From a bacterium (GTDB lineage Bacteria; Electryoneota; Electryoneia; Electryoneales; Electryoneaceae): a stretch of 64,000 nt of DNA. Under the pieces are notes generated by a model, which made no database searches, had not been told where the DNA came from, and worked only from the letters and a program-made list of their open reading frames with translations. Positions 1-64,000 of the stretch are shown here, piece by piece (the first letter of the stretch is position 1; every line of letters starts with the position of its first letter). A program made the translations under genes and the position numbers. The stretch spans positions 58,945 to 122,944 of the forward strand of contig JAHLLH010000008.1 of assembly GCA_020444265.1 (NCBI GenBank), written 5' to 3'.

Positions 1-704
1 AGGTCCTTCTTGAGCTGGTTGTGATGGGTGACAAACGGGCGCGCGGTACCGCCTCCATAAAGCGGCTGCAAAACCGGTGATTCCACCTCGAGGAATCCGG
101 CATCATCCAAGTGCTTGCGCACGAGCTGGGTGATTTTTGCGCGGGCGCGAAAAACATCGCGCTCGTCCGGGTTGACAATCAGGTCGAGGGGACGGTTGCG
201 GTAGCGTTCGTCAGGATCGGCAAACTCATGGTACCGTTTGCCTGTTTCAGCTTCTTCTTTGACGACAGGCAATGGGCGGATGCACTTGGCAAGCGGAGTC
301 CAGGAGGTAATCTCGAGGGTCTTTTCGCCAGTCTTGGTGACCATCGCTTTGCCATGCAAGCCGATCCAGTCACCAAGGTCAACAGCATTCTTGAAGAGGG
401 AGTAGGGGGTTTCCGACCCCTCGGCACCTTCCGGGTTGATGGTGTCCCGTTTTACATAGATCTGGATCCGGCCGCTGTCGTCCTGGAGATGCGCAAAAGC
501 CGCCTTGCCCATGACACGTTTCGCCGCGAGTCGTCCCGCAAGGACTACTTCCTCGCCCTTTTCCATCAGCTCGTCGAACTGCTCGAGCAAACTCTGAACG
601 GTGTGGGTTCGCTGAAACTCGTAGGGGTAGACATCGTATCCAGCCTTGCGAAGCTGCTCGAGCTTCGTTAAACGTGCCTGGATCAGATCGTTGTGGGTTT
701 CCAT
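1..704 (-). CDS. lysS: Lysyl-tRNA synthetase (class II), 5' part only (about 234 codons); the gene runs off the left edge of the window
   Basis: Absent from the ORF track because it has no stop codon inside the window. Reverse-complement translation from ATG at 704..702 reads METHNDLIQARLTKLEQLRKAGYDVYPYEFQRTH... then ...VLAGRLAAKRVMGKAAFAHLQDDSGRIQIYV... and ends ...LYGGGTARPFVTHHNQLKKDL at position 3. This covers the LysS N-terminal helix, the OB anticodon-binding fold and the ARPF.THHN catalytic-core motif. Confidence 0.85.
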   Translation of the reverse strand, partial: METHNDLIQARLTKLEQLRKAGYDVYPYEFQRTHTVQSLLEQFDELMEKGEEVVLAGRLAAKRVMGKAAFAHLQDDSGRIQIYVKRDTINPEGAEGSETPYSLFKNAVDLGDWIGLHGKAMVTKTGEKTLEITSWTPLAKCIRPLPVVKEEAETGKRYHEFADPDERYRNRPLDLIVNPDERDVFRARAKITQLVRKHLDDAGFLEVESPVLQPLYGGGTARPFVTHHNQLKKD

Positions 705-1876
705 CCTTCGCCTTCGTAAATCCGCGGCACCCGTGGGGTCCAGCCGCATAAAATCTCGTACGCAATCGTATCCGCCCGGGTAGCCAGCTCCCAGGCACCA
801 ATAAACTCGTCGCCATCACGTCCCAGCAGGGTCACCGGCTCACCGACGGCGAATTGATCCTGTCCCGTGAAGACCATCATCTGGTCCATCGAGATGTTGC
901 CAACGATGGGGTATCGTTTCCCGCGAATCAAGACCTCGCCGCGATTGGAGAGGATGCGCGGGTAACCATCGCCATACCCCATTGGCAAAGTTGCCAGCCA
1001 GCCATCCTCCGGCGCGTTCCAGGTGTGCATATAGCCGACACCGGTCCCCTTGCGAATCCCCTTGAAATAAACAATTTCGGTCCGCATCGCCATCGCCGGC
1101 CTCAACCCAAGACCATTGTCGAGGTGCGCTCCGGGCGGGTAGCCAGCCAGGGAAATGCCGGGACGAACCATGTTGAAACGGGCGTCGGGGATGTTGAACA
1201 GCGCGGAACTGTTCGCCATGTGGACGTAGGGGAATTCTAACCCCTGCTTTTTGCAGCCGTCCAGCACATCGGTGAACTGCTCGAGTTGCTCATCAGCCAA
1301 ACTCATGTCCGGCCCTTGTGCGCGGACAAAATGGCTGAAGATGCCGACCAGCTCGATGTGCGGGAGTTTGGCGACTGACAGGGCGAAATCGACCGCACCC
1401 GAGGCACGTACCCCGATACGATTCATCCCAGTATCGATCTTGAGGTGGACGCGAGCCGTACGTCCAAGCCGAGACGCTTCCTCGCTGATCTGCTGAGCTT
1501 TATACAGGCTGCTGGCAGTAATGTCGAGGTGGTAGTCGATAAAATGTTTCGTCTGGTATCCAACCAGCCCACCGAGAATAAGAATCGGTGACTCGATGCC
1601 AGCGTGACGCATCTGCACCGCCTCCTCGAGGAAGGCGACTCCATAAAAGTCAACACCCTCGTGCGCGAGACGCAGGGCCACCGGCAGAAGGCCATGCCCG
1701 TAGGCGTTCGCCTTCAGAATCGCCATCACCTGCGCGCCAGCGGCACGTTCCCTCAACTGGGCGAGGTTGTGCGCGGTCGCATCCAGATCGACATGGAGAT
1801 AGGTCGGACGCTGACGGAACAGCGCCGGGAGACGATACCCCGCATGGGGGTCGTGCATGTCGTTCATCAGGGCCAC
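683..1876 (-). CDS. alr: Alanine racemase
   Basis: 397-aa ORF. PLP-lysine motif AILKANAYGHG, plus LPMGYGDGYPR and GNISMDQMMV blocks typical of Alr. The 3' end overlaps the lysS start by 22 nt in a different frame. Confidence 0.9.
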   Translation of the reverse strand: MALMNDMHDPHAGYRLPALFRQRPTYLHVDLDATAHNLAQLRERAAGAQVMAILKANAYGHGLLPVALRLAHEGVDFYGVAFLEEAVQMRHAGIESPILILGGLVGYQTKHFIDYHLDITASSLYKAQQISEEASRLGRTARVHLKIDTGMNRIGVRASGAVDFALSVAKLPHIELVGIFSHFVRAQGPDMSLADEQLEQFTDVLDGCKKQGLEFPYVHMANSSALFNIPDARFNMVRPGISLAGYPPGAHLDNGLGLRPAMAMRTEIVYFKGIRKGTGVGYMHTWNAPEDGWLATLPMGYGDGYPRILSNRGEVLIRGKRYPIVGNISMDQMMVFTGQDQFAVGEPVTLLGRDGDEFIGAWELATRADTIAYEILCGWTPRVPRIYEGEGWKPTTI

Positions 1877-2155
1877 GATTGGCGCCTCGGTGGTTGCTGG
1901 TACATTACCTGAACAGGGTACGGTGGTTCGGCGCCAATATACAAAGGCAACAAGCCTTTCGCTTAAGGCTGGCGGAAAGGTGATAGCGTGCTGGAGGTGG
2001 TACAGTCTGTACGATTACGGACAGTTGATGCACGGAGGCGGTCGATCTTCAGCTATTCCATCCTGTATTGGAACTGGAAATGCAGCAACAGCAACACTAG
2101 CCGCTATGGCACAGCGGTTGCAAATTAACCCCTATTGTCTACCCAGGGAGAATCC

Positions 2156-4573
2156 ATGTGGCGTAACAACCTGAAAATAGCACTTCGTTCTCTGCTGAGG
2201 ACTCGTACCTACAGCCTGATAAACCTGGTTGGCTTGGCCATCGGTATGGCGATCCTCTTGATCGTCGTTCAATATGTCCGGCACGAATTGTCCTTCGACA
2301 AACAATGGACCAATGGGGACAGGATCGCCCGAGTCTTGTACCGTGCGGAACGTCCTTCCGGTGAAATACGCTGGATGACAGCCATCCCGGATAATTTCAG
2401 CGATATCGCACTCCCGCAAATCCCCGGCATCGAAGCAGCAAGCCGACTCACCAGCATGGACGTGCAAATCTTTCGACCGGAGCAGGTCCTGCGTGGGGAG
2501 GTCACCTTTGTTGAACCGGGCTATTTCGACATGCTTCTGCCCAAATTTGTCAAAGGCAATCAGAACACCCCCTTTCCAGGGGTGGACAATGTTGTCCTGA
2601 CCGAATCTGGTGCGAAACGTTACTTCGGAGATGTCAACCCCATTGGTAAGCTGCTGGATATGAGCCTGTTCGATGTACGCAGGCCGATGCTTGTCACTGC
2701 GGTGATCGAGGACATTCCTGCGAACAGCCGACTGGAGTGTGAGATCCTCGCACCATACAGCATTTTTTATGAGAACGCCTGGGAGGAGAAGGGCAAAAGG
2801 TTATGGAGTGTGGTTTCCTCGGTCCTCTTTGTCATGGTCGAGGAGGGGACAACGTTTGAGCAGGTGCAGGATCGAATCCCTTCGGTGAAAGTCGAATTTG
2901 ACGATAATATCCCCTGGGGCGCTCGATTTGAAAAATACCGCCTGCAGGCATTAACCGATGTCCATGTTATGCTGAATAACCCTGGTGCTTTCCCGACGGA
3001 CACCTCCGCTCGAGCGCTGACCATCTTGATCATGATTGGACTGGTTATCCTGCTGCTCGCATGTGTGAATTTTACGACCCTTTCAATCGGTCAGGCTGTA
3101 ACCCGGTTGCGTGAAGTGGGAGTTCGCAAAGTCCTGGGGGCCAGACGGGTGGATTTGACACGCCAGTTCTGGACCGAGACAGCACTCATCGCTTTTCTTG
3201 CCTTGCTTGTCGCGATTCCACTGGTCGAGCTGATCCTGCCCGGATTTCGCACTCTTTCTGGCGCGCAAGTTAAGCTCTGGTCTGATCCGGTTGTTCCCCT
3301 TGTACTTGCTGGGGTCTGGTTGATCACAGTCCTGTTCGCCGGGGCCTATCCTTCTGTGGCCATGTCCAGATTTACCATCGTTTCCGCGATCAAGGGGGAA
3401 GAGAAGGTTGGTGGACGGGGTGCACTACGGCGGACTCTCGTATTTTTTCAGCTAAGTGTAGCCATTGGGCTGCTTACCTCAACATTTGTCATGGTCAACC
3501 AGATGCGCTTCGTCCAACGGCGCGACCTTGGGTTTAACGGCGACCAGGTGGTGATCCTGGATGCAACCACTGATGAGGGATTATCCACCCAAGCGGCAGA
3601 ACTCTTGCGCAATGAGTTGTCCGGTGATCCGGATGTTCTGGCGATCAGCGAAGCAGACTGCAGCTTTGAGACGAAATGGTCCCGCATGGGTTGGGGCGAT
3701 GTCGAAGCGGTCAAGGACATTCATATCTACTACAATGGGGTTGAACCCCAGTTCAAGGATGTGATGCAGCTTGAGATGGCCGCTGGACGCTGGTTCCGCA
3801 AGGGCGACGAATCGGACAGGACAGGGAGTGTGGTTCTCAATGAGACGCTCGCGGGATTGCTGGGTGGTCTTGATATCGTAGGGAAAACCTTCCCCGATAT
3901 GTTCGGTGAGGCAACGGTGATTGGAGTTGTGAAGGACTTTCACTTCCATGACCTGACCAACGAGATCGAACCGTTGATCTTCGCCGGTGAATGGGGGGTA
4001 GTTGATGGGTTCAACACGCTCTGGTTCGAACAGAGTCAAGGTTGGGTCTATCTCCGTCTATCGGGCACAGATATCCCTGGGACGATGACACGGTTGCGGA
4101 ACGCTTGGGAGACTACACTGCCCCAGGCCGAGTTCAACTACCGTTTCCTCCTGGATGAAATCGATGAGCAGTATCGTGATGTGGCACGGTGGAACCGCAT
4201 CATGTCCATTTCGACAGGTCTCGCGATCCTGATCTCTGTCCTGGGGTTGATCGGGATTTCGGCAATGCAGGTTGCCCGACGGACCCGTGAAATCGGCATC
4301 CGAAAAGTACTTGGCGCGTCTCTGCCGAATCTGCTTCGAATGCTCTCGCGCGAGGTCCTGGTGCTGGTGGCGTTGGCCAATTTGATTGCCTGGCCTGTCG
4401 CCTGGTGGGCGATGAACAACTGGCTGCAAAATTTCGCCTATCGAATCCCGCTCAATTGGCAGCCTTTTGCGGGGGCGGGCGTGCTAGTCCTTACGGTCGC
4501 ATTGGTGACTGTCAGCCTGCTCTCGATCCGTGTTGCCAGCATCAATCCGGTCAACACACTTCGCAGCGAGTAA
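2156..4573 (+). CDS. MacB/FtsX-family ABC transporter permease (duplicated FtsX module with large extracytoplasmic domains); no ATPase gene adjacent
   Basis: The N-terminus MWRNNLKIALRSLLRTRTYSLINLVGLAIGMA is the typical start of about 800-aa FtsX-type permeases. There are two blocks of 4 TM helices, each followed by REIG(I/V)RKVLGA. I prefer ATG 2156 (GGGAGA 6 nt upstream) over the TTG at 2135 used by the ORF track. Confidence 0.8.
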   Translation: MWRNNLKIALRSLLRTRTYSLINLVGLAIGMAILLIVVQYVRHELSFDKQWTNGDRIARVLYRAERPSGEIRWMTAIPDNFSDIALPQIPGIEAASRLTSMDVQIFRPEQVLRGEVTFVEPGYFDMLLPKFVKGNQNTPFPGVDNVVLTESGAKRYFGDVNPIGKLLDMSLFDVRRPMLVTAVIEDIPANSRLECEILAPYSIFYENAWEEKGKRLWSVVSSVLFVMVEEGTTFEQVQDRIPSVKVEFDDNIPWGARFEKYRLQALTDVHVMLNNPGAFPTDTSARALTILIMIGLVILLLACVNFTTLSIGQAVTRLREVGVRKVLGARRVDLTRQFWTETALIAFLALLVAIPLVELILPGFRTLSGAQVKLWSDPVVPLVLAGVWLITVLFAGAYPSVAMSRFTIVSAIKGEEKVGGRGALRRTLVFFQLSVAIGLLTSTFVMVNQMRFVQRRDLGFNGDQVVILDATTDEGLSTQAAELLRNELSGDPDVLAISEADCSFETKWSRMGWGDVEAVKDIHIYYNGVEPQFKDVMQLEMAAGRWFRKGDESDRTGSVVLNETLAGLLGGLDIVGKTFPDMFGEATVIGVVKDFHFHDLTNEIEPLIFAGEWGVVDGFNTLWFEQSQGWVYLRLSGTDIPGTMTRLRNAWETTLPQAEFNYRFLLDEIDEQYRDVARWNRIMSISTGLAILISVLGLIGISAMQVARRTREIGIRKVLGASLPNLLRMLSREVLVLVALANLIAWPVAWWAMNNWLQNFAYRIPLNWQPFAGAGVLVLTVALVTVSLLSIRVASINPVNTLRSE

Positions 4574-4594
4574 CTGAGTTCGCACCTGCACAAA

Positions 4595-4634
4595 ACGCGC
4601 CCGAACCGCCTGGTTCGGGCGCGTCTCATTTTTA
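4595..4634. terminator. Bidirectional intrinsic terminator between convergent genes
   Basis: ACGCGCCCGAACC-gcct-GGTTCGGGCGCGT forms a 13-bp GC-rich stem, followed by CTCATTTTTAT. It lies between the permease stop (4573) and the stop of the minus-strand gene at 4646. Confidence 0.65.
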
Positions 4635-4645
4635 TGCGTCAACGT

Positions 4646-6901
4646 TTACTTGATCAGGGTGATGCGACGTGCGGCAACCTCCCCACCTGGACCTTCCATC
4701 CGAAGGAAGTACTGCCCTCCAGAAAGAGATTCGAGCTGAAGGCTGTGATGATGCAGCCCGCTCTGGCCCACATGAACCTGATGCGCATAGACTCGCTGCC
4801 CGAGCAGATTGAACAGTTCCATCTTCACAAGTCCCGCAGCGGGAAAAGCGAGAGTAACCGTCGTCTGCCCATTGAAGGGGTTGGGGTAGATGTTTTCGAT
4901 GGCGAACCGGTATGGGAGGTTGCTCGCTCGTTCTTCCTCGATAGACATCTCTGGTCGGTCGAGACGGAAGGTGTAGAAACGGTTGCTCGAGCAGGCGAAG
5001 AGATGGTCCGGGCTCGGTCCAAAATAGGTTAGTCCTGAGTCGATGATACTCGTCATTATTACCGGAAATTGAGGCTGGCGGTAGTCGAAGAGGGTTAGTT
5101 CACCGGATGATGAAACGGTCCCCATCCAGTCTTGGCCGAGTAAGAAGTCCGCCTCTTCCGCATCCGGTGCGGGAAGGCTGGAGAGGAGACGAATGTCCGT
5201 GGGGTCCGAGATATCGAAGCTGCGGTAGTTTGGCGAACCGGATGCCAGCAGTACATTCCCTTCGGCATGGAGGTCGTATATGTTGCCCGACTCGAGAGAT
5301 TCAGCCACTTCTTCAGCGCCATGGGCCAGATCATACGTCCTCAGAACCGCCAGCGGTTGGACCACGAATAGGTAGTCCCCTGAGATCGTGGCTGAACGGA
5401 TGTCGGACATCGTCATCGGAATGTGGATACTGTGCAGCATGCTGGGCGGAAAGCTCTCGGTCGAATAGACCTGCAAGCTGTCGTTGACTGTCCAATGCAA
5501 CAGATAGTCTCCCTCCCCGGCAAGCATCGGAAAGTCACCAAATGCCCGGAATCTAAATTGGTCCCATTCGCCGAGTGCTTCCGGGTTCAACGGGTCGCTG
5601 TAGTCGATACCCACGGCATAACTTGTGACATGCTGGAAGGGCTGCACTAACAGCACATTTCCATATGCAAGGGCGTGCTCGATTTGCCCGATTGGAAAAG
5701 AGCTGAGTTCAATCGGTACGCTGGGATCGCTCACGTCGACACACCGAATGTTCCAGCTATCGTAGAAGTAAACAAGATTGCGTGCCTTGTCTACAGTCAA
5801 AGGGCTGAGCCGTGAGTTTGTGACGGAGGTCAGTGAATCAGGTACGCCCTCTCCATCATCTTCATAGAGCATCACCCCTGCGACATCATCACTCACGACC
5901 ATCTTGCCATTGTTAAAAGTGATACCATCCACGTTGTGTGCACGGGTATAGCCCAGGTAGATGGGAATTCCATCCTCGTCCAGCGGATAATAATGGATAA
6001 CGCCGCTTCCACCATCACTGTGGATAAAGCGTTGATTTTGTACCTGGCCATAGTGATTGTAGAAATGGTCGCTGTGGGCAAACTGGATGTCCAGGATTTC
6101 CAGCTCTTCAGGATTGCTGGCATCTAGGGTGAGGAGTGATGACTGATACATCATCTCTTCCTCATAAGCGATTCCCCAATACAACCGCAAATCGCCTTCG
6201 CTGGTCAGGAAAATATCACAAGGCTTGCTCTGGTTGATATGCTCGAAGCCGGTATCTGGCAACTCAAGGGATATCTGGACAGGAGCGTCCGGATCGCTTA
6301 AATCGATCAAGGTGTGTTGATCAAAGTAACTGCTGACAAGCAAGTAGGAGCCGGCAAAAGAAAAGTGGGGATGGTAAACCATGGGATTTGTGATGATCGA
6401 ATGGATAGCCATCGATGTAGGGGTGGCGATGTCGATGATGACAATCGCGTCCTGGTTGGTTTCCCAGTTATAACCGATGTAACAGGCGAGCCCACCTCCC
6501 AATCCGATTTTAATGTCCACGGGCGTTATGGTTACAGGTAGGGTACCAACCACAGTCAGGTATTCGGAATTGCTGGCGTCATAAGCTGTAAACGTATTCC
6601 CGGTAAAGCTGAAGAGGGTAGTTCCCCAGGCAGCTAGTCCGAAAAAACCGGCCTCCAGGCTATCGCTTCGCAGGAAGGATGGTGACGTGGGCTCGGAGAT
6701 GTCGTAGACATGCAGCACGCCAATCCCCTCGGATTGTCGTCCGCTGATATACAATTGGTCTCCGACAACAACCGACGGGCTGTCGCTTTCAAAAATCGGC
6801 AGATCATAGAGCATGCCAAGTTCGGTCACTTCTACTTGGGCTTGTAGAAGACGCGGAAAGGCGAAGATCAGCAATATGAGTAGAAGAACATTGTATCGCA
6901 T
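4646..6901 (-). CDS. Secreted LVIVD-repeat beta-propeller protein with T9SS C-terminal sorting domain
   Basis: Signal peptide MRYNVLLLILLIFAFPRLLQAQ (ATG 6901; the ORF-track start 6928 adds 9 aa). The motif x-[VI]-D-[IVL]-S-D-P-x-x-P recurs: LHVYDISEPTSPSFL, LIDLSDPDAPVQ, RCVDVSDPSVPIE, GIDYSDPLNPEA, SFDISDPTDIRLL. The C-terminus NIYPNPFNGQTTVTLAFPAAGLVKMELFNLLGQRV matches the Por/T9SS type A sorting domain pattern. Confidence 0.8.
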   Translation of the reverse strand: MRYNVLLLILLIFAFPRLLQAQVEVTELGMLYDLPIFESDSPSVVVGDQLYISGRQSEGIGVLHVYDISEPTSPSFLRSDSLEAGFFGLAAWGTTLFSFTGNTFTAYDASNSEYLTVVGTLPVTITPVDIKIGLGGGLACYIGYNWETNQDAIVIIDIATPTSMAIHSIITNPMVYHPHFSFAGSYLLVSSYFDQHTLIDLSDPDAPVQISLELPDTGFEHINQSKPCDIFLTSEGDLRLYWGIAYEEEMMYQSSLLTLDASNPEELEILDIQFAHSDHFYNHYGQVQNQRFIHSDGGSGVIHYYPLDEDGIPIYLGYTRAHNVDGITFNNGKMVVSDDVAGVMLYEDDGEGVPDSLTSVTNSRLSPLTVDKARNLVYFYDSWNIRCVDVSDPSVPIELSSFPIGQIEHALAYGNVLLVQPFQHVTSYAVGIDYSDPLNPEALGEWDQFRFRAFGDFPMLAGEGDYLLHWTVNDSLQVYSTESFPPSMLHSIHIPMTMSDIRSATISGDYLFVVQPLAVLRTYDLAHGAEEVAESLESGNIYDLHAEGNVLLASGSPNYRSFDISDPTDIRLLSSLPAPDAEEADFLLGQDWMGTVSSSGELTLFDYRQPQFPVIMTSIIDSGLTYFGPSPDHLFACSSNRFYTFRLDRPEMSIEEERASNLPYRFAIENIYPNPFNGQTTVTLAFPAAGLVKMELFNLLGQRVYAHQVHVGQSGLHHHSLQLESLSGGQYFLRMEGPGGEVAARRITLIK

Positions 6902-6994
6902 TGTGCCCCCCATTCTAATAAGAAACAAGAGGAGTGGATTATTATGGATACGAGCAATGTACGATTGTGGACTCGAAAATGCGAAGGTGGAACT

Positions 6995-9217
6995 CTACCG
7001 TACCAAGGTAATCCGCTGAGTCGCAGATGCTCCCTTCGTGTCCGAAGCTCTCAAGAAATAGGTACCAGACGATAGCTGTTCCAGTTGCAGCGGAAGCACG
7101 AATCGTCCGGCTAGCTGTCTCCGTTCCTGCCTTGTGACTTCACGCCCGAGCAGATCGAAGAGCGACAGGGTCAACAAGCCATCCTGTGGAATTGTGAGGA
7201 CAACTGTTGCCTGCCCGTTAAATGGGTTGGGGTAGACTTTCTCGATAGTGAAGCTGGAGGGAATAGAGGAGCTGCCATCCCCAAATCCGGCCTGTAAACG
7301 CTGAAGCTGATAGAGGCTGATGGTATGGGCGGAGATGGTGATGATGTGGTCCCTTGTCCCGGAGAAGGGGCTGCCGTCCTCGCCGAAGAGAAGGCTGGTA
7401 TGGGGCGCCGGGAAGGTGGCATCGGTGTCGAAGAAGGTGGAAATGCCCCGTGATTCAACACTGACCCAGCCAGGACCGCTCCAGCACTCGCCATGGTATG
7501 GAAGCGGCATGTCTCCTGCGAGGAAGGGATTGGCCTCGTCAGAGGGATCCACCTTCAGCAGCACGTCACGAGACCGTACCAATATGTACTCATTTTTCCA
7601 ACTGACACGATTCAGATCTACGAAGGGGAGGATCAATGTGCTCAGAAGCTGGGGGCCGAATGGGTTGACGATATCGTAGAGGCGGAGCTCTGATTGTGGG
7701 AGCAGCACCGCCAGAATATCTCCCCGAAGCGCAACACTGAGCGGAGGTGGCTCGCCAATGATTCGCAACGTGGCGACAGGCTGTGGTGGATGGGTGAAGC
7801 TGCTGTACACATGAATCTCGCCAGAGGGCTCGATCTTGACGAGCCGATCCCCTTCGCTGGCGGGAAAGAGATCACCGGGGAAGACCGGAACCCTGGGCAT
7901 CCAAGGGGACATCTCACTGGGGATGGCAGGGTTGTTCGTGTTGATAACGAAGATGGTGTCCCCGCTGGTCCAGTGGTAAAGACGGTTCCCGGACACGCAG
8001 ACCTGTTGCCGGATTTCAATCGGTGATGCATTCAACTCTTCGAACCAACCATCCAACTGCTGATGAACTGCCACCGTACGAAGTAATTCGCCATCGTGGA
8101 GGAATAACAGGTTTCGGCTTGGGTCAAAGGCGAGCGGACGCAGTTCTCGTCCCTCGATCGGCGCGAATTCGATGGGACTCGAAGGGGAGCTCAGATTGTA
8201 GCGGCGAATGGGGGATTCGAGATGGTTTGTCAGGAAAAAACCATAGTTGCTGTCGACAATCTCATTCAGCAACCCTTGGAGGCTACCGACAAAGCTCGGG
8301 TTTTCGTTCCCCTGAAGCTGGTACATATCGGTCATGCCCAGCGAGGTCGGTACAAACAGGATATCGTCCAGCAGACGTGACGGCAAGCTGGGCAGGAGGT
8401 CGCGTGTCACCTGCGCGGAACCGATGGTGTCCGGTGCTTCGGGGTTGGCAACTTCCAGGGTCAGGATCTGGTCAAGCTCGTTGGTCCGTTCAATGTGGTA
8501 GTAAAGATTGACCCCATCGAGGCCGATACCGGCAGCCAACAAGATTGAGTGGCCAGGGTTGTCCGATTCTACGGTACCAAGTTGGAGCGGGTTGGCCGGA
8601 TCGGTGATGTCCAAGATCGAGGTTTCATCATCGATCTCGAAGATGAGAAGATTTTCGACAATGGACAAGCCACGAGGAAGACCATCAACTGGCATTTCAG
8701 TCAGTAGCTGTGGACTGCTGAAATCATCCATGCTGATCAGCAGGAGATCGTAGGTTTGCGAAGCGGGATGATCGACCAGGCTGATAATCGTTGTGCCGCT
8801 TACCCAGCTGCTCAGGAAACGCATGCCCTCGTGGCCGGAATAGGAGGAGAGCAGGTTCAGGTTGTTCGAATTATGAGTACCGTAGATACGAATGGCCTGA
8901 TCGCTGGTGGAGAGCAGGTAATTTCCGAAATTCGTCAGGTCGTTCACCGCTTCTTCGAGGGGGAGCGTGGTGACAACCTGAGCGGGGTTGGTCCGTGTGT
9001 CGACAACCAACATACTCGGCCCCTGCCAGGGCGACTCCAGGCCAACATAGAGGTGGTCGCCGGAGACTGCGATGGACTTCTCGGTCGGCATGTACGTGAA
9101 ATTGTACAGGTGGTCCTGCGGCTGGAGGGCAAGGCTATCCTGTGCGGATGCAGCGCCTGGAAGAAGCACGACAAGCACCCAAAAGAAAACAATGCCAAGT
9201 TTGATTGGACGGCTCAT
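6995..9217 (-). CDS. Secreted LVIVD-repeat protein with T9SS C-terminal sorting domain (paralog of 4646..6901)
   Basis: Signal peptide MSRPIKLGIVFFWVLVVLLPGAASAQ from ATG 9217, with GGAGGGGA upstream. The ORF-track start 9334 adds 39 unlikely residues. Repeats: SILDITDPANPLQ, TLEVANPEAPD, YNLSSPSSPIE, VINTNNPAIPSE, LYDIVNPFGPQ. C-terminus KVYPNPFNGQATVVLTIPQDGLLTLSLFDLLGREV. Confidence 0.8.
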   Translation of the reverse strand: MSRPIKLGIVFFWVLVVLLPGAASAQDSLALQPQDHLYNFTYMPTEKSIAVSGDHLYVGLESPWQGPSMLVVDTRTNPAQVVTTLPLEEAVNDLTNFGNYLLSTSDQAIRIYGTHNSNNLNLLSSYSGHEGMRFLSSWVSGTTIISLVDHPASQTYDLLLISMDDFSSPQLLTEMPVDGLPRGLSIVENLLIFEIDDETSILDITDPANPLQLGTVESDNPGHSILLAAGIGLDGVNLYYHIERTNELDQILTLEVANPEAPDTIGSAQVTRDLLPSLPSRLLDDILFVPTSLGMTDMYQLQGNENPSFVGSLQGLLNEIVDSNYGFFLTNHLESPIRRYNLSSPSSPIEFAPIEGRELRPLAFDPSRNLLFLHDGELLRTVAVHQQLDGWFEELNASPIEIRQQVCVSGNRLYHWTSGDTIFVINTNNPAIPSEMSPWMPRVPVFPGDLFPASEGDRLVKIEPSGEIHVYSSFTHPPQPVATLRIIGEPPPLSVALRGDILAVLLPQSELRLYDIVNPFGPQLLSTLILPFVDLNRVSWKNEYILVRSRDVLLKVDPSDEANPFLAGDMPLPYHGECWSGPGWVSVESRGISTFFDTDATFPAPHTSLLFGEDGSPFSGTRDHIITISAHTISLYQLQRLQAGFGDGSSSIPSSFTIEKVYPNPFNGQATVVLTIPQDGLLTLSLFDLLGREVTRQERRQLAGRFVLPLQLEQLSSGTYFLRASDTKGASATQRITLVR

Positions 9218-9383
9218 CAATCCCCTCCTGCCCGGGCCAGCGGAAATGGGGGGAGGAGGAATTCCGCATGTCTGGATAGTTGGCCCGAATCCGAAGCCGG
9301 CTACTTGCGTGAAGGTAGGGTTTTGCTCATCCATTCAACAGGGAGATAGTCGATTTTCTCGTTTTTCGTGTTGATACGAGAGC

Positions 9384-9410
9384 GAAAAAGGCCCGGTTGC
9401 AAACCGGGCC
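9384..9410 (-). terminator. Intrinsic terminator downstream of prfB
   Basis: On the minus strand, GGCCCGGTT-tgc-AACCGGGCC is followed by TTTTTCG. It sits 27 nt after the prfB stop. Confidence 0.65.
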
Positions 9411-9436
9411 TTTCGGATCAATCGTGCCTGAATCAA

Positions 9437-10550
9437 CTACTCTTTTGCTGCACCATGCTTGTCACGTCGCTGCCCGATAAGGAACGCGGCGATGAACTCA
9501 TGGATATCGCCATCCATCACCTCGTCCACGTTGCTCGTCTCAACCCCGGTACGCAGGTCTTTGACCATTTTGTAGGGATGGAAGACATAGCTTCGGATCT
9601 GGTTGCCCCAGGCGATGTCACCCTTGGTGTCTTCCAGCTCGGATCGCTTCTTCATCTCCTCTTCCAGCTGACGCTGGTAGAGCTTCGCCAGGAGCATCTT
9701 CATGGCGGAGTCTCGGTTCCGGTGCTGGGACCGTTCGGTCTGGCAACTGACAACGATATTGGTCGGGATGTGGGTGATCCGGATGGCGGAATCAGTCTTG
9801 TTTACATGCTGGCCACCGGCGCCGGAGGCACGGAAGGTGTCGACACGTATATCAGCCTGGTTGATCTCGATCTCGCCAGTATCTTCCACTTCCGGGTAGA
9901 CGAATACGGATGCGAAGCTGGTATGACGGCGAGCGTTCGAGTCGAACGGGCTGATACGGACCAGACGATGCACACCGATCTCAGCTTTCAGGTAGCCGAA
10001 GGGGTGGTCACCGCTGACATCGATTGAGGCCTCCTTGATCCCGGCTTCCTGCCCGGGCTGAAGGTCGATCACATCAAAATCGTAGCCCTGTCGTTCGAGG
10101 TAACGGGTGTACATGCGGAAGAGCATCTGGGCCCAATCCTGCGACTCTGTCCCGCCTGCACCCGGTTTAATTTGGACAATGCACCCTTTTCGGTCGTCCT
10201 TGCCGGACAACATCTTTGCCAATTCGAGTTCACCGACACGCTTTTCGAGCTTCAAAAGTGCCTTTTCTGCTTCGTCGGGTGCATCATCGAAGAGTTCGAG
10301 GTAGATCTCGAAATCCTCTAATTGCTCGTGGACCCCTTCGAAGTTTTCCACCACACGCCTGTGGCTGGAGGCAGATTTCAGGACCTTCTGCGCCGTTTCC
10401 TGGTCGTCCCAGAATCCTTCCGAAGCAGCTTGCTCGTCAAGCTTGGCTACCGCCGTGCGGTGCTTCTCAACGTCAAAGATACCCCCGAAGCTGATTCACT
10501 TTGTCGCGCAGCTCGTTCCAGCGTTCCTGCGCATCCTGCTGGGTGATCAT
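9437..10550 (-). CDS. prfB: Peptide chain release factor 2, expressed through a programmed +1 frameshift: join(10550..10476, 10474..9437) on the minus strand, about 370 aa
   Basis: The 305-aa track ORF carries SPF (VRISPFDSNARRHTSFASV) and GGQ (RASGAGGQHVNKTDSAIRITHIPT) but lacks the RF2 N-terminus. Upstream in frame 0, ATG 10550 (GGAG 6 nt upstream) gives MITQQDAQERWNELRDKVNQLRGYL, then an in-frame TGA. Shifting +1 continues DVEKHRTAVAKLDEQAASEGFWDDQETAQKVLKSASSHRRVVENFEG..., which is contiguous with the track ORF. Confidence 0.95.
10472..10490 (-). promoter_or_regulatory. RF2 autoregulatory +1 frameshift site
   Basis: The minus strand reads CTTCGGGGGTATCTTTGAC: an SD-like GGGGG, a 3-nt spacer, and the slippery CTT followed by TGA C. 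This is almost identical to the E. coli AGGGGGUAUCUUUGAC site. Confidence 0.95.
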
Positions 10551-10670
10551 CACAAACTCCTCTTCCTGCGGTTAAACCCCTCACGCTTGAGGTGCGTCCA
10601 AGATACGACTGCCGCCCGAGGTGCTCAACGGCAAAGCAAGACTTCTTCTCCAGCATGAGGGCACGTTGAG

Positions 10671-11201
10671 ATGAACGACCACCCTGCGAGGACGATGATG
10701 AAACGAACGCTGAACGCTCTAGCCCTGCTGACTCTCCTGTTTGTCGGATGTGCATCGAGCAAGCAGACGGTCAACTATGGCCCGGTGCCCCCGCTACGCG
10801 ATGTGATGAACCACTTCGAATATTTACAGCAACGTTTGCAACTGTCGGATGTACAAAGCGACAAGGTCTACGACATTCTCGAAGACCATGTGACAGCACT
10901 TGAGAAAACACGGCTACAACGGCAGGCGGGGCAGCAACTGGCTCAACCTCCTTCAGGTCCGCCATCCGGTGGGATGAGTGGAGGGCGCGGAGGTCTTACC
11001 AGGGGGAAACGTCAGCAGAATAGCCAGATCAGTCGCCTTGATGAGATCCTGGTCGACAGGATGAAAGCTGTGCTCGACAAACCGCAGTTCAAGGAGTACA
11101 AACGTATCCGCAAAGAGATGGAGAAGCAGAGGGAGCAGGATCGTCCACGTGGCGGCCCACCCGGCGGCAGAGGGGGATTTGGCGGGGGGCGTAGAGGGTA
11201 G
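10671..11201 (+). CDS. Periplasmic lipoprotein, Spy/CpxP-like (LTXXQ-type helical repeats) with a Gly/Arg/Pro-rich C-terminal tail
   Basis: Lipobox LLFVGCASS. Helical segments LQLSDVQSDKVYDILEDH and LDKPQFKEYKRIRKEMEKQ. Tail RPRGGPPGGRGGFGGGRRG. An alternative start is ATG 10695 (MMKRT...). Confidence 0.5.
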   Translation: MNDHPARTMMKRTLNALALLTLLFVGCASSKQTVNYGPVPPLRDVMNHFEYLQQRLQLSDVQSDKVYDILEDHVTALEKTRLQRQAGQQLAQPPSGPPSGGMSGGRGGLTRGKRQQNSQISRLDEILVDRMKAVLDKPQFKEYKRIRKEMEKQREQDRPRGGPPGGRGGFGGGRRG

Positions 11202-11303
11202 ATTAAGACCCCCGTGCTGACACAGCGCATCGGGCGAGGTGGATTTCTCACATTCCGGATCGTAGCTTTCATCCTGTTCCGGGATCACTGTGGAGTCCAT
11301 TTC

Positions 11304-11765
11304 ATGTCCTTTCCAACATCCGTTTCTTCACGCCTGCACTGGCTGCTGCTTGGTGTGTTGCTGTTCACCCTTGTCGCTGGGTGCGCCTCACAACGCTACC
11401 GTGACGCGGTCATTCCCCCGATGGAAGAGACTGAGGCGATGCTCGCCTTTATCGGTGAAGATTTGCAGTTGAATGAAGAGCAGCTTCGTAAGCTTCGTGG
11501 GATTGTGACTGAGAATGCGAAGATTAAACGGAACATTCGGATGCAGTATCGCAGCCGTCCCCTCGAAGTCCGTGAAGCGACCGATGCTCGCATTGACAAA
11601 TTTGAACGCAAGCTCGGTGCGATCCTGACACCGGAACAGCGGAAGCTGTTCGGCGCGTTGATGCGTGCTATCCAGCGTTCCGAACTCGAAGACCTGCCGG
11701 ACGCCAATGGTGCGAACATGCGCGCTCCCTCCGATCCAACCTTCGATCCGACGAGGGGGTATTAG
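11304..11765 (+). CDS. Periplasmic lipoprotein, Spy/CpxP-like (LTXXQ motifs)
   Basis: ATG 11304 with TGGAG upstream gives MSFPTSVSSRLHWLLLGVLLFTLVAGCASQ (lipobox). LQLNEEQLRKLRGIV and ILTPEQRKLFGALM are LTXXQ-type motifs. The ORF-track start 11214 adds 30 implausible residues. Confidence 0.55.
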   Translation: MSFPTSVSSRLHWLLLGVLLFTLVAGCASQRYRDAVIPPMEETEAMLAFIGEDLQLNEEQLRKLRGIVTENAKIKRNIRMQYRSRPLEVREATDARIDKFERKLGAILTPEQRKLFGALMRAIQRSELEDLPDANGANMRAPSDPTFDPTRGY

Positions 11766-11812
11766 AGGCAGACAAGTCCGGCCTACATCTGATTGCCCAG
11801 ATCGGGCCAGCC

Positions 11813-12679
11813 TCAGCTATCCAGCCGCTGCTCGACCAACTCTGCGAACCTATCCGCAGATTCCGGCACCATGGAGAAGAAGAGCTGTGGTTCAAGCAAC
11901 TCGAGTTCCATCAGGAAGAGCTGGTTGTAGCGGACGATCCCATCAACCCGTGCATAGAGCGGAACCTCGTCCAACATCTCGAGTAGAGCTTTGCCCTGAT
12001 CGATCAGGGCGGGGGTGGGGTGGCCCAGTTCGAGGCTGCCGCCGTGACGCTCCTGCACACGAAAATCGCCCGCCTTCGGCTTCTTCACGACAGCATGGCT
12101 GTACTCGCCGTTGAAATAAATAAGGGACCATTCGCCTTCACGCTCAATTTCCGGAGCGTATTCCTGCACCATCATTTCCTGCTTCGCCAGCGCCTCGGTC
12201 CACTTTTCCTGTTGCACACGGGCAAAGTCGACGTGGAGACGCCAGGTTCCTCGTGCGCTGGCTGAGACAAGCGGCTTGATGACTGCTTCGTCCAGCAGCA
12301 ACGAACGCAGATGGTGCTCCAAGGTCCAGGGGTCGCCAGACTGTACGACCATTGTCGTCAGCAGGTTCGCGCCTTTGTTCCGCAGTTCGAGGAGGTATCG
12401 TTTGTTGAGGTTCCAGCGGAGGGTGGCGGGGGGATTCAAGAGCGGGGCTTGCGTCGCTTCGAGACGATCCAGCCAGGCGAGGAACTCCTCTGCATGATCA
12501 CTGTAGTCCCAAGGGGTGCGGACCAGGATGAGATTGTACTTCAGCCAGTCGGCATCGGGATCGTTCCACACTTCTGCGTTCGCTTCAATCCCTCGTTCCT
12601 CGAGGGCGGTGACCAGCAGACGTTCATCCGGAAGCAGGGTGGCCAGCTCTTGTGAGGTGACCAGCGCGACACGTTTCAT
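11813..12679 (-). CDS. ATP-grasp domain protein (RimK/glutathione-synthetase-like ligase)
   Basis: Start MKRVALVTS at ATG 12679, 10 nt after the upstream stop. PWDY, VIKPLVSASARG, MMVQEY and DFRVQERHGG blocks resemble ATP-grasp ligases. Substrate unknown. Confidence 0.55.
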   Translation of the reverse strand: MKRVALVTSQELATLLPDERLLVTALEERGIEANAEVWNDPDADWLKYNLILVRTPWDYSDHAEEFLAWLDRLEATQAPLLNPPATLRWNLNKRYLLELRNKGANLLTTMVVQSGDPWTLEHHLRSLLLDEAVIKPLVSASARGTWRLHVDFARVQQEKWTEALAKQEMMVQEYAPEIEREGEWSLIYFNGEYSHAVVKKPKAGDFRVQERHGGSLELGHPTPALIDQGKALLEMLDEVPLYARVDGIVRYNQLFLMELELLEPQLFFSMVPESADRFAELVEQRLDS

Positions 12680-12689
12680 CCAATCCGTC

Positions 12690-13142
12690 CTACTCGCTTT
12701 CAATCCGGAAAAACTCAGTCGTCAGGCCCTCGTAGAGGGGCTCATAGAACTCCCACTCTTCCGGGTGATACTCCTTGAAATAGAAGACGCGCTTGATGCC
12801 GCAGGCAGCGATCATTTTCGCGCAATTCCAACAGGGCATGACGGTGCAGTAGACGTCGCAGCCATCCAGGGCGGGACCATAACGTGCCGCCTGTGCGATG
12901 GCATTCATTTCCGCATGGACCGTCCGTACACAATGGCCGTGTAGCATCGCATGTCCGACATCGTCGCAATTGTCCGATCCCGCCGGAGCGCCACCATAGC
13001 CGCTGGCGATGACTCGTTTGTCACGCACAATAATCGCACCGACCTGGGCACGGTCGCAGGTCATGTACTCCGACCAGAAGGTCGCTAGGTCAATGAATCG
13101 TTGCTGCCATTTATCCGCTCGAATCACTGTATGGGATTTCAC
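12690..13142 (-). CDS. Deoxycytidylate (dCMP) deaminase, ComEB-type
   Basis: Zinc motifs HAEMNAI and TVMPCWNCAKMI (HAE...PCxxC). About 150 aa. Confidence 0.85.
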   Translation of the reverse strand: MKSHTVIRADKWQQRFIDLATFWSEYMTCDRAQVGAIIVRDKRVIASGYGGAPAGSDNCDDVGHAMLHGHCVRTVHAEMNAIAQAARYGPALDGCDVYCTVMPCWNCAKMIAACGIKRVFYFKEYHPEEWEFYEPLYEGLTTEFFRIESE

Positions 13143-13816
13143 TTCGTGCTCCGTGGCTTGAGCTGCTTGATCTCGTTGTCCCTGTTGGCTTCGCGTAATC
13201 GTTTCTGCTCCGCGATGTACTCCTCTTCGCTGATCGCGTCCCCAAGGTCTTCAATCGCCAGGCTTTGCAGGTTTTCATTGAAGAGTTCAGCGTACTGCTT
13301 TGCATCCTTTTTCGGAGCGATGTATTTGAGGCTGATCATGCCCTGGTGGGCCTGGAGGAAAATCATGACCACGTGACGCGGTTCATGGTCCTTCTCCTGG
13401 AAGACAGGGATACGTTCGAAGGTGTACATGATCCCTTCACGGCCCGCCGCTTCCACACGGCTGCTGTCGAGGACCTCGTAATAGTGGCTGCTATTACGAA
13501 TCATTCCCATCTTAAACAGTGCGTCACGAGATAGCCACTGGAAGTCCATCGGACGTCGCATGTTGTCCGAAATGACCTGGATCTCCGGCTGTTCACCCTC
13601 CGGCTTGGTCGTATCGGGAAGCAGCGTCAGCACCTGGTACATCACACGATCCTGGATACGACTGCTCCAGCCATCGGGAATGGTGATGGTGTAGCCATCG
13701 CGTGGATGTGTGTACCGTTCAGCGGTCTTGCTCTTCTGTTTGCTACAGCCCACCAAACTGACAGAAATGGTTATCAGCAAGAGCAGCGAAGAATAGAAAA
13801 GAAGTTTGGTTTTCAT
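13139..13816 (-). CDS. Hypothetical lipoprotein
   Basis: ATG 13816 gives MKTKLLFYSSLLLLITISVSLVGCSKQ (lipobox). No family recognised. The 3' end overlaps the deaminase start by 4 nt, and the start lies 1 nt after the upstream stop. Confidence 0.6.
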   Translation of the reverse strand: MKTKLLFYSSLLLLITISVSLVGCSKQKSKTAERYTHPRDGYTITIPDGWSSRIQDRVMYQVLTLLPDTTKPEGEQPEIQVISDNMRRPMDFQWLSRDALFKMGMIRNSSHYYEVLDSSRVEAAGREGIMYTFERIPVFQEKDHEPRHVVMIFLQAHQGMISLKYIAPKKDAKQYAELFNENLQSLAIEDLGDAISEEEYIAEQKRLREANRDNEIKQLKPRSTK

Positions 13817-13817
13817 C

Positions 13818-14267
13818 TTAATGGGTTCGTCGTAAAGAGTCGATTTGTTCGAGGATGCGAGCAGGGACACGAACCGGCCTGCCGCTTTCAACCTTGAAGA
13901 ACATTCCCACCTGTATGGCACGGGCCATCACCTGATCATTGTACCGAAACTCCGCCTTCATGGTTGCGCGCAGTTTGTCAAACGAGGCGACCCAGAGGGT
14001 GGCCTCGATGGGACGGTCCAGCAATCGGATGGGACGAAGGTAATCGATTTCGGTTCGCAACAACACCGGACCAATCCCATCTTTCATCAACTCGGACAAG
14101 GGAGCATAGGCATCCAGCCATGCGAGACGCAGGTCCTCGAGCCAGCGGATATAAACGATGTTGCTTACATGGCTCGCATAGTCAATGTCATAGGTTGTCG
14201 GGGTCAGGTTGAGAGTCACCGGCAGGAGGTGATGGTCTTCCTCCGCCACGAGCGCGGGCTTGTTCAC
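13818..14267 (-). CDS. Acyl-CoA thioesterase, hotdog fold (YbgC/4HBT-like)
   Basis: 149 aa. IDYASHVSNIVYIRWLEDLR and GPVLLRTEIDYLRPI are typical of 4HBT-family thioesterases. Confidence 0.65.
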   Translation of the reverse strand: MNKPALVAEEDHHLLPVTLNLTPTTYDIDYASHVSNIVYIRWLEDLRLAWLDAYAPLSELMKDGIGPVLLRTEIDYLRPIRLLDRPIEATLWVASFDKLRATMKAEFRYNDQVMARAIQVGMFFKVESGRPVRVPARILEQIDSLRRTH

Positions 14268-15157
14268 CGTTCCTCCAGCTCACGTTCGACGTACATCTCT
14301 ATGCCTTCGGTCGCTGCTGGAACACGGTCAGTCGAAAGTATATCCGCGCCATTTTTGTAAAGGTTGTAGTAGATGCGCGGCCCACGTTTGTCAGCCTTCC
14401 TGTCGAGATTGCCCATGGTACCGAGGATGGTACGGACGCCGTTTTCGTGCAACAGGCTGTAGAGGGACAGCTCAGGTTCGCCGACACCTACAAAGGCGAC
14501 GATGTTGGGAGGTTGAATGCCGGAGGCGAGGGTGCGCTCCCACTCATCCTGGTTCCGAATCGTGACCGACAGCATCAGGTCGGGATTCAGCTTGTGGACA
14601 CGAGCAGCCTGATCAAGGTTGTACGTGATGACAATGCTGCAGCTCTCCGCTTCGTGCTCCTCGATGACTGCCACAACTTCCTCGTGGCTCACGGTCCTTT
14701 TGACATCCACAGTCAGGATGGCATTGTTCTTCGCCCAATCGAGCACCTCGCCAAAGGTCGGGACCTTGAAAGGTGTGGGGTTGCCATCATTGTCCAGCAG
14801 GTTCAGGGCACGTATCTCCTCGAAGGTGAGACTGTTCACATCTCCAGTGCCAGTCGTGGTGCGATCGACGGTATCATCGTGCATCATCACCAGCACGCTA
14901 TCCGCAGTCCTTGCCACATCACATTCGATGATACAAGGTCCGTACGTGAGCGCATTCTGAAAGGTCTCGAGGCAGTTTTCCGGGTAGCCCGGTTCGGGGC
15001 CACCGCGATGGGCACTGATCAACGGTTCCCCGCCGGGTGTCCAGCGCATGTAGAACTGCAAGGCGGTAGCATCCGGCAGACGGATGCTGTTTTCGGATGC
15101 GACGCCCGGCAGGGTGAGCATCAGGGCGATCAAACCGACCAGCATGAGACGTTTCAT
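14264..15157 (-). CDS. Glycerophosphodiester phosphodiesterase (GDPD family), secreted
   Basis: Signal peptide MKRLMLVGLIALMLTLPGVAS. LISAHRGG...PENCLETFQNAL...IECDV...VMMHDDTVDRTTTGTG are the GDPD catalytic blocks. Confidence 0.85.
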   Translation of the reverse strand: MKRLMLVGLIALMLTLPGVASENSIRLPDATALQFYMRWTPGGEPLISAHRGGPEPGYPENCLETFQNALTYGPCIIECDVARTADSVLVMMHDDTVDRTTTGTGDVNSLTFEEIRALNLLDNDGNPTPFKVPTFGEVLDWAKNNAILTVDVKRTVSHEEVVAVIEEHEAESCSIVITYNLDQAARVHKLNPDLMLSVTIRNQDEWERTLASGIQPPNIVAFVGVGEPELSLYSLLHENGVRTILGTMGNLDRKADKRGPRIYYNLYKNGADILSTDRVPAATEGIEMYVERELEER

Positions 15158-15227
15158 CTCGGCGAACCTTTCCCTCTTTCCACGAGTGTGCTCCGGCCTG
15201 TCTCACCAGGCCGAGGCAGTCATCTAC

Positions 15228-16019
15228 TTACCGCTGTTCCTCGAAAAAGCGCATCATTTGCTTCCAGGCATCCTCCGCAGCGGCTTCATTGTAGGCTGCT
15301 CCGACAGAGGGATCATCACCCGCATTCAAGTCTGTGAAGGCATGGACGGCATCGCTGTAGACGACCAGCCTGTAGTCCGCACCAACCGTCTCCATCTCAC
15401 CCCGGAAGGTGGTGACATCCTCCCAAGGGACGTGCGGGTCCGACCCGCCGTGGCAGATCAACAAATCCGCCTTGATCTCACCTTCGCCTGCGGGATGCGG
15501 TGATGTCAGGTTGCCATGAAAACTGACCGCGCCGGCTAGTTCGGCACCGCTACGCACCAACTCGAGGGTGTTGGTACCACCGAAACAGAAACCGATTGCA
15601 TAAATATGCTCATCATCGACCATCGGTTGCGCATGAAGTTGCTCGAGAGCGGCGTTGGCGCGATCCCGCATCATTTTCCGTGACTGATCCTGGTAGAAAG
15701 GCCCCGCGAGGGCACTGGCTTCTTTGCGCGAGGTGGCACGCTTGCCCTTGCCGTACATGTCAGCAACAAAGACCGCGTAGCCAAGCTTTGCCAGTTCACG
15801 TCCCCAGCGCATCTCATGGTCACTGATCCCTTTCCACTGGGGAAAGATGAGGACACCAGGTTGATCCTCTTCGATGATTTCGCTGCGGATCGCCTGGCCC
15901 TCGAAGGTGATGCCTTCGAAGGTGTACTCCTGCGGAGTTTCGGACACCTGGGCGATCAACGGTGAGGTGAGTAGAAGGAATAGCAAAAAGGTAACAAATC
16001 GTTTCAGAATGGTTTGCAT
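15228..16019 (-). CDS. Dienelactone hydrolase family protein, secreted
   Basis: ATG 16019 (GGGAGAG upstream) gives the signal peptide MQTILKRFVTFLLFLLLTSPLIAQ. GVLIFPQWKGISDH, IYAIGFCFGG (nucleophile Cys elbow) and a C-terminal H in DAVHAF. Confidence 0.7.
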   Translation of the reverse strand: MQTILKRFVTFLLFLLLTSPLIAQVSETPQEYTFEGITFEGQAIRSEIIEEDQPGVLIFPQWKGISDHEMRWGRELAKLGYAVFVADMYGKGKRATSRKEASALAGPFYQDQSRKMMRDRANAALEQLHAQPMVDDEHIYAIGFCFGGTNTLELVRSGAELAGAVSFHGNLTSPHPAGEGEIKADLLICHGGSDPHVPWEDVTTFRGEMETVGADYRLVVYSDAVHAFTDLNAGDDPSVGAAYNEAAAEDAWKQMMRFFEEQR

Positions 16020-16131
16020 CGGTCTCTCCCGGCTCGGACGATTCCCCCATTGGGGCAAAGGTGCTTTGTGAGTATGGCAGGCGCAAAACCGGGCCGGTGG
16101 AATCCGGAGAGAAGGGGAGGCAATAAACCGG

Positions 16132-17724
16132 TTACCGATTACCGGGACTTATTTCGAGCAGGTAGAGGGAGGGCATGGCAACTCGTGTCGCGCTCAAGTA
16201 GTCGTTGCCCTGTGCGGCATGCCAAGAGTTTCTGACACGTAACGTCCCTTGTTCAAATCCCAGACGGCGGGCCATGAATCCGATCAGCCGTGGATTGCGT
16301 GGAGCGGGCAGGATGACCCATCGGACGTGAAGCTCGGTAAGGTAGTCATGTACTGTCCCCGCATACATCCGTCTCACCATGGCCCGGCTGTTCAAGCCAC
16401 CGATATCCACGATCGGATGCCCGGATTCCCAAGCCAATAGCCCGATGTCGAAGGCGGCGACAGGTTCTGCGGGAGGAAGCTCACGGCGCACCGTCTCCGC
16501 CATGAAATGGTGAACATCGTAAAGGTGCCTGACAGAGCTTGTGTGCCACTCTGCCCAGCGCACTCCCTGCGGAACGAATCCTGCGAGCAGGAGCACAGTG
16601 ACTGCAACTCCCAACCAACGCTGCAACGGATCCCTCAAACGTGCCATGGCTCGTGTCCAGCCAACCAGAGCGAGCAACGGCAAGCTTACCCAGAGGGGTT
16701 CGAGATAGCGTCCTAAATGTCCGCTGCTACCCAGTCCGAACAGGACGAAGATGAGTTGCAGGAAGAGGAAGATGATGAAGGCGCGTGGAGCCCCTTTTAA
16801 TCTCCACATCACCATTGATCCGGAGATGACCAGTTCCAGCACGACCAATCCCCAGAACCAGCCGATTATACTGCCGGGTCCGATGTTGCCCGCGATACAA
16901 TGGGCCAAGTCCGTGATGAACCGCAGGTAAATTGGCAGGGCCGGTCCCTGGGTCGAAAACCATCCCTCACCAAGGCCGTAGAGCCAGCGACGCGCCGCGA
17001 ATGTCGAAGGCAGGCTACCGCTGAGCAGGCTTACCAGCAGCAGACCAGAAATAGCGACGGCTGTGATGATTCCGAGATGGGACCAGTTGAGTGAATGGTC
17101 CTTCTTGCCTTTGTTACCCGTTGACAGTAGGCGAACGATCATCAGGGCAAAGGGTGCCAGCAGCATTTCGGGTCGTGTCAGCACAGCCAGCGACAAGCAA
17201 ACTGTTGCAAACCGTTTCTGCCTGCGTATGAGCGCGCCGAATCCGCCAAAGAGGAAAGCAGTCGCGAGTTGACTTTCCATTCCTGTCAAGGCCAGTGCTG
17301 CCTGCATGCCGGATAACCCCAGCAGTAGAGTCGCATAAAAAGCATTCCGTGCTGTGAGAATTTCAGAGGCAATTCGGTAGACGGTCACCAGCAGGAAGAG
17401 AAATGAGGCTATGCCGAGAAGTAGTGCCGCCAGATCAGCGGGGATACGGAACAGCGCCAGGATGGAGATGAGTGTTGTCCAGAGCAGCGAACTGCTGCCA
17501 CCCAGTTCAGCCCCGGGTTGAATCGCAAACTGACCGGTGGAGGTGAATGTGCGTGCGATGGAGGCGTGAATGTAGCCGTCATCCAGGCTCAGCAGCACAC
17601 CCGGACCGAAAGGCCGTGCCACAAGATGAAAAGTCAGGGTGAGGGCGAAGGCGATCAGGAGGAGGGTCAGCAACGGCAGTCCCTCCCTCAGGGGATGAAA
17701 GCGTAAAGATTTTGGGTCTTTCAT
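16132..17724 (-). CDS. Polytopic inner-membrane protein, possible GT-C-fold glycosyltransferase (paralog of 17746..19404)
   Basis: At least 10 predicted TM helices, then a soluble C-terminal domain of about 150 aa. An acidic motif LSLDDGYIHASIARTF follows TM1, the position where GT-C enzymes carry a catalytic DD/DE. The function is inference only. Confidence 0.45.
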   Translation of the reverse strand: MKDPKSLRFHPLREGLPLLTLLLIAFALTLTFHLVARPFGPGVLLSLDDGYIHASIARTFTSTGQFAIQPGAELGGSSSLLWTTLISILALFRIPADLAALLLGIASFLFLLVTVYRIASEILTARNAFYATLLLGLSGMQAALALTGMESQLATAFLFGGFGALIRRQKRFATVCLSLAVLTRPEMLLAPFALMIVRLLSTGNKGKKDHSLNWSHLGIITAVAISGLLLVSLLSGSLPSTFAARRWLYGLGEGWFSTQGPALPIYLRFITDLAHCIAGNIGPGSIIGWFWGLVVLELVISGSMVMWRLKGAPRAFIIFLFLQLIFVLFGLGSSGHLGRYLEPLWVSLPLLALVGWTRAMARLRDPLQRWLGVAVTVLLLAGFVPQGVRWAEWHTSSVRHLYDVHHFMAETVRRELPPAEPVAAFDIGLLAWESGHPIVDIGGLNSRAMVRRMYAGTVHDYLTELHVRWVILPAPRNPRLIGFMARRLGFEQGTLRVRNSWHAAQGNDYLSATRVAMPSLYLLEISPGNR

Positions 17725-17745
17725 AGGACACCCATGTCCTGACGG

Positions 17746-19404
17746 CTACTTCTCCGATTCCACTGCAAGGTACAATCCTGATTGATGCACATCCGACGGC
17801 ATCTTCACCGAGTTGTCGCGCAGGGCGGCCACTACCTCGGGGAGGGATTCTTCGGAAGTGGCATAGATGTGAACCGAGGGGAAGCCATTGGCAATGTTGT
17901 TGTCAATGGTCCAGGTACCGGCACGAATCCACTCGTCCGGCACACCGCCCCACCAGTTCATCCATTCCTCATAAACGATCGCTAAAGTCGCATCCTTTTC
18001 ACGAGCGATCAGGCCCGCATCTGCGGCAGCATAGCTGTCCGCCCATTTCAACTTCATGATCTCATCGTCCGCTAATCCATACATATCGACAATCTTGACG
18101 TCGCTGAAATAGGAGACTGCTCCGATGTCATGAATCGCGACGGTTGCCGTGGGGAAATACCGTTGCAGGAAACGGGTCGTCTGCATCGGCTGTTCGCTGA
18201 TGTTCTGGAAGCAGGTGTGGACGGTTCGGTAACTCCAGACATGACGCAAGGCGTCATGTGCGATGGGGTAGAGGGTCACCAGCGCTATCAAGATTGCTGC
18301 CCATTCCGGCCAGCGTGTCGCATGACGTCGAATCCAGTCCCACAGATCTTCAACTTCCCCGATCCATATCCACCCAGCCACAAAGGGAATAAGTACGTAC
18401 AGATAGAGCTCGTGACGGAAGAAATTGGCGGTCACAGAGACCAGAAGATGGGCGAGAATGGTGCTCGCCAGCAGAATGGAGGCAGTGACTCCACGTTCCC
18501 AGGCGGTACCGTAACGATGAAAACGTCTCAGGACAACGATCGCTGCGATAAACGCACCGGCTGTGGCAAACATATTGAAGGTCAAAGGGTTGAAGACATG
18601 CCTGAAAACCCAATCCTCAAGCGAAGCAGCATTCCCGATCGAGGAATCGGAATAGAAGGCGTTTGGCAGCGCCATGCCGCCGTGGCTCGTAGCATACCAG
18701 GCATATAAAACGACGGGCAGCAGCGCGGCGAATCCGACCAGGATGCCATAGAGGAAACGGCGGCGTAAGAGGAAGAGAAGGGTTGCCATACCGGCCAGTG
18801 CGAGTCCCTCATAGCGTAAACCAACCATCAGGAAGGCCAGCATTGGGAGGAGGAATAGAGTGTAGTGCTTTGGTGCCGGGTGGATATCATCAAGTCGCAG
18901 GACAACCTGGTGCAGGAAGAGAACCGCCAGCAGGGCATGCAGCACATGCTCCATCGATAACATCGAGAGGGTGCCAAGCGGCCCGACGAAGAGGATGAGG
19001 AGCAGGATCAGTAAACGACTACCTGTTCTGCGGCCTGCTTTTGCGAGCACCAGGTCGACAAACATCAACAGGCCTGAGCCGGCCAACAGATTGATCAGCA
19101 GTGGCAGACGCAGATGAACACCGAACAGCTTAAAAAGGGTTGAAAGCAAAACCGAATAGAGCGGCGAAGAAGATACACCCTGGAATTCACCCGGCGTGAT
19201 GCCCCAACTGCCATGCAAAGCAAGGTTCTTCGCAACGCTCAGGTGGATGTAGCAATCGTCCAACGGGTAGACAAACCATCCCTGTCCGGTGCTCATGCTG
19301 CTGCTCATCATCCAGAACATGAGCAGGCCATACAACAGCAGGGCTGTAAGAAACGCGTAAGGTTTCCAGCTCTGTCCCGGAGAAAGGAAAGAGGTTTGGG
19401 TCAT
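17746..19404 (-). CDS. Polytopic inner-membrane protein, possible GT-C-fold glycosyltransferase (paralog of 16132..17724)
   Basis: Same architecture. The motif YPLDDCYIHLSVAKNLALHGSWG follows TM1. The C-terminal soluble domain contains VAIHDIGAVSYFSD. Confidence 0.45.
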   Translation of the reverse strand: MTQTSFLSPGQSWKPYAFLTALLLYGLLMFWMMSSSMSTGQGWFVYPLDDCYIHLSVAKNLALHGSWGITPGEFQGVSSSPLYSVLLSTLFKLFGVHLRLPLLINLLAGSGLLMFVDLVLAKAGRRTGSRLLILLLILFVGPLGTLSMLSMEHVLHALLAVLFLHQVVLRLDDIHPAPKHYTLFLLPMLAFLMVGLRYEGLALAGMATLLFLLRRRFLYGILVGFAALLPVVLYAWYATSHGGMALPNAFYSDSSIGNAASLEDWVFRHVFNPLTFNMFATAGAFIAAIVVLRRFHRYGTAWERGVTASILLASTILAHLLVSVTANFFRHELYLYVLIPFVAGWIWIGEVEDLWDWIRRHATRWPEWAAILIALVTLYPIAHDALRHVWSYRTVHTCFQNISEQPMQTTRFLQRYFPTATVAIHDIGAVSYFSDVKIVDMYGLADDEIMKLKWADSYAAADAGLIAREKDATLAIVYEEWMNWWGGVPDEWIRAGTWTIDNNIANGFPSVHIYATSEESLPEVVAALRDNSVKMPSDVHQSGLYLAVESEK

Positions 19405-19475
19405 TGGACGAGGTCCTCAGAGAGAGAACTCCCCGGTGGCGGGATAGCGAAACCCCACACCTCCGGGGAGATGGT

Positions 19476-21209
19476 TCACCAGATTTTCTCGATCTTCGCG
19501 CCCTTGTAGAAGGTCTTGAGGATGTCCTCATGCTTCTTGCCGTTGACCGCCATAACCCCAGCAGCGGTCTGATCCATCCCGACGCCATGACCGAAGCCAG
19601 CACCGATCAGGGTAATCTCAACCGGATCACCAAGGTCGCCCATCAACAGCTCGACGATAAAGCAAGAGCTGTTGAGGGTGGATTCTGAAAGAACGCGACG
19701 AATATTCAACTCGCCTCGCACCTTGTGGTTGCGGTGGCTGCCAAGGATTTCCAGCTCGGTGATCCGTCCCGAAACACCACGGCTCAGCGGCTGAATGTCA
19801 ACAAGGGTGCCAATATCGAAGCCAAGCTTGCGCTGGATGATGTCTTCGAGATCTCGACGCGAATAGGTAACCGACCAACGGAAATAGCGTGCGTTACGGT
19901 CGAGAATGTCGATCCCGGTTCCCCGTGGGTTGGACCAGGTCAAGGGATAGCTGCGTACCCACTGCGCAACATCCTTCTCGTTGGTCAGGTCCAGCTCCAG
20001 CTTTTTCGCTTCTGCCTTGTCCATGATCGGAACGCCTTCGAGGTAACCTTCGCCCGGAGGATTCCAGAATTCCTTGCTCTCGGTGTGGCCACCGGAGTTC
20101 GATGAGAAATAGGCTTCACAAACCCTGCTGCCACTCTTCAGCACCTGGCCCGCTGTTTCCATGACCGCCGTGGTAGTCGGTTCCGACTCACGTGTCACTC
20201 CGGAATAGACCTGAAAGTGAACGGTGGCCGGGAAGTCGATCGGGTCGTTCGGTGGACGGCTGGCCAACTTGGCCACGGTGTAGCTGCGTGCCGCCACCGC
20301 CTGTGCCTTGAGTGCTTCCAGCGGATAAGTGTGGTGCATTTCGGAAGGAATCACACCCTTGAGGTAATCATCAAGCAGGAGCTCATTGATCCCCATCAGG
20401 TTTCCGGTGTTGTCAATCCGCACCTCGATGGCACCACGGTAAACACGATCTTCCAAGTGTTCCCAGTGGAAACCTACACCAACACGAATGTCGTAAATGG
20501 TGGTTTCTGTAGTCGTGTCTTCCGGTACCAGACGGAAACCGAGTTCAACGACTCCGCTGCGATCATACTCGGCATCGTAAAACTCGATCTGGCCTGTTGC
20601 CTCTTCGACACGGTGACGCAGGATATGAGGATGGAACTCGAGGCCATGGTCCGACAATTTTTCGAACAACGGTCGAGCTTCTTCCTCACGGTCGAAGGCG
20701 CCAACAATAATTCTGAAGCGACGGCCTTCGTGGATCACCGAACCAGCGATATGCACTTCGCGTCCGATCGGTAGCACACGGGCAGGAAAATCTTCCTTGC
20801 GCAGCCGTTCGGCGATTTCTTCAGCTTCTTTTTCCGTTTCCAGGGTATCCACGAGAATGCTATAGACAAACCGTGCAGGCTGGGATGTCTCTACCTTACA
20901 GCGCCAACGAAGATCGGTGTCAACGCCTGTGTACAGATCCTCACCATCCAAAGTTGTTACTTTGAACGGTCCTTTTACCCGGAAGTCGACCTGGTCATAA
21001 CGCTCGAACAAGCCGACGCGCACCAAGGGCTGTTTTCCCTGGACGACCCGGTTGTCCTGCGACCCTGAATCGGACGATTCAGGCGCTTGAGCGACTGGGC
21101 TCGAAGCTTCCTTCGGGGATGCCATTACTACTTCCTCCCGTACGGGTACAACGAAGGTGACTGCGATCAGTGCGAGGGCACCTAGCCATTTTGTCAGCCG
21201 GGCCCTCAC
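19476..21209 (-). CDS. SpoIID/LytB-domain protein with SPOR-like region
   Basis: ALKAQAVAARSYTV and EAYFSSNSGGHTES are SpoIID hallmarks. FRIIVGAFDREEEARPLFEKL resembles a SPOR repeat. The GTG start overlaps the lysC stop (GTGA). Confidence 0.8.
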   Translation of the reverse strand: MRARLTKWLGALALIAVTFVVPVREEVVMASPKEASSPVAQAPESSDSGSQDNRVVQGKQPLVRVGLFERYDQVDFRVKGPFKVTTLDGEDLYTGVDTDLRWRCKVETSQPARFVYSILVDTLETEKEAEEIAERLRKEDFPARVLPIGREVHIAGSVIHEGRRFRIIVGAFDREEEARPLFEKLSDHGLEFHPHILRHRVEEATGQIEFYDAEYDRSGVVELGFRLVPEDTTTETTIYDIRVGVGFHWEHLEDRVYRGAIEVRIDNTGNLMGINELLLDDYLKGVIPSEMHHTYPLEALKAQAVAARSYTVAKLASRPPNDPIDFPATVHFQVYSGVTRESEPTTTAVMETAGQVLKSGSRVCEAYFSSNSGGHTESKEFWNPPGEGYLEGVPIMDKAEAKKLELDLTNEKDVAQWVRSYPLTWSNPRGTGIDILDRNARYFRWSVTYSRRDLEDIIQRKLGFDIGTLVDIQPLSRGVSGRITELEILGSHRNHKVRGELNIRRVLSESTLNSSCFIVELLMGDLGDPVEITLIGAGFGHGVGMDQTAAGVMAVNGKKHEDILKTFYKGAKIEKIW

Positions 21210-22327
21210 TCCTTTCGGTTCCTGTTACTCGACTTCAGCCATCCATTGGTTCGGACGGCTTCATGCAACAGACGCTCCGCGTTTGCGGCCTGGTCCGTGG
21301 CGATACACACCCACATCTCCTCCTGGGATTCAACGATGCCGTGGACAGGAATCTCCGCAGTTGCCAAAGTCTCAGATACACACGCATGGAGACCTGCAAC
21401 GGATCGGCCGGTTGTAACAAGTGTGATGCCGGACAAGGTGGACGTCTCATTTGGTTGGGCTTCACGCCATACCATCCAACGGCCATTCTGTTCGACAAGC
21501 CGCGACCATCCGACTGACTCCGGAACCACGCCTGTGCCCTGGGATCGGACGATCCGGTCACGACGCGCAACTCCAAGTATTTCCCCGCAGTCAAAGGGAC
21601 GGTCGGTTACAATCGTACCAATTTTATCCGTCGCCGTATTTCCTATACCTAAAGGTACGCGATGATCGAGCGCGAGGCGAGCAGCCTCGCTCTGGAGCGC
21701 TTTTGCGCCACCACGGGCTAACCGCAGTGCGCTATTAAAATCAAGAACTTCGATCACATCTGCATCCGGAACATCGTTCGGATTCGCGGTGTGAAGCCCC
21801 TGTACTTCCTTCATCAGTTCGCAACGATCCGCCTTGATCGCTGCGGCCAGGGCAATCGCGGTCGCATCCGACCCGCCCCGTCCAAGAGTCGTGATCTCCT
21901 TGTCCACCGAAACCCCTTGGAAGCCTGCTACTACAACGACTTGCCCTTGCTCGAGGGCTTGTAGCAAGCGAGTCGGGCGGACATCGACAATACGTGCTTC
22001 GCCGTGGTGCGTGTCCGTGATGATCCCGACCTGGCTGCCCGTATAGCTGATCGCAGCGACACCCTCCGCTTCGATCGCCATTGCCAGCAATGCACAGGAG
22101 ATACGTTCTCCCGTGGAGAGCAACATGTCCATCTCACGTCGCGGTGGATCAGCATGCAGGGTGCGTGCCAGGGTCAGCAACTCATCGGTCGTCGCGGCCA
22201 TTGCGGATACCACCACCACCACCTCATCGCCATTCCATTTCAGGTCAGCGATGTAGCGTGCCACCTGGCGGATCTGCTCCGGTTCTCGGAGACTCGAACC
22301 GCCGTATTTACGTACGATTCGCGCCAT
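21206..22327 (-). CDS. lysC: Aspartate kinase (short monofunctional form)
   Basis: MARIVRKYGGSSL, VVVVSAMAATTDELL and ITTLGRGGSDATA are aspartokinase signature blocks. Confidence 0.9.
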   Translation of the reverse strand: MARIVRKYGGSSLREPEQIRQVARYIADLKWNGDEVVVVVSAMAATTDELLTLARTLHADPPRREMDMLLSTGERISCALLAMAIEAEGVAAISYTGSQVGIITDTHHGEARIVDVRPTRLLQALEQGQVVVVAGFQGVSVDKEITTLGRGGSDATAIALAAAIKADRCELMKEVQGLHTANPNDVPDADVIEVLDFNSALRLARGGAKALQSEAARLALDHRVPLGIGNTATDKIGTIVTDRPFDCGEILGVARRDRIVRSQGTGVVPESVGWSRLVEQNGRWMVWREAQPNETSTLSGITLVTTGRSVAGLHACVSETLATAEIPVHGIVESQEEMWVCIATDQAANAERLLHEAVRTNGWLKSSNRNRKE

Positions 22328-23030
22328 CAGTCAGCCCCAGAACATCGGCCATGCTGTACTGGCCGCCCTGCTTGTCGGCGAGGAAACGGACCGCGGGGGC
22401 AACCCCGCGTGCAAATGCCAACCGTGACTCAGCACGGTGGGTCAATTCGATCTGTTCACCTTCCACTGCAAAGGTGATCTTGTGCTCGCCGACTACTTCC
22501 CCAACCCGCAGGCTGACCACCTGGATGTCAGGTCCTTCACGATTCAGCCCTTCCGCCAGCTTCTTTGCCGTGCCGGAGGGGGCGTCCAACTTGTGCTTGT
22601 GGTGGACGTCTACCAGCCCGACATCGTAGTCCGGACCCAGTATGCGTCGGATGAGAGGTGCCATTTCAAACAACATGTTGACCCCGACACTCAGGTTCGG
22701 CGCATTGATCTGCGCCACCTTGAGGTTGTCGAGTTCGGCACGCTGCTCATCGGTGAATCCGGTTGCTCCGATCAGGATCGGCAATCCTGCGGCTTCGGCG
22801 AGTTTCGCATGACGCATGGCAGCTTCGGCGAGGGAGACATCGACACAGACATCCGCATCGAGCACCAGTTCCGGGCCATCCGAAATCGTCTCAATTCCCC
22901 CGACATCCAGCCCGGATCGTGATTCAGTCTCGATTGCCTGAACGAGTTCGATGTCAGATTCTCCCGAAAGGGCTTGTACAACAGCCCGTCCCATCCTGCC
23001 GGAAGCACCAAACAACGCGACTCGAATCAT
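22308..23030 (-). CDS. dapB: 4-hydroxy-tetrahydrodipicolinate reductase
   Basis: MIRVALFGASGRMGRAV (Rossmann N-terminus, ATG 23030) and DVHHKHKLDAPSGTAKKLAE (DapB signature). The 3' end overlaps the lysC start by 20 nt. Confidence 0.9.
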   Translation of the reverse strand: MIRVALFGASGRMGRAVVQALSGESDIELVQAIETESRSGLDVGGIETISDGPELVLDADVCVDVSLAEAAMRHAKLAEAAGLPILIGATGFTDEQRAELDNLKVAQINAPNLSVGVNMLFEMAPLIRRILGPDYDVGLVDVHHKHKLDAPSGTAKKLAEGLNREGPDIQVVSLRVGEVVGEHKITFAVEGEQIELTHRAESRLAFARGVAPAVRFLADKQGGQYSMADVLGLTDGANRT

Positions 23031-23199
23031 GCTCTGTCCACCTGCTTGTTTCTGAAGATCAATCAAGGTACGAAGATGCGATAATTATTTGGCGTTCGCA
23101 CCCCCCCTGTCTCCGTTCGGGCCTCACTCGGAAGCCGGGGGACAGTTCAGTTGGTTGGAGTATACAACTCGTTCCATGCAGGAGGTGTGACGCAGGTCG

Positions 23200-24093
23200 T
23201 CAAATCAGCCCGAGCTCGCGTAAATCCGCTTCAACAATCTTCTCGGATGCTGCCTTGATCGGGGCCAGAGGTTCGCGGACATCCCCACCGGGCAAGCCCA
23301 TTGCTTTCAGGGCATGTTTAACAGGTCCGGGGCTGGTTTCGACAAACAGGCTTTTCGCGAAGGCGTTCAGCTTGTCGTGCAACTCCAGGGCGCGGCTACG
23401 GTTCCCCTGTTGCTGTGCATTGTACATCTCGACACACATCTCTGGGACGATGTTGGTCAGCACGGATACTGCACCATCACAGCCCGCTTCGAGAATCGGG
23501 AGATTGAGCGCGTCCTCACCGGAGAGCACCGCCACTTTATCACCGAATCGTGCCGCGACTTCCCAAGCCTGAGCCAGGTTGCCGGAGGCTTCCTTGACCG
23601 CTGCAACACCGGGTATCTCAACCAGACGTCCGATGGTTGCAGGCAAGGCATTCACACCGGTCCGTGAAGGGACATTGTAGACCATGATCGGGAACTGGCC
23701 TGAGCCTTCCGCAACGCGGCTGAAATGCAGTACAAGGCCATCCGGGGTCGGCTTGTTGTAGTAGGGAGTGATGACCAACGCACCATCGGCACCAAGTTCA
23801 CGTGCCCTCTTTGTCTTCTCAACACTGATCGCGGTGTTGTTGGTACCTGTTCCAGCAACGACCCACGCTTTACCTTTGGCAGTATGGACGGTCAATTCGA
23901 CAACTTTGGCCCATTCATCGCTGTCTAACGCGGGCGATTCACCTGTGGTGCCGCAGGGTACGAGGCCGTGAATGCCTGCTGCCAGTTGACGTTCCACCAG
24001 GGTTACGAGCCCATCCTCATCCAGCGTCCCATCCGCCTTGAAGGGGGTCGCCAATGCCGTAAACATCCCTTTCCAACCGATCTTGCCGCTCAT
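23200..24093 (-). CDS. dapA: 4-hydroxy-tetrahydrodipicolinate synthase
   Basis: VPCGTTGESPAL, VYNVPSRTGVN and AAVKEASGN (Schiff-base lysine). Confidence 0.92.
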   Translation of the reverse strand: MSGKIGWKGMFTALATPFKADGTLDEDGLVTLVERQLAAGIHGLVPCGTTGESPALDSDEWAKVVELTVHTAKGKAWVVAGTGTNNTAISVEKTKRARELGADGALVITPYYNKPTPDGLVLHFSRVAEGSGQFPIMVYNVPSRTGVNALPATIGRLVEIPGVAAVKEASGNLAQAWEVAARFGDKVAVLSGEDALNLPILEAGCDGAVSVLTNIVPEMCVEMYNAQQQGNRSRALELHDKLNAFAKSLFVETSPGPVKHALKAMGLPGGDVREPLAPIKAASEKIVEADLRELGLI

Positions 24094-24123
24094 CGTCTTG
24101 CCTGTCTGTTTTGAAGTTCTGAT

Positions 24124-24346
24124 TTGTGCCAGGTCTCCGTTACGCTAAGGGCCTGATACAACATCTGTTGTTTCGTCAGGTCTTGAACGCAGTGGAGACC
24201 TGACGGTGTAGCACGGGCATCCTGCCCGTGCATCGCGCCTTGAGGCGCGAATGGTGTTTCAGACGTGGGCGTCTGACACAACTCGGTAGCGCTCCGGCAG
24301 GCGAACTGTGTGTCAGGTCTCCGCTTCGCTAAGGACCTGACACAAC
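24124..24346. repeat. Cluster of six GC-rich extragenic hairpins (GTCAG-stem family), locus A
   Basis: Hairpins: 24124-24161 (degenerate); 24174-24205 CGTCAGGTCT/AGACCTGACG; 24211-24231 GCACGGGCA-tcc-TGCCCGTGC; 24234-24249 CGCGCC-ttga-GGCGCG; 24254-24279 TCAGACG-tggg-CGTCTGA; 24310-24343 GTGTCAGGTC-14 nt-GACCTGACAC. The same units recur at 33638-33746 and 36484-36910. Confidence 0.85.
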
Positions 24347-24374
24347 CTCGGGAAGATACAAAACCAGTGCAACG

Positions 24375-24404
24375 AAAAAAGGCTGCTCCCTTGTGGGAAC
24401 AGCC
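24375..24404 (-). terminator. Intrinsic terminator of glnA
   Basis: On the minus strand, GGCTGTTCCC-acaa-GGGAGCAGCC (one G-U pair) is followed by TTTTTT. It sits 10 nt after the glnA stop. Confidence 0.75.
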
Positions 24405-24413
24405 CTCGTTCGA

Positions 24414-25829
24414 TCAAATGTCGAAGTAGAGTTCGAATTCCCAAGGGTGCGGTCGCAGGCGCAAAGCGTCTACTTCTCGTTCCCGTTTGTACCAGATCCA
24501 TGTATCGACCACGTCCTCGGTGAAGACGCCGCCTTTGTAAAGGAAATCCTGATCCTTCTCGAGGGCATCGAGCGCACCGGCGAGTGTCGCAGGGGTTTCC
24601 GGAACATCCACCAATTCTTCCGGGCTCAGGTCGTACATGTTCTTGTCAAGTGGATCGCCTGGGTGAATCTTGTTCTGGATGCCGTCCAGCCCCGCCATCA
24701 ACATCGCCGCGAAGGCGAGGTAAGGGTTGCTGGAGGAGTCTGGAACACGGAACTCAACACGCTTCGCCTTCGGGCTGCTGGTGTAGCCCGGGATACGGAT
24801 CGAAGCGGAACGGTTCGCCTGGCTGTAAGCCAAGCGTGTTGGCGCTTCAAAACCGGGGACCAGGCGCTTGTAGCTGTTGGTCGTCGGGTTGGTGAAGGCG
24901 CAGAGTGCCGGGGCATGCTTCAGCAGACCGCCAATGTAGTAGAGTGCCGTTTCCGAAAGACCGGCGTAACGATCTCCAGGGAAGACGGGGCTGTCACCCT
25001 TCCAGAGACTCTGGTGGGTGTGCATTCCGCTACCGTTATCCCCGAAGATGGGCTTCGGCATGAAGGTCGCTGTTTTGTTGTGACGGTGGGCGACATTCTT
25101 GACGACATACTTGAAAAGCATCAAGTTGTCCGCCTGCCGCAGCAGGGTGTCGAACTGAATCCCGATTTCACTCTGTCCACCGCTGGCGACTTCGTGGTGA
25201 TGCACCTCAACTGTCATTCCCATCATTTCGAGTACAAGGGCCATCTCGGTGCGCATGTCCATCAGCGAGTCGGATGGTGGAACAGGGAAGTAGCCTTCCT
25301 TGTAGCGCGGCTTGTACCCGAGGTTTGGGTTCTCTTCACGGCCCGTATTCCAGTGGCCTTCATTAGAATCGACGCTGTAGAAGCCGGAGTGCTGGTCCTG
25401 GTGGTAGCGGACATCGTCGAAGACAAAAAATTCGGATTCCGGACCGAAGTACGCCTTATCGGCAACACCGATCGATTTCATGTACTCTTCCGCTTTTCGC
25501 GCGAGGGTGCGCGGGCACTTTGAGTACGGTGTCATCGTCTGCGGATCAATGATGTCGCAAAAGATGATCAAGGTCGGTTCGGCACGGAAGGGGTCAATGA
25601 CTGCGGTCGATGCATCCGGACGGACAATCATGTCCGATTCATTGATTTGTCGCCAGCCACGAATCGAGGATCCGTCAAACCCGTATCCCTCTTCAAAGCT
25701 TTCAGCCGTCAAACGGCCGACGGGAATGGTCAGATGTTGCCAAAGACCGGGAAAATCCATGAATCGAAGGTCAACCATCTTGACCCCCCGGCTTTTGATC
25801 AACTCGAAAATGTCACGAATCATGTCCAT
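24414..25829 (-). CDS. glnA: Glutamine synthetase, type I
   Basis: 471 aa. [15 protein letters not shown] and [18 protein letters not shown], plus the N-terminal beta-grasp region [17 protein letters not shown]. Confidence 0.93.
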
Positions 25830-25882
25830 GGCGCTACCCCTGCTCGTGGGTGATGGTCTTCGGCCCTTGTACCGAAGTGTTC

Positions 25883-26236
<354 letters not shown>

Positions 26237-26256
26237 TCAACTGAACCGTTCCCCTA

Positions 26257-27318
26257 TCAAACGGCGAAGCGGATGTGCATGACATCACCATCTTTCACGA
26301 CGTATGTCTTCCCCTCGAGTCGCAGCAGGCCATTGTCACGGCAAGCAGCGAGGGTGTGCAGACGCAGCAGGTCCTCACTCGGGACCACTTCCGCTCGAAT
26401 GAAACCGCGCTCGAGATCGGAGTGGATCTCTCCAGCGGCGGGCTGAGCGGCCATACCAACAGGAATCGGCCAGGCGCGGCACTCGTCATCCCCGACGGTG
26501 AAAAACCGAATCAATCCCAACAGGGCGAAGCTGGAACGGATGACACGGTCACTTGCCGCAGCTTCCAATCCCATTTCCTCGAGGAATTCCCCGCGGTCCT
26601 CTTCCTCAAGCGAAGCGATTTCCGCTTCGAGCTGAGCATTGAGGACTTCCATCGTCTTCAAGGTACCCTGGAGTTCAGATTCCGCTGCTGAGCGAATGCC
26701 CTCGCCATCCTGATCCTCACCAAAATTCACCAGAATCATCAGTGCTTTCTGGGTCAGGAGGCCGTAAGGACGAAGTGCCTTTGCTTCTTCCGTGTCAAAG
26801 TCGACCTCACGAAGCGGTTTCTCTTCGCTGAGCGCTGCATGAGCTTTTTCGACGGCACGCTGATCTGTTGGATCAACTTTGATGCCGCGATGTTTGCTCG
26901 ATTCGATTTTCTCGACACGATTCTCCATCACCTGCAAGTCGCTAAGCAGCATCTCGGTTTCGAGGTCGGTAACCTGCTGGACGACATCTTCCGCAAGGTC
27001 GGCGGCGGGCATTTCGCCATGCTGGTAGACCCCAACCACGGCAGCGAGCACATTGGCACCCTGTAGATGGTTGATCAGCGAACGTTTAAAGCCAGTCCGT
27101 TTCTCACTGGCAGCCAGGCCGGCGACGTCGAGATAATCGACCCGCGCGTTCACTTTTTTCGATGTAGGGAAGAGGTCGTGAAGCTGGTCGAGTACGGGAT
27201 CCGGAACACGTGCGATCCCGGGGTGAGCTTCTTCACCGAATGGAGAGTCCATTCCTGTCAGTGCTTTGAACAGGGTGGATTTCCCCCCACTCTGCCATCC
27301 GATAAGTGCGATCTGCAT
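26257..27318 (-). CDS. ychF: Ribosome-binding ATPase YchF (Obg-like GTPase family)
   Basis: ATG 27318 gives MQIALIGWQSGGKSTLFKALT (P-loop). C-terminal AAGEIHSDLERGFIRAEV and EGKTYVVKDGDVMHIRF form the YchF TGS-like domain. The ORF-track start 27393 adds 25 aa. Confidence 0.85.
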   Translation of the reverse strand: MQIALIGWQSGGKSTLFKALTGMDSPFGEEAHPGIARVPDPVLDQLHDLFPTSKKVNARVDYLDVAGLAASEKRTGFKRSLINHLQGANVLAAVVGVYQHGEMPAADLAEDVVQQVTDLETEMLLSDLQVMENRVEKIESSKHRGIKVDPTDQRAVEKAHAALSEEKPLREVDFDTEEAKALRPYGLLTQKALMILVNFGEDQDGEGIRSAAESELQGTLKTMEVLNAQLEAEIASLEEEDRGEFLEEMGLEAAASDRVIRSSFALLGLIRFFTVGDDECRAWPIPVGMAAQPAAGEIHSDLERGFIRAEVVPSEDLLRLHTLAACRDNGLLRLEGKTYVVKDGDVMHIRFAV

Positions 27319-27533
27319 CGAAGTCTTCTGTGGTGTGAGGTGTACGATAAATTCTGGAGCGGTTGGAGGGCTGTTCCACCGGGTAAGAATCACTTTTTTG
27401 GCACCGCCCCGACCGCTGCGGTAATGTAGGCGAGGCTCTACGGGCAGTCAAGCGAGGATGATGTTTCGCGGGACGAGGCAACTATGTGAAAATCCAGTAA
27501 CAACGAGGGGTCTAAGAGTGTGTTTCGACTAAC

Positions 27534-28808
27534 CTAACTCAACATCTCAAGTAAAAGATGTCGCTCGCTCGAGAAGTCAACTTCAAGGGGTGAGCCGAGG
27601 GCCTCCTTCGAGTTGTGTGTGAGCAACAACTTCTTCACCGGGAGGACCGATTCTTTCTTCGGCAGGCTTTTTACCACACCGCAAAAACCAGTGTATCGAC
27701 CACTGCTGTTGCTGCGGATTCGCACCTGGCTTCCAATGGGGAAATGCTGGATCAAGCTGGCCAAGGTGCGGACAACGTGATGATTAAAGAGGGTACCGCT
27801 GTGTTCAAGGAAAGAGGTCAGGGCGGTTACTGGTTCGACCGGTTCATTCCCGGGTCGCGTGCTCGTCTTCTCCATGAACAAGGATGTAACTGCCAAAATT
27901 TCGCTCAGGCGAAGTACCATTGGCAAATCGATCGAATCAGGGGGTAGCCCTTTGCTTTTTGTTCCCAGCGGGTAGCCTGAGCCATCCAGCCTTTCATGAT
28001 GACGAAGCAAAATGGCTTGCTCATCATCGCTGCCCGGGTAAGCGCCACGCAACAGCATCACCGTATAAGCAGGATGTTCACGCAGCATCATGCGCTCATC
28101 CTTGCTGAGTTGGTCCGCTGGGACTTCATGGAGTGGTGCGAGTAGCGAATAGCCGAGGTCGTGCGTCAGGGCGGCTGTCGCAAGCAAACGCAGTTCGCGT
28201 TCCGGAAGCTGATACTCTTCACCGATAATCAGCGAGAGGATCGCCGTATCCACCGCAAAACTACATTCTACTGCACCAAACATCCTTTCCGGGAAGGCAA
28301 GGAATAGGGGACGGTACTCTTCGACCACTTTGTCGAGGATGATTGTAGCTCGATCTTTCGCCTGGTGGAAACTGATTGGGTTGGCTCGACTTGTTGCACC
28401 ACGCCAGGCTGGATGCTCCTCGACCTGCTGCTGGATTGTTGTCAGCGAGCAATGCTTCAGTACCTGTTTATTTGGATCGGGTACATCACCTGTCAGAGAC
28501 ACCTGGATCTGGACAACTCGTCTTGCAAGATCGCGAAGAGTGTTTCCTGGAAGGGGGACACGATCCGAGGGGTCCATCAGATAAACACGGACTGTTCCTG
28601 TGTCACAGAGATGGGCGACCTGGTCGGCAGTCAGAGCAAATCCTGACGGAATCAGAAGGGTGCCGTCCTCGCTGTAAATCCCTTTACCGAGTACGTCTCC
28701 CTGACGAACGGTTTGTACGTTGGCGATTTTCATTGAGTGGAGTTCCCGCGCCCGTGCACTCGTCCCCAAGTGGGTCGTGTCCGGTGAAGTAACAGCAATC
28801 TGGTTCAA
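27534..28808 (-). CDS. HD-GYP domain protein (cyclic-di-GMP phosphodiesterase class)
   Basis: LTHDLGYSLL (HD) and ILLRHHERLDGSGYPLG (HHE..DGSGYP). The likely true start is MKIANVQTVRQGDVLG at 28733. Confidence 0.85.
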   Translation of the reverse strand: MNQIAVTSPDTTHLGTSARARELHSMKIANVQTVRQGDVLGKGIYSEDGTLLIPSGFALTADQVAHLCDTGTVRVYLMDPSDRVPLPGNTLRDLARRVVQIQVSLTGDVPDPNKQVLKHCSLTTIQQQVEEHPAWRGATSRANPISFHQAKDRATIILDKVVEEYRPLFLAFPERMFGAVECSFAVDTAILSLIIGEEYQLPERELRLLATAALTHDLGYSLLAPLHEVPADQLSKDERMMLREHPAYTVMLLRGAYPGSDDEQAILLRHHERLDGSGYPLGTKSKGLPPDSIDLPMVLRLSEILAVTSLFMEKTSTRPGNEPVEPVTALTSFLEHSGTLFNHHVVRTLASLIQHFPIGSQVRIRSNSSGRYTGFCGVVKSLPKKESVLPVKKLLLTHNSKEALGSPLEVDFSSERHLLLEMLS

Positions 28809-28863
28809 AATTCAATCCCTCGGGAGAGCACAGATCAAAAGAATGGTCTCGGAGGCATGTTGG

Positions 28864-29430
28864 CTAGATGGCGTAACGCTGCCCTAGACGACGATAGGCG
28901 ACAGGCAGTAACAGAGCAAATAACAGAGTGTTCGACAGGATATGGATAAGGGCGAAGGGGATCCCAGCAACCAGGTAGGGCCACCAGTTGGCTGGAGCGA
29001 CTCCGGTCGAGGCGGGGAAGGCGAAGTTGGTCAAGATGTCAAACAGAAGGGTGACTGCAAATCCTCCTGCACCACATTTGAAGGCGATAGAGGTGCTGGA
29101 GCCTGTAATAAATGAATGCCTGAGTCGTCCGAAGAGGAAGCCTGCGAAGGCATAACCGAGAAGCTGGGCGATCCAGACGGGTGGGTAAGGCAGGCCCATC
29201 ACATTAAGAGTGCCGAAGATAGCACCTGCTGCGAGGCCGACAAGCATGGCCGATGAGGCACCGAGTAGCAACCCGGAGAAGGCGATGGTCAGGGTCAGAA
29301 TTTCAACGTTGGGGACAGCTACGAGCAGATAACCGCCGGCGACAGCGACGGCGGTCAACATGGCAATCCGCGCAACCCGAAGCGACGAGGTGCGCGGATT
29401 TGATGTTCTATGAGATGAAGATGGGTCCAT
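28864..29430 (-). CDS. Integral membrane protein, ECF-transporter S-component-like
   Basis: 188 aa with 5-6 TM helices. The pattern (ARIAMLTAVAVAGGYLL..., Gly-rich helices, C-terminal RR) resembles substrate-capture S components. No A/T components are adjacent. Confidence 0.35.
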   Translation of the reverse strand: MDPSSSHRTSNPRTSSLRVARIAMLTAVAVAGGYLLVAVPNVEILTLTIAFSGLLLGASSAMLVGLAAGAIFGTLNVMGLPYPPVWIAQLLGYAFAGFLFGRLRHSFITGSSTSIAFKCGAGGFAVTLLFDILTNFAFPASTGVAPANWWPYLVAGIPFALIHILSNTLLFALLLPVAYRRLGQRYAI

Positions 29431-29444
29431 GACCGATCGTCCGA

Positions 29445-29819
29445 TCAGGCCGTGGCCTTCTTCGATTTACCATCACCCTTTTCACGGATGCGGGCTGCTT
29501 TACCGGTCCGCTCACGGAGGTAGTAAAGCTTTGCACGACGAACCCGACCCTCTTTCTCAACCTCGATCTTGGCGATCGACGGTGAGTTGAAGGGGAAGGT
29601 ACGTTCCACACCAATACCGCTGGAAATCTTGCGGACGGTGAAGCTGGCACGGCTGCCATGGCCGCTGAGGGCGATAACAACACCCTTGAATACCTGGATA
29701 CGCTCTTTCGAGCCTTCCACAACGCGCTGATGCACGAGGATGGTGTCACCCGCACTAAAAGCCGGCATATCTTCCGGGGCGTCCCGGCGCTCGAGTTCTT
29801 GAATGATCAGGTCCGACAT
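29445..29819 (-). CDS. rplS: 50S ribosomal protein L19
   Basis: [30 protein letters not shown]...[28 protein letters not shown]. Confidence 0.95.
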
Positions 29820-29871
29820 GGTCCCACTTCCTTATCGAAAACTCAACTGCTTGAATACTGCTTGAAAGCTA

Positions 29872-30588
29872 TCAGGATGTTTTCCCCTGATCAGCCAACC
29901 ACTTCTCGAATAGATCGGGGCGCAAACGACGGGTTCGTTGTACCGCTTGCTCGTGCCGCCACTTTTCAACATTGCCATGGTGCCCACTCAAGAGCACCTC
30001 GGGTGCATCCTCACCCTTCCAGGTTGCTGGCTGGGTGTAATGGGGATGATCCAGCAAACCTCTGCTGAAGCTATCCCCGGCTGCCGATTCCGGATCACCA
30101 AGGACACCGGGAAGCAGCCGCACCACCGTATCGACTATTACTGCTGCGGGCAATTCACCACCTGTCAGGATGTAATCGCCGATACTCACTTCCATGTCAA
30201 CTCTACGGTCAATCAGGCGTTGATCCACACCCTTGTAATGACCACAGAGGATTGTCAATCGCTGTTGCTGTGCAAGCTCTTCGGCCAGTTTCTGGTCCAA
30301 TTTCCTGCCCTGCGGGCTGGTAAAGAGAACCAGTGGCTTCGGGTCAGGCCGGACCTCCAACAGGTGATCCAGCGCTTTCTCGATCGGGTCGGCCTTTAAG
30401 ACCATTCCCGGTCCACCACCGAGAGGTTTGTCATCCACCGTACCGTGCTTGTCCTTCGCGAATTCGCGAAGCTGAAGATACTCCAGCTCAACAGCACCGA
30501 AACGTTGGGCGCGGGCAAGGATCGATTCGTTGAGGATCGCCTTCAACCCATCGGGGAACAAGGTGACGATTTCGATTGTCATCGCCAT
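29872..30588 (-). CDS. trmD: tRNA (guanine37-N1)-methyltransferase
   Basis: IEIVTLFPD, DDKPLGGGPGMVLK and ILCGHYKGVDQRL. Confidence 0.95.
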   Translation of the reverse strand: MAMTIEIVTLFPDGLKAILNESILARAQRFGAVELEYLQLREFAKDKHGTVDDKPLGGGPGMVLKADPIEKALDHLLEVRPDPKPLVLFTSPQGRKLDQKLAEELAQQQRLTILCGHYKGVDQRLIDRRVDMEVSIGDYILTGGELPAAVIVDTVVRLLPGVLGDPESAAGDSFSRGLLDHPHYTQPATWKGEDAPEVLLSGHHGNVEKWRHEQAVQRTRRLRPDLFEKWLADQGKTS

Positions 30589-30686
30589 CGTCTCTCCCTC
30601 GTTCTCCTTGATCCACCCCGCACGGAACCCGGAAGGTACATCACGGAGCTATCCTGAATCCAGCACTCGACCGGGTCAAGGGAGGC

Positions 30687-31286
30687 TCAGGAGGATGAAT
30701 CCTCGCTGTCCTGCTTTTCCCCGCTTTGTGCCGCGAGTTTTTTCTCGTCGATCAACCCTTCCATCAAGGTAACCTCGATCCGTCTGGCGGTCGTGTCCAC
30801 CTTGTGGACGACTTCCTGAATGGCAGGGATCAAAATTTCTCCGTACTGGCCGCCATTCACAATCCAGACATCATTGGCTGGTAAATCCATTACTTCACGC
30901 AAGGTACCCAAGGGCCCAAACGTACGGCAGTGGATTTCGCATCCAACGAGATCGTCGAGATAAAAACGATTTTCCGGGAGTGGATCCCGTTCATCAGCGT
31001 CAATGAACAATTCCCCGCCGACCAATTCTTCAGCGAGGTCCCGGCGCGGAGCTTCGTTGAACCGCACATAGACCATGCCGCCTTCGAGACGCACCCGCTT
31101 GAAAGTGAAGTATTGTTCCTCTTCACCTTTGCGTGCGACCCACACGCCATCCAGATCATCGAAGCGATCGGGACGCCATGTCAGCGGCACAATTTTCAGG
31201 TCTCCACGCAATCCCCGCACTTTGACAATCGTCCCAATCAGGACGCGTCGCTCAAGGGGGGGAAGCGGGGGAATTGAAATGCTCAT
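30687..31286 (-). CDS. rimM: 16S rRNA processing protein RimM
   Basis: IGTIVKVRGLRGDLKIVPLT, with a PRC-barrel C-terminus. It sits in the conserved position between the KH gene and trmD. Confidence 0.88.
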   Translation of the reverse strand: MSISIPPLPPLERRVLIGTIVKVRGLRGDLKIVPLTWRPDRFDDLDGVWVARKGEEEQYFTFKRVRLEGGMVYVRFNEAPRRDLAEELVGGELFIDADERDPLPENRFYLDDLVGCEIHCRTFGPLGTLREVMDLPANDVWIVNGGQYGEILIPAIQEVVHKVDTTARRIEVTLMEGLIDEKKLAAQSGEKQDSEDSSS

Positions 31287-31528
31287 GCACTCGGTTCGTT
31301 GGCAATCTCCAGAACCGCTCGTTTACCGCGCATGGCGGCACTGGCGGTCAGAAGAGTGCGCATCGCTTTCGCGTTCCGTCCATCTTTACCGATCGCACGT
31401 CCGAGATCCTCGGCTGCAACCGACAGGATGTAACGGGTTCGCTCCTCTTCGTCCTCTACGGCGACTTGTACACTCTCTGGTCGTTCGACCAGGTGTTGCG
31501 CCATGAACGCAATGAAATCTTCCAGCAC
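31283..31528 (-). CDS. KH-domain RNA-binding protein (UPF0109/YlqC family)
   Basis: 81 aa. LSVAAEDLGRAIGKDGRNAKAMRTLL (GxxG KH motif). 4-nt overlap with rimM. Confidence 0.88.
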   Translation of the reverse strand: MLEDFIAFMAQHLVERPESVQVAVEDEEERTRYILSVAAEDLGRAIGKDGRNAKAMRTLLTASAAMRGKRAVLEIANEPSA

Positions 31529-31653
31529 GGTTCCTCCTCAAGCGAATCGTGTCCACCGGCTGGGAAATCGCGCTACGGGAATCCGCAGGAGTTCGGCGCC
31601 GCCCCCCGTCAAACGCTTCGCCCGTCCCCAGAAATTCGGGCATCTGCGTCAGA

Positions 31654-32277
31654 CTACTCCTTCTTGGAGTCGTCCTTGGCAGTCGGTTCCTCCGCAGGCG
31701 CTGCTTCCTTGGCCTCGGCGGCCTCGTCTGCTTTGTCTGCTTCGGCTGCGGTGCTGGCTTCGGCCTTTTTCTCAGCCTTTTCCTCTGCCTTCGGCTCTTC
31801 AGCCTTGGCTTCGGCTTTGGCTTCTTCCTTCGGCTCGGCGTCTTCCGCCTTTGCCTTCGGCTTGGCCTCTTCCTTCGGCTCTTCTGCCTTCGGTTCCGGT
31901 TTCACCTTCGCCTGCTGCTTCACCGGTTCCGGAGACTCCTTTGTGAGCGCCTGCTCTTCACGGCGTGCACGGTGAGCCTTGACCGCTTCCTCAATCTTTG
32001 CCTGGTCGTAGTCCCGCTTCGACATGTCCCAACGGAGCATGACGCCATCGCGACGGAACAGGTTTTTGACCGTGTCCGACGGCGTCGCACCCTCATTCAG
32101 CCACTTCAACGCGACGTCATGATCAATGACCAGGGTCGCAGGACGTGTCAGGGGATCATAATGGCCGATCTTGTCCAGGTAGGCGCCGTCACGACGCTTA
32201 CGGGAGTCGATTGCCACAATACGGTAAAATGGACGCTTCTTGCGTCCCATCCGGGTGAGCCTCAACTTGACGGCCAC
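31654..32277 (-). CDS. rpsP: 30S ribosomal protein S16 with a C-terminal K/E/A-rich extension of about 120 aa
   Basis: GTG 32277 is preceded by AAGGAGG plus a 4-nt spacer and gives (M)AVKLRLTRMGRKKRPFYRIVAIDSRKRRDGAYLDKIGHYDPL. The ORF-track start 32337 would overlap ffh. Tail: EPKAEEPKEEAKPKAKAEDAEPKEEAKAEAKAEEPKAEEKAEKKAE... Confidence 0.92.
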   Translation of the reverse strand: MAVKLRLTRMGRKKRPFYRIVAIDSRKRRDGAYLDKIGHYDPLTRPATLVIDHDVALKWLNEGATPSDTVKNLFRRDGVMLRWDMSKRDYDQAKIEEAVKAHRARREEQALTKESPEPVKQQAKVKPEPKAEEPKEEAKPKAKAEDAEPKEEAKAEAKAEEPKAEEKAEKKAEASTAAEADKADEAAEAKEAAPAEEPTAKDDSKKE

Positions 32278-32287
32278 ACTGCCTCCT

Positions 32288-33613
32288 TTATGCGGGCGGG
32301 AAGGGCATGCCTCGCATGAGCCCCTTCTTATTGCCACCCATTTTCTTGAACAGTTTCCGCATCTGATCGAACTGGTTCAGCAAACGGTTAACATCCTGAA
32401 CCGACGTGCCGCTGCCCATCGCGATGCGCCTTCGACGGCTGCCGTTTAACATGCCGGGCTTCCGGCGTTCCTCAGGCGTCATCGAGAGAATGATCGCTTC
32501 GGTACGCTTGATCTCCCGGTCGTCAATTTCGACACCCTTCAGCGCCTTACCGGCACCAGGAATCAACTTCATCAGGCCCTCGAGCGGGCCCATATTCGAG
32601 ACTTGCCGAAGTTGTCCGAGAAAATCCTCAAGATCAAAGTCGGCCTTTTTAAGTTTCTTTGCAAGCTTCTCAGCTTGCTCCAAGTCCAGCGAGGCTTGCG
32701 CCTTCTCAACGAGTGTAACCACATCGCCGAGGCCGAGGATACGATTCGCCATCCGGTCGGGATGGAACTCCTCGAACTCCTCGATCTTTTCACCGATTCC
32801 GGCGAAGCGGATCGGGGCGCCAGACACCTCACGGACCGACAGCGCCGCACCACCACGTGCATCGCCATCGAGCTTGGTCATCACCACACCGGTGATGTCG
32901 AGCTGTTCGGTAAACGCTTTGGCAGAGTTTACGGCATCCTGACCGGTCATCCCATCCGCAACGAACAGGATTTCAGAAGGATGGAGCTGATCGCGAAGGT
33001 CGCGAAGCTCGTTCATCAACTCTTCGTCGACGTGCAGACGTCCTGCTGTATCGACGATTAACGTATCCTGTCCACCAAGGCGGGCCGCCTCTTTTGCGGC
33101 GAGGGCCGCCTCGAGGGCCGAAACACCACGTTTGGCGTGAACCGTTAGACTGGACTGTTCACCAATGCGTTCGAGCTGGTCGATGGCGGCTGGACGCTGC
33201 ATGTCACAGGCGGCGAGCATTGGACGCATGCCATGGGAACGGAGATAATGCCCCAGCTTCCCAGTCGTCGTCGTCTTACCCGACCCTTGCAGACCGACCA
33301 TCATGATGACGGTTGGGGTTTCCTTGCTGCGTTTCAGCGGACGGAAATTGCCACCGAGCAGTTCGGTCAACTCGTCATGCAGGATCTTGATGACCTGCTG
33401 CGCCGGGGTCACCGACTTCAGGACATCAACACCGACAGCCTTTTCTTCTACACGCTTGAGAAAGTCACGCGCCACTGCAAAGTTGACATCCGCTTCCAGC
33501 AGGATGCGGCGCACATCACGCAGCGACTCGCGAACATTGTCTTCAGTGAGCTTTCCACGGCCTTTCAGCCCGGAAAAAAAGCCCTCAAGCTTTTCAGTCA
33601 ACTCACCAAACAC
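32288..33613 (-). CDS. ffh: Signal recognition particle protein Ffh
   Basis: MFGELTEKLEGFFSGLKG, MMVGLQGSGKTTTTGKL, LIVDTAGRLHVD, and a Met-rich M domain with RRRRIAMGSGTSVQDVNRLL. Confidence 0.95.
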   Translation of the reverse strand: MFGELTEKLEGFFSGLKGRGKLTEDNVRESLRDVRRILLEADVNFAVARDFLKRVEEKAVGVDVLKSVTPAQQVIKILHDELTELLGGNFRPLKRSKETPTVIMMVGLQGSGKTTTTGKLGHYLRSHGMRPMLAACDMQRPAAIDQLERIGEQSSLTVHAKRGVSALEAALAAKEAARLGGQDTLIVDTAGRLHVDEELMNELRDLRDQLHPSEILFVADGMTGQDAVNSAKAFTEQLDITGVVMTKLDGDARGGAALSVREVSGAPIRFAGIGEKIEEFEEFHPDRMANRILGLGDVVTLVEKAQASLDLEQAEKLAKKLKKADFDLEDFLGQLRQVSNMGPLEGLMKLIPGAGKALKGVEIDDREIKRTEAIILSMTPEERRKPGMLNGSRRRRIAMGSGTSVQDVNRLLNQFDQMRKLFKKMGGNKKGLMRGMPFPPA

Positions 33614-33637
33614 GGGTCCATCCTCACTTTGTCCGTT

Positions 33638-33746
33638 CCGTCAGGTCCTGAACGCAGTGGAGACCTGACGGTCTAGCACGGGCATCCTGCCCGTGCATCG
33701 CGCCTCTGGCGCGAATGGTGTGTCAGATCTAAGGATCTGACACAAC
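33638..33746. repeat. GTCAG-stem hairpin cluster, locus B (four hairpins, about 110-nt composite element)
   Basis: Hairpins: 33638-33671 CCGTCAGGTC/GACCTGACGG; 33676-33696 GCACGGGCA-tcc-TGCCCGTGC; 33699-33713 CGCGCC-tct-GGCGCG; 33718-33746 GTGTCAGATC-taag-GATCTGACAC. Colinear and near-identical to 24174-24282. Confidence 0.85.
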
Positions 33747-33771
33747 TCTTTCCTACCTGATCACACAACCT

Positions 33772-34251
33772 TCAACAGTATCGCTCTCGGATGATCTCCA
33801 CCACATTCGTGGTTGAACGACCTTCCACCAGCGGAACAATCTTTACCTCGCCGCCTGCATCGGTCACCGTCTTCGCGCCGATCACTGTCTCCGGGCTCCA
33901 ATCGCCGCCCTTCGCCAGCACATCGGGAATCAAGAGATCGATGATCTCCTGCGGCGTATCCTGATCAAACAGAACCACAACATCGACGGCACGCAAACCT
34001 TTCAACACAGCGGCACGATCCACTTCGGGGACGATGGGCCGTTTCTCACCTTTGATCCTGCGGACGCTGGCATCGCTGTTGATCGCGACGATCAACACAT
34101 CACCAAAGCCTTTGCAGGTCTCAAGCAAGGTTACATGGCCCGAATGCAGGATATCGTAGCAGCCGTTTGTGAAAACGACTCGTCTGCCCAGGGCAGCCTG
34201 ATCCTCGCGCCAACTCCTGGCTTCATCCCAAGTCAAAAGCGGAGTGTCCAT
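33772..34251 (-). CDS. hldC: D-glycero-beta-D-manno-heptose 1-phosphate adenylyltransferase (RfaE domain II equivalent)
   Basis: ATG 34251 (GAGGAGAGAGAG upstream) gives MDTPLLTWDEARSW.... VVFTNGCYDILHSGHVTLLE is the cytidylyltransferase HxGH motif. About 160 aa. Confidence 0.85.
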   Translation of the reverse strand: MDTPLLTWDEARSWREDQAALGRRVVFTNGCYDILHSGHVTLLETCKGFGDVLIVAINSDASVRRIKGEKRPIVPEVDRAAVLKGLRAVDVVVLFDQDTPQEIIDLLIPDVLAKGGDWSPETVIGAKTVTDAGGEVKIVPLVEGRSTTNVVEIIRERYC

Positions 34252-34371
34252 CTCTCTCTCCTCATCGCTCCTGACCAATACGAAGAAGGTCCCTCTCCCG
34301 GGACCTTCTCGGATCGCCGATAAAATTGAATGAAACGATAGCCCCGAAAGGCCTGCTCCATTCAACCGATC

Positions 34372-34451
<80 letters not shown>

Positions 34452-34512
34452 AAAATCGCTCAACCCGTTTCCGCATCAAGCGCGTAGAGTATAGCTTACT
34501 TTTCAAGCTAAA

Positions 34513-35520
34513 TCAATCCCCGCTCTCAGTGAGCAGGGCCTCTTTGGTGACCGGTACAACTCCCACCTGCCCAACAACATACCCCGCTGCGAGGGTAGCC
34601 AGATGAGCCGCTCGTTCTCCATCCAACCCACCAACCAGACCTAAAGTGAGTGTGCTGATGACCGTATCTCCCGCCCCGGACACGTCGGAGATCTTGCGGG
34701 CACGGGTCGGAATGTGTCTGCTCGACTCGTTGGGAGTGAAAAGGCTCATCCCCTGCGCACCACGTGTAATCAGAACCGTTTCGGCCTGGAGGCGCAGGAG
34801 TAGTTCGCTGCCCGCTCGTTCAATATCCGGGTCGTTGAACAGCCTGCGACCCAAGGCACTTTCGGCCTCACGCATATTCGGCTTGAAGACGGTTGCCCCG
34901 AGGAAATCGAAGAAATTGTCATGTTTCGGATCAACGGTGATTGGAATCCTGCGCTGCTGGGCGGCCTGGATGACTCGGCGGATGATCTGCGGTGTCAGGG
35001 CTCCCTTGTTGTAGTCCTGCAGGATGACAGCATCGGCACGTTCCACTTCCGCTACTGCCGCGTCCCCCAGTTTTGTTTCCAGCGATCCTGTGACATTGTC
35101 GGTCCGTTCACGGTCCACGCGGAGCAGGTGTTGATCCTCTGCGATGACACGAGTCTTGATGGTGGTGGGACGATCCTCGGCGGTGATCAGCCCATCGACC
35201 TCGGCACCGGCTGTCTTCATCAATTCGATCAGGTCGCGTCCATTGAGATCGTCCCCACAGAGACCCACGGTGCTGCACTTCGCGCCGAGGCTGATCAGGT
35301 TGAGCACCACATTACCCGCGCCACCGGGACGTAGGTCATCCTGCGACACTTCCACCACAGGCACCGGCGCTTCCGGACTGATCCGGCGCACATTGCCCCA
35401 GATGTAGCGGTCAAGCATGTAGTCGCCGATCACCGCAACCCGTTTCCCCTGGATCGCTTCGAGGGTTCGCTTAATTTCCTGATGCGTCAGCATGCAACTC
35501 TCACTCTGTTCCCTCATCAC
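34513..35520 (-). CDS. hldA: D-glycero-beta-D-manno-heptose-7-phosphate kinase (RfaE domain I equivalent; PfkB family)
   Basis: VAVIGDYMLDRYIWG, GGAGNV and DVSGAGDTVISTL (PfkB signature). An alternative start MLTHQEIK at 35493 would remove the 20-nt overlap with the upstream gene. Confidence 0.85.
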   Translation of the reverse strand: MMREQSESCMLTHQEIKRTLEAIQGKRVAVIGDYMLDRYIWGNVRRISPEAPVPVVEVSQDDLRPGGAGNVVLNLISLGAKCSTVGLCGDDLNGRDLIELMKTAGAEVDGLITAEDRPTTIKTRVIAEDQHLLRVDRERTDNVTGSLETKLGDAAVAEVERADAVILQDYNKGALTPQIIRRVIQAAQQRRIPITVDPKHDNFFDFLGATVFKPNMREAESALGRRLFNDPDIERAGSELLLRLQAETVLITRGAQGMSLFTPNESSRHIPTRARKISDVSGAGDTVISTLTLGLVGGLDGERAAHLATLAAGYVVGQVGVVPVTKEALLTESGD

Positions 35521-36424
35521 CCGGTTTCGGGGGAGGAGTTTTCCATCGTTTATGCAACCAGAGGTACTGGTCGGGAACGGTACGAATGTGATCCTCGAGG
35601 CGATTGGTCAAATCGGTCATAAGGGTGAGGATATCCGCTTCAGTGTCACCGGTCTGCGGCACCTCGACCTCGTCACAACGCACCTGAATCACCCCTTTTT
35701 CATCCCGCCACGTCCGCATGAAAAGGACACTGGGGTTGTATTTCACCGCGAAAAGGCCGACCCCTTTGAAGGTCGAGGCGGGTCGTCCAAAAAAGTCAAT
35801 GAAGATGCCACGGCTGCGCGCATCCTGGTCGATCATCATCGCGACAAGGTGGTTCGCCTTGAGTGCTTTCGGGATGCCACGCGGAGCGCTTTTCCGTTTC
35901 ACGATATGCAGACCGGCCGCACGGCGTAAATCGTCCATCAGCTCTTCAATATCGTCATTGGTCTGCTCGCCGACGACAAAGGTGGTGGGAAAGCCGTACT
36001 GCGCGGCCATCGCCCCGGCATATTCCCAGTTACCGTGGTGTCCGGCGGTGATGAAGGTGCCCCTGCCACGTTCAAAGGCACGTCTCACCTTCATCAGTGT
36101 TTCCTCATCGAAATGGACCCACTTGTCATAATTGCCTGCGAGCACGGGGTTACGGGCCATTTCGGCAGAAACGGCTCCGAAATGACGGTAGACATTCCGC
36201 ACCGTCTGCTTCGCCCACGCCTCATCCTTGTCGGGGAAACTGCGCAGCAATTCGTCAACCGCGTGATTGACACGGATGTGGAGGAGATCATGGAAGGTCG
36301 CCCCGACCCACATCCCGAATTTCTGGGCAGTGCGGTGGGGAAGACGTTGGATGATCCAGAAGCATCCTTTCGCCAATCCGGTTTCGAGACGCTTCTGCCA
36401 TGTTGGTTTGGGTCGTTTCGCCAT
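35501..36424 (-). CDS. Lipid A biosynthesis lauroyl/myristoyl acyltransferase family (LpxL/HtrB-like)
   Basis: N-terminal TM, ITAGHHGNWEYAG (HX4-acidic acyltransferase motif as in LpxL), and a C-terminal PDQYLWLHKRWK block. Confidence 0.8.
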   Translation of the reverse strand: MAKRPKPTWQKRLETGLAKGCFWIIQRLPHRTAQKFGMWVGATFHDLLHIRVNHAVDELLRSFPDKDEAWAKQTVRNVYRHFGAVSAEMARNPVLAGNYDKWVHFDEETLMKVRRAFERGRGTFITAGHHGNWEYAGAMAAQYGFPTTFVVGEQTNDDIEELMDDLRRAAGLHIVKRKSAPRGIPKALKANHLVAMMIDQDARSRGIFIDFFGRPASTFKGVGLFAVKYNPSVLFMRTWRDEKGVIQVRCDEVEVPQTGDTEADILTLMTDLTNRLEDHIRTVPDQYLWLHKRWKTPPPKPGDEGTE

Positions 36425-36483
36425 AGCGGGGGAAGGTTACGACCATTGCAGCCTTGACCGCAAGCTGGAATTGGTGCGGGGTC

Positions 36484-36910
36484 TTGTGTCAGGTCTCCGC
36501 TTCGCTAAAGACCGGACACAACGACTTTGGTTCAGTCAGGTCTCCCGACCTGACTGAATAACTGCCAGGTCGGGAGACCTGGCGGAACCATGTGGTCCCA
36601 GGTAGCGCGGCGGGTACATGTCATCCCGGGCTTTACTCGCCCTTGGCGAGTTGACCTGGGATCCAGCATCCGAGGGAGGTGTATGGCGAGGTGGTGAAAT
36701 CCTCGGTCCGTGGCTGGCAAGGAGGAGGAAGGAGGTGCCCCCACGGCTCGGGCGACCCCGGATTTGGCAGAGTCGCTCGTTGCAAGGGTTGGTTGCTGGA
36801 TCCCGGATCAAGTCCGGGATGACACAACTCGTCCAGTCATGGCTTAGCGGAGGGATGATGAATACTCGCGCCTCGGGCGCGAATGGTGTGTCAGACGAGG
36901 GCGTTTGACA
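36484..36910. repeat. GTCAG-stem hairpin cluster, locus C (inside a 512-nt non-coding spacer)
   Basis: Hairpins: 36484-36522 (same unit as 24310-24343); 36532-36557 TCAGTCAGGTC-tccc-GACCTGACTGA; 36565-36582 CCAGGTC-ggga-GACCTGG; 36800-36820 ATCCCGGA-tcaag-TCCGGGAT; 36867-36910 CGCGCC-tcg-GGCGCGAATGGTGTGTCAGACG... (same as 24234-24279). There is also an 11-bp inverted repeat, TGTCATCCCGG (36619-36629) and CCGGGATGACA (36814-36824). Confidence 0.8.
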
Positions 36911-36936
36911 TGACGACGAGAAACAGCTACCACTGC

Positions 36937-39201
36937 CTACTTCTCGGTCAACTCGAAAACGCAGTCCCAATCATCCGGTGGCGGATTCTCGATGCAGATA
37001 ATGCAGCGTTCGAGGTAGGTCTTGGAGGGACCATCTTCCGGGTCAATGGCGAGGGCCTGTTCGAACTTTGCTTTACCCTCGGCGAACATCCTGCTTCGGT
37101 AGAGCTCGATGCCCTCGTTGTAGAGGGGGATCACATCTCGGTGGCCGGTCAGAAGGTTGTCGAGGTCCTCGCCCATCAGCTCGTAGACTCGGACCGGCTC
37201 GCCTTTGCCTTTCACACGGAGATCGTCCAGCATACGGGTGACAAAGGTTTCGTTTACATCCGCCCAGGTCTCCGGGCCGATCATGATCGTGGTGCCGTAG
37301 GATTTGTTGGCCCCTTCGAGACGGCTGGCCAGATTGACCGCATCGCCCATCACCGTGTAATCGAAGACTTCCAGGCACCCCATATTCCCGACAATCATCG
37401 GGCCGGTGTTGATCCCTACACGGCTGGCGAGACGTGGAATGCCACGTTCTTCCCACCCCCCGCGCAGTTCCCCGAGACGACGCTGCATCTTCAGCGCTGC
37501 ACGGCATGCCCAGGTGGCATGATCCTCGAAGAAGACGGGTGCGCCCCATTCTGCCATGATCAGGTCGCCCTCGTACTTGTCGATAATACCCTCGTTATCG
37601 AGGATGATGTTCGACATTTCCGAGAGGTATTCGTTGAGCAGGCCGACCAGTTCTTCCGGGCTCATCTTTTCCGAGATGCTGGTGAAGCCGGCGACATCGG
37701 TGAAGAGGGCAGTCATCCTTCGACGTTCACCACCCAGCTTTAACATATCCGGGTTCTGGATCAGTTCGCTGACCACTTTTTGCGGGACATACTGGGCGAA
37801 CATGCCACGGATCATCGCCTTTTCACGCTGCTCGAGAATTGCATGGTAGAGAGTGGTCGCTAAATAGGCGATCACAATCGAGGTCAATGGTGCAATAAGC
37901 GCGACCCAGATCCTGTGTTCGATGAAGAGGTAGAAGACAATAATGGTCAGGACGAGACCGAGACCGAGGGTAAACAATGAGCCAGTAACCAGCTTGGTCG
38001 AGTTGTTGAGCAGGAAGACCAGGATGGTGAGGGTCAGGATCAAGAGGTATTCCCAAACCGGGGGCACGTTGTAGATGTAGGCTTCGTCGAGGATGGTCTG
38101 CAGAGCATTTGCATGAGTCTCGACGCCCGGTGTTTCAATCAGGTCCTTGCGACCGTCGGGAGAGGTATAGGAATAGAACGGGGTCCGTTTCAGGTCCTGC
38201 AGTTCAGCGGTCGAGGCGCCGAGGAAAACAATCTTGTCCCGGAACGGATTCGCACTACGCAGCTCACGGAAGGGTTCGACCGCTTCGGGCGGCAGCAACA
38301 TTTCCAGCAAGGCGAATTGCTCATCGCTCATCGTGAACCACTTCATATAGTCGGTATCATCGACAAGCAGATCGAAATCTTCGGTGTCGAGCACATGGGC
38401 GAAGCTGAAGGTGGGGAAGGTTCTGGCTGGGCCGTAGAAGTTGGTCAACATGGTTGGCTCGCCATCACTCGCCATTCGTGGAATCTCAAAGGAGCCGAAT
38501 TTGACCCCGTGGTCGGTCGGGTAAAGGCGTGCGGTGTCAGGGATATCAGCGAGTAGCTGAAGCGCCTTTACCCCGAGTGGCAGCCAGCTTGTCGAGTCAA
38601 CATGGATAAAGATCGGGTACTGACGTGTGAAGCCGTCCGGGTCTTTAATCTCGTTGACAATTCCCTTCGCGACCCCTGTATCTGAGATTGGTTTGATTGG
38701 AACCAACGCCCGTTCGATCACCTCTTCGACTTTATCATTTCGGGTGAAGCTGATTTTGGCCGCGTGAATGATCTTGTCCTTGTACGTCTCAGTCGCATCG
38801 GCGAGAGCCTGGTCCTCCGCCGGGTCGGAGGGTTCGAGGAACTGGACGTCGAATACGATCAGGCGTGCACCTGCGGCGAAGAGATTTTCGACCATCTTCG
38901 CGTAATAGGAACGTGGAAAGGGGTAGCGTTGCGGCAGTGTCGAGAAGGATTCATCATCAAGGTCGACAATGATGATGTCGCTGTGGTCCACCGATTCCGG
39001 GCCACGGATCAGAAAGCGGGCATCGTAACTTTTCAGTTCGAGGTCGTAGAGGATGCCGAGGCGCCCACCAAGCATAGAAATCGCCGCAAGCGCAGCGCTC
39101 GCAAGGATTCCAAGCCACCAGGAAACCCTTTTTTTACCCTTCGATGGACTGGCATCGTTGGGCCCTGGTTCAGCACCATTTGTGCCCGGCATGCGAGCCA
39201 C
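36937..39201 (-). CDS. CHASE2-sensor class III adenylate/guanylate cyclase (probably an adenylate cyclase)
   Basis: N-terminal TM, a periplasmic region of about 330 aa (CHASE2-like: IIIVDLDDESF...PFPRSYYAKMVENL...GARLIVFDV), and 3 TM helices. The cyclase core has RRRMTALFTDVAGFTSISE, IDKYEGDLIMAEWGAP, VGINTGPMIVGNMG and FDYTVMGDAVNLASRLE. A short TPR-like tail follows. Confidence 0.85.
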   Translation of the reverse strand: MARMPGTNGAEPGPNDASPSKGKKRVSWWLGILASAALAAISMLGGRLGILYDLELKSYDARFLIRGPESVDHSDIIIVDLDDESFSTLPQRYPFPRSYYAKMVENLFAAGARLIVFDVQFLEPSDPAEDQALADATETYKDKIIHAAKISFTRNDKVEEVIERALVPIKPISDTGVAKGIVNEIKDPDGFTRQYPIFIHVDSTSWLPLGVKALQLLADIPDTARLYPTDHGVKFGSFEIPRMASDGEPTMLTNFYGPARTFPTFSFAHVLDTEDFDLLVDDTDYMKWFTMSDEQFALLEMLLPPEAVEPFRELRSANPFRDKIVFLGASTAELQDLKRTPFYSYTSPDGRKDLIETPGVETHANALQTILDEAYIYNVPPVWEYLLILTLTILVFLLNNSTKLVTGSLFTLGLGLVLTIIVFYLFIEHRIWVALIAPLTSIVIAYLATTLYHAILEQREKAMIRGMFAQYVPQKVVSELIQNPDMLKLGGERRRMTALFTDVAGFTSISEKMSPEELVGLLNEYLSEMSNIILDNEGIIDKYEGDLIMAEWGAPVFFEDHATWACRAALKMQRRLGELRGGWEERGIPRLASRVGINTGPMIVGNMGCLEVFDYTVMGDAVNLASRLEGANKSYGTTIMIGPETWADVNETFVTRMLDDLRVKGKGEPVRVYELMGEDLDNLLTGHRDVIPLYNEGIELYRSRMFAEGKAKFEQALAIDPEDGPSKTYLERCIICIENPPPDDWDCVFELTEK

Positions 39202-39204
39202 CTG

Positions 39205-41799
39205 TTAGAATCGCACCTGGTAGGTCAGCATCGCGAGGATGTCGTCACGATCCAGCACAGGCGGCTGATCGACGGTCTGGCCGTCATTGACGATGATGTC
39301 CTCGTTGACACTGAAACGTTCACCGTTCCAGTATTCGAACTGACCATTTTCCGTATACATCGTGTAGCTGATGTCGAGCAGGATCTGGTGGTTCTTCCCG
39401 ATGTCCCAGCGGGCACCCATCAACCACTCAATGTCGCTGAAATCGACGTGCAACGAACGAATCGTGCGTTTACGAAGCTCTTCAACCTCAACAGGGTCAT
39501 AATCCGGAGATGTCGGATCGTAGGCACTCGCCGGATCAATGTGAATCACACTGTTGACACCACTCCCGAGGGTGATACGAGGGCCGAAATAGGGGACCAG
39601 CGTACGGTTAAACAGGAAGTAATCCGCACGAAGGGTGATCAGGTTAAAGCTGAGGTCCGTCAGCCCACCGATGGATGTCTGGGACGAGTTTGAGAAGTTC
39701 GCACGGGTCATCAAGGGCATGTCGTAGCGGGTGCGCACACCGAACGCCAGCATGTTGGTCGATGCTTCCCCGAGGGTGTTGTAGCTGTCCGCACGGTCCG
39801 AAGTAGTCATCGCGAAGGTCAACTGGTTGCTGGTTCCCCTGTAATAAAGATTCTGCATCAGGGAAAGCGTAATGATGTCGGTCGTGTTTTCCTTGCGCGT
39901 ATCGATTGTATCGATGATTGTCGGCTGAGATGGATCAGGAGCGTAGGTGCTGAACGTACCGTCGTTGGTGTTCAGGTTGTTGCGGTAACTGAGGTTGACA
40001 TCCGGTAAGACATCCCCGGTATACGCGTTGATCGAAGCGAACACCACATCCTGGGTATTGCGGATGTCACCCTTGCCGGTCACGTTGTCCCAGTAGTGCT
40101 CCATGCCGCCTTCGATATAGAGCCGGCTCTTGAAGAGTCGGAGACGGTCCTTGAAGTAGTAGCCCTGCTTGTCGTTGAGCAGGGTCGGGTTACCCATCGT
40201 CCGGAAAGAGCGGTTGATCAGCTTGTAGCCGGCTTGCAAGTCGTTGTTGAGGTAGCGGATACGCAAGCGGGTTTTATGGGACAAAGCATTGCCCAGGATC
40301 GATCCCACCACCTTGTTGACATCCAGACTACCCGTGGTGTCAATGCCTTCCGCCGGAAGCGGATCAAAATACTGGTTGATCCAGATAATGTTCTGGTAAT
40401 CCTTCACATCATCCAGCGCGGGTTCGGAGGTATTTTCGTTGAAGAGGGACAAGGCGACCTGGCTGGTCAGGGTGATGCGACGACGGTCGAGATACATTTC
40501 GAGGTCAGCACCTGTTACCAGGTTGTCCTTCGGGTTCTCCCCATAATCGATTGATGTGATGTCATCCTTCGCCTTCATGGTGGTAAAGCCGATCATGAAG
40601 GTGTTGGGCTTCCCGAAGGAGACACGTGCCGCACCCAGCCAACGACGGTAGGTACCGGGGGCAAAGGTGGTGTCCATGAAGGGTATGTCGTCTTCGGTTG
40701 TATCCGGTGTGATCGAAATAAGGTCAGCATCAATCGGACGGGTCAGGTTACCGTAAATCATCTGGAGTCGGGCCGCGCCGGCATTCATGTCGAGCGAGGT
40801 ACCGCGGATGCGGCGGCCCCATAGGATCAGCTCGTTGTAACGTGGCTTGATGTCACCATAGCGCAGGCGGAAGGAGGGCCAGCCTGCGGTGACCAGGTAA
40901 CGGTGCTGCGGTTGCAGGGAACCTTGTTCTTCACTGGTTAAACGACCCGAACCTGTCAGAGCGAATGAACCGGCAGAGGCGCGAATATTGAAGCTTTCAC
41001 GGAAGATGTTCTGAGCATCGCCATTGTATTTCTGGTGGCGCAACTCCGATGTGAAGTTGGCCTGCACATACTCACTGACGCGGAACGATCCTTCTCCTTC
41101 GGGCACCCAGGTAAAGCTCCAGGACCCGAGGTTTTCCATGCCTTCCGGTCCCATGTAGTCGATGTCGAGACGTTGACGGCCTTTGTTCTGCAAACGAGGG
41201 ATGACGACTGTGAGCAGCTCAGTGGAAACATCCGCCTGGTTGGTCCGGTCACGACCATTGATCCGCATCCGAATTTTTGTCACATCAATCTCACGTGCCG
41301 CCTGGTTAAAGGCGACCGCGATCAGCAAGCGACCTTCTACTTCTGTGAAGGGTGTAGGACTGATCAGGATGACCGGCTCTTCCGGCTGGCTGGAAGCCGC
41401 ACCGCGAACATTTACTTCAACCGGGGATGTGATCGGATTGTTGGCGGGGAAGGTGTAGCTCGACCCATCATCAAGAATAATTTCGATGAAATAGTCAAGT
41501 CCTTCGACGACGATGTACTGAGCTTCAATTTCCGCACTAAAATTGCCTGCAGAATAGTACATCTCCTCGAAATCGTAAACTTCCTGGTTGCGGGTCTTAA
41601 ACCACAATTTGGCTTCGAGGATGTCGGTCTGGGATACCTCACCTTCAAGGAAGGCTTCGACGGTTAGTGGCTTGCCTTCTTCAGCGAACGAAATTGGGGT
41701 GTGTACCACTCGAACGGTACCGTATTGCGCAAATGCTGAAGTGAGTGGAAACAGAAGAGCGAGACAAGCGAGAAGAACAGTCTTCCCTGCAAAGCGCAT
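39205..41799 (-). CDS. Large outer-membrane beta-barrel protein with N-terminal Ig-like modules; family unknown
   Basis: Signal peptide MRFAGKTVLLACLALLFPLTSAFAQ. About 600 aa of alternating polar/aromatic strands. The C-terminus is ...AMLTYQVRF (terminal Phe). The stop lies 3 nt before the cyclase start. Confidence 0.6.
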   Translation of the reverse strand: MRFAGKTVLLACLALLFPLTSAFAQYGTVRVVHTPISFAEEGKPLTVEAFLEGEVSQTDILEAKLWFKTRNQEVYDFEEMYYSAGNFSAEIEAQYIVVEGLDYFIEIILDDGSSYTFPANNPITSPVEVNVRGAASSQPEEPVILISPTPFTEVEGRLLIAVAFNQAAREIDVTKIRMRINGRDRTNQADVSTELLTVVIPRLQNKGRQRLDIDYMGPEGMENLGSWSFTWVPEGEGSFRVSEYVQANFTSELRHQKYNGDAQNIFRESFNIRASAGSFALTGSGRLTSEEQGSLQPQHRYLVTAGWPSFRLRYGDIKPRYNELILWGRRIRGTSLDMNAGAARLQMIYGNLTRPIDADLISITPDTTEDDIPFMDTTFAPGTYRRWLGAARVSFGKPNTFMIGFTTMKAKDDITSIDYGENPKDNLVTGADLEMYLDRRRITLTSQVALSLFNENTSEPALDDVKDYQNIIWINQYFDPLPAEGIDTTGSLDVNKVVGSILGNALSHKTRLRIRYLNNDLQAGYKLINRSFRTMGNPTLLNDKQGYYFKDRLRLFKSRLYIEGGMEHYWDNVTGKGDIRNTQDVVFASINAYTGDVLPDVNLSYRNNLNTNDGTFSTYAPDPSQPTIIDTIDTRKENTTDIITLSLMQNLYYRGTSNQLTFAMTTSDRADSYNTLGEASTNMLAFGVRTRYDMPLMTRANFSNSSQTSIGGLTDLSFNLITLRADYFLFNRTLVPYFGPRITLGSGVNSVIHIDPASAYDPTSPDYDPVEVEELRKRTIRSLHVDFSDIEWLMGARWDIGKNHQILLDISYTMYTENGQFEYWNGERFSVNEDIIVNDGQTVDQPPVLDRDDILAMLTYQVRF

Positions 41800-41965
41800 G
41801 GTATCTCCTCCACCGATGCGTTCACATCGGAACCAGCGTTAAACGAAGTCACTCAAAAAGTCAAGGGTGGCAGACGACCGGGTTACCCGATCGCCTGCCA
41901 CAAAAAGATGTATCAAAAGGTCCTGCCTGGCCCGGCCAGCCTGGATGGACCTTTACAATCCAGTA

Positions 41966-42682
41966 TTACTGATTATCCTGGTACTGGATGATGATCGTTT
42001 TCTCGTTTCCTTCATCATCGAGGAACCTGATTTCAATCGACTTCAGGTCAAACGTTTCCTCGGTGAAGTCCGGAACGTCAATATCTTCGAGGGTCACTTC
42101 TTCAATCGAACCGGATGGGTCGATGTTCGCGCCCATACCAGCGCCGACATCAACCGTTTGACCCGTTATCAGGGAGAGCATTTCAATCAATCCCTGAAGG
42201 GTCAAAACCTGTGAAGAGCCATCCTCGTTGACAATGACCCAGAATTCGGTGCCCTTGACCGATGCCACCGAGGTCGGTGTCGCAATCTGGAGGGCACCTT
42301 TCTGCTTGGTCACATCCGCGAACAACTCACCCAATTCCATGTTGACACGCTTTGAGATGCTGTAATCCTCATCGCGCTCACCGTCCACCGTGATTGCAGT
42401 GTTCGGACGGATTTTCAGTTGGGTTTTATCATCTGTGAAGACGATGGAGATGAACCCATCATTCCCGGTGCGCAATTTGTCGCCAGCGTTCAGCACGGCG
42501 CCAAAGTTGGCGCTTTTCCAGGGGGCATCACCCTTCTTCAGCTCGGCATCTCCTTTTGCAGTCAGGATCACTGCAATGGATTTGGATGCCTCTTTTTCCT
42601 CTTCTTGAGCCCACGCCGCTCCGGCCAGCAGCCCGGCAAGAAGCAAACCCAGGGTCAGGGTACGAACGAATCGCAACGACAT
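41966..42682 (-). CDS. FecR-domain periplasmic protein
   Basis: Signal peptide MSLRFVRTLTLGLLLAGLLAGAAWAQ. GDKLRTGNDGFISIVFTDDKTQLKIRPNTAITV and VASVKGTEFWV are FecR-type beta-sandwich blocks. No TM or anti-sigma domain. Confidence 0.7.
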   Translation of the reverse strand: MSLRFVRTLTLGLLLAGLLAGAAWAQEEEKEASKSIAVILTAKGDAELKKGDAPWKSANFGAVLNAGDKLRTGNDGFISIVFTDDKTQLKIRPNTAITVDGERDEDYSISKRVNMELGELFADVTKQKGALQIATPTSVASVKGTEFWVIVNEDGSSQVLTLQGLIEMLSLITGQTVDVGAGMGANIDPSGSIEEVTLEDIDVPDFTEETFDLKSIEIRFLDDEGNEKTIIIQYQDNQ

Positions 42683-42706
42683 GAGAAATCCTCCCTGAGT
42701 GCCGGA

Positions 42707-43909
42707 CTATTCTTCCAAGCCGACAGTGATGATCGTGATGTTCGGGTTGTTCAGCAGGCTCATCAGGTCCTGTTGGGTAAAGCCGCTGATACCGTCAATG
42801 GTGAGGTCTTCGTACGTGAAACCTTGAAGCTCATTCATCAGGTTCTGCATCACGTCCGAGGGAAGCATCCCGGAAAGCTGATCCAACAGCGGATCATTGC
42901 CGCCCTGGGTTGTGCCACCGCTACCTCCACCGACATTGCCACCTGTCGTTCCGCCACCTGTACCCGGATCTTCAGCCGCATAGGTGAAGCTGAAGACATT
43001 TGAGTCGAACTCACGCCCCTCACCTGGAACAACGGTATTCACGTTAAAACGGACCATCCAGTAGTAGGTGGCGCCGGGGGTCAGGCTGCGTTCCTCGCCT
43101 GCGAAGCCGGTGTAAGTGTACGAATCCAATAGTGCAGGGCTGCCCCTGAACATCGTGTTGGAAGAGTTCGCGGATGAAATGACTGTTTCACCATCTTCAC
43201 CGGGATCACCTTCCACGATGATCAGTTCAATTTCGTTCGCGTTGAGGTTACTTGAACCGGTCCAATCCCAGGTGAAAAAGATGGGGAGTGCAGTGATCTC
43301 TTCGCCCTCGTCCGGCGACTGAAGTTGGGGAGAGGAGGGATTGAAGACCTGTACCTGCTGCAACTGGATGCCGTTGGCAAGTGGGCTGCCTTTTTCGCCA
43401 CCTTCCTCGTTTGGCTCGACAGCAAAAACGGTTACTGTCAGGATGTAGACGCCACTGGAGAGGTTGCTGCCATCCAACAGGTCGAGGAAGGTCTCGAGAT
43501 CTCCATAATAGCTCTCGTCCCGCTCGCCTAGTTCAAGATTGTCCAACTCGACATTATTGTAGACACCGTTTCGACCCGGACCATTGATCCAATCACGAAG
43601 CTGGAAGTTGCTTGAGACGTAATTGACCAGCACCAATCCAGCTGTTTCAAGGCGAACCTCCAAAACCATCCAGTCATCGAGTTCATCAGGTGTTGAGTTG
43701 GTGATCTCGACTTCGAACAACTCAGGGAGTGTGCTCAGGTCAATGTCTTCGTCGCCTTGAATCGCATCGATGTCGACAATATCGCCGACAGGGAAGATCT
43801 GCGGGTTGGATGCAACAAAACGCGTTTGCACCTGGATTGCACCAACTGGAGATGCAAGTACCAAACCCAGCAGAACTGTTGCGACCCAGTAAAGGCTGCG
43901 TCGCGTCAT
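42707..43909 (-). CDS. Secreted acidic protein with a Gly/Thr-rich tract; no recognisable family
   Basis: ATG 43909 (GGAGGGG upstream) gives MTRRSLYWVATVLLGLVLASPVGAIQ. Internal tract GTGGGTTGGNVGGGSGGTTQGG. The ORF-track start 43996 adds 29 aa. Confidence 0.6.
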   Translation of the reverse strand: MTRRSLYWVATVLLGLVLASPVGAIQVQTRFVASNPQIFPVGDIVDIDAIQGDEDIDLSTLPELFEVEITNSTPDELDDWMVLEVRLETAGLVLVNYVSSNFQLRDWINGPGRNGVYNNVELDNLELGERDESYYGDLETFLDLLDGSNLSSGVYILTVTVFAVEPNEEGGEKGSPLANGIQLQQVQVFNPSSPQLQSPDEGEEITALPIFFTWDWTGSSNLNANEIELIIVEGDPGEDGETVISSANSSNTMFRGSPALLDSYTYTGFAGEERSLTPGATYYWMVRFNVNTVVPGEGREFDSNVFSFTYAAEDPGTGGGTTGGNVGGGSGGTTQGGNDPLLDQLSGMLPSDVMQNLMNELQGFTYEDLTIDGISGFTQQDLMSLLNNPNITIITVGLEE

Positions 43910-44141
43910 AAGCCCCTCCAAAAAGGACGTTGACGGCGGCGGTGTGAACGAAACTACCGGAGAACAAGCCACCGTATACATACTTCTAAAGTACATGAAC
44001 TGGTGCGCAAACCTGTGTTCCCCATCACGATTTCAAAAATCGCTGGAGATTGTTCGGAACGCGTAAATGTAGAGAGTAAGGAAGCCTGAAACAATGAGAA
44101 ATCACAGCTGGAACAAGGAAAAAACAGGGGCTGAGGATGGT

Positions 44142-44669
44142 CTATTCCTCCGGGAGCGGGATGCTGCGATGAATACGCCAGGACCCATCCTCCTGCAGCT
44201 TCCAGATGGTGAGGAAGACTCCGGTGGAGTGATGCTCGATGTCCTCGTCGCCACTTGTCCAACTGTATGTGAAGTAACCGGTCTCATAGGCGTATGGATC
44301 CAGACGCCATAAATCAGAGCGCTCAAAAGAGACCTGGGCTGGTCCTAATTGTTTCATCCAGCGCTTCATGGCCTCGTGGATCTGTTTTGAACCAAACGTG
44401 ATAGAACCGTGTTCCCCAAGTAATGCACCATCTCTGTCGAAGAGAGCAGCCGCCTTTTCAGCGTCCTGGGTCCTGAACGCATGCACCCATCGTGCGTTCA
44501 TCACGTCAATATCTTCTGTCGCTTCCTCAACAGCACGGCTGAGAAGGCTGGGGTCAAGGTCAGTCTTCGATGAATCGGTGCCCGATTTCAACCCAGTCTG
44601 TGCCTGGGCGGGGACGAGGATCGAGATCATCAGAAGGACGAACAAACTCAAATGAACCTTGTGTCGCAT
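44142..44669 (-). CDS. Secreted SnoaL-like/DUF4440 (NTF2-fold) protein
   Basis: ATG 44669 (AGGAGA upstream) gives the signal peptide MRHKVHLSLFVLLMISILVPAQAQ. ARWVHAFRTQDAEKAAALFDRDGALLG...FLTIWKLQEDGSWRIHRS is typical of DUF4440. Confidence 0.55.
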   Translation of the reverse strand: MRHKVHLSLFVLLMISILVPAQAQTGLKSGTDSSKTDLDPSLLSRAVEEATEDIDVMNARWVHAFRTQDAEKAAALFDRDGALLGEHGSITFGSKQIHEAMKRWMKQLGPAQVSFERSDLWRLDPYAYETGYFTYSWTSGDEDIEHHSTGVFLTIWKLQEDGSWRIHRSIPLPEE

Positions 44670-44824
44670 CGGGGTCTCCTGATAGGCCTTGGGTATCGTG
44701 CAAACTCTACAGGCCGGATGCAAGCCCCAGATGAGCGGAAGCTTTCACCAAAGCCCGAAGAGAACTCCCGGTGTGCATCGACACATGTTTGCCGCCCGGC
44801 AAGCCGAGCCGTTAGCTTGCGTGC

Positions 44825-46768
44825 ATGATGATTCGAACTGAGAGTAAACGATTCCTTCCCGTGATTCTGGGAAGCTTGATCCTTACTGCCGGGCTTGCGA
44901 CTGCGGCCTTCTCACAGACCAGCACGGTCCGTGAACCTGAAACTACGCCATCGATCGAGGAACAGCGCGAACAACAGCGAGAAGCGTTCCGTCGGGAACG
45001 ACTGCGACGGAACCGGATGTCGACAGCTGCACGACAGCTGGAGACCCGCGGAAACAATGAATCTGCTCTCAAACTCTACCGCGACCTGTACGAACTCGAC
45101 CCGAACCGTCATGATTACTTCGAAGGGATGATCCGCAACCTGGTGGCGTTAACCCGCTTCGACGAAGCAGTATCGTTGCTGGAAGAACAAATCCAAAATC
45201 CCACCGGCCTACGGAATGAGGCGAACCTCTACGCCCAGCTCGGATCGGTATATCATCAGGCGGGGCAGGACGATCAGGCCAAACTCACCTGGCAAAAAGC
45301 GATCCAGACGACCCCCGGATCGACGATTGGTTACCAGACCGTCGCATCGTCCATGATCCGTCTCCGCTTACTCGACAGGGCAGAGGAGGTGTTGCGCAGA
45401 GGACGCTCTGAGCTTGGCGATTCGACACTTTTCTCCGTCAACCTCGCCACCCTGTTGCAGGCAAGGATGGAGTGGGAAGGGGCGGCCAGAGAATACCTGA
45501 CCTCGTTGCAGACCTCTCAAAATCGAGTGTCCTACATCGAACGTGCCATTGCGGGTTTTCCAGACACTCCCGAATCCCGTGAGGCAGTCGAAGCTGTTCT
45601 GCGTGATGAGATTGAACGGGTCGAAGATGTTGGTGACCCCTGGGAAGGGTATGGCAATGAATTACTCCAGCTCCTGGCCGGCCACTACACCTCTAATGCG
45701 GACTATGACAAAGCGCTGGATGTAATCGTGCCGATCGATGAAGCCTCCCCGAATCCCGGTTATCGCTTACTCGATTTTGCGGGGGAAGCATCGCGTGAAG
45801 GTTTCCCGACAGTTGCCCGGCATGCGCTCGAACTGGCAGCGGAACGGTTTGAGGATCCGGAGGGGACGGCTGTCGCGAACCTGACGCTGGCAAGGATTGC
45901 ACACGGGGAGGGGGATGGTCCGCTGGCGGATTCCCTGTTGACGACCCTGTTGGAAAAACCTGTTTCTCCTCGCGTGGAACGGGCTGCTCGCTACCAGCGT
46001 GGCATCGCTCGTCTTGACCTGCTGAATGATCCCGCTGGTGCGGCGAAGGATTTCCAATCGCTGCTGGTCGTGCCCGATCCCTCAACCAACGAACGACTAC
46101 GCTACCTGCTGGCTTTCAGCCTTGCCAGTATGGATAGCCTCGAGATGGCGCTTGGGCAACTGGGCGAAGTAGGAGAGCAAATCGCCTCCAAGACCCAGCC
46201 CCCGCCCCTGCCGGGCCGTGAGGATGCATGGGTGCTCGAGGAAGCTGATGCGGCTTTTCTCGAGGCACGCATTGCCTTGTGGCTGGGACGTCCTGCAACA
46301 GCGGCGGAACGGATCGAAGAGATTTTTGCGCCGCCGACCGGGTCGAACTCGGAAAACGAGGCCCTCGATCTATTGCACATCGTCTCTACCACGCAGGACA
46401 GTCTTGCATTGATTGATTTCGGTAAAGCGGATCGTGCCGCCTTCCAGGGGGCCGATGCCATCGCCATCGCGATCTATGACACTCTCGCGAATGCTGGCGA
46501 TACGTACATCAACAAGGAATCCGCCTGGCGAGCCGCACGGATCCGTTTCGAATCCACGCGGGATAGTTCGCTTATTCACTATGCCGGTCTCTATCCCGAT
46601 GCTCCCCATGCCGAGGATGCCCTCTTCCAGACGGCACTGGCGTGGCGGGATGCGGGACGAACGAACGAAGCACAGTCCACCTTCGAGGAATTGCTGATCC
46701 GTTACCCGGATGGCATCCTCGCAGCCGAAGCACGGCTGTTGCTCGATGAGATTACGCTTCTTCCCTGA
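44825..46768 (+). CDS. Secreted TPR-repeat protein
   Basis: Signal peptide, then recurring 34-residue A/L/Y-rich helical pairs (ALKLYRDLYELDPN, LYAQLGSVYHQAGQDDQAKLTWQKAIQ, AEDALFQTALAWRDAGRTNEAQSTFEELLIRYPD). Confidence 0.7.
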   Translation: MMIRTESKRFLPVILGSLILTAGLATAAFSQTSTVREPETTPSIEEQREQQREAFRRERLRRNRMSTAARQLETRGNNESALKLYRDLYELDPNRHDYFEGMIRNLVALTRFDEAVSLLEEQIQNPTGLRNEANLYAQLGSVYHQAGQDDQAKLTWQKAIQTTPGSTIGYQTVASSMIRLRLLDRAEEVLRRGRSELGDSTLFSVNLATLLQARMEWEGAAREYLTSLQTSQNRVSYIERAIAGFPDTPESREAVEAVLRDEIERVEDVGDPWEGYGNELLQLLAGHYTSNADYDKALDVIVPIDEASPNPGYRLLDFAGEASREGFPTVARHALELAAERFEDPEGTAVANLTLARIAHGEGDGPLADSLLTTLLEKPVSPRVERAARYQRGIARLDLLNDPAGAAKDFQSLLVVPDPSTNERLRYLLAFSLASMDSLEMALGQLGEVGEQIASKTQPPPLPGREDAWVLEEADAAFLEARIALWLGRPATAAERIEEIFAPPTGSNSENEALDLLHIVSTTQDSLALIDFGKADRAAFQGADAIAIAIYDTLANAGDTYINKESAWRAARIRFESTRDSSLIHYAGLYPDAPHAEDALFQTALAWRDAGRTNEAQSTFEELLIRYPDGILAAEARLLLDEITLLP

Positions 46769-47088
46769 AATTGACTGGATGGATCGCACGATTGCGATTC
46801 CCAAGTCCACACGCGTCGCGGATAACCGCTGCGGGCTGAGTCTGCTCTACCGCACGATAGGCGGGCAGGTGCGAAAGTGACTGGCATCGACTTTTTCGGT
46901 CGAGCCATCGACTGTGCACGCAACCAGGCGAAACAAGCTGATAGTCATCCGAAGATTTAATCCAGATGGCATCGGACAATGCATTGAAGAATGAACTTTG
47001 CACCAGATTCGAATTGAATTCAACGCACGGTTTCTCCATATTACATCATTGGTGCGAATAGGTTCATACTGAATTTAGCGAGGTAATA

Positions 47089-47805
47089 ATGAAGACGTTC
47101 TCAGCTATACTATTGCTTTCCTTTCTGCTCACCAGCATTTTTTTCTCGTCCGGTTGCGAAGTTGAAACAGAACGGCAGCGGCTCAATGTCATTGCCTCGC
47201 GTACAATCGAAAGTTTACAAGAAAATGTTGCTGACTCAATCCGTGTGACGATAGAAGAATATGTTGAACATGAGACCTTGAAGACTGATGTTACGGAGCC
47301 AGGGAATACCAGTGATTATGTCTACAACGGATTCGTAACCTACGATGGTCTGGAATTGACACCCCCGAACCCAGGTAGCGACGAGTGGACTCTGGTGTCT
47401 GATGAACCACTTTTTTTTGCAGGGCAACCCGGTAGTATCACAACGGATACGCCTGATAGACCGTCGATTACCTACTCATTTACCCATCCAACCTGGATTG
47501 ACTCTCTGGACGCATTGCCTGATTCTGTTGCACGGGGTGATGAAATTGAATACGCAATTCGCAGCTCGGATCCTGTGACGATCCTTCTCATCCTCGATGA
47601 ACTGGAAACCGAGCTGTTCGAAGGCCGGGGTCGTGTAGCTGGTCAATCGATAATCTTCAGAGTGCCCGAAAGCTTTCATGGTGATATGTTGATTTTACTG
47701 CTTCAATGCACAGGGTCGCTGGCAGTTAACCATCGTGATGAATCCATGGGGATGACGTACAATCTCACCATCCGTGATACCGTTCGAGTTGTTGATCCTG
47801 AATAA
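47089..47805 (+). CDS. Hypothetical lipoprotein in a visibly AT-richer patch
   Basis: MKTFSAILLLSFLLTSIFFSSGCE (lipobox), with GAGG upstream. No family recognised. Confidence 0.6.
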   Translation: MKTFSAILLLSFLLTSIFFSSGCEVETERQRLNVIASRTIESLQENVADSIRVTIEEYVEHETLKTDVTEPGNTSDYVYNGFVTYDGLELTPPNPGSDEWTLVSDEPLFFAGQPGSITTDTPDRPSITYSFTHPTWIDSLDALPDSVARGDEIEYAIRSSDPVTILLILDELETELFEGRGRVAGQSIIFRVPESFHGDMLILLLQCTGSLAVNHRDESMGMTYNLTIRDTVRVVDPE

Positions 47806-47938
47806 TTTTTCACAGGCTCCTGAATAGAGATAAACCCCAATAGCGGACTCCCATCAAGAACGGCCGAGATTGTGCTCTCCTTCACATGGTCTGTTTTTAG
47901 ATTATTCCCTTTAGGAACAGATAGTAGAAGAGAGAGGA

Positions 47939-47980
47939 GGAGGCGGGAAAACCCGTCTCCTGAATGGTTTCTTTTTCTTG
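47939..47980 (+). terminator. Possible intrinsic terminator
   Basis: GGAGGCGGG-aaaa-CCCGTCTCC (one G-U pair) with TTTCTTTTTCTT starting 9 nt downstream. The spacing to the T-tract is suboptimal. Confidence 0.35.
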
Positions 47981-48114
47981 TCCCCCTCTTTCGAGTACCG
48001 TACATTTCAGCGTGCCGTCCGGGGGGAACCGGGTCGAAATTGGACCCCGCTCCGACGGCCTTTTCTGCATCTTGACGAAACGTTTAGCGTACCTAAACAG
48101 GTTGGTACAGGGTC

Positions 48115-49674
48115 ATGGACTCGATTGAACAAAAGCTGAAACTGCTTCAGCAGCTGCGTGAACAAGCACGCATGGGTGGCGGTGAAAAACGCATCGAAAC
48201 CCAGCATCAGAAGGGTAAATACACCGCCCGTGAACGCATCATGCGTCTCCTCGACGAAGGCAGTTTCGAGGAGTTTGACATGTTTGTAACGCACCGTCAG
48301 ACGGAATTTGGCCTTGACAAGGAGGTCTTCCTTAGTGATGGTGTTGTGACGGGTCACGGCACCATCCACGGTCGCCAGGTAATGATCTTTTCTCAGGACT
48401 TCACCGTCCTCGGCGGATCGTTAGGCGAAATGTTCGCTAAAAAAATCTGCAAGATCATGGACTACGCGACCAAGGTCGGTGTTCCGGTGATAGGGTTGAA
48501 CGATTCCGGCGGTGCGCGTATCCAGGAAGGCGTCATGTCGCTCGGCGGCTACGCGGATATTTTCCTGCGCAACGTGATGGCATCTGGCGTAGTGCCTCAG
48601 ATTTCCGCCATCCTTGGCCCCTGTGCCGGCGGTGCAGTATACAGCCCGGCGTTGACCGACTTTACCATCATGACCAAGGGGACGAGCTACATGTTCGTGA
48701 CTGGTCCGAAGGTGGTGAAGACAGTGACCCATGAAGATGTGTCGGTCGAACAGCTGGGTGGTGCGGATGTCCACGCGACCAAGAGCGGTGTCACCCATTT
48801 TGTTGCACAGAGCGAGGATGAAACGTTCGAGCTGATCAGGAAGCTGATCACCTTCATGCCGCAGAACAACATGGAAGAGGCGCCGATCGTTGCCAGCAAT
48901 GATCCCGTCGACCGGGTCGAGGACGACCTCAACTACATCGTCCCGACCGATCCGAACATGCCCTACGACATGCGTCAGGTGATTGAGCTGGTGGTGGACA
49001 ACAACGATTTCCTCGAAGTCCGCCGTCAGTGGGCCGCCAATATTATCACTGGATTTGGCCGATTTAACGGCCGCTCGGTGGGTATTGTTGCCAACCAGCC
49101 GAGTGTGCTGGCGGGTGTTCTCGACAACAAAGCTTCGCGTAAAGCGGGTGCGTTTGTCCGTTTCTGCAACGCATTCAACATTCCTGTGGTCACCTTCGTG
49201 GATGTACCGGGCTTCATGCCGGGAACGGTGCAGGAATATGAGGGGATCATCCTCAACGGCGCGAAGCTGCTGTATGCGTTCGCCGAGTGCACGGTTCCGA
49301 AGATCACCATCATTACACGTAAGGCTTATGGCGGCGCGTACGATGTCATGTCGTCCAAGCATCTGCGTGGCGACCTGAACTATGCGTGGCCAACTGCAGA
49401 AATCGCGGTGATGGGCCCGAGTGGTGCGGTGGAAGTGTTGTACAGCAAAGAGTTGCGAGCCCTTGAAGGGGAAGAGAAGGCGAAATTCATCGCGGAGAAG
49501 GAAGAGGAATACCGTGTCAAATTCGCCAATCCTTACAACGCTGCTCGTGCCGGCTTTATAGATGATGTGATTGAGCCCCGTAACACACGGTTCCGGATCA
49601 TTCGTGGCCTCGAATCGTTGGTCGGGAAACGTGACAACAACCCGTTGAAGAAGATCGGCCTGGTGCCGCTATAA
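48115..49674 (+). CDS. mmdA: Methylmalonyl-CoA decarboxylase alpha subunit (acyl-CoA carboxyltransferase, PccB-like)
   Basis: 519 aa. [37 protein letters not shown] and a duplicated crotonase-like CT fold. The operon context includes OadG-like, biotin carrier and OadB-like genes. Confidence 0.85.
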
Positions 49675-49682
49675 GGGGCACA

Positions 49683-49895
49683 CAGACAGTCTGACAACCA
49701 CAGGCGAGCGACACGTGTTCTTTTTCGGAGCAAGATGGTTCGTGGACCTGGGATGGATCACCATCAGACTGTCTGGAAAGAGTAGGCGTGATGTCTACTC
49801 CAGACAGTTTATTCACAGGCAAAAAGCGAAGGATGTCTGGAAACGGGCTCGAGTTGACCTGTGAAGGAACTTGTTGGCGACTTTAAACTGTCTGG
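49683..49895 (+). repeat. Reiterated TGTCTGG/CCAGACA motif and a hairpin in the mmdA-delta spacer
   Basis: CAGACAGTCTG (49683-49693), CAGACTGTCTGG (49765-49776), CCAGACAGT (49800-49808), ATGTCTGG (49833-49840), CTGTCTGGG (49888-49896). 49768-49776 pairs with 49800-49808 (9 bp, 23-nt loop). Confidence 0.6.
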
Positions 49896-49954
49896 GACCA
49901 ACGGGATTTACTCAAGTAAACCAAGTTGAATCCCCCAACCTTGGGGAGTTGCAT

Positions 49955-50377
49955 ATGTACGGATGGGCTGGAATTGAGCAGGGAGGTGGCCTGAAGCTGA
50001 TGATCGTAGGCATGATCGTCGTGTTCGCCGCACTCCTCCTGCTGATGGTCATCATGATCTTGCTCAAGCGTTACCAGGAGTGGATCCATTTACGTGTCCA
50101 GCGTAAACAGCGCAGCCTGGAAGCCCTGGAGAACCTTCGGGTTGAATCCCAGGAGGAGATTCCGGGGACGGTGATTGCCGCAATTGCCCTGACCCTCATT
50201 TTCGAGGATGATCAGGTGCATGACGACGAAGCGCTGGTGTTGACGTTGCGCAGTCTGCGGACACCGTATCCAAACTGGTGGCAGAACAGGATTGACCACA
50301 ATTGGACGTCCGCGATCACACCTTCACGTGCAAAAGCGCTTACGATTGTGGACCCGATACGTGGTAAACAGGTTTGA
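49955..50377 (+). CDS. Na+-pump decarboxylase small membrane subunit (OadG/MmdD-like)
   Basis: ATG 49955 (GGGGAG upstream). A single N-terminal TM, LKLMIVGMIVVFAALLLLMVIMILL, as in OadG-family subunits. The ORF-track start 49871 adds 28 aa. Confidence 0.65.
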   Translation: MYGWAGIEQGGGLKLMIVGMIVVFAALLLLMVIMILLKRYQEWIHLRVQRKQRSLEALENLRVESQEEIPGTVIAAIALTLIFEDDQVHDDEALVLTLRSLRTPYPNWWQNRIDHNWTSAITPSRAKALTIVDPIRGKQV

Positions 50378-50447
50378 TGTGAACTGCCGACATCAACGGC
50401 AGCCATTGGATTTTTAACCTCGCCGGACGATCCGGCAAGGGGACAGG

Positions 50448-50894
50448 ATGAACATCTACAAGTTCAAGATTTACGGTCACGAGTACGAGACGAAGGTGGT
50501 TCGTCGCGAGGATGACGAGATTGTCATCTCGGTAAATGGGCAGGAGTACAAGGCCTACATCGAACCGACACGTCGTCAGACCCTCGCCAAGGCCACGCCA
50601 AAGCTGGAACGGCCAAAAGTGGTGCACTCCTCGGACGATACCAAGAAAACGGCAGCACCATCCGAAGCAAAGGGTGCTGGCTCAATCAAGGCACCGTTGC
50701 CTGGCCTTGTGTTGAAGGTGATGGTCAAGGAAGGCGATACGGTCAAGAGCGGACAGCAGCTGCTCATCATGGAAGCGATGAAAATGCAGAACAGCATCGC
50801 CTCGACAACCGATGGTGTTGTTGCCAGCATCGCGGTCAGCGAAGGCGCATCGGTCCTCGAAGGGCAGGAACTGGTCACGATCAACCCGGCGTAA
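50448..50894 (+). CDS. mmdC: Biotin carboxyl carrier subunit of the decarboxylase
   Basis: C-terminal biotinyl domain APLPGLVLKVMVKEGDTVKSGQQLLIMEAMKMQNSI (AMKM biotin-lysine motif). Confidence 0.85.
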   Translation: MNIYKFKIYGHEYETKVVRREDDEIVISVNGQEYKAYIEPTRRQTLAKATPKLERPKVVHSSDDTKKTAAPSEAKGAGSIKAPLPGLVLKVMVKEGDTVKSGQQLLIMEAMKMQNSIASTTDGVVASIAVSEGASVLEGQELVTINPA

Positions 50895-50977
50895 CGATTC
50901 GGACCACTCAAAGAGTGGAGCTGGGTCTGTTGTGCAGGTGAGGGGCAGGTCAACCTTCACGGTACTTGGGACAAGGC

Positions 50978-52126
50978 ATGGAACATCTCTTCGAACAGTT
51001 CATCAGTTATACCGGGTTCGCTCAGCCGGGAGCTTGGAAGAACCTGATCATGATTGTGGTCGGGTGCATCTTCATCTACCTGGCCGTCAAGAAGGATTAT
51101 GAACCCCTGCTACTCGTTCCGATCGGGTTCGGTATTCTGCTCGGGAACATCCCCTTCCCGCTCGATGCGAATTTACGGATCGGGATTTACGAGCCCGGTT
51201 CGGTGATGAACTACCTCTATTTCGGTGTACAGCAGGGGATCTATCCTCCCCTGATTTTCCTGGGAATCGGGGCAATAACGGACTTTTCGGCATTGCTTTC
51301 CAATCCAAAACTCGTACTGTTGGGTGGTGCGGCACAGATTGGTATTTTTATTACCCTGCTGGGTGCACTGGCACTCGGATTCAGCCCGCAGGAAGCGGCA
51401 GCAATTGGCATCATCGGTGGTGCGGACGGCCCAACAGCCATCTTTATCTCCGGTAAACTGGCCCCTCACTTGATGGGTGCTATCGCGATTGCGGCTTACT
51501 CCTACATGGCGCTGGTGCCGGTTATTCAGCCACCGATAATGCGTCTGATGACCACAAAGAAGGAACGGCTCATACGGATGAAGCCGAGCCGTTCTGTGCC
51601 GAAAAGCGAAAAGGTCATTTTCCCGATCATCTCGCTACTCGCGATCCTCTTTATCGCGCCCGGTGCGCTGCCGCTTCTAGGTATGCTGTTCTTCGGCAAC
51701 CTGCTGAAAGAATCGGGTGTGACAGATCGTCTCGCGAAAACGGCAGGGACAGCTCTGATCGACATCGTGGTTATTCTATTGGGTGTTACGGTTGGTGCGT
51801 CAACCCAGGCGGATGTATTCCTGACTCCGCAGTCGCTCTACATCTTCACCCTCGGCGCGGCGAGCTTCTGTGTTGCAACTGCGGGTGGACTGCTGGCGGC
51901 GAAGTTGATGAATCTCTTCCTCTCTGAGGATAAAAAGATCAACCCGTTGATCGGCGCGGCAGGTGTTAGTGCGGTGCCGGACAGCGCACGAGTTGTGCAG
52001 ATGATCGGTCGCCAGTATGAACCGGACAACTACCTTCTGATGCACGCAATGGGTCCGAATGTCGCTGGCGTGATCGGGTCCGCAACCGCTGCTGGTGTTT
52101 TGTTGGCCTATTTCCTCGGTGCATGA
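50978..52126 (+). CDS. mmdB: Na+-translocating decarboxylase beta subunit (OadB/MmdB/GcdB family)
   Basis: Polytopic. IIGGADGPTAIF, FGNLLKESGV and GAAGVSAVP are blocks conserved in OadB-type subunits. ATG 50978 is preferred over TTG 50966. Confidence 0.88.
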   Translation: MEHLFEQFISYTGFAQPGAWKNLIMIVVGCIFIYLAVKKDYEPLLLVPIGFGILLGNIPFPLDANLRIGIYEPGSVMNYLYFGVQQGIYPPLIFLGIGAITDFSALLSNPKLVLLGGAAQIGIFITLLGALALGFSPQEAAAIGIIGGADGPTAIFISGKLAPHLMGAIAIAAYSYMALVPVIQPPIMRLMTTKKERLIRMKPSRSVPKSEKVIFPIISLLAILFIAPGALPLLGMLFFGNLLKESGVTDRLAKTAGTALIDIVVILLGVTVGASTQADVFLTPQSLYIFTLGAASFCVATAGGLLAAKLMNLFLSEDKKINPLIGAAGVSAVPDSARVVQMIGRQYEPDNYLLMHAMGPNVAGVIGSATAAGVLLAYFLGA

Positions 52127-52155
52127 TCCAAACCTTTATGAAAGTTGAGACCACT

Positions 52156-52187
52156 GCCCGGGCAATCCAATTGCCCGGGCTTTCTCT
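52156..52187 (+). terminator. Intrinsic terminator of the mmd operon
   Basis: GCCCGGGCAA-tcca-TTGCCCGGGC followed by TTTCTCT, 30 nt after the mmdB stop. Confidence 0.7.
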
Positions 52188-52251
52188 ATGGATTGTCTTT
52201 CCCGTTGTTTCTCAATACCTTCTCTGAATCGTGAATCAACTCGAGTGTGCC

Positions 52252-52941
52252 ATGACCCATCAGGATGTGTTGCGGCGATTGCAGGAGGGGAATCGACGGT
52301 TTGTCGCGGATTCGGCGATTTACCCACGGCTCACCAGCGATCGACGTGAGGAGCTTCGCAGCCAGGGGCAGGACCCGATAGCGACAGTGATTGCGTGCAG
52401 CGACAGCCGTGTCCCGGTTGAGCACATCTTCGACAAGGGGATGGGGGATCTCTTCACTATACGTGTGGCGGGCAATATTGCTGGAAGCACGCAAATCGGG
52501 ACGGTGGAGTTCAGCCTCTCTGCTCTCGGGGTGCCCTTGATTGTGGTTCTCGGCCATGACGATTGCGGTGCCGTCAAGGCTTCGGTCGACGAGGTAGAGG
52601 CGAGCGGGCACCTGCTGCGTCTAATCCGCGTCATCCATCCCGTCACCGAGATGGTCCGTCATGAGTACCCCAATCTCAGTCGCGAGGAGCTGATCCCGCG
52701 TGTGATCAACGAGAATGTCTTCCTGACGATCGAGAGCTTGATAACGGGTAGCAACATGATCGCCGAAGCAGTGAGGAAGAAAAAGGTGCGAATTGTCGGG
52801 GCGGTGTTCGACATTGCGAGTGGAAAGGTGACCTGGATGGGCGATCATCCCGATCAACGTGCTTTCCTCAAACAGAAAAAGCTGCCCCTGAGGTATCGAA
52901 TCGGACGGCATTCATCGGTTGAAGAAGATATTGTGGAGTAG
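52252..52941 (+). CDS. Beta-class carbonic anhydrase
   Basis: IACSDSRVPVEHIFD and VLGHDDCGAVKA (Cys-Asp-Arg ... His-x-x-Cys zinc ligands). A GTG at 52231 is an alternative start. Confidence 0.88.
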   Translation: MTHQDVLRRLQEGNRRFVADSAIYPRLTSDRREELRSQGQDPIATVIACSDSRVPVEHIFDKGMGDLFTIRVAGNIAGSTQIGTVEFSLSALGVPLIVVLGHDDCGAVKASVDEVEASGHLLRLIRVIHPVTEMVRHEYPNLSREELIPRVINENVFLTIESLITGSNMIAEAVRKKKVRIVGAVFDIASGKVTWMGDHPDQRAFLKQKKLPLRYRIGRHSSVEEDIVE

Positions 52942-53031
52942 GAAACGTTGGGTAAAAACCAAGGTGACCCGACTTGTTTGTCAAGTCGGGCCACAGACAT
53001 TCTATTGAAATGAGTCTATCATCTGCACTCG

Positions 53032-53442
53032 CTACGTCAGTTCCCCATGCTCAATTTTGATGCAACGGTCCATCACGACATGCAACCCTGCCTGACGAGC
53101 CTTTTCTGCCGCTTCTTCATTGACCACGCCGAGCTGAAACCAGATGATTTTGGCGCCTTTCTCGATAGCGGCGTCAACCACCGGCCCAACGCTGTCCGGG
53201 TTGAGGAAGACATCGACCACGTCCACCTCACCCTCGATATCAGTGATCGACTCATAGGCTTTTCGCCCGAGGACCTCGTCCGCTTTGGGACGAACCGGCA
53301 CAATCTCATAGCCGTGGTCGATCAGGTACTGGCCGACCTTGTGGCTGTCACGATGCGGCTTGGGCGACAGGCCGACAATCGCGATGCGGCTGTCCGGGTT
53401 GAGCGCTTCACGTATCGTCTTTGGATCGTTAATCGGTCGCAT
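53032..53442 (-). CDS. CoA-binding domain protein (YccU/YneT family)
   Basis: 136 aa. IAIVGLSPKPHRDSHKVGQYLIDHGYEIVPVRP...VDVVDVF...IWFQLGV. Confidence 0.8.
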   Translation of the reverse strand: MRPINDPKTIREALNPDSRIAIVGLSPKPHRDSHKVGQYLIDHGYEIVPVRPKADEVLGRKAYESITDIEGEVDVVDVFLNPDSVGPVVDAAIEKGAKIIWFQLGVVNEEAAEKARQAGLHVVMDRCIKIEHGELT

Positions 53443-53495
53443 GTTGCCCTCATGTTGGTTGTAGAGTTGATACGTTTTAGATGCCAGCTCGTTCC

Positions 53496-53546
53496 CTTAT
53501 TAGTGACAGTTACTAATTAATCTAATTAGTAACTGTCACTAATAAG
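53496..53546. repeat. REPIN: 51-bp perfect palindrome, same family as those flanking the RAYT at 61.9 kb
   Basis: CTTATTAGTGACAGTTACTAATTA-atc-TAATTAGTAACTGTCACTAATAAG. The 24-nt arms are exact reverse complements. The element is AT-rich in a GC-rich spacer. Confidence 0.9.
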
Positions 53547-53565
53547 ACCGTCTCCCATAAGACTC

Positions 53566-53922
53566 TCAGCTGAACGGTGCAAAGGGTGGTGCGACCAGGC
53601 TGATCAGGGAGAAGATGGCGAGGATGATCATCAGGATGCCGAAGCCGATGGTCAGCAGGGAACGTGGGTTGTTGTGGTGTTGCTGCATCTGAAGCTTGAG
53701 CTCGTCTATTTTAAGGCGAACCTCTTTCGCTTCCGGATCGTCCGCCAGATCAAGCTGTTCGGCGCGTGCTATGAGCGCACGAAGCTGGTCACGCCATCGT
53801 TTCGGACGACGTATCACCATCTCGAGAATCAACACGATCCCGAAAGCGAAGAGGATCCCGTTTACCCCGGCGATTACAAGACGCATGATGCTGATGCTAT
53901 CACTCGTCAAACCAACCCCCAA
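53566..53922 (-). CDS. Small membrane protein (2 TM helices flanking a charged helix)
   Basis: 118 aa. VIAGVNGILFAFGIVLILEMVI and LLTIGFGILMIILAIFSLISLV flank RALIARAEQLDLADDPEAKEVRLKIDELKLQ. The start lies 3 nt after the upstream stop. Confidence 0.5.
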   Translation of the reverse strand: MGVGLTSDSISIMRLVIAGVNGILFAFGIVLILEMVIRRPKRWRDQLRALIARAEQLDLADDPEAKEVRLKIDELKLQMQQHHNNPRSLLTIGFGILMIILAIFSLISLVAPPFAPFS

Positions 53923-53925
53923 GAA

Positions 53926-54663
53926 TTACCATTTCATTTGCCAGCAATAGCCCGTCAGGAAAAGGATGTCACGGGTCTGCGCTTGCTGTGAGTTTCCGCC
54001 AAAGCTGCCCATCCCGGCACGAAACCGCAATTGCATCGTCGCAAAACCAGGCCCCAGCTGCAAATCACCGCCTGCACCCACCGCGAACGAAACCTCAACC
54101 GATCCGAACCCCGGTTTGTAAGGTTCATACTCCTCATTGGGGACAGGGGTCCAGGTTGGGTAACGCTTGTTGACCTCCTCCGTACTCTCCTGGTGCACCT
54201 TCGCCCCGAAGGAGAGACCATACTCGAAGAAGGGGGTGAAGCTCCGTCCAGACCCGGACACCTGGATCATGTCCGCCTTGCCGAACTTCAATAATACCGG
54301 CAGCTCGATGTACTGCAACCGCCATTCGGTTCGTGTGTCAATGTGGTACGCGAAAAAGCCGGTGTCCCGGTTGTAAACATCGACAGACCGTCCTTGGATC
54401 CCACCACGCAGGCTGAATAGCAGTTCGGTATGCAGGGCAAGTGTGGGGCTGATCCAGTAGCTACTAGTGATGCCGAAAGCGGAGGCAGGGCTCGCTTCCG
54501 TATCAGTACCGATATGGCTGCCGCTGACTTCTCCATTTCCGTACCCGGCTCGGATGCCGAGATGGAAGGGCAAGGTGGTGGCTGATACCTGCACGACAGG
54601 AAACAGGATCAGGCCAATCAGAAGCAGAAGTGTGTGGACGTTCGGACGCATGCAACGGCTCAT
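53926..54663 (-). CDS. Small outer-membrane beta-barrel protein (OMP_b-brl/PorT-like size class)
   Basis: Signal peptide MSRCMRPNVHTLLLLIGLILFPVVQVSA. Alternating strands (FHLGIRAGYGNG..., LALHTELLFSLRGG). The C-terminus ends ...GYCWQMKW (aromatic). Confidence 0.5.
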   Translation of the reverse strand: MSRCMRPNVHTLLLLIGLILFPVVQVSATTLPFHLGIRAGYGNGEVSGSHIGTDTEASPASAFGITSSYWISPTLALHTELLFSLRGGIQGRSVDVYNRDTGFFAYHIDTRTEWRLQYIELPVLLKFGKADMIQVSGSGRSFTPFFEYGLSFGAKVHQESTEEVNKRYPTWTPVPNEEYEPYKPGFGSVEVSFAVGAGGDLQLGPGFATMQLRFRAGMGSFGGNSQQAQTRDILFLTGYCWQMKW

Positions 54664-54694
54664 ATTCAGTTTACAGCAGCGAACAATATACCGA

Positions 54695-55504
54695 TTAATC
54701 AACTGCACGACTCAACAGGCAGCGGTTGTAGACAACCTGAAAGCCAGCTCGCTCCACATTCCTCTGCGATGCACTCCCTGGGTGGCAAGTGACTATCGCG
54801 ATTTCGAGGCCGGCGTCACGTCCCATCTGCAAGCGCTCCCGTATGAATGCCATCTGAATCCCTCGTCGGCGAAAATCTGGCAGGGTGGAGGAGGACATGA
54901 TCGAAAGCACGCCAACCTCCGGAATGAGGCTGACTATTGACGCTCCCGCAATCTCGCCATCCACCCTAGCGAGCAGGCAATGCACTCCCGCGGTACGTGC
55001 CAGGCCGAGGTGCAGGGCACGGTCATCCTCGCTGATCGCTTCGTCGCCCTCATAGCCACGCCCAATCGTCTCCGCCCACAGTTCCATCTCGTCCTGCCCG
55101 GCGATAGTAATGGAGATAGATGGGTTGACCGGACCAATATCTGGCAGTTCATCAAGGCAGGCCGCAAGCAGGGTCCCCCAATCGGAGATCGCCCAGCCTC
55201 GTTTCCCGGTTACCTCGAATAGAGAGGGGTGGTGCCAGGGGGTCGCGGAAATCGCGGGTTCGAGCGAACGTTCCTCGAAAATCGCTTCCATTCGGCGGAT
55301 ATCGTCGTCACCAACCTCCCGATTGAGTCCGACACCGATCGCCTTACTCCAGTCTGGCACATCCTTGTGGAGATAGATCGCACCGTCGAGGATGGGGACC
55401 ACTTCGACCAGATCCCCCTTGGCTACGGTCAGCTTCACACCGAAAAGACGGATTGATTCCTCAACCCGCAGGGCAAAATCCCGGTCATGAAAGATGCTGC
55501 TCAT
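54695..55504 (-). CDS. GNAT-family N-acetyltransferase (two-lobed)
   Basis: The C-terminal half has the acetyl-CoA motif A, LPDFRRRGIQMAFIRERLQMGRDAG...ASQRNVERAGFQVVY. Confidence 0.7.
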   Translation of the reverse strand: MSSIFHDRDFALRVEESIRLFGVKLTVAKGDLVEVVPILDGAIYLHKDVPDWSKAIGVGLNREVGDDDIRRMEAIFEERSLEPAISATPWHHPSLFEVTGKRGWAISDWGTLLAACLDELPDIGPVNPSISITIAGQDEMELWAETIGRGYEGDEAISEDDRALHLGLARTAGVHCLLARVDGEIAGASIVSLIPEVGVLSIMSSSTLPDFRRRGIQMAFIRERLQMGRDAGLEIAIVTCHPGSASQRNVERAGFQVVYNRCLLSRAVD

Positions 55505-55656
55505 CGGTACACTCCTGTGGGCTATCCCCGACCCAAAGTTGGCCGCTCAGCCAACCACAGGCAAGAGGTGGAAAGGATGAGACTGATTAGATTCAGGAAT
55601 GGACGATCCCCCCTGACAGCTACTACCTTTGCGCAACGAACAACAGAGCAGACTGG

Positions 55657-58131
55657 ATGATGGACAAGACGACCGATAACCACTACGCCCTCGAGGCACT
55701 CAATTTTCACAAGGTGCTGGATGCCGTCGCGGATCGAACCGGGACCGACTACGGTCGTGCTCACATCTTCACCCTCGCACCCGGTCGTGAAGGGATCGAT
55801 CTCGAGGCTGAATTTGACCGGATCGAAGCACTGACTGGTGCAGTACAGCGCGGAGAACCACTGCCATTAGGCGGGATTCACGATGTCGATGCTCCGCTGA
55901 AACGGTCCCGTACCGAAGGCACCCATCTAGAAGTCAACCATCTGCTCGACATCGGGCAGCTCGCTGTTGTCACCCGCAAGCTCCGTCAGTTCATCGAGAA
56001 ACGGCGTCAGGCGTTCGAACCCTTGATGCACTTCGCCGAGATCATCGAAGAGATGCCGAAGCTGGAACGCGACATCTTCAAAGCTCTCGATGAGAACACG
56101 GCGGAAGTACGTGACGAGGCCTCCGCTGCGCTTCGCAAAATCCGCCGTGAGATCGAATCCTCCGTCCAGCGAGTCCGGAAAAGGCTCGATTCGATGGTGC
56201 GTCAGTTCGGCAATGACGGCTACCTGCTCGAAAGCGGGTATACGATCCGTGATGGCCGCTACGCGCTCGCAGTCAAGCAGCAGCACAAGAACAGAGTTCG
56301 CGGAATTGTGCACGGCTTGTCTGCTTCCGGCGGAACAGTCTTCATCGAGCCGGATGAGCTGGTCGAACTGGGCAACGAGGTCCGCAGGCTGGCCGAAGAG
56401 GAAGCGGAAGAGGTGCGTCGCATCCTCACCCTGCTGACCGATACAGTTCGTGAGCATGTCCCAGCTCTTCGTGCGGCGATTGATGCTGTCACTCAGCTTG
56501 ACAGTTTACAGGCGCGGGCGCGGTTTGCCTGGGATGTCGGCGGAATGCGCCCCGCGGTTCGCGACGGTCAGCTCAACCTTGTCAGTGCCCGTCACCCTCT
56601 GCTCGTCCTGCGGAAGGGACTCGAGGAAACGGTCCCGCTCGATCTGTCGATGAACAGCGATGATCGTACCCTGATCATCACCGGCCCGAATGCGGGTGGG
56701 AAGACAGTGGCCCTCAAAACAGTCGGCCTTGTTTCCGCGATGATCCACAGCGGCATCTGGCCGTCGGCAGGGGATGGGACGGTCGTCCCGCCAATTGAAC
56801 AGTGGCATGTGGTGATTGGGGACGATCAATCCCTCGATGGCGACCTCTCCAGCTTCTCCGGTCATCTTGAGAAATTGAAGACCATCACCCACGAACCGCG
56901 TCAACCGAAACTAGTGCTGATTGACGAGATCGCCTCCGGCACCGACCCGACCGAGGGGGCCGGGCTGGCGATGGCGCTGCTCGAGGAAGCCGTTGCCTAC
57001 GGCTGGTGGTCGATTGTCACCACCCACATGGGTGCGTTGAAAGCCTTCGCGCATCGGACCGACGGGGTCCGCAACGGCTCGATGCAATTCGACCGTGAAC
57101 ACCTCACCCCGACGTACCGTTTCCAGCCCGATCTGCCCGGTAGCTCGTATGCGCTGGAAATCGCTCAGCGAGTTGGCATGCCGGAAGCGGTGGTCAACCG
57201 TGCCCGCGATTATGTCGGCGAGGAACGGCTGCGTCTTGAGGATTTGATCGAGGAATTGACAGAACGTTTGCAGACCTTGCAGGACCGTGAACGCGACCTC
57301 GCAACACAGATCACTCGCAATTCAGGTCTCGAAAAAATCCTGCAGGAACGGATTGAACGGCTTGAATCGCAAAAGGCGGAGAAGATGGACAAGGCAGCGG
57401 CGGAAGCGGAGAAGCTGCTCGCCGAGGCAAACCGAGCCATCGAGCTGAGTGTCAAGGAGATCAAGGAGAAGCAGGCCGCCAGCGAGGCGATCAAGGCAGC
57501 GCGTGAACGTGTTGAGCAGCAGAAGCAGGCGGTCGAGGCGGCACAACGGGATGCAAAGGCGAAACGTCGCAAGGACAAAGGGAAAAAGGCTAAACCGGAA
57601 AGCTTCGAGCAGCTCGCACGGCAGGCTGCACCTCGTCAAGAAGCATTGAGCGAAGAAGAGCTGACCGCGCCGATCCAGGTGGGGGATGAAGTGCGCTTGG
57701 AAAGCGGGATCCGTGCAGAGGTTCTTGCGCTGAAAGGCGACAAGGTGCAGGTGACAGCTGGCTCGCTGAAGATCTGGATGTCGGTGGCGGATGTCGAAAA
57801 GGTGCGGAAACACCGTGCCGGGGGCGGGGTGAAGGTGATGATGGACGAGTCCGCTTCCACATCTTCCCCAGCCGATGCACCCCCTGTCCGCACCGAGCTG
57901 AAGCTGCTGGGGATGCGTGCCGAGCAGGCCGAAATTTCCCTCGACAAATACCTGGAGAAAATCGCCTTATCGGGTATGCCCTACGCGCGTATCGTCCACG
58001 GCAAGGGCACCGGTGCGCTGCGTTCGATGGTTCAGGAAGTCCTCGAGGACCATCCCCTGGTCGCCAGCTACCGTTTTGGCGATGCCCGCGAAGGCGGGGA
58101 CGGGGTGACGATTGTGGAGTTGAAGGAATAA
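55657..58131 (+). CDS. mutS2: Endonuclease MutS2 (MutS ATPase plus C-terminal Smr domain)
   Basis: LIITGPNAGGKTVALKTVGL (Walker A), LVLIDEIASGTDP, a long coiled coil, and Smr LKLLGMRAEQAEISLDKYL...ARIVHGKGTGALR. Confidence 0.92.
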   Translation: MMDKTTDNHYALEALNFHKVLDAVADRTGTDYGRAHIFTLAPGREGIDLEAEFDRIEALTGAVQRGEPLPLGGIHDVDAPLKRSRTEGTHLEVNHLLDIGQLAVVTRKLRQFIEKRRQAFEPLMHFAEIIEEMPKLERDIFKALDENTAEVRDEASAALRKIRREIESSVQRVRKRLDSMVRQFGNDGYLLESGYTIRDGRYALAVKQQHKNRVRGIVHGLSASGGTVFIEPDELVELGNEVRRLAEEEAEEVRRILTLLTDTVREHVPALRAAIDAVTQLDSLQARARFAWDVGGMRPAVRDGQLNLVSARHPLLVLRKGLEETVPLDLSMNSDDRTLIITGPNAGGKTVALKTVGLVSAMIHSGIWPSAGDGTVVPPIEQWHVVIGDDQSLDGDLSSFSGHLEKLKTITHEPRQPKLVLIDEIASGTDPTEGAGLAMALLEEAVAYGWWSIVTTHMGALKAFAHRTDGVRNGSMQFDREHLTPTYRFQPDLPGSSYALEIAQRVGMPEAVVNRARDYVGEERLRLEDLIEELTERLQTLQDRERDLATQITRNSGLEKILQERIERLESQKAEKMDKAAAEAEKLLAEANRAIELSVKEIKEKQAASEAIKAARERVEQQKQAVEAAQRDAKAKRRKDKGKKAKPESFEQLARQAAPRQEALSEEELTAPIQVGDEVRLESGIRAEVLALKGDKVQVTAGSLKIWMSVADVEKVRKHRAGGGVKVMMDESASTSSPADAPPVRTELKLLGMRAEQAEISLDKYLEKIALSGMPYARIVHGKGTGALRSMVQEVLEDHPLVASYRFGDAREGGDGVTIVELKE

Positions 58132-58252
58132 GATTATCGCGGGAGCTTGATCGACGCATTCTCCCTGCTTGCTGACTTCGGGCTTTTGGGATATATTGCA
58201 CGGCAGTGGGAGGGGTAGTCCTCCGCAGTCACGACAGAGTGGATTGGTACGG

Positions 58253-58696
58253 ATGAAAAAGCTTAGCTGGATTGTTCTCGCACTGATGTTGCTTGCCGTC
58301 GATGGCTTCGCAGCGAGTGCGGAGTACCAGGCACGGTACGATACCGGCTATGGCTTGTTCTCCCGTGGACGATTCACCCAGGCGGTCCGTCACTTCCGTA
58401 ACATGCTCGAGGATGACCGGAGCAATGATCTCTCCGACAATTGCCAGTATTGGATCGGGGAGTCCTACTTCAACTTGAAGCAGTACGACCAGGCGTTGAT
58501 CGAGTTTGACCGTGTCCTGACCTTCCCCGGCACTAACAAGCGCGAGGATGCGCTCTACAAGATCGGCGACTGCCAAGAGAAGCTCGGCCAGCCGGAGAAG
58601 GCGAAAGAAATGTATTTGCGTCTCCTGGCCGAATATCCTGACACCCGCCATTCAACCTACGTCCTGAAAGCCATTGAGACCCTTGGCCAGCCCTGA
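58253..58696 (+). CDS. Secreted TPR protein, YbgF/CpoB C-terminal-domain-like
   Basis: ATG 58253 gives the signal peptide MKKLSWIVLALMLLAVDGFAAS. DNCQYWIGESYFNLKQYDQALIEFDRVL...EDALYKIGDCQEKLGQPEKAKEMYLRLLAEYPD. Confidence 0.6.
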   Translation: MKKLSWIVLALMLLAVDGFAASAEYQARYDTGYGLFSRGRFTQAVRHFRNMLEDDRSNDLSDNCQYWIGESYFNLKQYDQALIEFDRVLTFPGTNKREDALYKIGDCQEKLGQPEKAKEMYLRLLAEYPDTRHSTYVLKAIETLGQP

Positions 58697-58705
58697 TAGC
58701 CGCTC

Positions 58706-60784
58706 ATGATGCAGAGATCTTTCCGCACGACTCGACCTCCCCTCGCCACGGTGACGAACGGGCTGACCGTCCTCCGCAGGAGTATGGTTGGTTTGCTGTT
58801 GCTGGGACTTCTTACATCCATCGCGCTGGCCGTGAAACCGGACCCGCTCACCGCCACCGGCCTGCGCTGGCCGACCGATGCTTCCCGTCGCTTCACCAGC
58901 ACCTTTGGCGAACCACGTCCGGACCGTTTCCATGCCGGCCTCGATTTTTCGACCAGCGGCTCCGTCGGCTATCCCTGCTACGCGGTTGCCGATGGCTGGA
59001 TCACTCGTGTCCGGACCAACTTCAAGGGGTACGGCAAGGTGGTCTACCTCGCACTTCCCGATGGACGAATCGCGGTCTATGCCCACCTCTCCGCATTCGA
59101 CAAACGGATCGAGGAACGTGTGCGAGCCGTGCAGCTCGAGCAGGGTGGCTACGAGACCGAGCTCTTCTTTGAGAAGGATGAGCTGCCATACGCTCAGGGT
59201 GAAGTGCTCGCCTATTCGGGTGATACCGGGTCCGGTCCGCCGCACCTCCATTTCGAAATGCGTCAAGGGATCGCCGAACCCTACAACCCGGCGCTTGATG
59301 GCTTTGTGGTACGTGATTCACGCTCCCCGGTGATTCGTCGCCTCTCGTTACGTCCCCTCGATGGGTCGAGCGAGGTGGATGGTGACATGCTGCCGGTGGT
59401 CCGTTGGGTCAATGGTGGGACGGTCGAACCGATCACCTTCTACGGTCGCATCGGGGTGAGTGCGGAGGTGATGGATTGGCAGGATGGCGGCTGGCATCGT
59501 CTCGGCGTGCGCACCCTTGAGCTCTACCTCGATGGTGAGTTGCGGCACCGCGCCGACCTGCTCCGATTCAACTACCGCAAAAATCGTCAGTCGCGTCTTG
59601 ACTTTGATTATGAGCTCTGGCGGATCGGGTACAAACGGTTCCGTCGGCTCTACCTGCTGCCGGGTAATGAATTGCCCTTCTACGACCGTTCGCTGCCGGG
59701 TGGAATTATCAATTCTCGCGACCTGACCCCGGGCCGTCACGAGATCCGTGTCCGCATCACCGACATGTCCGGCAACTCGACCGAATCGAGCTGGCCGGTG
59801 AATGTGCGTCACGATCCCACCATGCCACCCGCTCTGACCAAGGGCCCGCCAAAACCGATTCGTGGAGAATTAATCGAGGACGAAAGCCTCTCGATTGATG
59901 TGCGGCTAATCGGACGAGTGGCGCGTGTCAGTGTCCACAAAGTCCCTGCCGGGACGGAACGTGTTCAGCTGCGCGCTGAACCTTTCGCGCAGACCCTGCC
60001 CCTGGTCGATCATGGGCATGGTATCTGGGTGGGGCGCGGGGAAGTGCCTCTTTCTTTTCGCGGTCCTGCGACCTTTACCGCGATGGTGAAGAATGGTGGG
60101 GAGGGGTTGAAGACCGTCTCGAAGACGATCCGTCTCGCGGGGTTCCGAGCTGGGGCACGAGACCGTTGGCCGATCCCCGACGAGGGCATTGAACTGCGTT
60201 TCGACGAAAACGATATGTGGTTTGACCTGATCGCCGGGATGACCAGGAAGCCGAAGGAACCGTCCACACTGACCCCTCTCTACAAGTTCCACCCGATGGA
60301 CTATCCCTTCGAACGGCCCTACGAGATCGCCTTCACTGCGCAGGATGCACCGTGGGACAGCCTTAGCGGGATTGTCTACCGCGAGGAGGGGCAACTTCGC
60401 GAATGGACCTGGCTGGGCAACGAGCGCGAGATGAGCGGTTTTGTACTCAAAGCGGAGGCGTACAGCTTCGAGACCTTCGCCGTCGCTCGCGACACTGAAG
60501 CGCCACGTATCAGCCGTGTCAGTCTGCAGGATGGGGCACGTGCCTCATCACGCCGTCCCTTGCTTTCCGCGATGGTGACCGACGACCTCTCCGACCTCGA
60601 CCTGGACCGTTGCCGGATCGATCTCGATGGCAACGAAACCATCTGGATCTATGATCCCGACGCGAAAACCATCTCCTTCCGCCCCTGGTCCGACCTGACC
60701 CGTGGCACCCACACCTGGCGTCTCCATGTAGTGGACCGAGTCGGTAACTCGAAAGAAATCTCCCGGACGTTTCGTGTGAGATAA
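58706..60784 (+). CDS. M23-family metallopeptidase with a C-terminal extension of about 450 aa
   Basis: Signal anchor. FHAGLDFS (HxxxD) and YSGDTGSGPPHLHFEMR (HxH). Confidence 0.85.
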   Translation: MMQRSFRTTRPPLATVTNGLTVLRRSMVGLLLLGLLTSIALAVKPDPLTATGLRWPTDASRRFTSTFGEPRPDRFHAGLDFSTSGSVGYPCYAVADGWITRVRTNFKGYGKVVYLALPDGRIAVYAHLSAFDKRIEERVRAVQLEQGGYETELFFEKDELPYAQGEVLAYSGDTGSGPPHLHFEMRQGIAEPYNPALDGFVVRDSRSPVIRRLSLRPLDGSSEVDGDMLPVVRWVNGGTVEPITFYGRIGVSAEVMDWQDGGWHRLGVRTLELYLDGELRHRADLLRFNYRKNRQSRLDFDYELWRIGYKRFRRLYLLPGNELPFYDRSLPGGIINSRDLTPGRHEIRVRITDMSGNSTESSWPVNVRHDPTMPPALTKGPPKPIRGELIEDESLSIDVRLIGRVARVSVHKVPAGTERVQLRAEPFAQTLPLVDHGHGIWVGRGEVPLSFRGPATFTAMVKNGGEGLKTVSKTIRLAGFRAGARDRWPIPDEGIELRFDENDMWFDLIAGMTRKPKEPSTLTPLYKFHPMDYPFERPYEIAFTAQDAPWDSLSGIVYREEGQLREWTWLGNEREMSGFVLKAEAYSFETFAVARDTEAPRISRVSLQDGARASSRRPLLSAMVTDDLSDLDLDRCRIDLDGNETIWIYDPDAKTISFRPWSDLTRGTHTWRLHVVDRVGNSKEISRTFRVR

Positions 60785-60861
60785 GTCCGTTTTCTCCTTC
60801 CTGTTCCCAATCCTCCTTAACGATGTTATACTCCTGCACGTGCGTGATCAAAGGGGGTAGG

Positions 60862-61317
60862 ATGTCTGCAACACTGCTGCGGAACTTGCTCTTTGCGGGG
60901 TTGATGGTTCATGCAATTGGTCAACTGATGGGAGTCGTGCCTGCGCTGGGGTTGTTCGGTGCGGGTGGTGCGAGCGGCCCGGATTGGCTGCAACGATGGT
61001 CGGTGGAATCGGGTGTGCTGTCCCATGCGTTGAGCCCGAAGGCAAATCATGCTGTGGGACTAGTCCTCTACTCGCTGGCATTCCTCGGCTTTCTGCTGGG
61101 AGCGTTGGCCTTGCAGGGGTGGGGTGTGCCGCATGCAGGGTGGCGGACCATCCTGCTATGGGCATCGGTCTTCTCGATGATGGCGCTGATCCTCTATTGG
61201 AATGGTCTAATATGGCTGTTCCCGCATAAAATCGGCGACATTGCGGTAAATATCTTCTGCATCGTCGCCGTCTACATCGCTCAATGGCCGGATGAGACGA
61301 TGATCGGAATTGGGTAA
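60862..61317 (+). CDS. Hypothetical 4-TM membrane protein
   Basis: ATG 60862 with AAGGGGG upstream. Four hydrophobic helices. No family recognised. Confidence 0.5.
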   Translation: MSATLLRNLLFAGLMVHAIGQLMGVVPALGLFGAGGASGPDWLQRWSVESGVLSHALSPKANHAVGLVLYSLAFLGFLLGALALQGWGVPHAGWRTILLWASVFSMMALILYWNGLIWLFPHKIGDIAVNIFCIVAVYIAQWPDETMIGIG

Positions 61318-61333
61318 AGGGAGTGGATTTCGG

Positions 61334-61870
61334 ATGAATTGGATCGCATTTCTGCGTGCCATCAATGTGGGGGGGCACAATGTAAAGATGGAGGAGCTGC
61401 GTGCCCTGTTCGAGGGGATGGGCTTCTCCGATGTAGCGACCTATATCGCCAGCGGCAATGTCATTTTCAGCAGCGGGATCAAGGATGCTGCCAAACTGGA
61501 AGCAACCATCGAAAAGGGGCTGGAGAAGGCTCTCGGCTACGAGGTCGTAACCTTTGTTCGCACGCCACAACAAATCGCCGATGCTGCCGAAAAGATCCCC
61601 TTCCCGGCCGATGAGATCGATAACGCCAAAGCTCTCAATGTCGCCTTCCTCAAAGCCCCCCTGACCGATGAGCAACAGGCCGCTCTAAAGCAATTCGAAA
61701 CCGAAATTGACAGCTTCGCCACACGCGGAAGCGAACTTTACTGGAAATGCCTCACCAGGCAGTCCGACTCGAAGTTCAACAACAACCGCCTCGAACGTGC
61801 CCTCAAGCTCAACGCCACGTTCCGCGGCATCAACACCGTCCGTAAACTCACCGCGAAGTATGGGATGTAG
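61334..61870 (+). CDS. DUF1697 domain protein
   Basis: MNWIAFLRAINVGGHNVKMEELRALFEGMGFSDVATYIASGNVIF is the characteristic DUF1697 N-terminus. Confidence 0.85.
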   Translation: MNWIAFLRAINVGGHNVKMEELRALFEGMGFSDVATYIASGNVIFSSGIKDAAKLEATIEKGLEKALGYEVVTFVRTPQQIADAAEKIPFPADEIDNAKALNVAFLKAPLTDEQQAALKQFETEIDSFATRGSELYWKCLTRQSDSKFNNNRLERALKLNATFRGINTVRKLTAKYGM

Positions 61871-61881
61871 GCGAGACGTTT

Positions 61882-61932
61882 GTTATTAGTGACAGTTACT
61901 AATTAGATTAATTAGTAACTGTCACTAATAAC
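61882..61932. repeat. REPIN, 5' flank of RAYT (perfect 51-bp palindrome)
   Basis: GTTATTAGTGACAGTTACTAATTA-gat-TAATTAGTAACTGTCACTAATAAC. Confidence 0.9.
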
Positions 61933-61944
61933 GGATGCCGACAA

Positions 61945-62601
61945 ATGCCACGACAAGCGAGACTCGTTCTGCCGAATGTCCCCCACCATGTAACGCAGCG
62001 TGGTGTGCGGAAAATGCAAACCTTTTTCTCGTCTGATGATTACGAACTCTACCTCAAACTCCTCTCCATTTTTACCAGGAAGGCGGAGGTCTCCGTTCTC
62101 GCATGGTGCTTGATGCCGAATCATGTTCATTTATTGTTGGTTCCAACGTCTGAAAAAGGACTGCGTGCAGCGCTGGGACCTTTGCACCGGACTTACTCTT
62201 CCGAAGTGAACAAACGTGAGACATGGACCGGTCATCTGTGGCAAGCTCGATTTGCTTCCTTCCCAACGGATCCTTATCACACCACCGCTGCGGCACGTTA
62301 CATCGAGCTGAATCCAGTTCGTGCCGGATTGGTTTCCGTGCCCGGAGCATATCGATGGAGCAGCGCGAGGGCACATCTGACCATGGAGCCGGATGGGGTT
62401 ACAGATCTAGGAGCGATGAGTTCCATCGCTGATGATTGGAATGGCTTGCTTGCTAGCGGGTTGGACGATCAGACTTTAGAGTCCATTAGGCAGCACGAGA
62501 CGAACAACTTCCCGCTCGGTGCAGAGCATTTCGTGCAAGCACTCGAGCAGGAATTCGATCAGAAACTTCGACCGGGAAAGCGTGGCCGACGGTGGAAATG
62601 A
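61945..62601 (+). CDS. REP-associated tyrosine transposase (RAYT; IS200/IS605 TnpA-like HUH Y1 enzyme)
   Basis: 218 aa. LAWCLMPNHVHLLLVP (HUH motif) and AARYIELNPVRAGLV...YRWSS (catalytic Tyr helix). Confidence 0.88.
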   Translation: MPRQARLVLPNVPHHVTQRGVRKMQTFFSSDDYELYLKLLSIFTRKAEVSVLAWCLMPNHVHLLLVPTSEKGLRAALGPLHRTYSSEVNKRETWTGHLWQARFASFPTDPYHTTAAARYIELNPVRAGLVSVPGAYRWSSARAHLTMEPDGVTDLGAMSSIADDWNGLLASGLDDQTLESIRQHETNNFPLGAEHFVQALEQEFDQKLRPGKRGRRWK

Positions 62602-62610
62602 GGAAGCAGT

Positions 62611-62661
62611 CTTATTAGTGACAGTTACTAATTGGATTAATTAGTAACTGTCACTATTAAA
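62611..62661. repeat. REPIN, 3' flank of RAYT (imperfect copy)
   Basis: CTTATTAGTGACAGTTACTAATTggatTAATTAGTAACTGTCACTATTAAa. The right arm carries a substitution (ACTATTAA versus ACTAATAA) and the central spacer differs. Confidence 0.85.
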
Positions 62662-62673
62662 GAGCGATGCCGC

Positions 62674-63543
62674 TTAGAATGTTCGCTCCAAATAATCACT
62701 GATCATCTCAGGCAAGTCCTCGTGAAATGCTTCCCGGTCAAACTTCTCGGGATCGACTGATGGCAGGAAAGTGGGGGAACGCATCTCCTCGGGCCAGGGG
62801 CTGAGGAAGGAGAAGTGGCCAGCGTTTTTGATCAGCTGGTATTCGACGAGGTCGCGGTTGGGGACTCGTTCACGGACCAGGTCGGTGACCGGGGCGGGGG
62901 TGATGTGATCGTGTTCTGCGACGAGGAGCAGGATCGGTAGCTTGACCTCGTCCAGAGCGGCGGGTGCGCCGTACCAGGCTGCCGCCGGTGCCATCAGGAC
63001 TAGCGCTTTGATGCGTGGATCGGGACGGACCCCGACCTGACGTCCCGACCTCGTCCACGGCTGCCCACCCGCCAATGCCAGCGCCGTATACCCACCCATC
63101 GAATGGCCGATCATCGCGATACGGTCCAGATCGATCACCTTTCCAAACTCAGTATCTCGCAACAGTGCATTGATGGTCAAGGTGATGTGCACGGGACGGT
63201 TGAGCAGGTTCTCAACCGTGTTGGTCAGCCTGCCATCATCTTTGTTGTCGCCATCATGTTTCGGCAGGGCGATGATGAAACCTTCGCTCACCAGGTGGCT
63301 GGCGATGGTACGGTAGACCATGTTCGACCCGCCGCCACCGTGCGACAGGACCACCAATGGGAACAATCCTCTCGCCACCGCCGCATCGACCGCGACATCC
63401 ATTGTAAAGGGGCCGAATCGGGTTGGTTTCGACTCCGCATCGGTGGGGTAGTGGATCAGGACGGGGAACTGCGTGTTGATTGCCCGGTCGGACAGGTGAA
63501 TGGTTCGCGTTCCAACGTTCACGGATGCCTCTATATCTACCAA
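62674..63543 (-). CDS. Alpha/beta hydrolase (dienelactone hydrolase / PAF-acetylhydrolase-like)
   Basis: VVLSHGGGGS and IAMIGHSMGGYTAL (GxSxG nucleophile elbow), with a C-terminal GHFSF histidine. The start is uncertain: TTG 63543 and no upstream ATG. Confidence 0.7.
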   Translation of the reverse strand: MVDIEASVNVGTRTIHLSDRAINTQFPVLIHYPTDAESKPTRFGPFTMDVAVDAAVARGLFPLVVLSHGGGGSNMVYRTIASHLVSEGFIIALPKHDGDNKDDGRLTNTVENLLNRPVHITLTINALLRDTEFGKVIDLDRIAMIGHSMGGYTALALAGGQPWTRSGRQVGVRPDPRIKALVLMAPAAAWYGAPAALDEVKLPILLLVAEHDHITPAPVTDLVRERVPNRDLVEYQLIKNAGHFSFLSPWPEEMRSPTFLPSVDPEKFDREAFHEDLPEMISDYLERTF

Positions 63544-63980
63544 ATCCTTCTAACATCTATAGCCATTAATTTTGCAATCAACTTATCCGCCATGACTTTA
63601 TGTTCTGTATCTAATTCCTTATTAGCAGCATCTATCATAAGGTTTCTTAGTTTATTATAATAAGCTAGGTATAAATCATCCTCTTCTTCACTATTTGATT
63701 CAAATATAGTAAAAGTGTTATGGTCTAGATTATCAATCCAACTATTAAATGCATCTATATCTTTTGATAATACATTAAAAAATGCAGAGGGGCTATTCAC
63801 AAATGCCTTGGACATTTCGGTTCCAACCTCGGCCACTAAAGCTCCATCTCGTGAATTCCATTGATCAACTAAGGATGGAATACTTATTTCTCCCATTCTG
63901 TTATCTAATGATCTTAATATTTTAGGGCCAAACTCTTTAACCCAATCAAAAGTTCTATTATCTGAATGATCACTGTGCAT
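63537..63980 (-). CDS. Hypothetical acidic protein encoded in a sharply AT-rich segment
   Basis: 147-aa ORF filling the AT-rich block that begins at about 63540 and continues to the window end. No family recognised. No TM or signal peptide. Confidence 0.5.
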   Translation of the reverse strand: MHSDHSDNRTFDWVKEFGPKILRSLDNRMGEISIPSLVDQWNSRDGALVAEVGTEMSKAFVNSPSAFFNVLSKDIDAFNSWIDNLDHNTFTIFESNSEEEDDLYLAYYNKLRNLMIDAANKELDTEHKVMADKLIAKLMAIDVRRIW

Positions 63981-64000
63981 AGCTTTTTGTAATACTGGAA

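Follow-up and report, generated by a model that had tools for sequence, protein, structure and literature searches.

The FecA-FecR-FecI system comprises a TonB-dependent transducer, an anti-sigma factor and an ECF sigma factor. In a different envelope system, RcsF is threaded through OmpA/C/F, and RcsF-OmpA-IgaA monitors the envelope for the Rcs phosphorelay. FecR domains have already been found linked to CHASE2 receptors in Burkholderia, Campylobacterota, magnetotactic bacteria and rhizobia, such that this combination is less novel than the preliminary description of the locus considered here had assumed. The "BiofilmReg" operon of Burkholderia encodes a LysM-FecR protein and a CHASE2 histidine kinase, the Campylobacterota cluster consists of CHASE2-AC/PDE/FecR/TPR genes, and the magnetotactic pair is made up of MtxA and a CHASE2-AC. 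To our knowledge, none of the Burkholderia, Campylobacterota and magnetotactic clusters has been analysed mechanistically.

Nor is the idea of a path from the outer membrane to cAMP new, its precedent being the NsrA-CyaK pathway of Sinorhizobium meliloti, which couples a plant signal to cAMP. Directly preceding cyaK, which encodes a CHASE2 cyclase, is nsrA, whose product is genetically a signal-perception protein in a pathway triggered by an exogenous protein signal (PMC7529298). NsrA and CyaK/CyaD1/D2 are needed for signal-triggered cAMP synthesis (PMC7529298, PMC13001267), while deletion of CHASE2 from CyaD1 results in constitutive cAMP synthesis (PMC5498481). Acidic external loops have furthermore been reported for NsrA. 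In our analysis, NsrA is a single fusion of a FecR domain (aa 66-160), TPRs (aa 378-587) and a barrel (aa 600-1200), with its coding region overlapping the cyaK start. Similar fusions are found upstream of CHASE2 cyclases in Methylocystis, Ensifer and the metagenomic locus L099, the last of which belongs to the same CHASE2 clade as the cyclase described below.

Components of the four-gene cluster

The window, the whole 64,000-nucleotide stretch of DNA analysed, harbors four consecutive genes on the minus strand, numbered (i) to (iv) in the direction of transcription, and all four ORFs were recovered as first described. Genes (i) and (ii) are separated by 24 nt and genes (iii) and (iv) by 3-12 nt, indicating tight coupling.

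Gene (iv) (36937..39201) encodes a 754-aa inner-membrane CHASE2 receptor adenylate cyclase. One TM helix precedes, and a block of about three follows, the periplasmic CHASE2 domain (aa 43-395; nt 38017..39075; Pfam E-value: 8e-46), beyond which lie a class IIIb catalytic domain (aa 495-669; nt 37195..37719; Pfam Guanylate_cyc E-value: 3e-21) and a short, TPR-like C-terminal tail. The start proposed earlier, 3 nt past the barrel stop, is possible at a GTG (39201), but the gene call in survey locus L115 uses the ATG at 39192. Alignment to PDB structures places Lys542 and Thr616 at the specificity positions of P. aeruginosa CyaB, confirming a by-eye assignment to the class IIIb adenylate cyclases, and pairs Lys542 with a Glu of Synechocystis Cya2. 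Residues D502, K542, D546, T616, N623 and R627 are conserved in all of the module cyclases compared (18/18). Judged by its residues, the cyclase carries a complete class IIIb active site with the Lys/Thr pair of adenylate cyclases.

Gene (iii) (39205..41799) codes for a predicted outer-membrane protein of 864 amino acids. Its AlphaFold2 model (pLDDT 79.5) has a canonical outer-membrane topology, in which a signal peptide is followed by two periplasmic Ig-like modules (aa 30-232; nt 41104..41712), built as beta-sandwiches at aa 30-132 and 143-232, and a barrel (aa 243-864; nt 39208..41073) whose approximately 26 long strands span aa 243-863. Residues 20-118 match a PPAD Ig-like domain (E-value: 1e-5). 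Long, net-acidic loops (41 D/E versus 17 K/R) alternate with turns of 2-7 residues, and the protein ends in ...YQVRF, of which Y860 and F864 do not vary within the family. Among the barrel "loops", conservation is highest in SEEQGSLQPQH and KPRYNELILWGRR. The protein has no match in Pfam or NCBIfam. This barrel family, which comprises 614 cluster representatives (E<=1e-30), has no model in either database and is as such undescribed. The best Foldseek match of the barrel, the 26-strand MtrB (TMt 0.52; 8% identity), reaches the generic-barrel level only. The preliminary description had left room for a generic porin or a TamA/BamA-type protein; these, as well as a TonB-dependent transporter, are ruled out by the absence of POTRA, plug and STN domains and by the strand number. 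Neither a TonB box nor an usher-like domain was identified using Pfam and the model.

Gene (ii) (41966..42682) encodes a soluble periplasmic protein of 238 amino acids with a FecR domain (aa 68-166; nt 42185..42481; Pfam E-value: 1.6e-14). The protein has no lipobox, and its sole hydrophobic segment is the signal peptide; neither a TM segment nor an anti-sigma domain could be found with Pfam and a TM scan, in line with what had been described. By NCBIfam comparison, its nearest named relatives are the leptospiral LipL45/Lsa33.

For gene (i) (42707..43909), an extension of the ORF to 43996 is possible, but the ATG at 43909 follows a GGAGG Shine-Dalgarno sequence, and the orthologs start at the equivalent site. 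The 400-aa product has a signal peptide, lacks Cys and is strongly acidic (61 D/E versus 12 K/R). Two FN3/Ig-like beta-sandwich domains are joined by a disordered Gly-rich linker (aa 316-337; nt 42899..42964) to a small, conserved, helical C-terminal domain. No family had been recognised initially, and none in Pfam or NCBIfam matches the protein; its AlphaFold2 model (pLDDT 65.9) retrieved only generic FN3/Ig tandems with Foldseek.

The 166-nt gap between the FecR and barrel genes contains a 16-bp GC-rich hairpin followed by a T-run on the minus strand (41867..41901; dG -31.3 kcal/mol; z -7.4), with no family match in Rfam. Non-homologous hairpins, several with T-runs, occupy the same gap in L001, L003, L004, L011, L012, L013 and L015, and are absent from loci where the gap is 20-40 nt in size. 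The window's hairpin resembles an intrinsic terminator or attenuator, and genes (i) and (ii) may therefore differ in level from genes (iii) and (iv) rather than share one uniform transcript; a single four-gene transcript stays putative. The hairpin could set the expression ratio of the two gene pairs, and would probably cause the two soluble proteins to outnumber the two membrane proteins.

Conservation of gene order and genomic context

The neighborhood was surveyed from both ends. On the barrel side, 25 distinct loci were collected, with barrel identity down to 23%. The barrel gene directly follows a FecR gene in 23/24 loci, a CHASE2 cyclase gene lies downstream of the barrel in 19/24, and a profile HMM identified a gene (i) homolog directly upstream of FecR in all 21 evaluable loci. 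On the cyclase side, 80 metagenomic loci were retrieved, of which 66 were evaluable for an adjacent barrel and 48 for FecR. The barrel gene is directly upstream of the cyclase gene in 50/66 loci, barrel and FecR are both present in 38/48, FecR occurs anywhere within the locus in 45/48, and gene (i) homologs were detected by profile HMM next to FecR, on its upstream side, in 25/33. The orthologs of gene (i) found in the same position share 31-43% identity. The FecR-barrel-CHASE2 cyclase order is kept across Electryoneota, KSB1, Calditrichota and unclassified MAGs, down to the same barrel identity, and the linkage on which the preliminary description depended is thus conserved. The FecR-barrel pair is the invariant core of the module, gene (i) is its fourth core component, and the four genes are co-inherited across several FCB-group phyla. 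The module is widely conserved in little-studied bacteria.

Chance falls far short of explaining the arrangement, given that dozens of divergent loci repeat this gene order. Synteny in the closest relatives also extends to flanking housekeeping genes (ffh, rpsP, rimM, trmD, OAD), as would be expected if unrelated neighbors had been kept together by an accident of local synteny. However, the four-gene order persists with entirely different flanks and at 23-30% protein identity, and components are fused into one protein in other lineages, the FecR-TPR-barrel fusions constituting sequence-based "Rosetta stone" evidence for the module as a functional unit. An accidental assemblage is hardly credible, and is effectively refuted by the order conserved from both the barrel and the cyclase side.

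Five of the 24 barrel-side loci (L004, L007, L013, L015, L028) hold a FecR-barrel pair with no adjacent cyclase gene, indicating that the pair can exist or act without one, and in L004 and L007 it adjoins T9SS-cargo and C25 peptidase genes. This would suit a surface-display, secretion or transport machine made up of the barrel, FecR and FN3-like proteins, with the barrel exporting or anchoring one soluble protein at the cell surface, or importing a substrate, and the cyclase acting only as an accessory monitor. The 26-strand barrels MtrB, the best fold match of the module's barrel, and LptD both enclose a partner protein, the FecR protein has its nearest named relatives among leptospiral surface proteins, and gene (i) resembles an adhesin-type tandem FN3 protein. 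We nevertheless consider such a machine unlikely: the cyclase gene is directly downstream and closely coupled in most loci of both surveys (19/24 and 50/66), the barrel lacks the plug, TonB box, POTRA and usher-like elements, FecR domains elsewhere serve signalling, and the fused NsrA genetically perceives a signal and is not a transporter (PMC7529298).

Among the neighboring genes, one encoding a 647-aa TPR protein (assigned by Pfam TPR families) with a signal peptide is divergently transcribed (44825..46768, plus strand). Homologs occupy this divergent position in L001, L003, L008, L012, L014 and L015, and none is present in any of the 23 evaluable module loci that are more distant, so that this protein is possibly a clade-specific accessory outside the core. 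As was first observed, no sigma or anti-sigma gene is present within about 15 kb of the module. No cAMP effector or phosphodiesterase gene was found near it in the window, and such genes accompany the module in only 5/53 loci.

In the window and its closest relatives, the module also adjoins genes for the biosynthesis of lipid A and heptose (LpxL-like, RfaE). This adjacency could point to the same parts and cAMP output serving an internal input, namely the integrity of the outer membrane or envelope, as in RcsF-OmpA-IgaA, instead of an external ligand. The two barrel "loops" singled out above appear too conserved to bind ligands at the exposed surface and might fold inwards, into the lumen, and we know of no CHASE2 domain with an established ligand. 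However, the LPS-gene synteny is restricted to the closest clade (the window, L001, L008, L014), and is therefore probably due to shared ancestry, and the S. meliloti analog answers an exogenous protein signal (PMC7529298). A purely internal input is consequently regarded as improbable.

Proposed relay and comparison with known systems

The four-gene cluster is a real, conserved trans-envelope cAMP module, for which we infer the signal, the protein contacts and the direction of signal flow. It probably functions as an envelope-spanning sensory system; the outer membrane to periplasm to inner membrane relay envisaged in the preliminary description is supported by the linkage, the domains and the NsrA-CyaK precedent. 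In this relay, the barrel, with its net-acidic surface loops, would perceive a cue either at the outer membrane or beyond it, and its Ig-like modules and the FecR-domain protein would bridge the periplasm to the CHASE2 domain, a bridge that the FN3-like gene (i) protein probably joins. The bridge would relieve or impose CHASE2 control of the cytoplasmic cyclase dimer, altering the level of cAMP, which may act on effectors mostly encoded elsewhere.

The module shares with FecA-FecR-FecI a FecR-family periplasmic domain, a large outer-membrane barrel and an outside-to-inside relay logic. Its FecR protein, however, lacks the cytoplasmic anti-sigma domain and TM helix, no ECF sigma gene is nearby, the barrel has approximately 26 rather than 22 strands and carries neither a plug or STN domain nor the signature of TonB-dependent receptors, and a second messenger takes the place of a sigma factor as the output. 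As in the Burkholderia, Campylobacterota and magnetotactic pairs, a secreted FecR-domain protein is encoded beside a CHASE2 receptor, and a module sub-clade (L026/L027/L060/L069) resembles Campylobacterota and Ensifer in having TPR and MBL-fold/PDE genes with the cyclase. Those three groups of clusters lack the window's barrel family and gene (i), and the output of "BiofilmReg" is a histidine kinase. The barrel is predicted to be similar in strand number (26) and size to those of MtrB-MtrA and LptD-LptE and, as in these and in RcsF with OmpA/C/F, it has a small secreted protein as its obligatory partner; identity is, however, only 8-10%, with TM-scores of 0.2-0.5, and the barrel has no cytochrome or LPS-transport partners.

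The likeness to NsrA-CyaK extends furthest. In both, the gene for an outer-membrane barrel directly precedes, and is coupled to, one for a class III adenylate cyclase with a CHASE2 domain. The window's FecR protein is homologous to the N-terminal FecR domain of NsrA (28% identity over NsrA residues 1-180; E-value: 6e-15), its barrel is likewise about 600 aa with acidic external loops, and TPR elements are associated with both. The cyclase is approximately 30% identical to CyaK over CHASE2 and the catalytic domain and shares the Lys at the first specificity position, while the second is Thr where CyaK (K/S) has Ser. In contrast to the single 1200-aa NsrA polypeptide, the window's parts are encoded by separate genes, the TPR gene being only a clade-specific neighbor, and the barrel bears two Ig-like N-terminal modules. 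The module also adds a conserved, acidic, FN3-like secreted protein, and its host is an uncultured FCB-group bacterium rather than a rhizobium. Homology between the two barrels could not be detected at the sequence level (hhalign probability 0.1), so it is architecture and gene order that carry the analogy. By that analogy, the module looks functionally like a split version of the NsrA-CyaK pathway, in which the barrel is non-homologous and a fourth component is added.

The four-gene cluster and its conserved linkage

Four minus-strand reading frames were recovered at the positions first assigned to them: gene (i) (42707..43909; 400 aa), a gene (ii) for a FecR-domain protein (41966..42682; 238 aa), a gene (iii) for a large barrel protein (39205..41799; 864 aa) and a cyclase gene (iv) (36937..39201; 754 aa). 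Pfam comparison bore out the domain calls of the preliminary description, with the cyclase containing CHASE2 (PF05226; aa 43-395; bit score 157.1, threshold 26.3; E 8e-46) and class III cyclase (aa 495-669; E 3e-21) domains, and the 238-aa protein a FecR domain starting at aa 68 (PF04773; bit score 54.5, threshold 24; E 1.6e-14). No Pfam or NCBIfam family was matched by the 864-aa or by the 400-aa protein, the latter in agreement with the earlier view of gene (i). In a hydropathy scan the claimed N-terminal signal peptide is the sole hydrophobic feature of the products of genes (i), (ii) and (iii), and the FecR-domain protein, as first described, carries neither a TM helix nor an anti-sigma part. 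A lipobox cysteine is absent from both small proteins, (i) and (ii).

A good Shine-Dalgarno site before the ATG at 43909 supports the original start of gene (i) over a longer ORF extending to 43996, and another precedes the barrel ATG. The cyclase start, placed 3 nt past the barrel stop, holds for the longest ORF (GTG at 39201), while an ATG at 39192, 12 nt past the stop, is equally a candidate and is used by the gene call in the identical public contig. No sigma or anti-sigma gene lies next to the module, as had been noted, and sigma-70 r2/r4, STN, plug and TonB_dep_Rec domains found no matches in the cluster or within ~15 kb. Likewise, no cNMP-binding or obvious phosphodiesterase gene adjoins the module in the window. 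An HD_5 (HD-GYP-like) phosphohydrolase gene is located ~8 kb away (27534-28808, minus strand), and the window also contains an IS200-type Y1 transposase gene (61945-62601, plus strand).

The co-occurrence of FecR, barrel and CHASE2 cyclase genes proposed for this module was surveyed from both sides and recovered from each. On the barrel side, exact look-up and a scan of GTDB species genomes yielded 25 distinct loci including the window, from Ca. Electryonea, KSB1, Calditrichota and unclassified MAGs, which were mapped by tblastn and profile HMM. A FecR gene is located immediately upstream of the barrel gene in 23/24 evaluable loci (exception: locus L009), a CHASE2 cyclase gene immediately downstream in 19 of the 24 (exceptions: L004, L007, L013, L015 and L028), and a gene (i) homologue upstream of FecR in all 21 loci evaluable for it. 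This order is kept down to 23% barrel identity, also where the flanks differ entirely. For the cyclase side, metagenomes were scanned with a CHASE2-domain alignment as the seed, and the 80 loci obtained (26-58% identity) were scored by HMM; they sample the closest kin of the CHASE2 domain in the window, not CHASE2 proteins as a whole. Here a barrel-family gene lies directly upstream of the cyclase in 50 of 66 evaluable loci, both barrel and FecR genes lie upstream in 38/48, a FecR-domain gene occurs anywhere in the locus in 45/48, and a gene (i) homologue is found in 25/33 of the loci with both barrel and FecR. Set beside this conserved order, a chance co-location of the four genes would be extraordinary.

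The cyclase-side loci without a barrel-family gene encode long FecR-domain proteins (324-1227 aa), the 1227-aa protein of locus L099 combining FecR and TPR with a C-terminal region of ~680 aa. Two barrel paralogues are present in the Ca. Electryonea clarkiae MAG. In L009 the barrel is followed by a 1218-aa ORF (10714-14370) that combines a single cyclase domain with two CHASE2 domains, and FecR and gene (i) are absent; in L013 gene (i), FecR and barrel are present and the cyclase is absent. The two loci look as if they complement each other; alternatively, the double-CHASE2 ORF could stem from a frameshift or an assembly error.

Predicted structure of the encoded proteins

CHASE2 is flanked by hydrophobic segments (aa 26-51 and 379-452) and followed by the cyclase domain, giving a predicted layout of TM segment, extracytoplasmic CHASE2, ~3 TM helices and cytoplasmic output that corresponds to CHASE2-receptor topology. 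The closest solved structures are Pseudomonas aeruginosa CyaB (3r5g; E 2e-34) and Synechocystis Cya2. Lys542 (IDKYEGD), at the first purine-specifying position, aligns with a Lys of CyaB and a Glu of the guanylate cyclase Cya2, T616 with the 'DYT' of CyaB, and the metal-binding D502 and D546 and transition-state N623 and R627 with their CyaB equivalents; all of these residues are identical in 18/18 barrel-linked cyclases. A Thr in place of Asp at the second purine-specifying position marks subclass IIIb in the classification of Linder and Schultz. Sequence comparison thus bears out the class IIIb call made by eye: the enzyme has the complete catalytic set of a class IIIb adenylate cyclase and is predicted to form cAMP. 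Class IIIb cyclases are often bicarbonate-responsive. A β-carbonic anhydrase gene is located at 52231-52941 (plus strand), beside oxaloacetate decarboxylase genes.

An AlphaFold2 model of the barrel protein, built on 17 homologues (mean pLDDT 79.5), places N-terminal β-sandwich modules at aa 30-132 and 143-232 and 26 strands of at least eight residues across aa 243-863, as read from the DSSP string alone. The two Ig-like modules and barrel proposed from sequence are thus reproduced by structure prediction, and the Ig-like domain of Porphyromonas peptidylarginine deiminase matches the family profile over residues 20-118 (E 1e-5). The long loops (224 residues; 41 D/E against 17 K/R) alternate strictly with turns of 2-7 residues, the Ig-like modules share the side of the turns and an invariant Y..F closes the chain, which together make up a canonical outer-membrane topology in the model. 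Pfam comparison gave no match to Plug or TonB_dep_Rec at E≤0.1, nor to STN, POTRA, Bac_surface_Ag or ShlB. The absence of plug, STN and POTRA, in a model of ~26 strands, argues against a TonB-dependent transporter or transducer (N-terminal plug, 22 strands), an Omp85 protein (BamA/TamA/FhaC; POTRA and a 16-strand barrel) and a simple porin, so that neither generic identity weighed previously, porin or TamA/BamA, fits this protein. A 'GTVRVVH' motif near the N-terminus, considered as a TonB box, is instead the first conserved strand of an Ig-like module.

Foldseek ranks the 26-strand MtrB first (TMt 0.52; 8% identity), ahead of TonB-dependent transporters, ushers and LptD at TM-scores of 0.2-0.39, and the 864-aa protein is thus modelled as a very large barrel without a specific known relative. 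A word-indexed search recovered 19 relatives, while an exhaustive profile search with a threshold of E≤1e-30 yielded 614 cluster representatives, the majority full length and 780-950 aa long. The barrel therefore belongs to a large, undescribed family without annotation, comprising at least 614 sequence clusters; a tblastn search of 72,556 plasmids found no relatives. Its first Ig-like module (profile ~20-130) is repeated 16-20 times in giant proteins of 3000-4000 aa (P0047, P0048, P0077, P0125 and P0146), suggesting a mobile repeat domain, which is also without a Pfam model.

Orthologues of gene (i) occupy the same position in related loci (31-43% identity). The signal peptide, acidic body (61 D/E against 12 K/R) and Gly-rich tract described for its product are all present, the tract forming a compositionally variable linker before a conserved C-terminal domain of ~60 aa. 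A medium-quality model from a shallow alignment of nine sequences (pLDDT 65.9) predicts two β-sandwich domains, the second confidently, and then a disordered linker leading to a small C-terminal domain of helices, with Foldseek returning generic FN3/Ig tandems only.

Sheath barrels of the MtrB/LptD type hold a partner in the lumen, and their 26 strands match the window barrel in number, as judged from the model. The FecR-domain and/or acidic FN3-like protein could similarly be lodged in or threaded through the barrel lumen, as in MtrA-MtrB, LptE-LptD and RcsF-OmpA, although we regard this as rather doubtful. If true, it would imply a sensor that is exposed at the surface and gates CHASE2 directly through its periplasmic end, a previously unrecognised and widespread class of trans-envelope receptor with cAMP output, and a first mechanistic handle on CHASE2 sensing, with a protein partner and not a small ligand as the input. 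The precedent of 26-strand barrels filled by a partner, and the occurrence of FecR-barrel pairs without cyclases, also favour a reading of the barrel, FecR and gene (i) proteins as primarily a display or transport device to which the cyclase is accessory; this, too, appears unlikely.

Gene arrangement and accessory genes

Short gaps couple gene (i) to the FecR gene (24 nt) and the barrel gene to the cyclase gene (3-12 nt). The 166-nt FecR-barrel gap contains a hairpin (41867-41901, minus strand; dG -31.3 kcal/mol; z -7.4) with a 16-bp GC-rich stem and a T-run behind it. In many of the closer relatives (loci L001, L003, L004, L011, L012, L013 and L015) this gap likewise holds a hairpin, non-homologous and in several cases a classical terminator, while in KSB1-type loci it is 20-40 nt long and free of hairpins. 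We infer that the hairpin would act as an attenuating or partial terminator, so that the two soluble proteins would outnumber the two membrane proteins. An Rfam scan found no riboswitch or known RNA family, and a promoter-consensus scan was uninformative (4 sites against 4.5 expected). The 512-nt spacer between the cyclase stop and an LpxL-like gene (36425-36936) shows an unusual degree of structure (z -9.5) and includes a perfect inverted repeat of 18 bp (36537-36581; arms CAGGTCTCCCGACCTG), which may be an operon terminator or a protein-binding palindrome. Both this palindrome and the hairpin in the FecR-barrel gap are single-copy in the window, arguing against repeat elements.

A divergent gene for a TPR protein with a signal peptide (44825..46768) recurs in the loci L001, L003, L008, L012, L014 and L015. 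It was considered as a fifth core component, but is absent from 23/23 evaluable distant loci and is therefore clade-specific at best. Between gene (i) and the TPR gene, which lie directly back to back in related loci, the window alone has a DUF4440/SnoaL-like gene with a signal peptide (44142-44723, minus strand). The downstream LPS-biosynthesis genes are syntenic in the closest clade only and were dismissed as a functional link. In one sub-clade (L026, L027, L060, L064 and L069) the module is accompanied by genes for an MBL-fold (Lactamase_B_2/Apyc1-like) hydrolase, a 174-aa cNMP-binding protein and a GAF-SpoIIE phosphatase. Being restricted to these 5/53 loci, they are not regular output partners, and are plausible candidates for local cAMP-turnover and effector genes.

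Relation to NsrA-CyaK and other envelope signalling systems

NsrA of Sinorhizobium meliloti is a predicted outer-membrane barrel needed for perception of a plant/uL2 signal via CyaK and CyaD1/D2, and genetic evidence that a barrel protein is required for signal-dependent cAMP synthesis is confined to S. meliloti (PMC7529298). Removal of CHASE2 from CyaD1 results in constitutive cAMP synthesis (PMC5498481). Links between FecR and CHASE2 are already in the literature for the Burkholderia 'BiofilmReg' operon and S. meliloti smc02177, as are a Campylobacterota cluster in which genes for a CHASE2 adenylate cyclase and a phosphodiesterase accompany those for a TPR protein and an outer-membrane protein with a FecR domain, and the magnetotactic MtxA followed by a CHASE2 cyclase.

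The description of NsrA combines more recent literature with our own analysis of pSymB, on which nsrA, coding for 1200 aa, directly precedes cyaK and its stop overlaps the cyaK start. NsrA contains FecR (aa 66-160) and TPR repeats (aa 378-587) by Pfam, followed by aa 600-1200, the barrel of the published descriptions. The window cyclase is ~30% identical to CyaK, and the FecR-domain protein aligns from its signal peptide onwards with NsrA residues 1-180 (BLASTP; 28% identity over 187 aa; E 6e-15). The same FecR-TPR-barrel fusion precedes CHASE2 cyclases in Methylocystis and Ensifer adhaerens, while in Ensifer PDNC004 (L034) TPR and FecR are separate genes and the CHASE2 cyclase is followed by an MBL-fold hydrolase gene similar to that of the sub-clade. 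Taken together, gene order, NsrA domains, the FecR alignment and the fusions elsewhere identify the window module as a split counterpart of NsrA-CyaK and NsrA as the fused form. Homology of the two barrels was rejected (hhalign probability 0.1 with 17- and 149-sequence profiles against NsrA or an NsrA alignment; no significant hmmsearch match); they appear analogous, or diverged past recognition.

Divergent beside nsrA-cyaK is a gene for a 181-aa PycTM (Pycsar effector transmembrane) protein (L030, the pSymB locus, 4366-4911), which raises the question of a cyclic-nucleotide-responsive membrane effector tied to that locus. On a Niveispirillum cyanobacteriorum plasmid (L032, 3212-6196), the gene preceding a CHASE2 cyclase codes for a 994-aa lipoprotein-like TPR-CHAT (caspase-like protease) protein, another type of partner than FecR or barrel.

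CHASE2 is a common bacterial sensor domain for which we know of no ligand, the genetic dependence of S. meliloti CHASE2 cyclases on NsrA being, to our knowledge, the sole functional clue so far. The present module provides a part list, topologies, an intact cAMP-type active site and a conserved four-gene order, and three of its functions are fused in a genetically validated signalling protein. We consider it fairly probable that these parts form a relay. The barrel would sense a cue on the cell surface or within the outer membrane, and the FecR-domain protein would pass it across the periplasm to CHASE2, probably together with the FN3-like protein and the barrel's Ig-like modules; CHASE2 would in turn control the cyclase. 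That the input is envelope integrity and not an external ligand seems improbable. The NsrA fusion, the split four-gene form and its conservation with a large barrel family together speak for a FecR-domain protein, tethered to a barrel in the outer membrane, as the true "ligand" of these CHASE2 domains. The path from barrel through FecR domain and CHASE2 cyclase to cAMP is already known, with genetic proof in one organism and bioinformatic notice in several. New are the split architecture, the unannotated barrel family with Ig-like N-terminal modules, the fourth conserved acidic FN3-like component, the recognition of NsrA as a fused form and the breadth of the module in several uncultured FCB-group phyla. 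The barrel and gene (i) families, both new, merit profile models, and the split form offers separately expressible parts for probing FecR–CHASE2 and FecR–barrel contacts.

As in NsrA-CyaK, the barrel gene stands immediately upstream of the CHASE2 cyclase gene, separated by 3-12 nt where the S. meliloti genes overlap, and the FecR-domain protein is homologous to the NsrA N-terminus, although on a separate polypeptide. FecR, TPR and barrel form one polypeptide in NsrA, whereas they are separate genes in the window, where the TPR gene is divergent and clade-specific. With FecR-type anti-sigma factors the window protein shares the periplasmic FecR domain, but not the cytoplasmic anti-sigma domain or TM helix, and in contrast to Fec-like cell-surface signalling the window has neither an ECF sigma gene nor a TonB-dependent STN transducer. 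With this module, FecR-based signalling at the cell surface would reach beyond sigma factors to an output in cyclic nucleotides.
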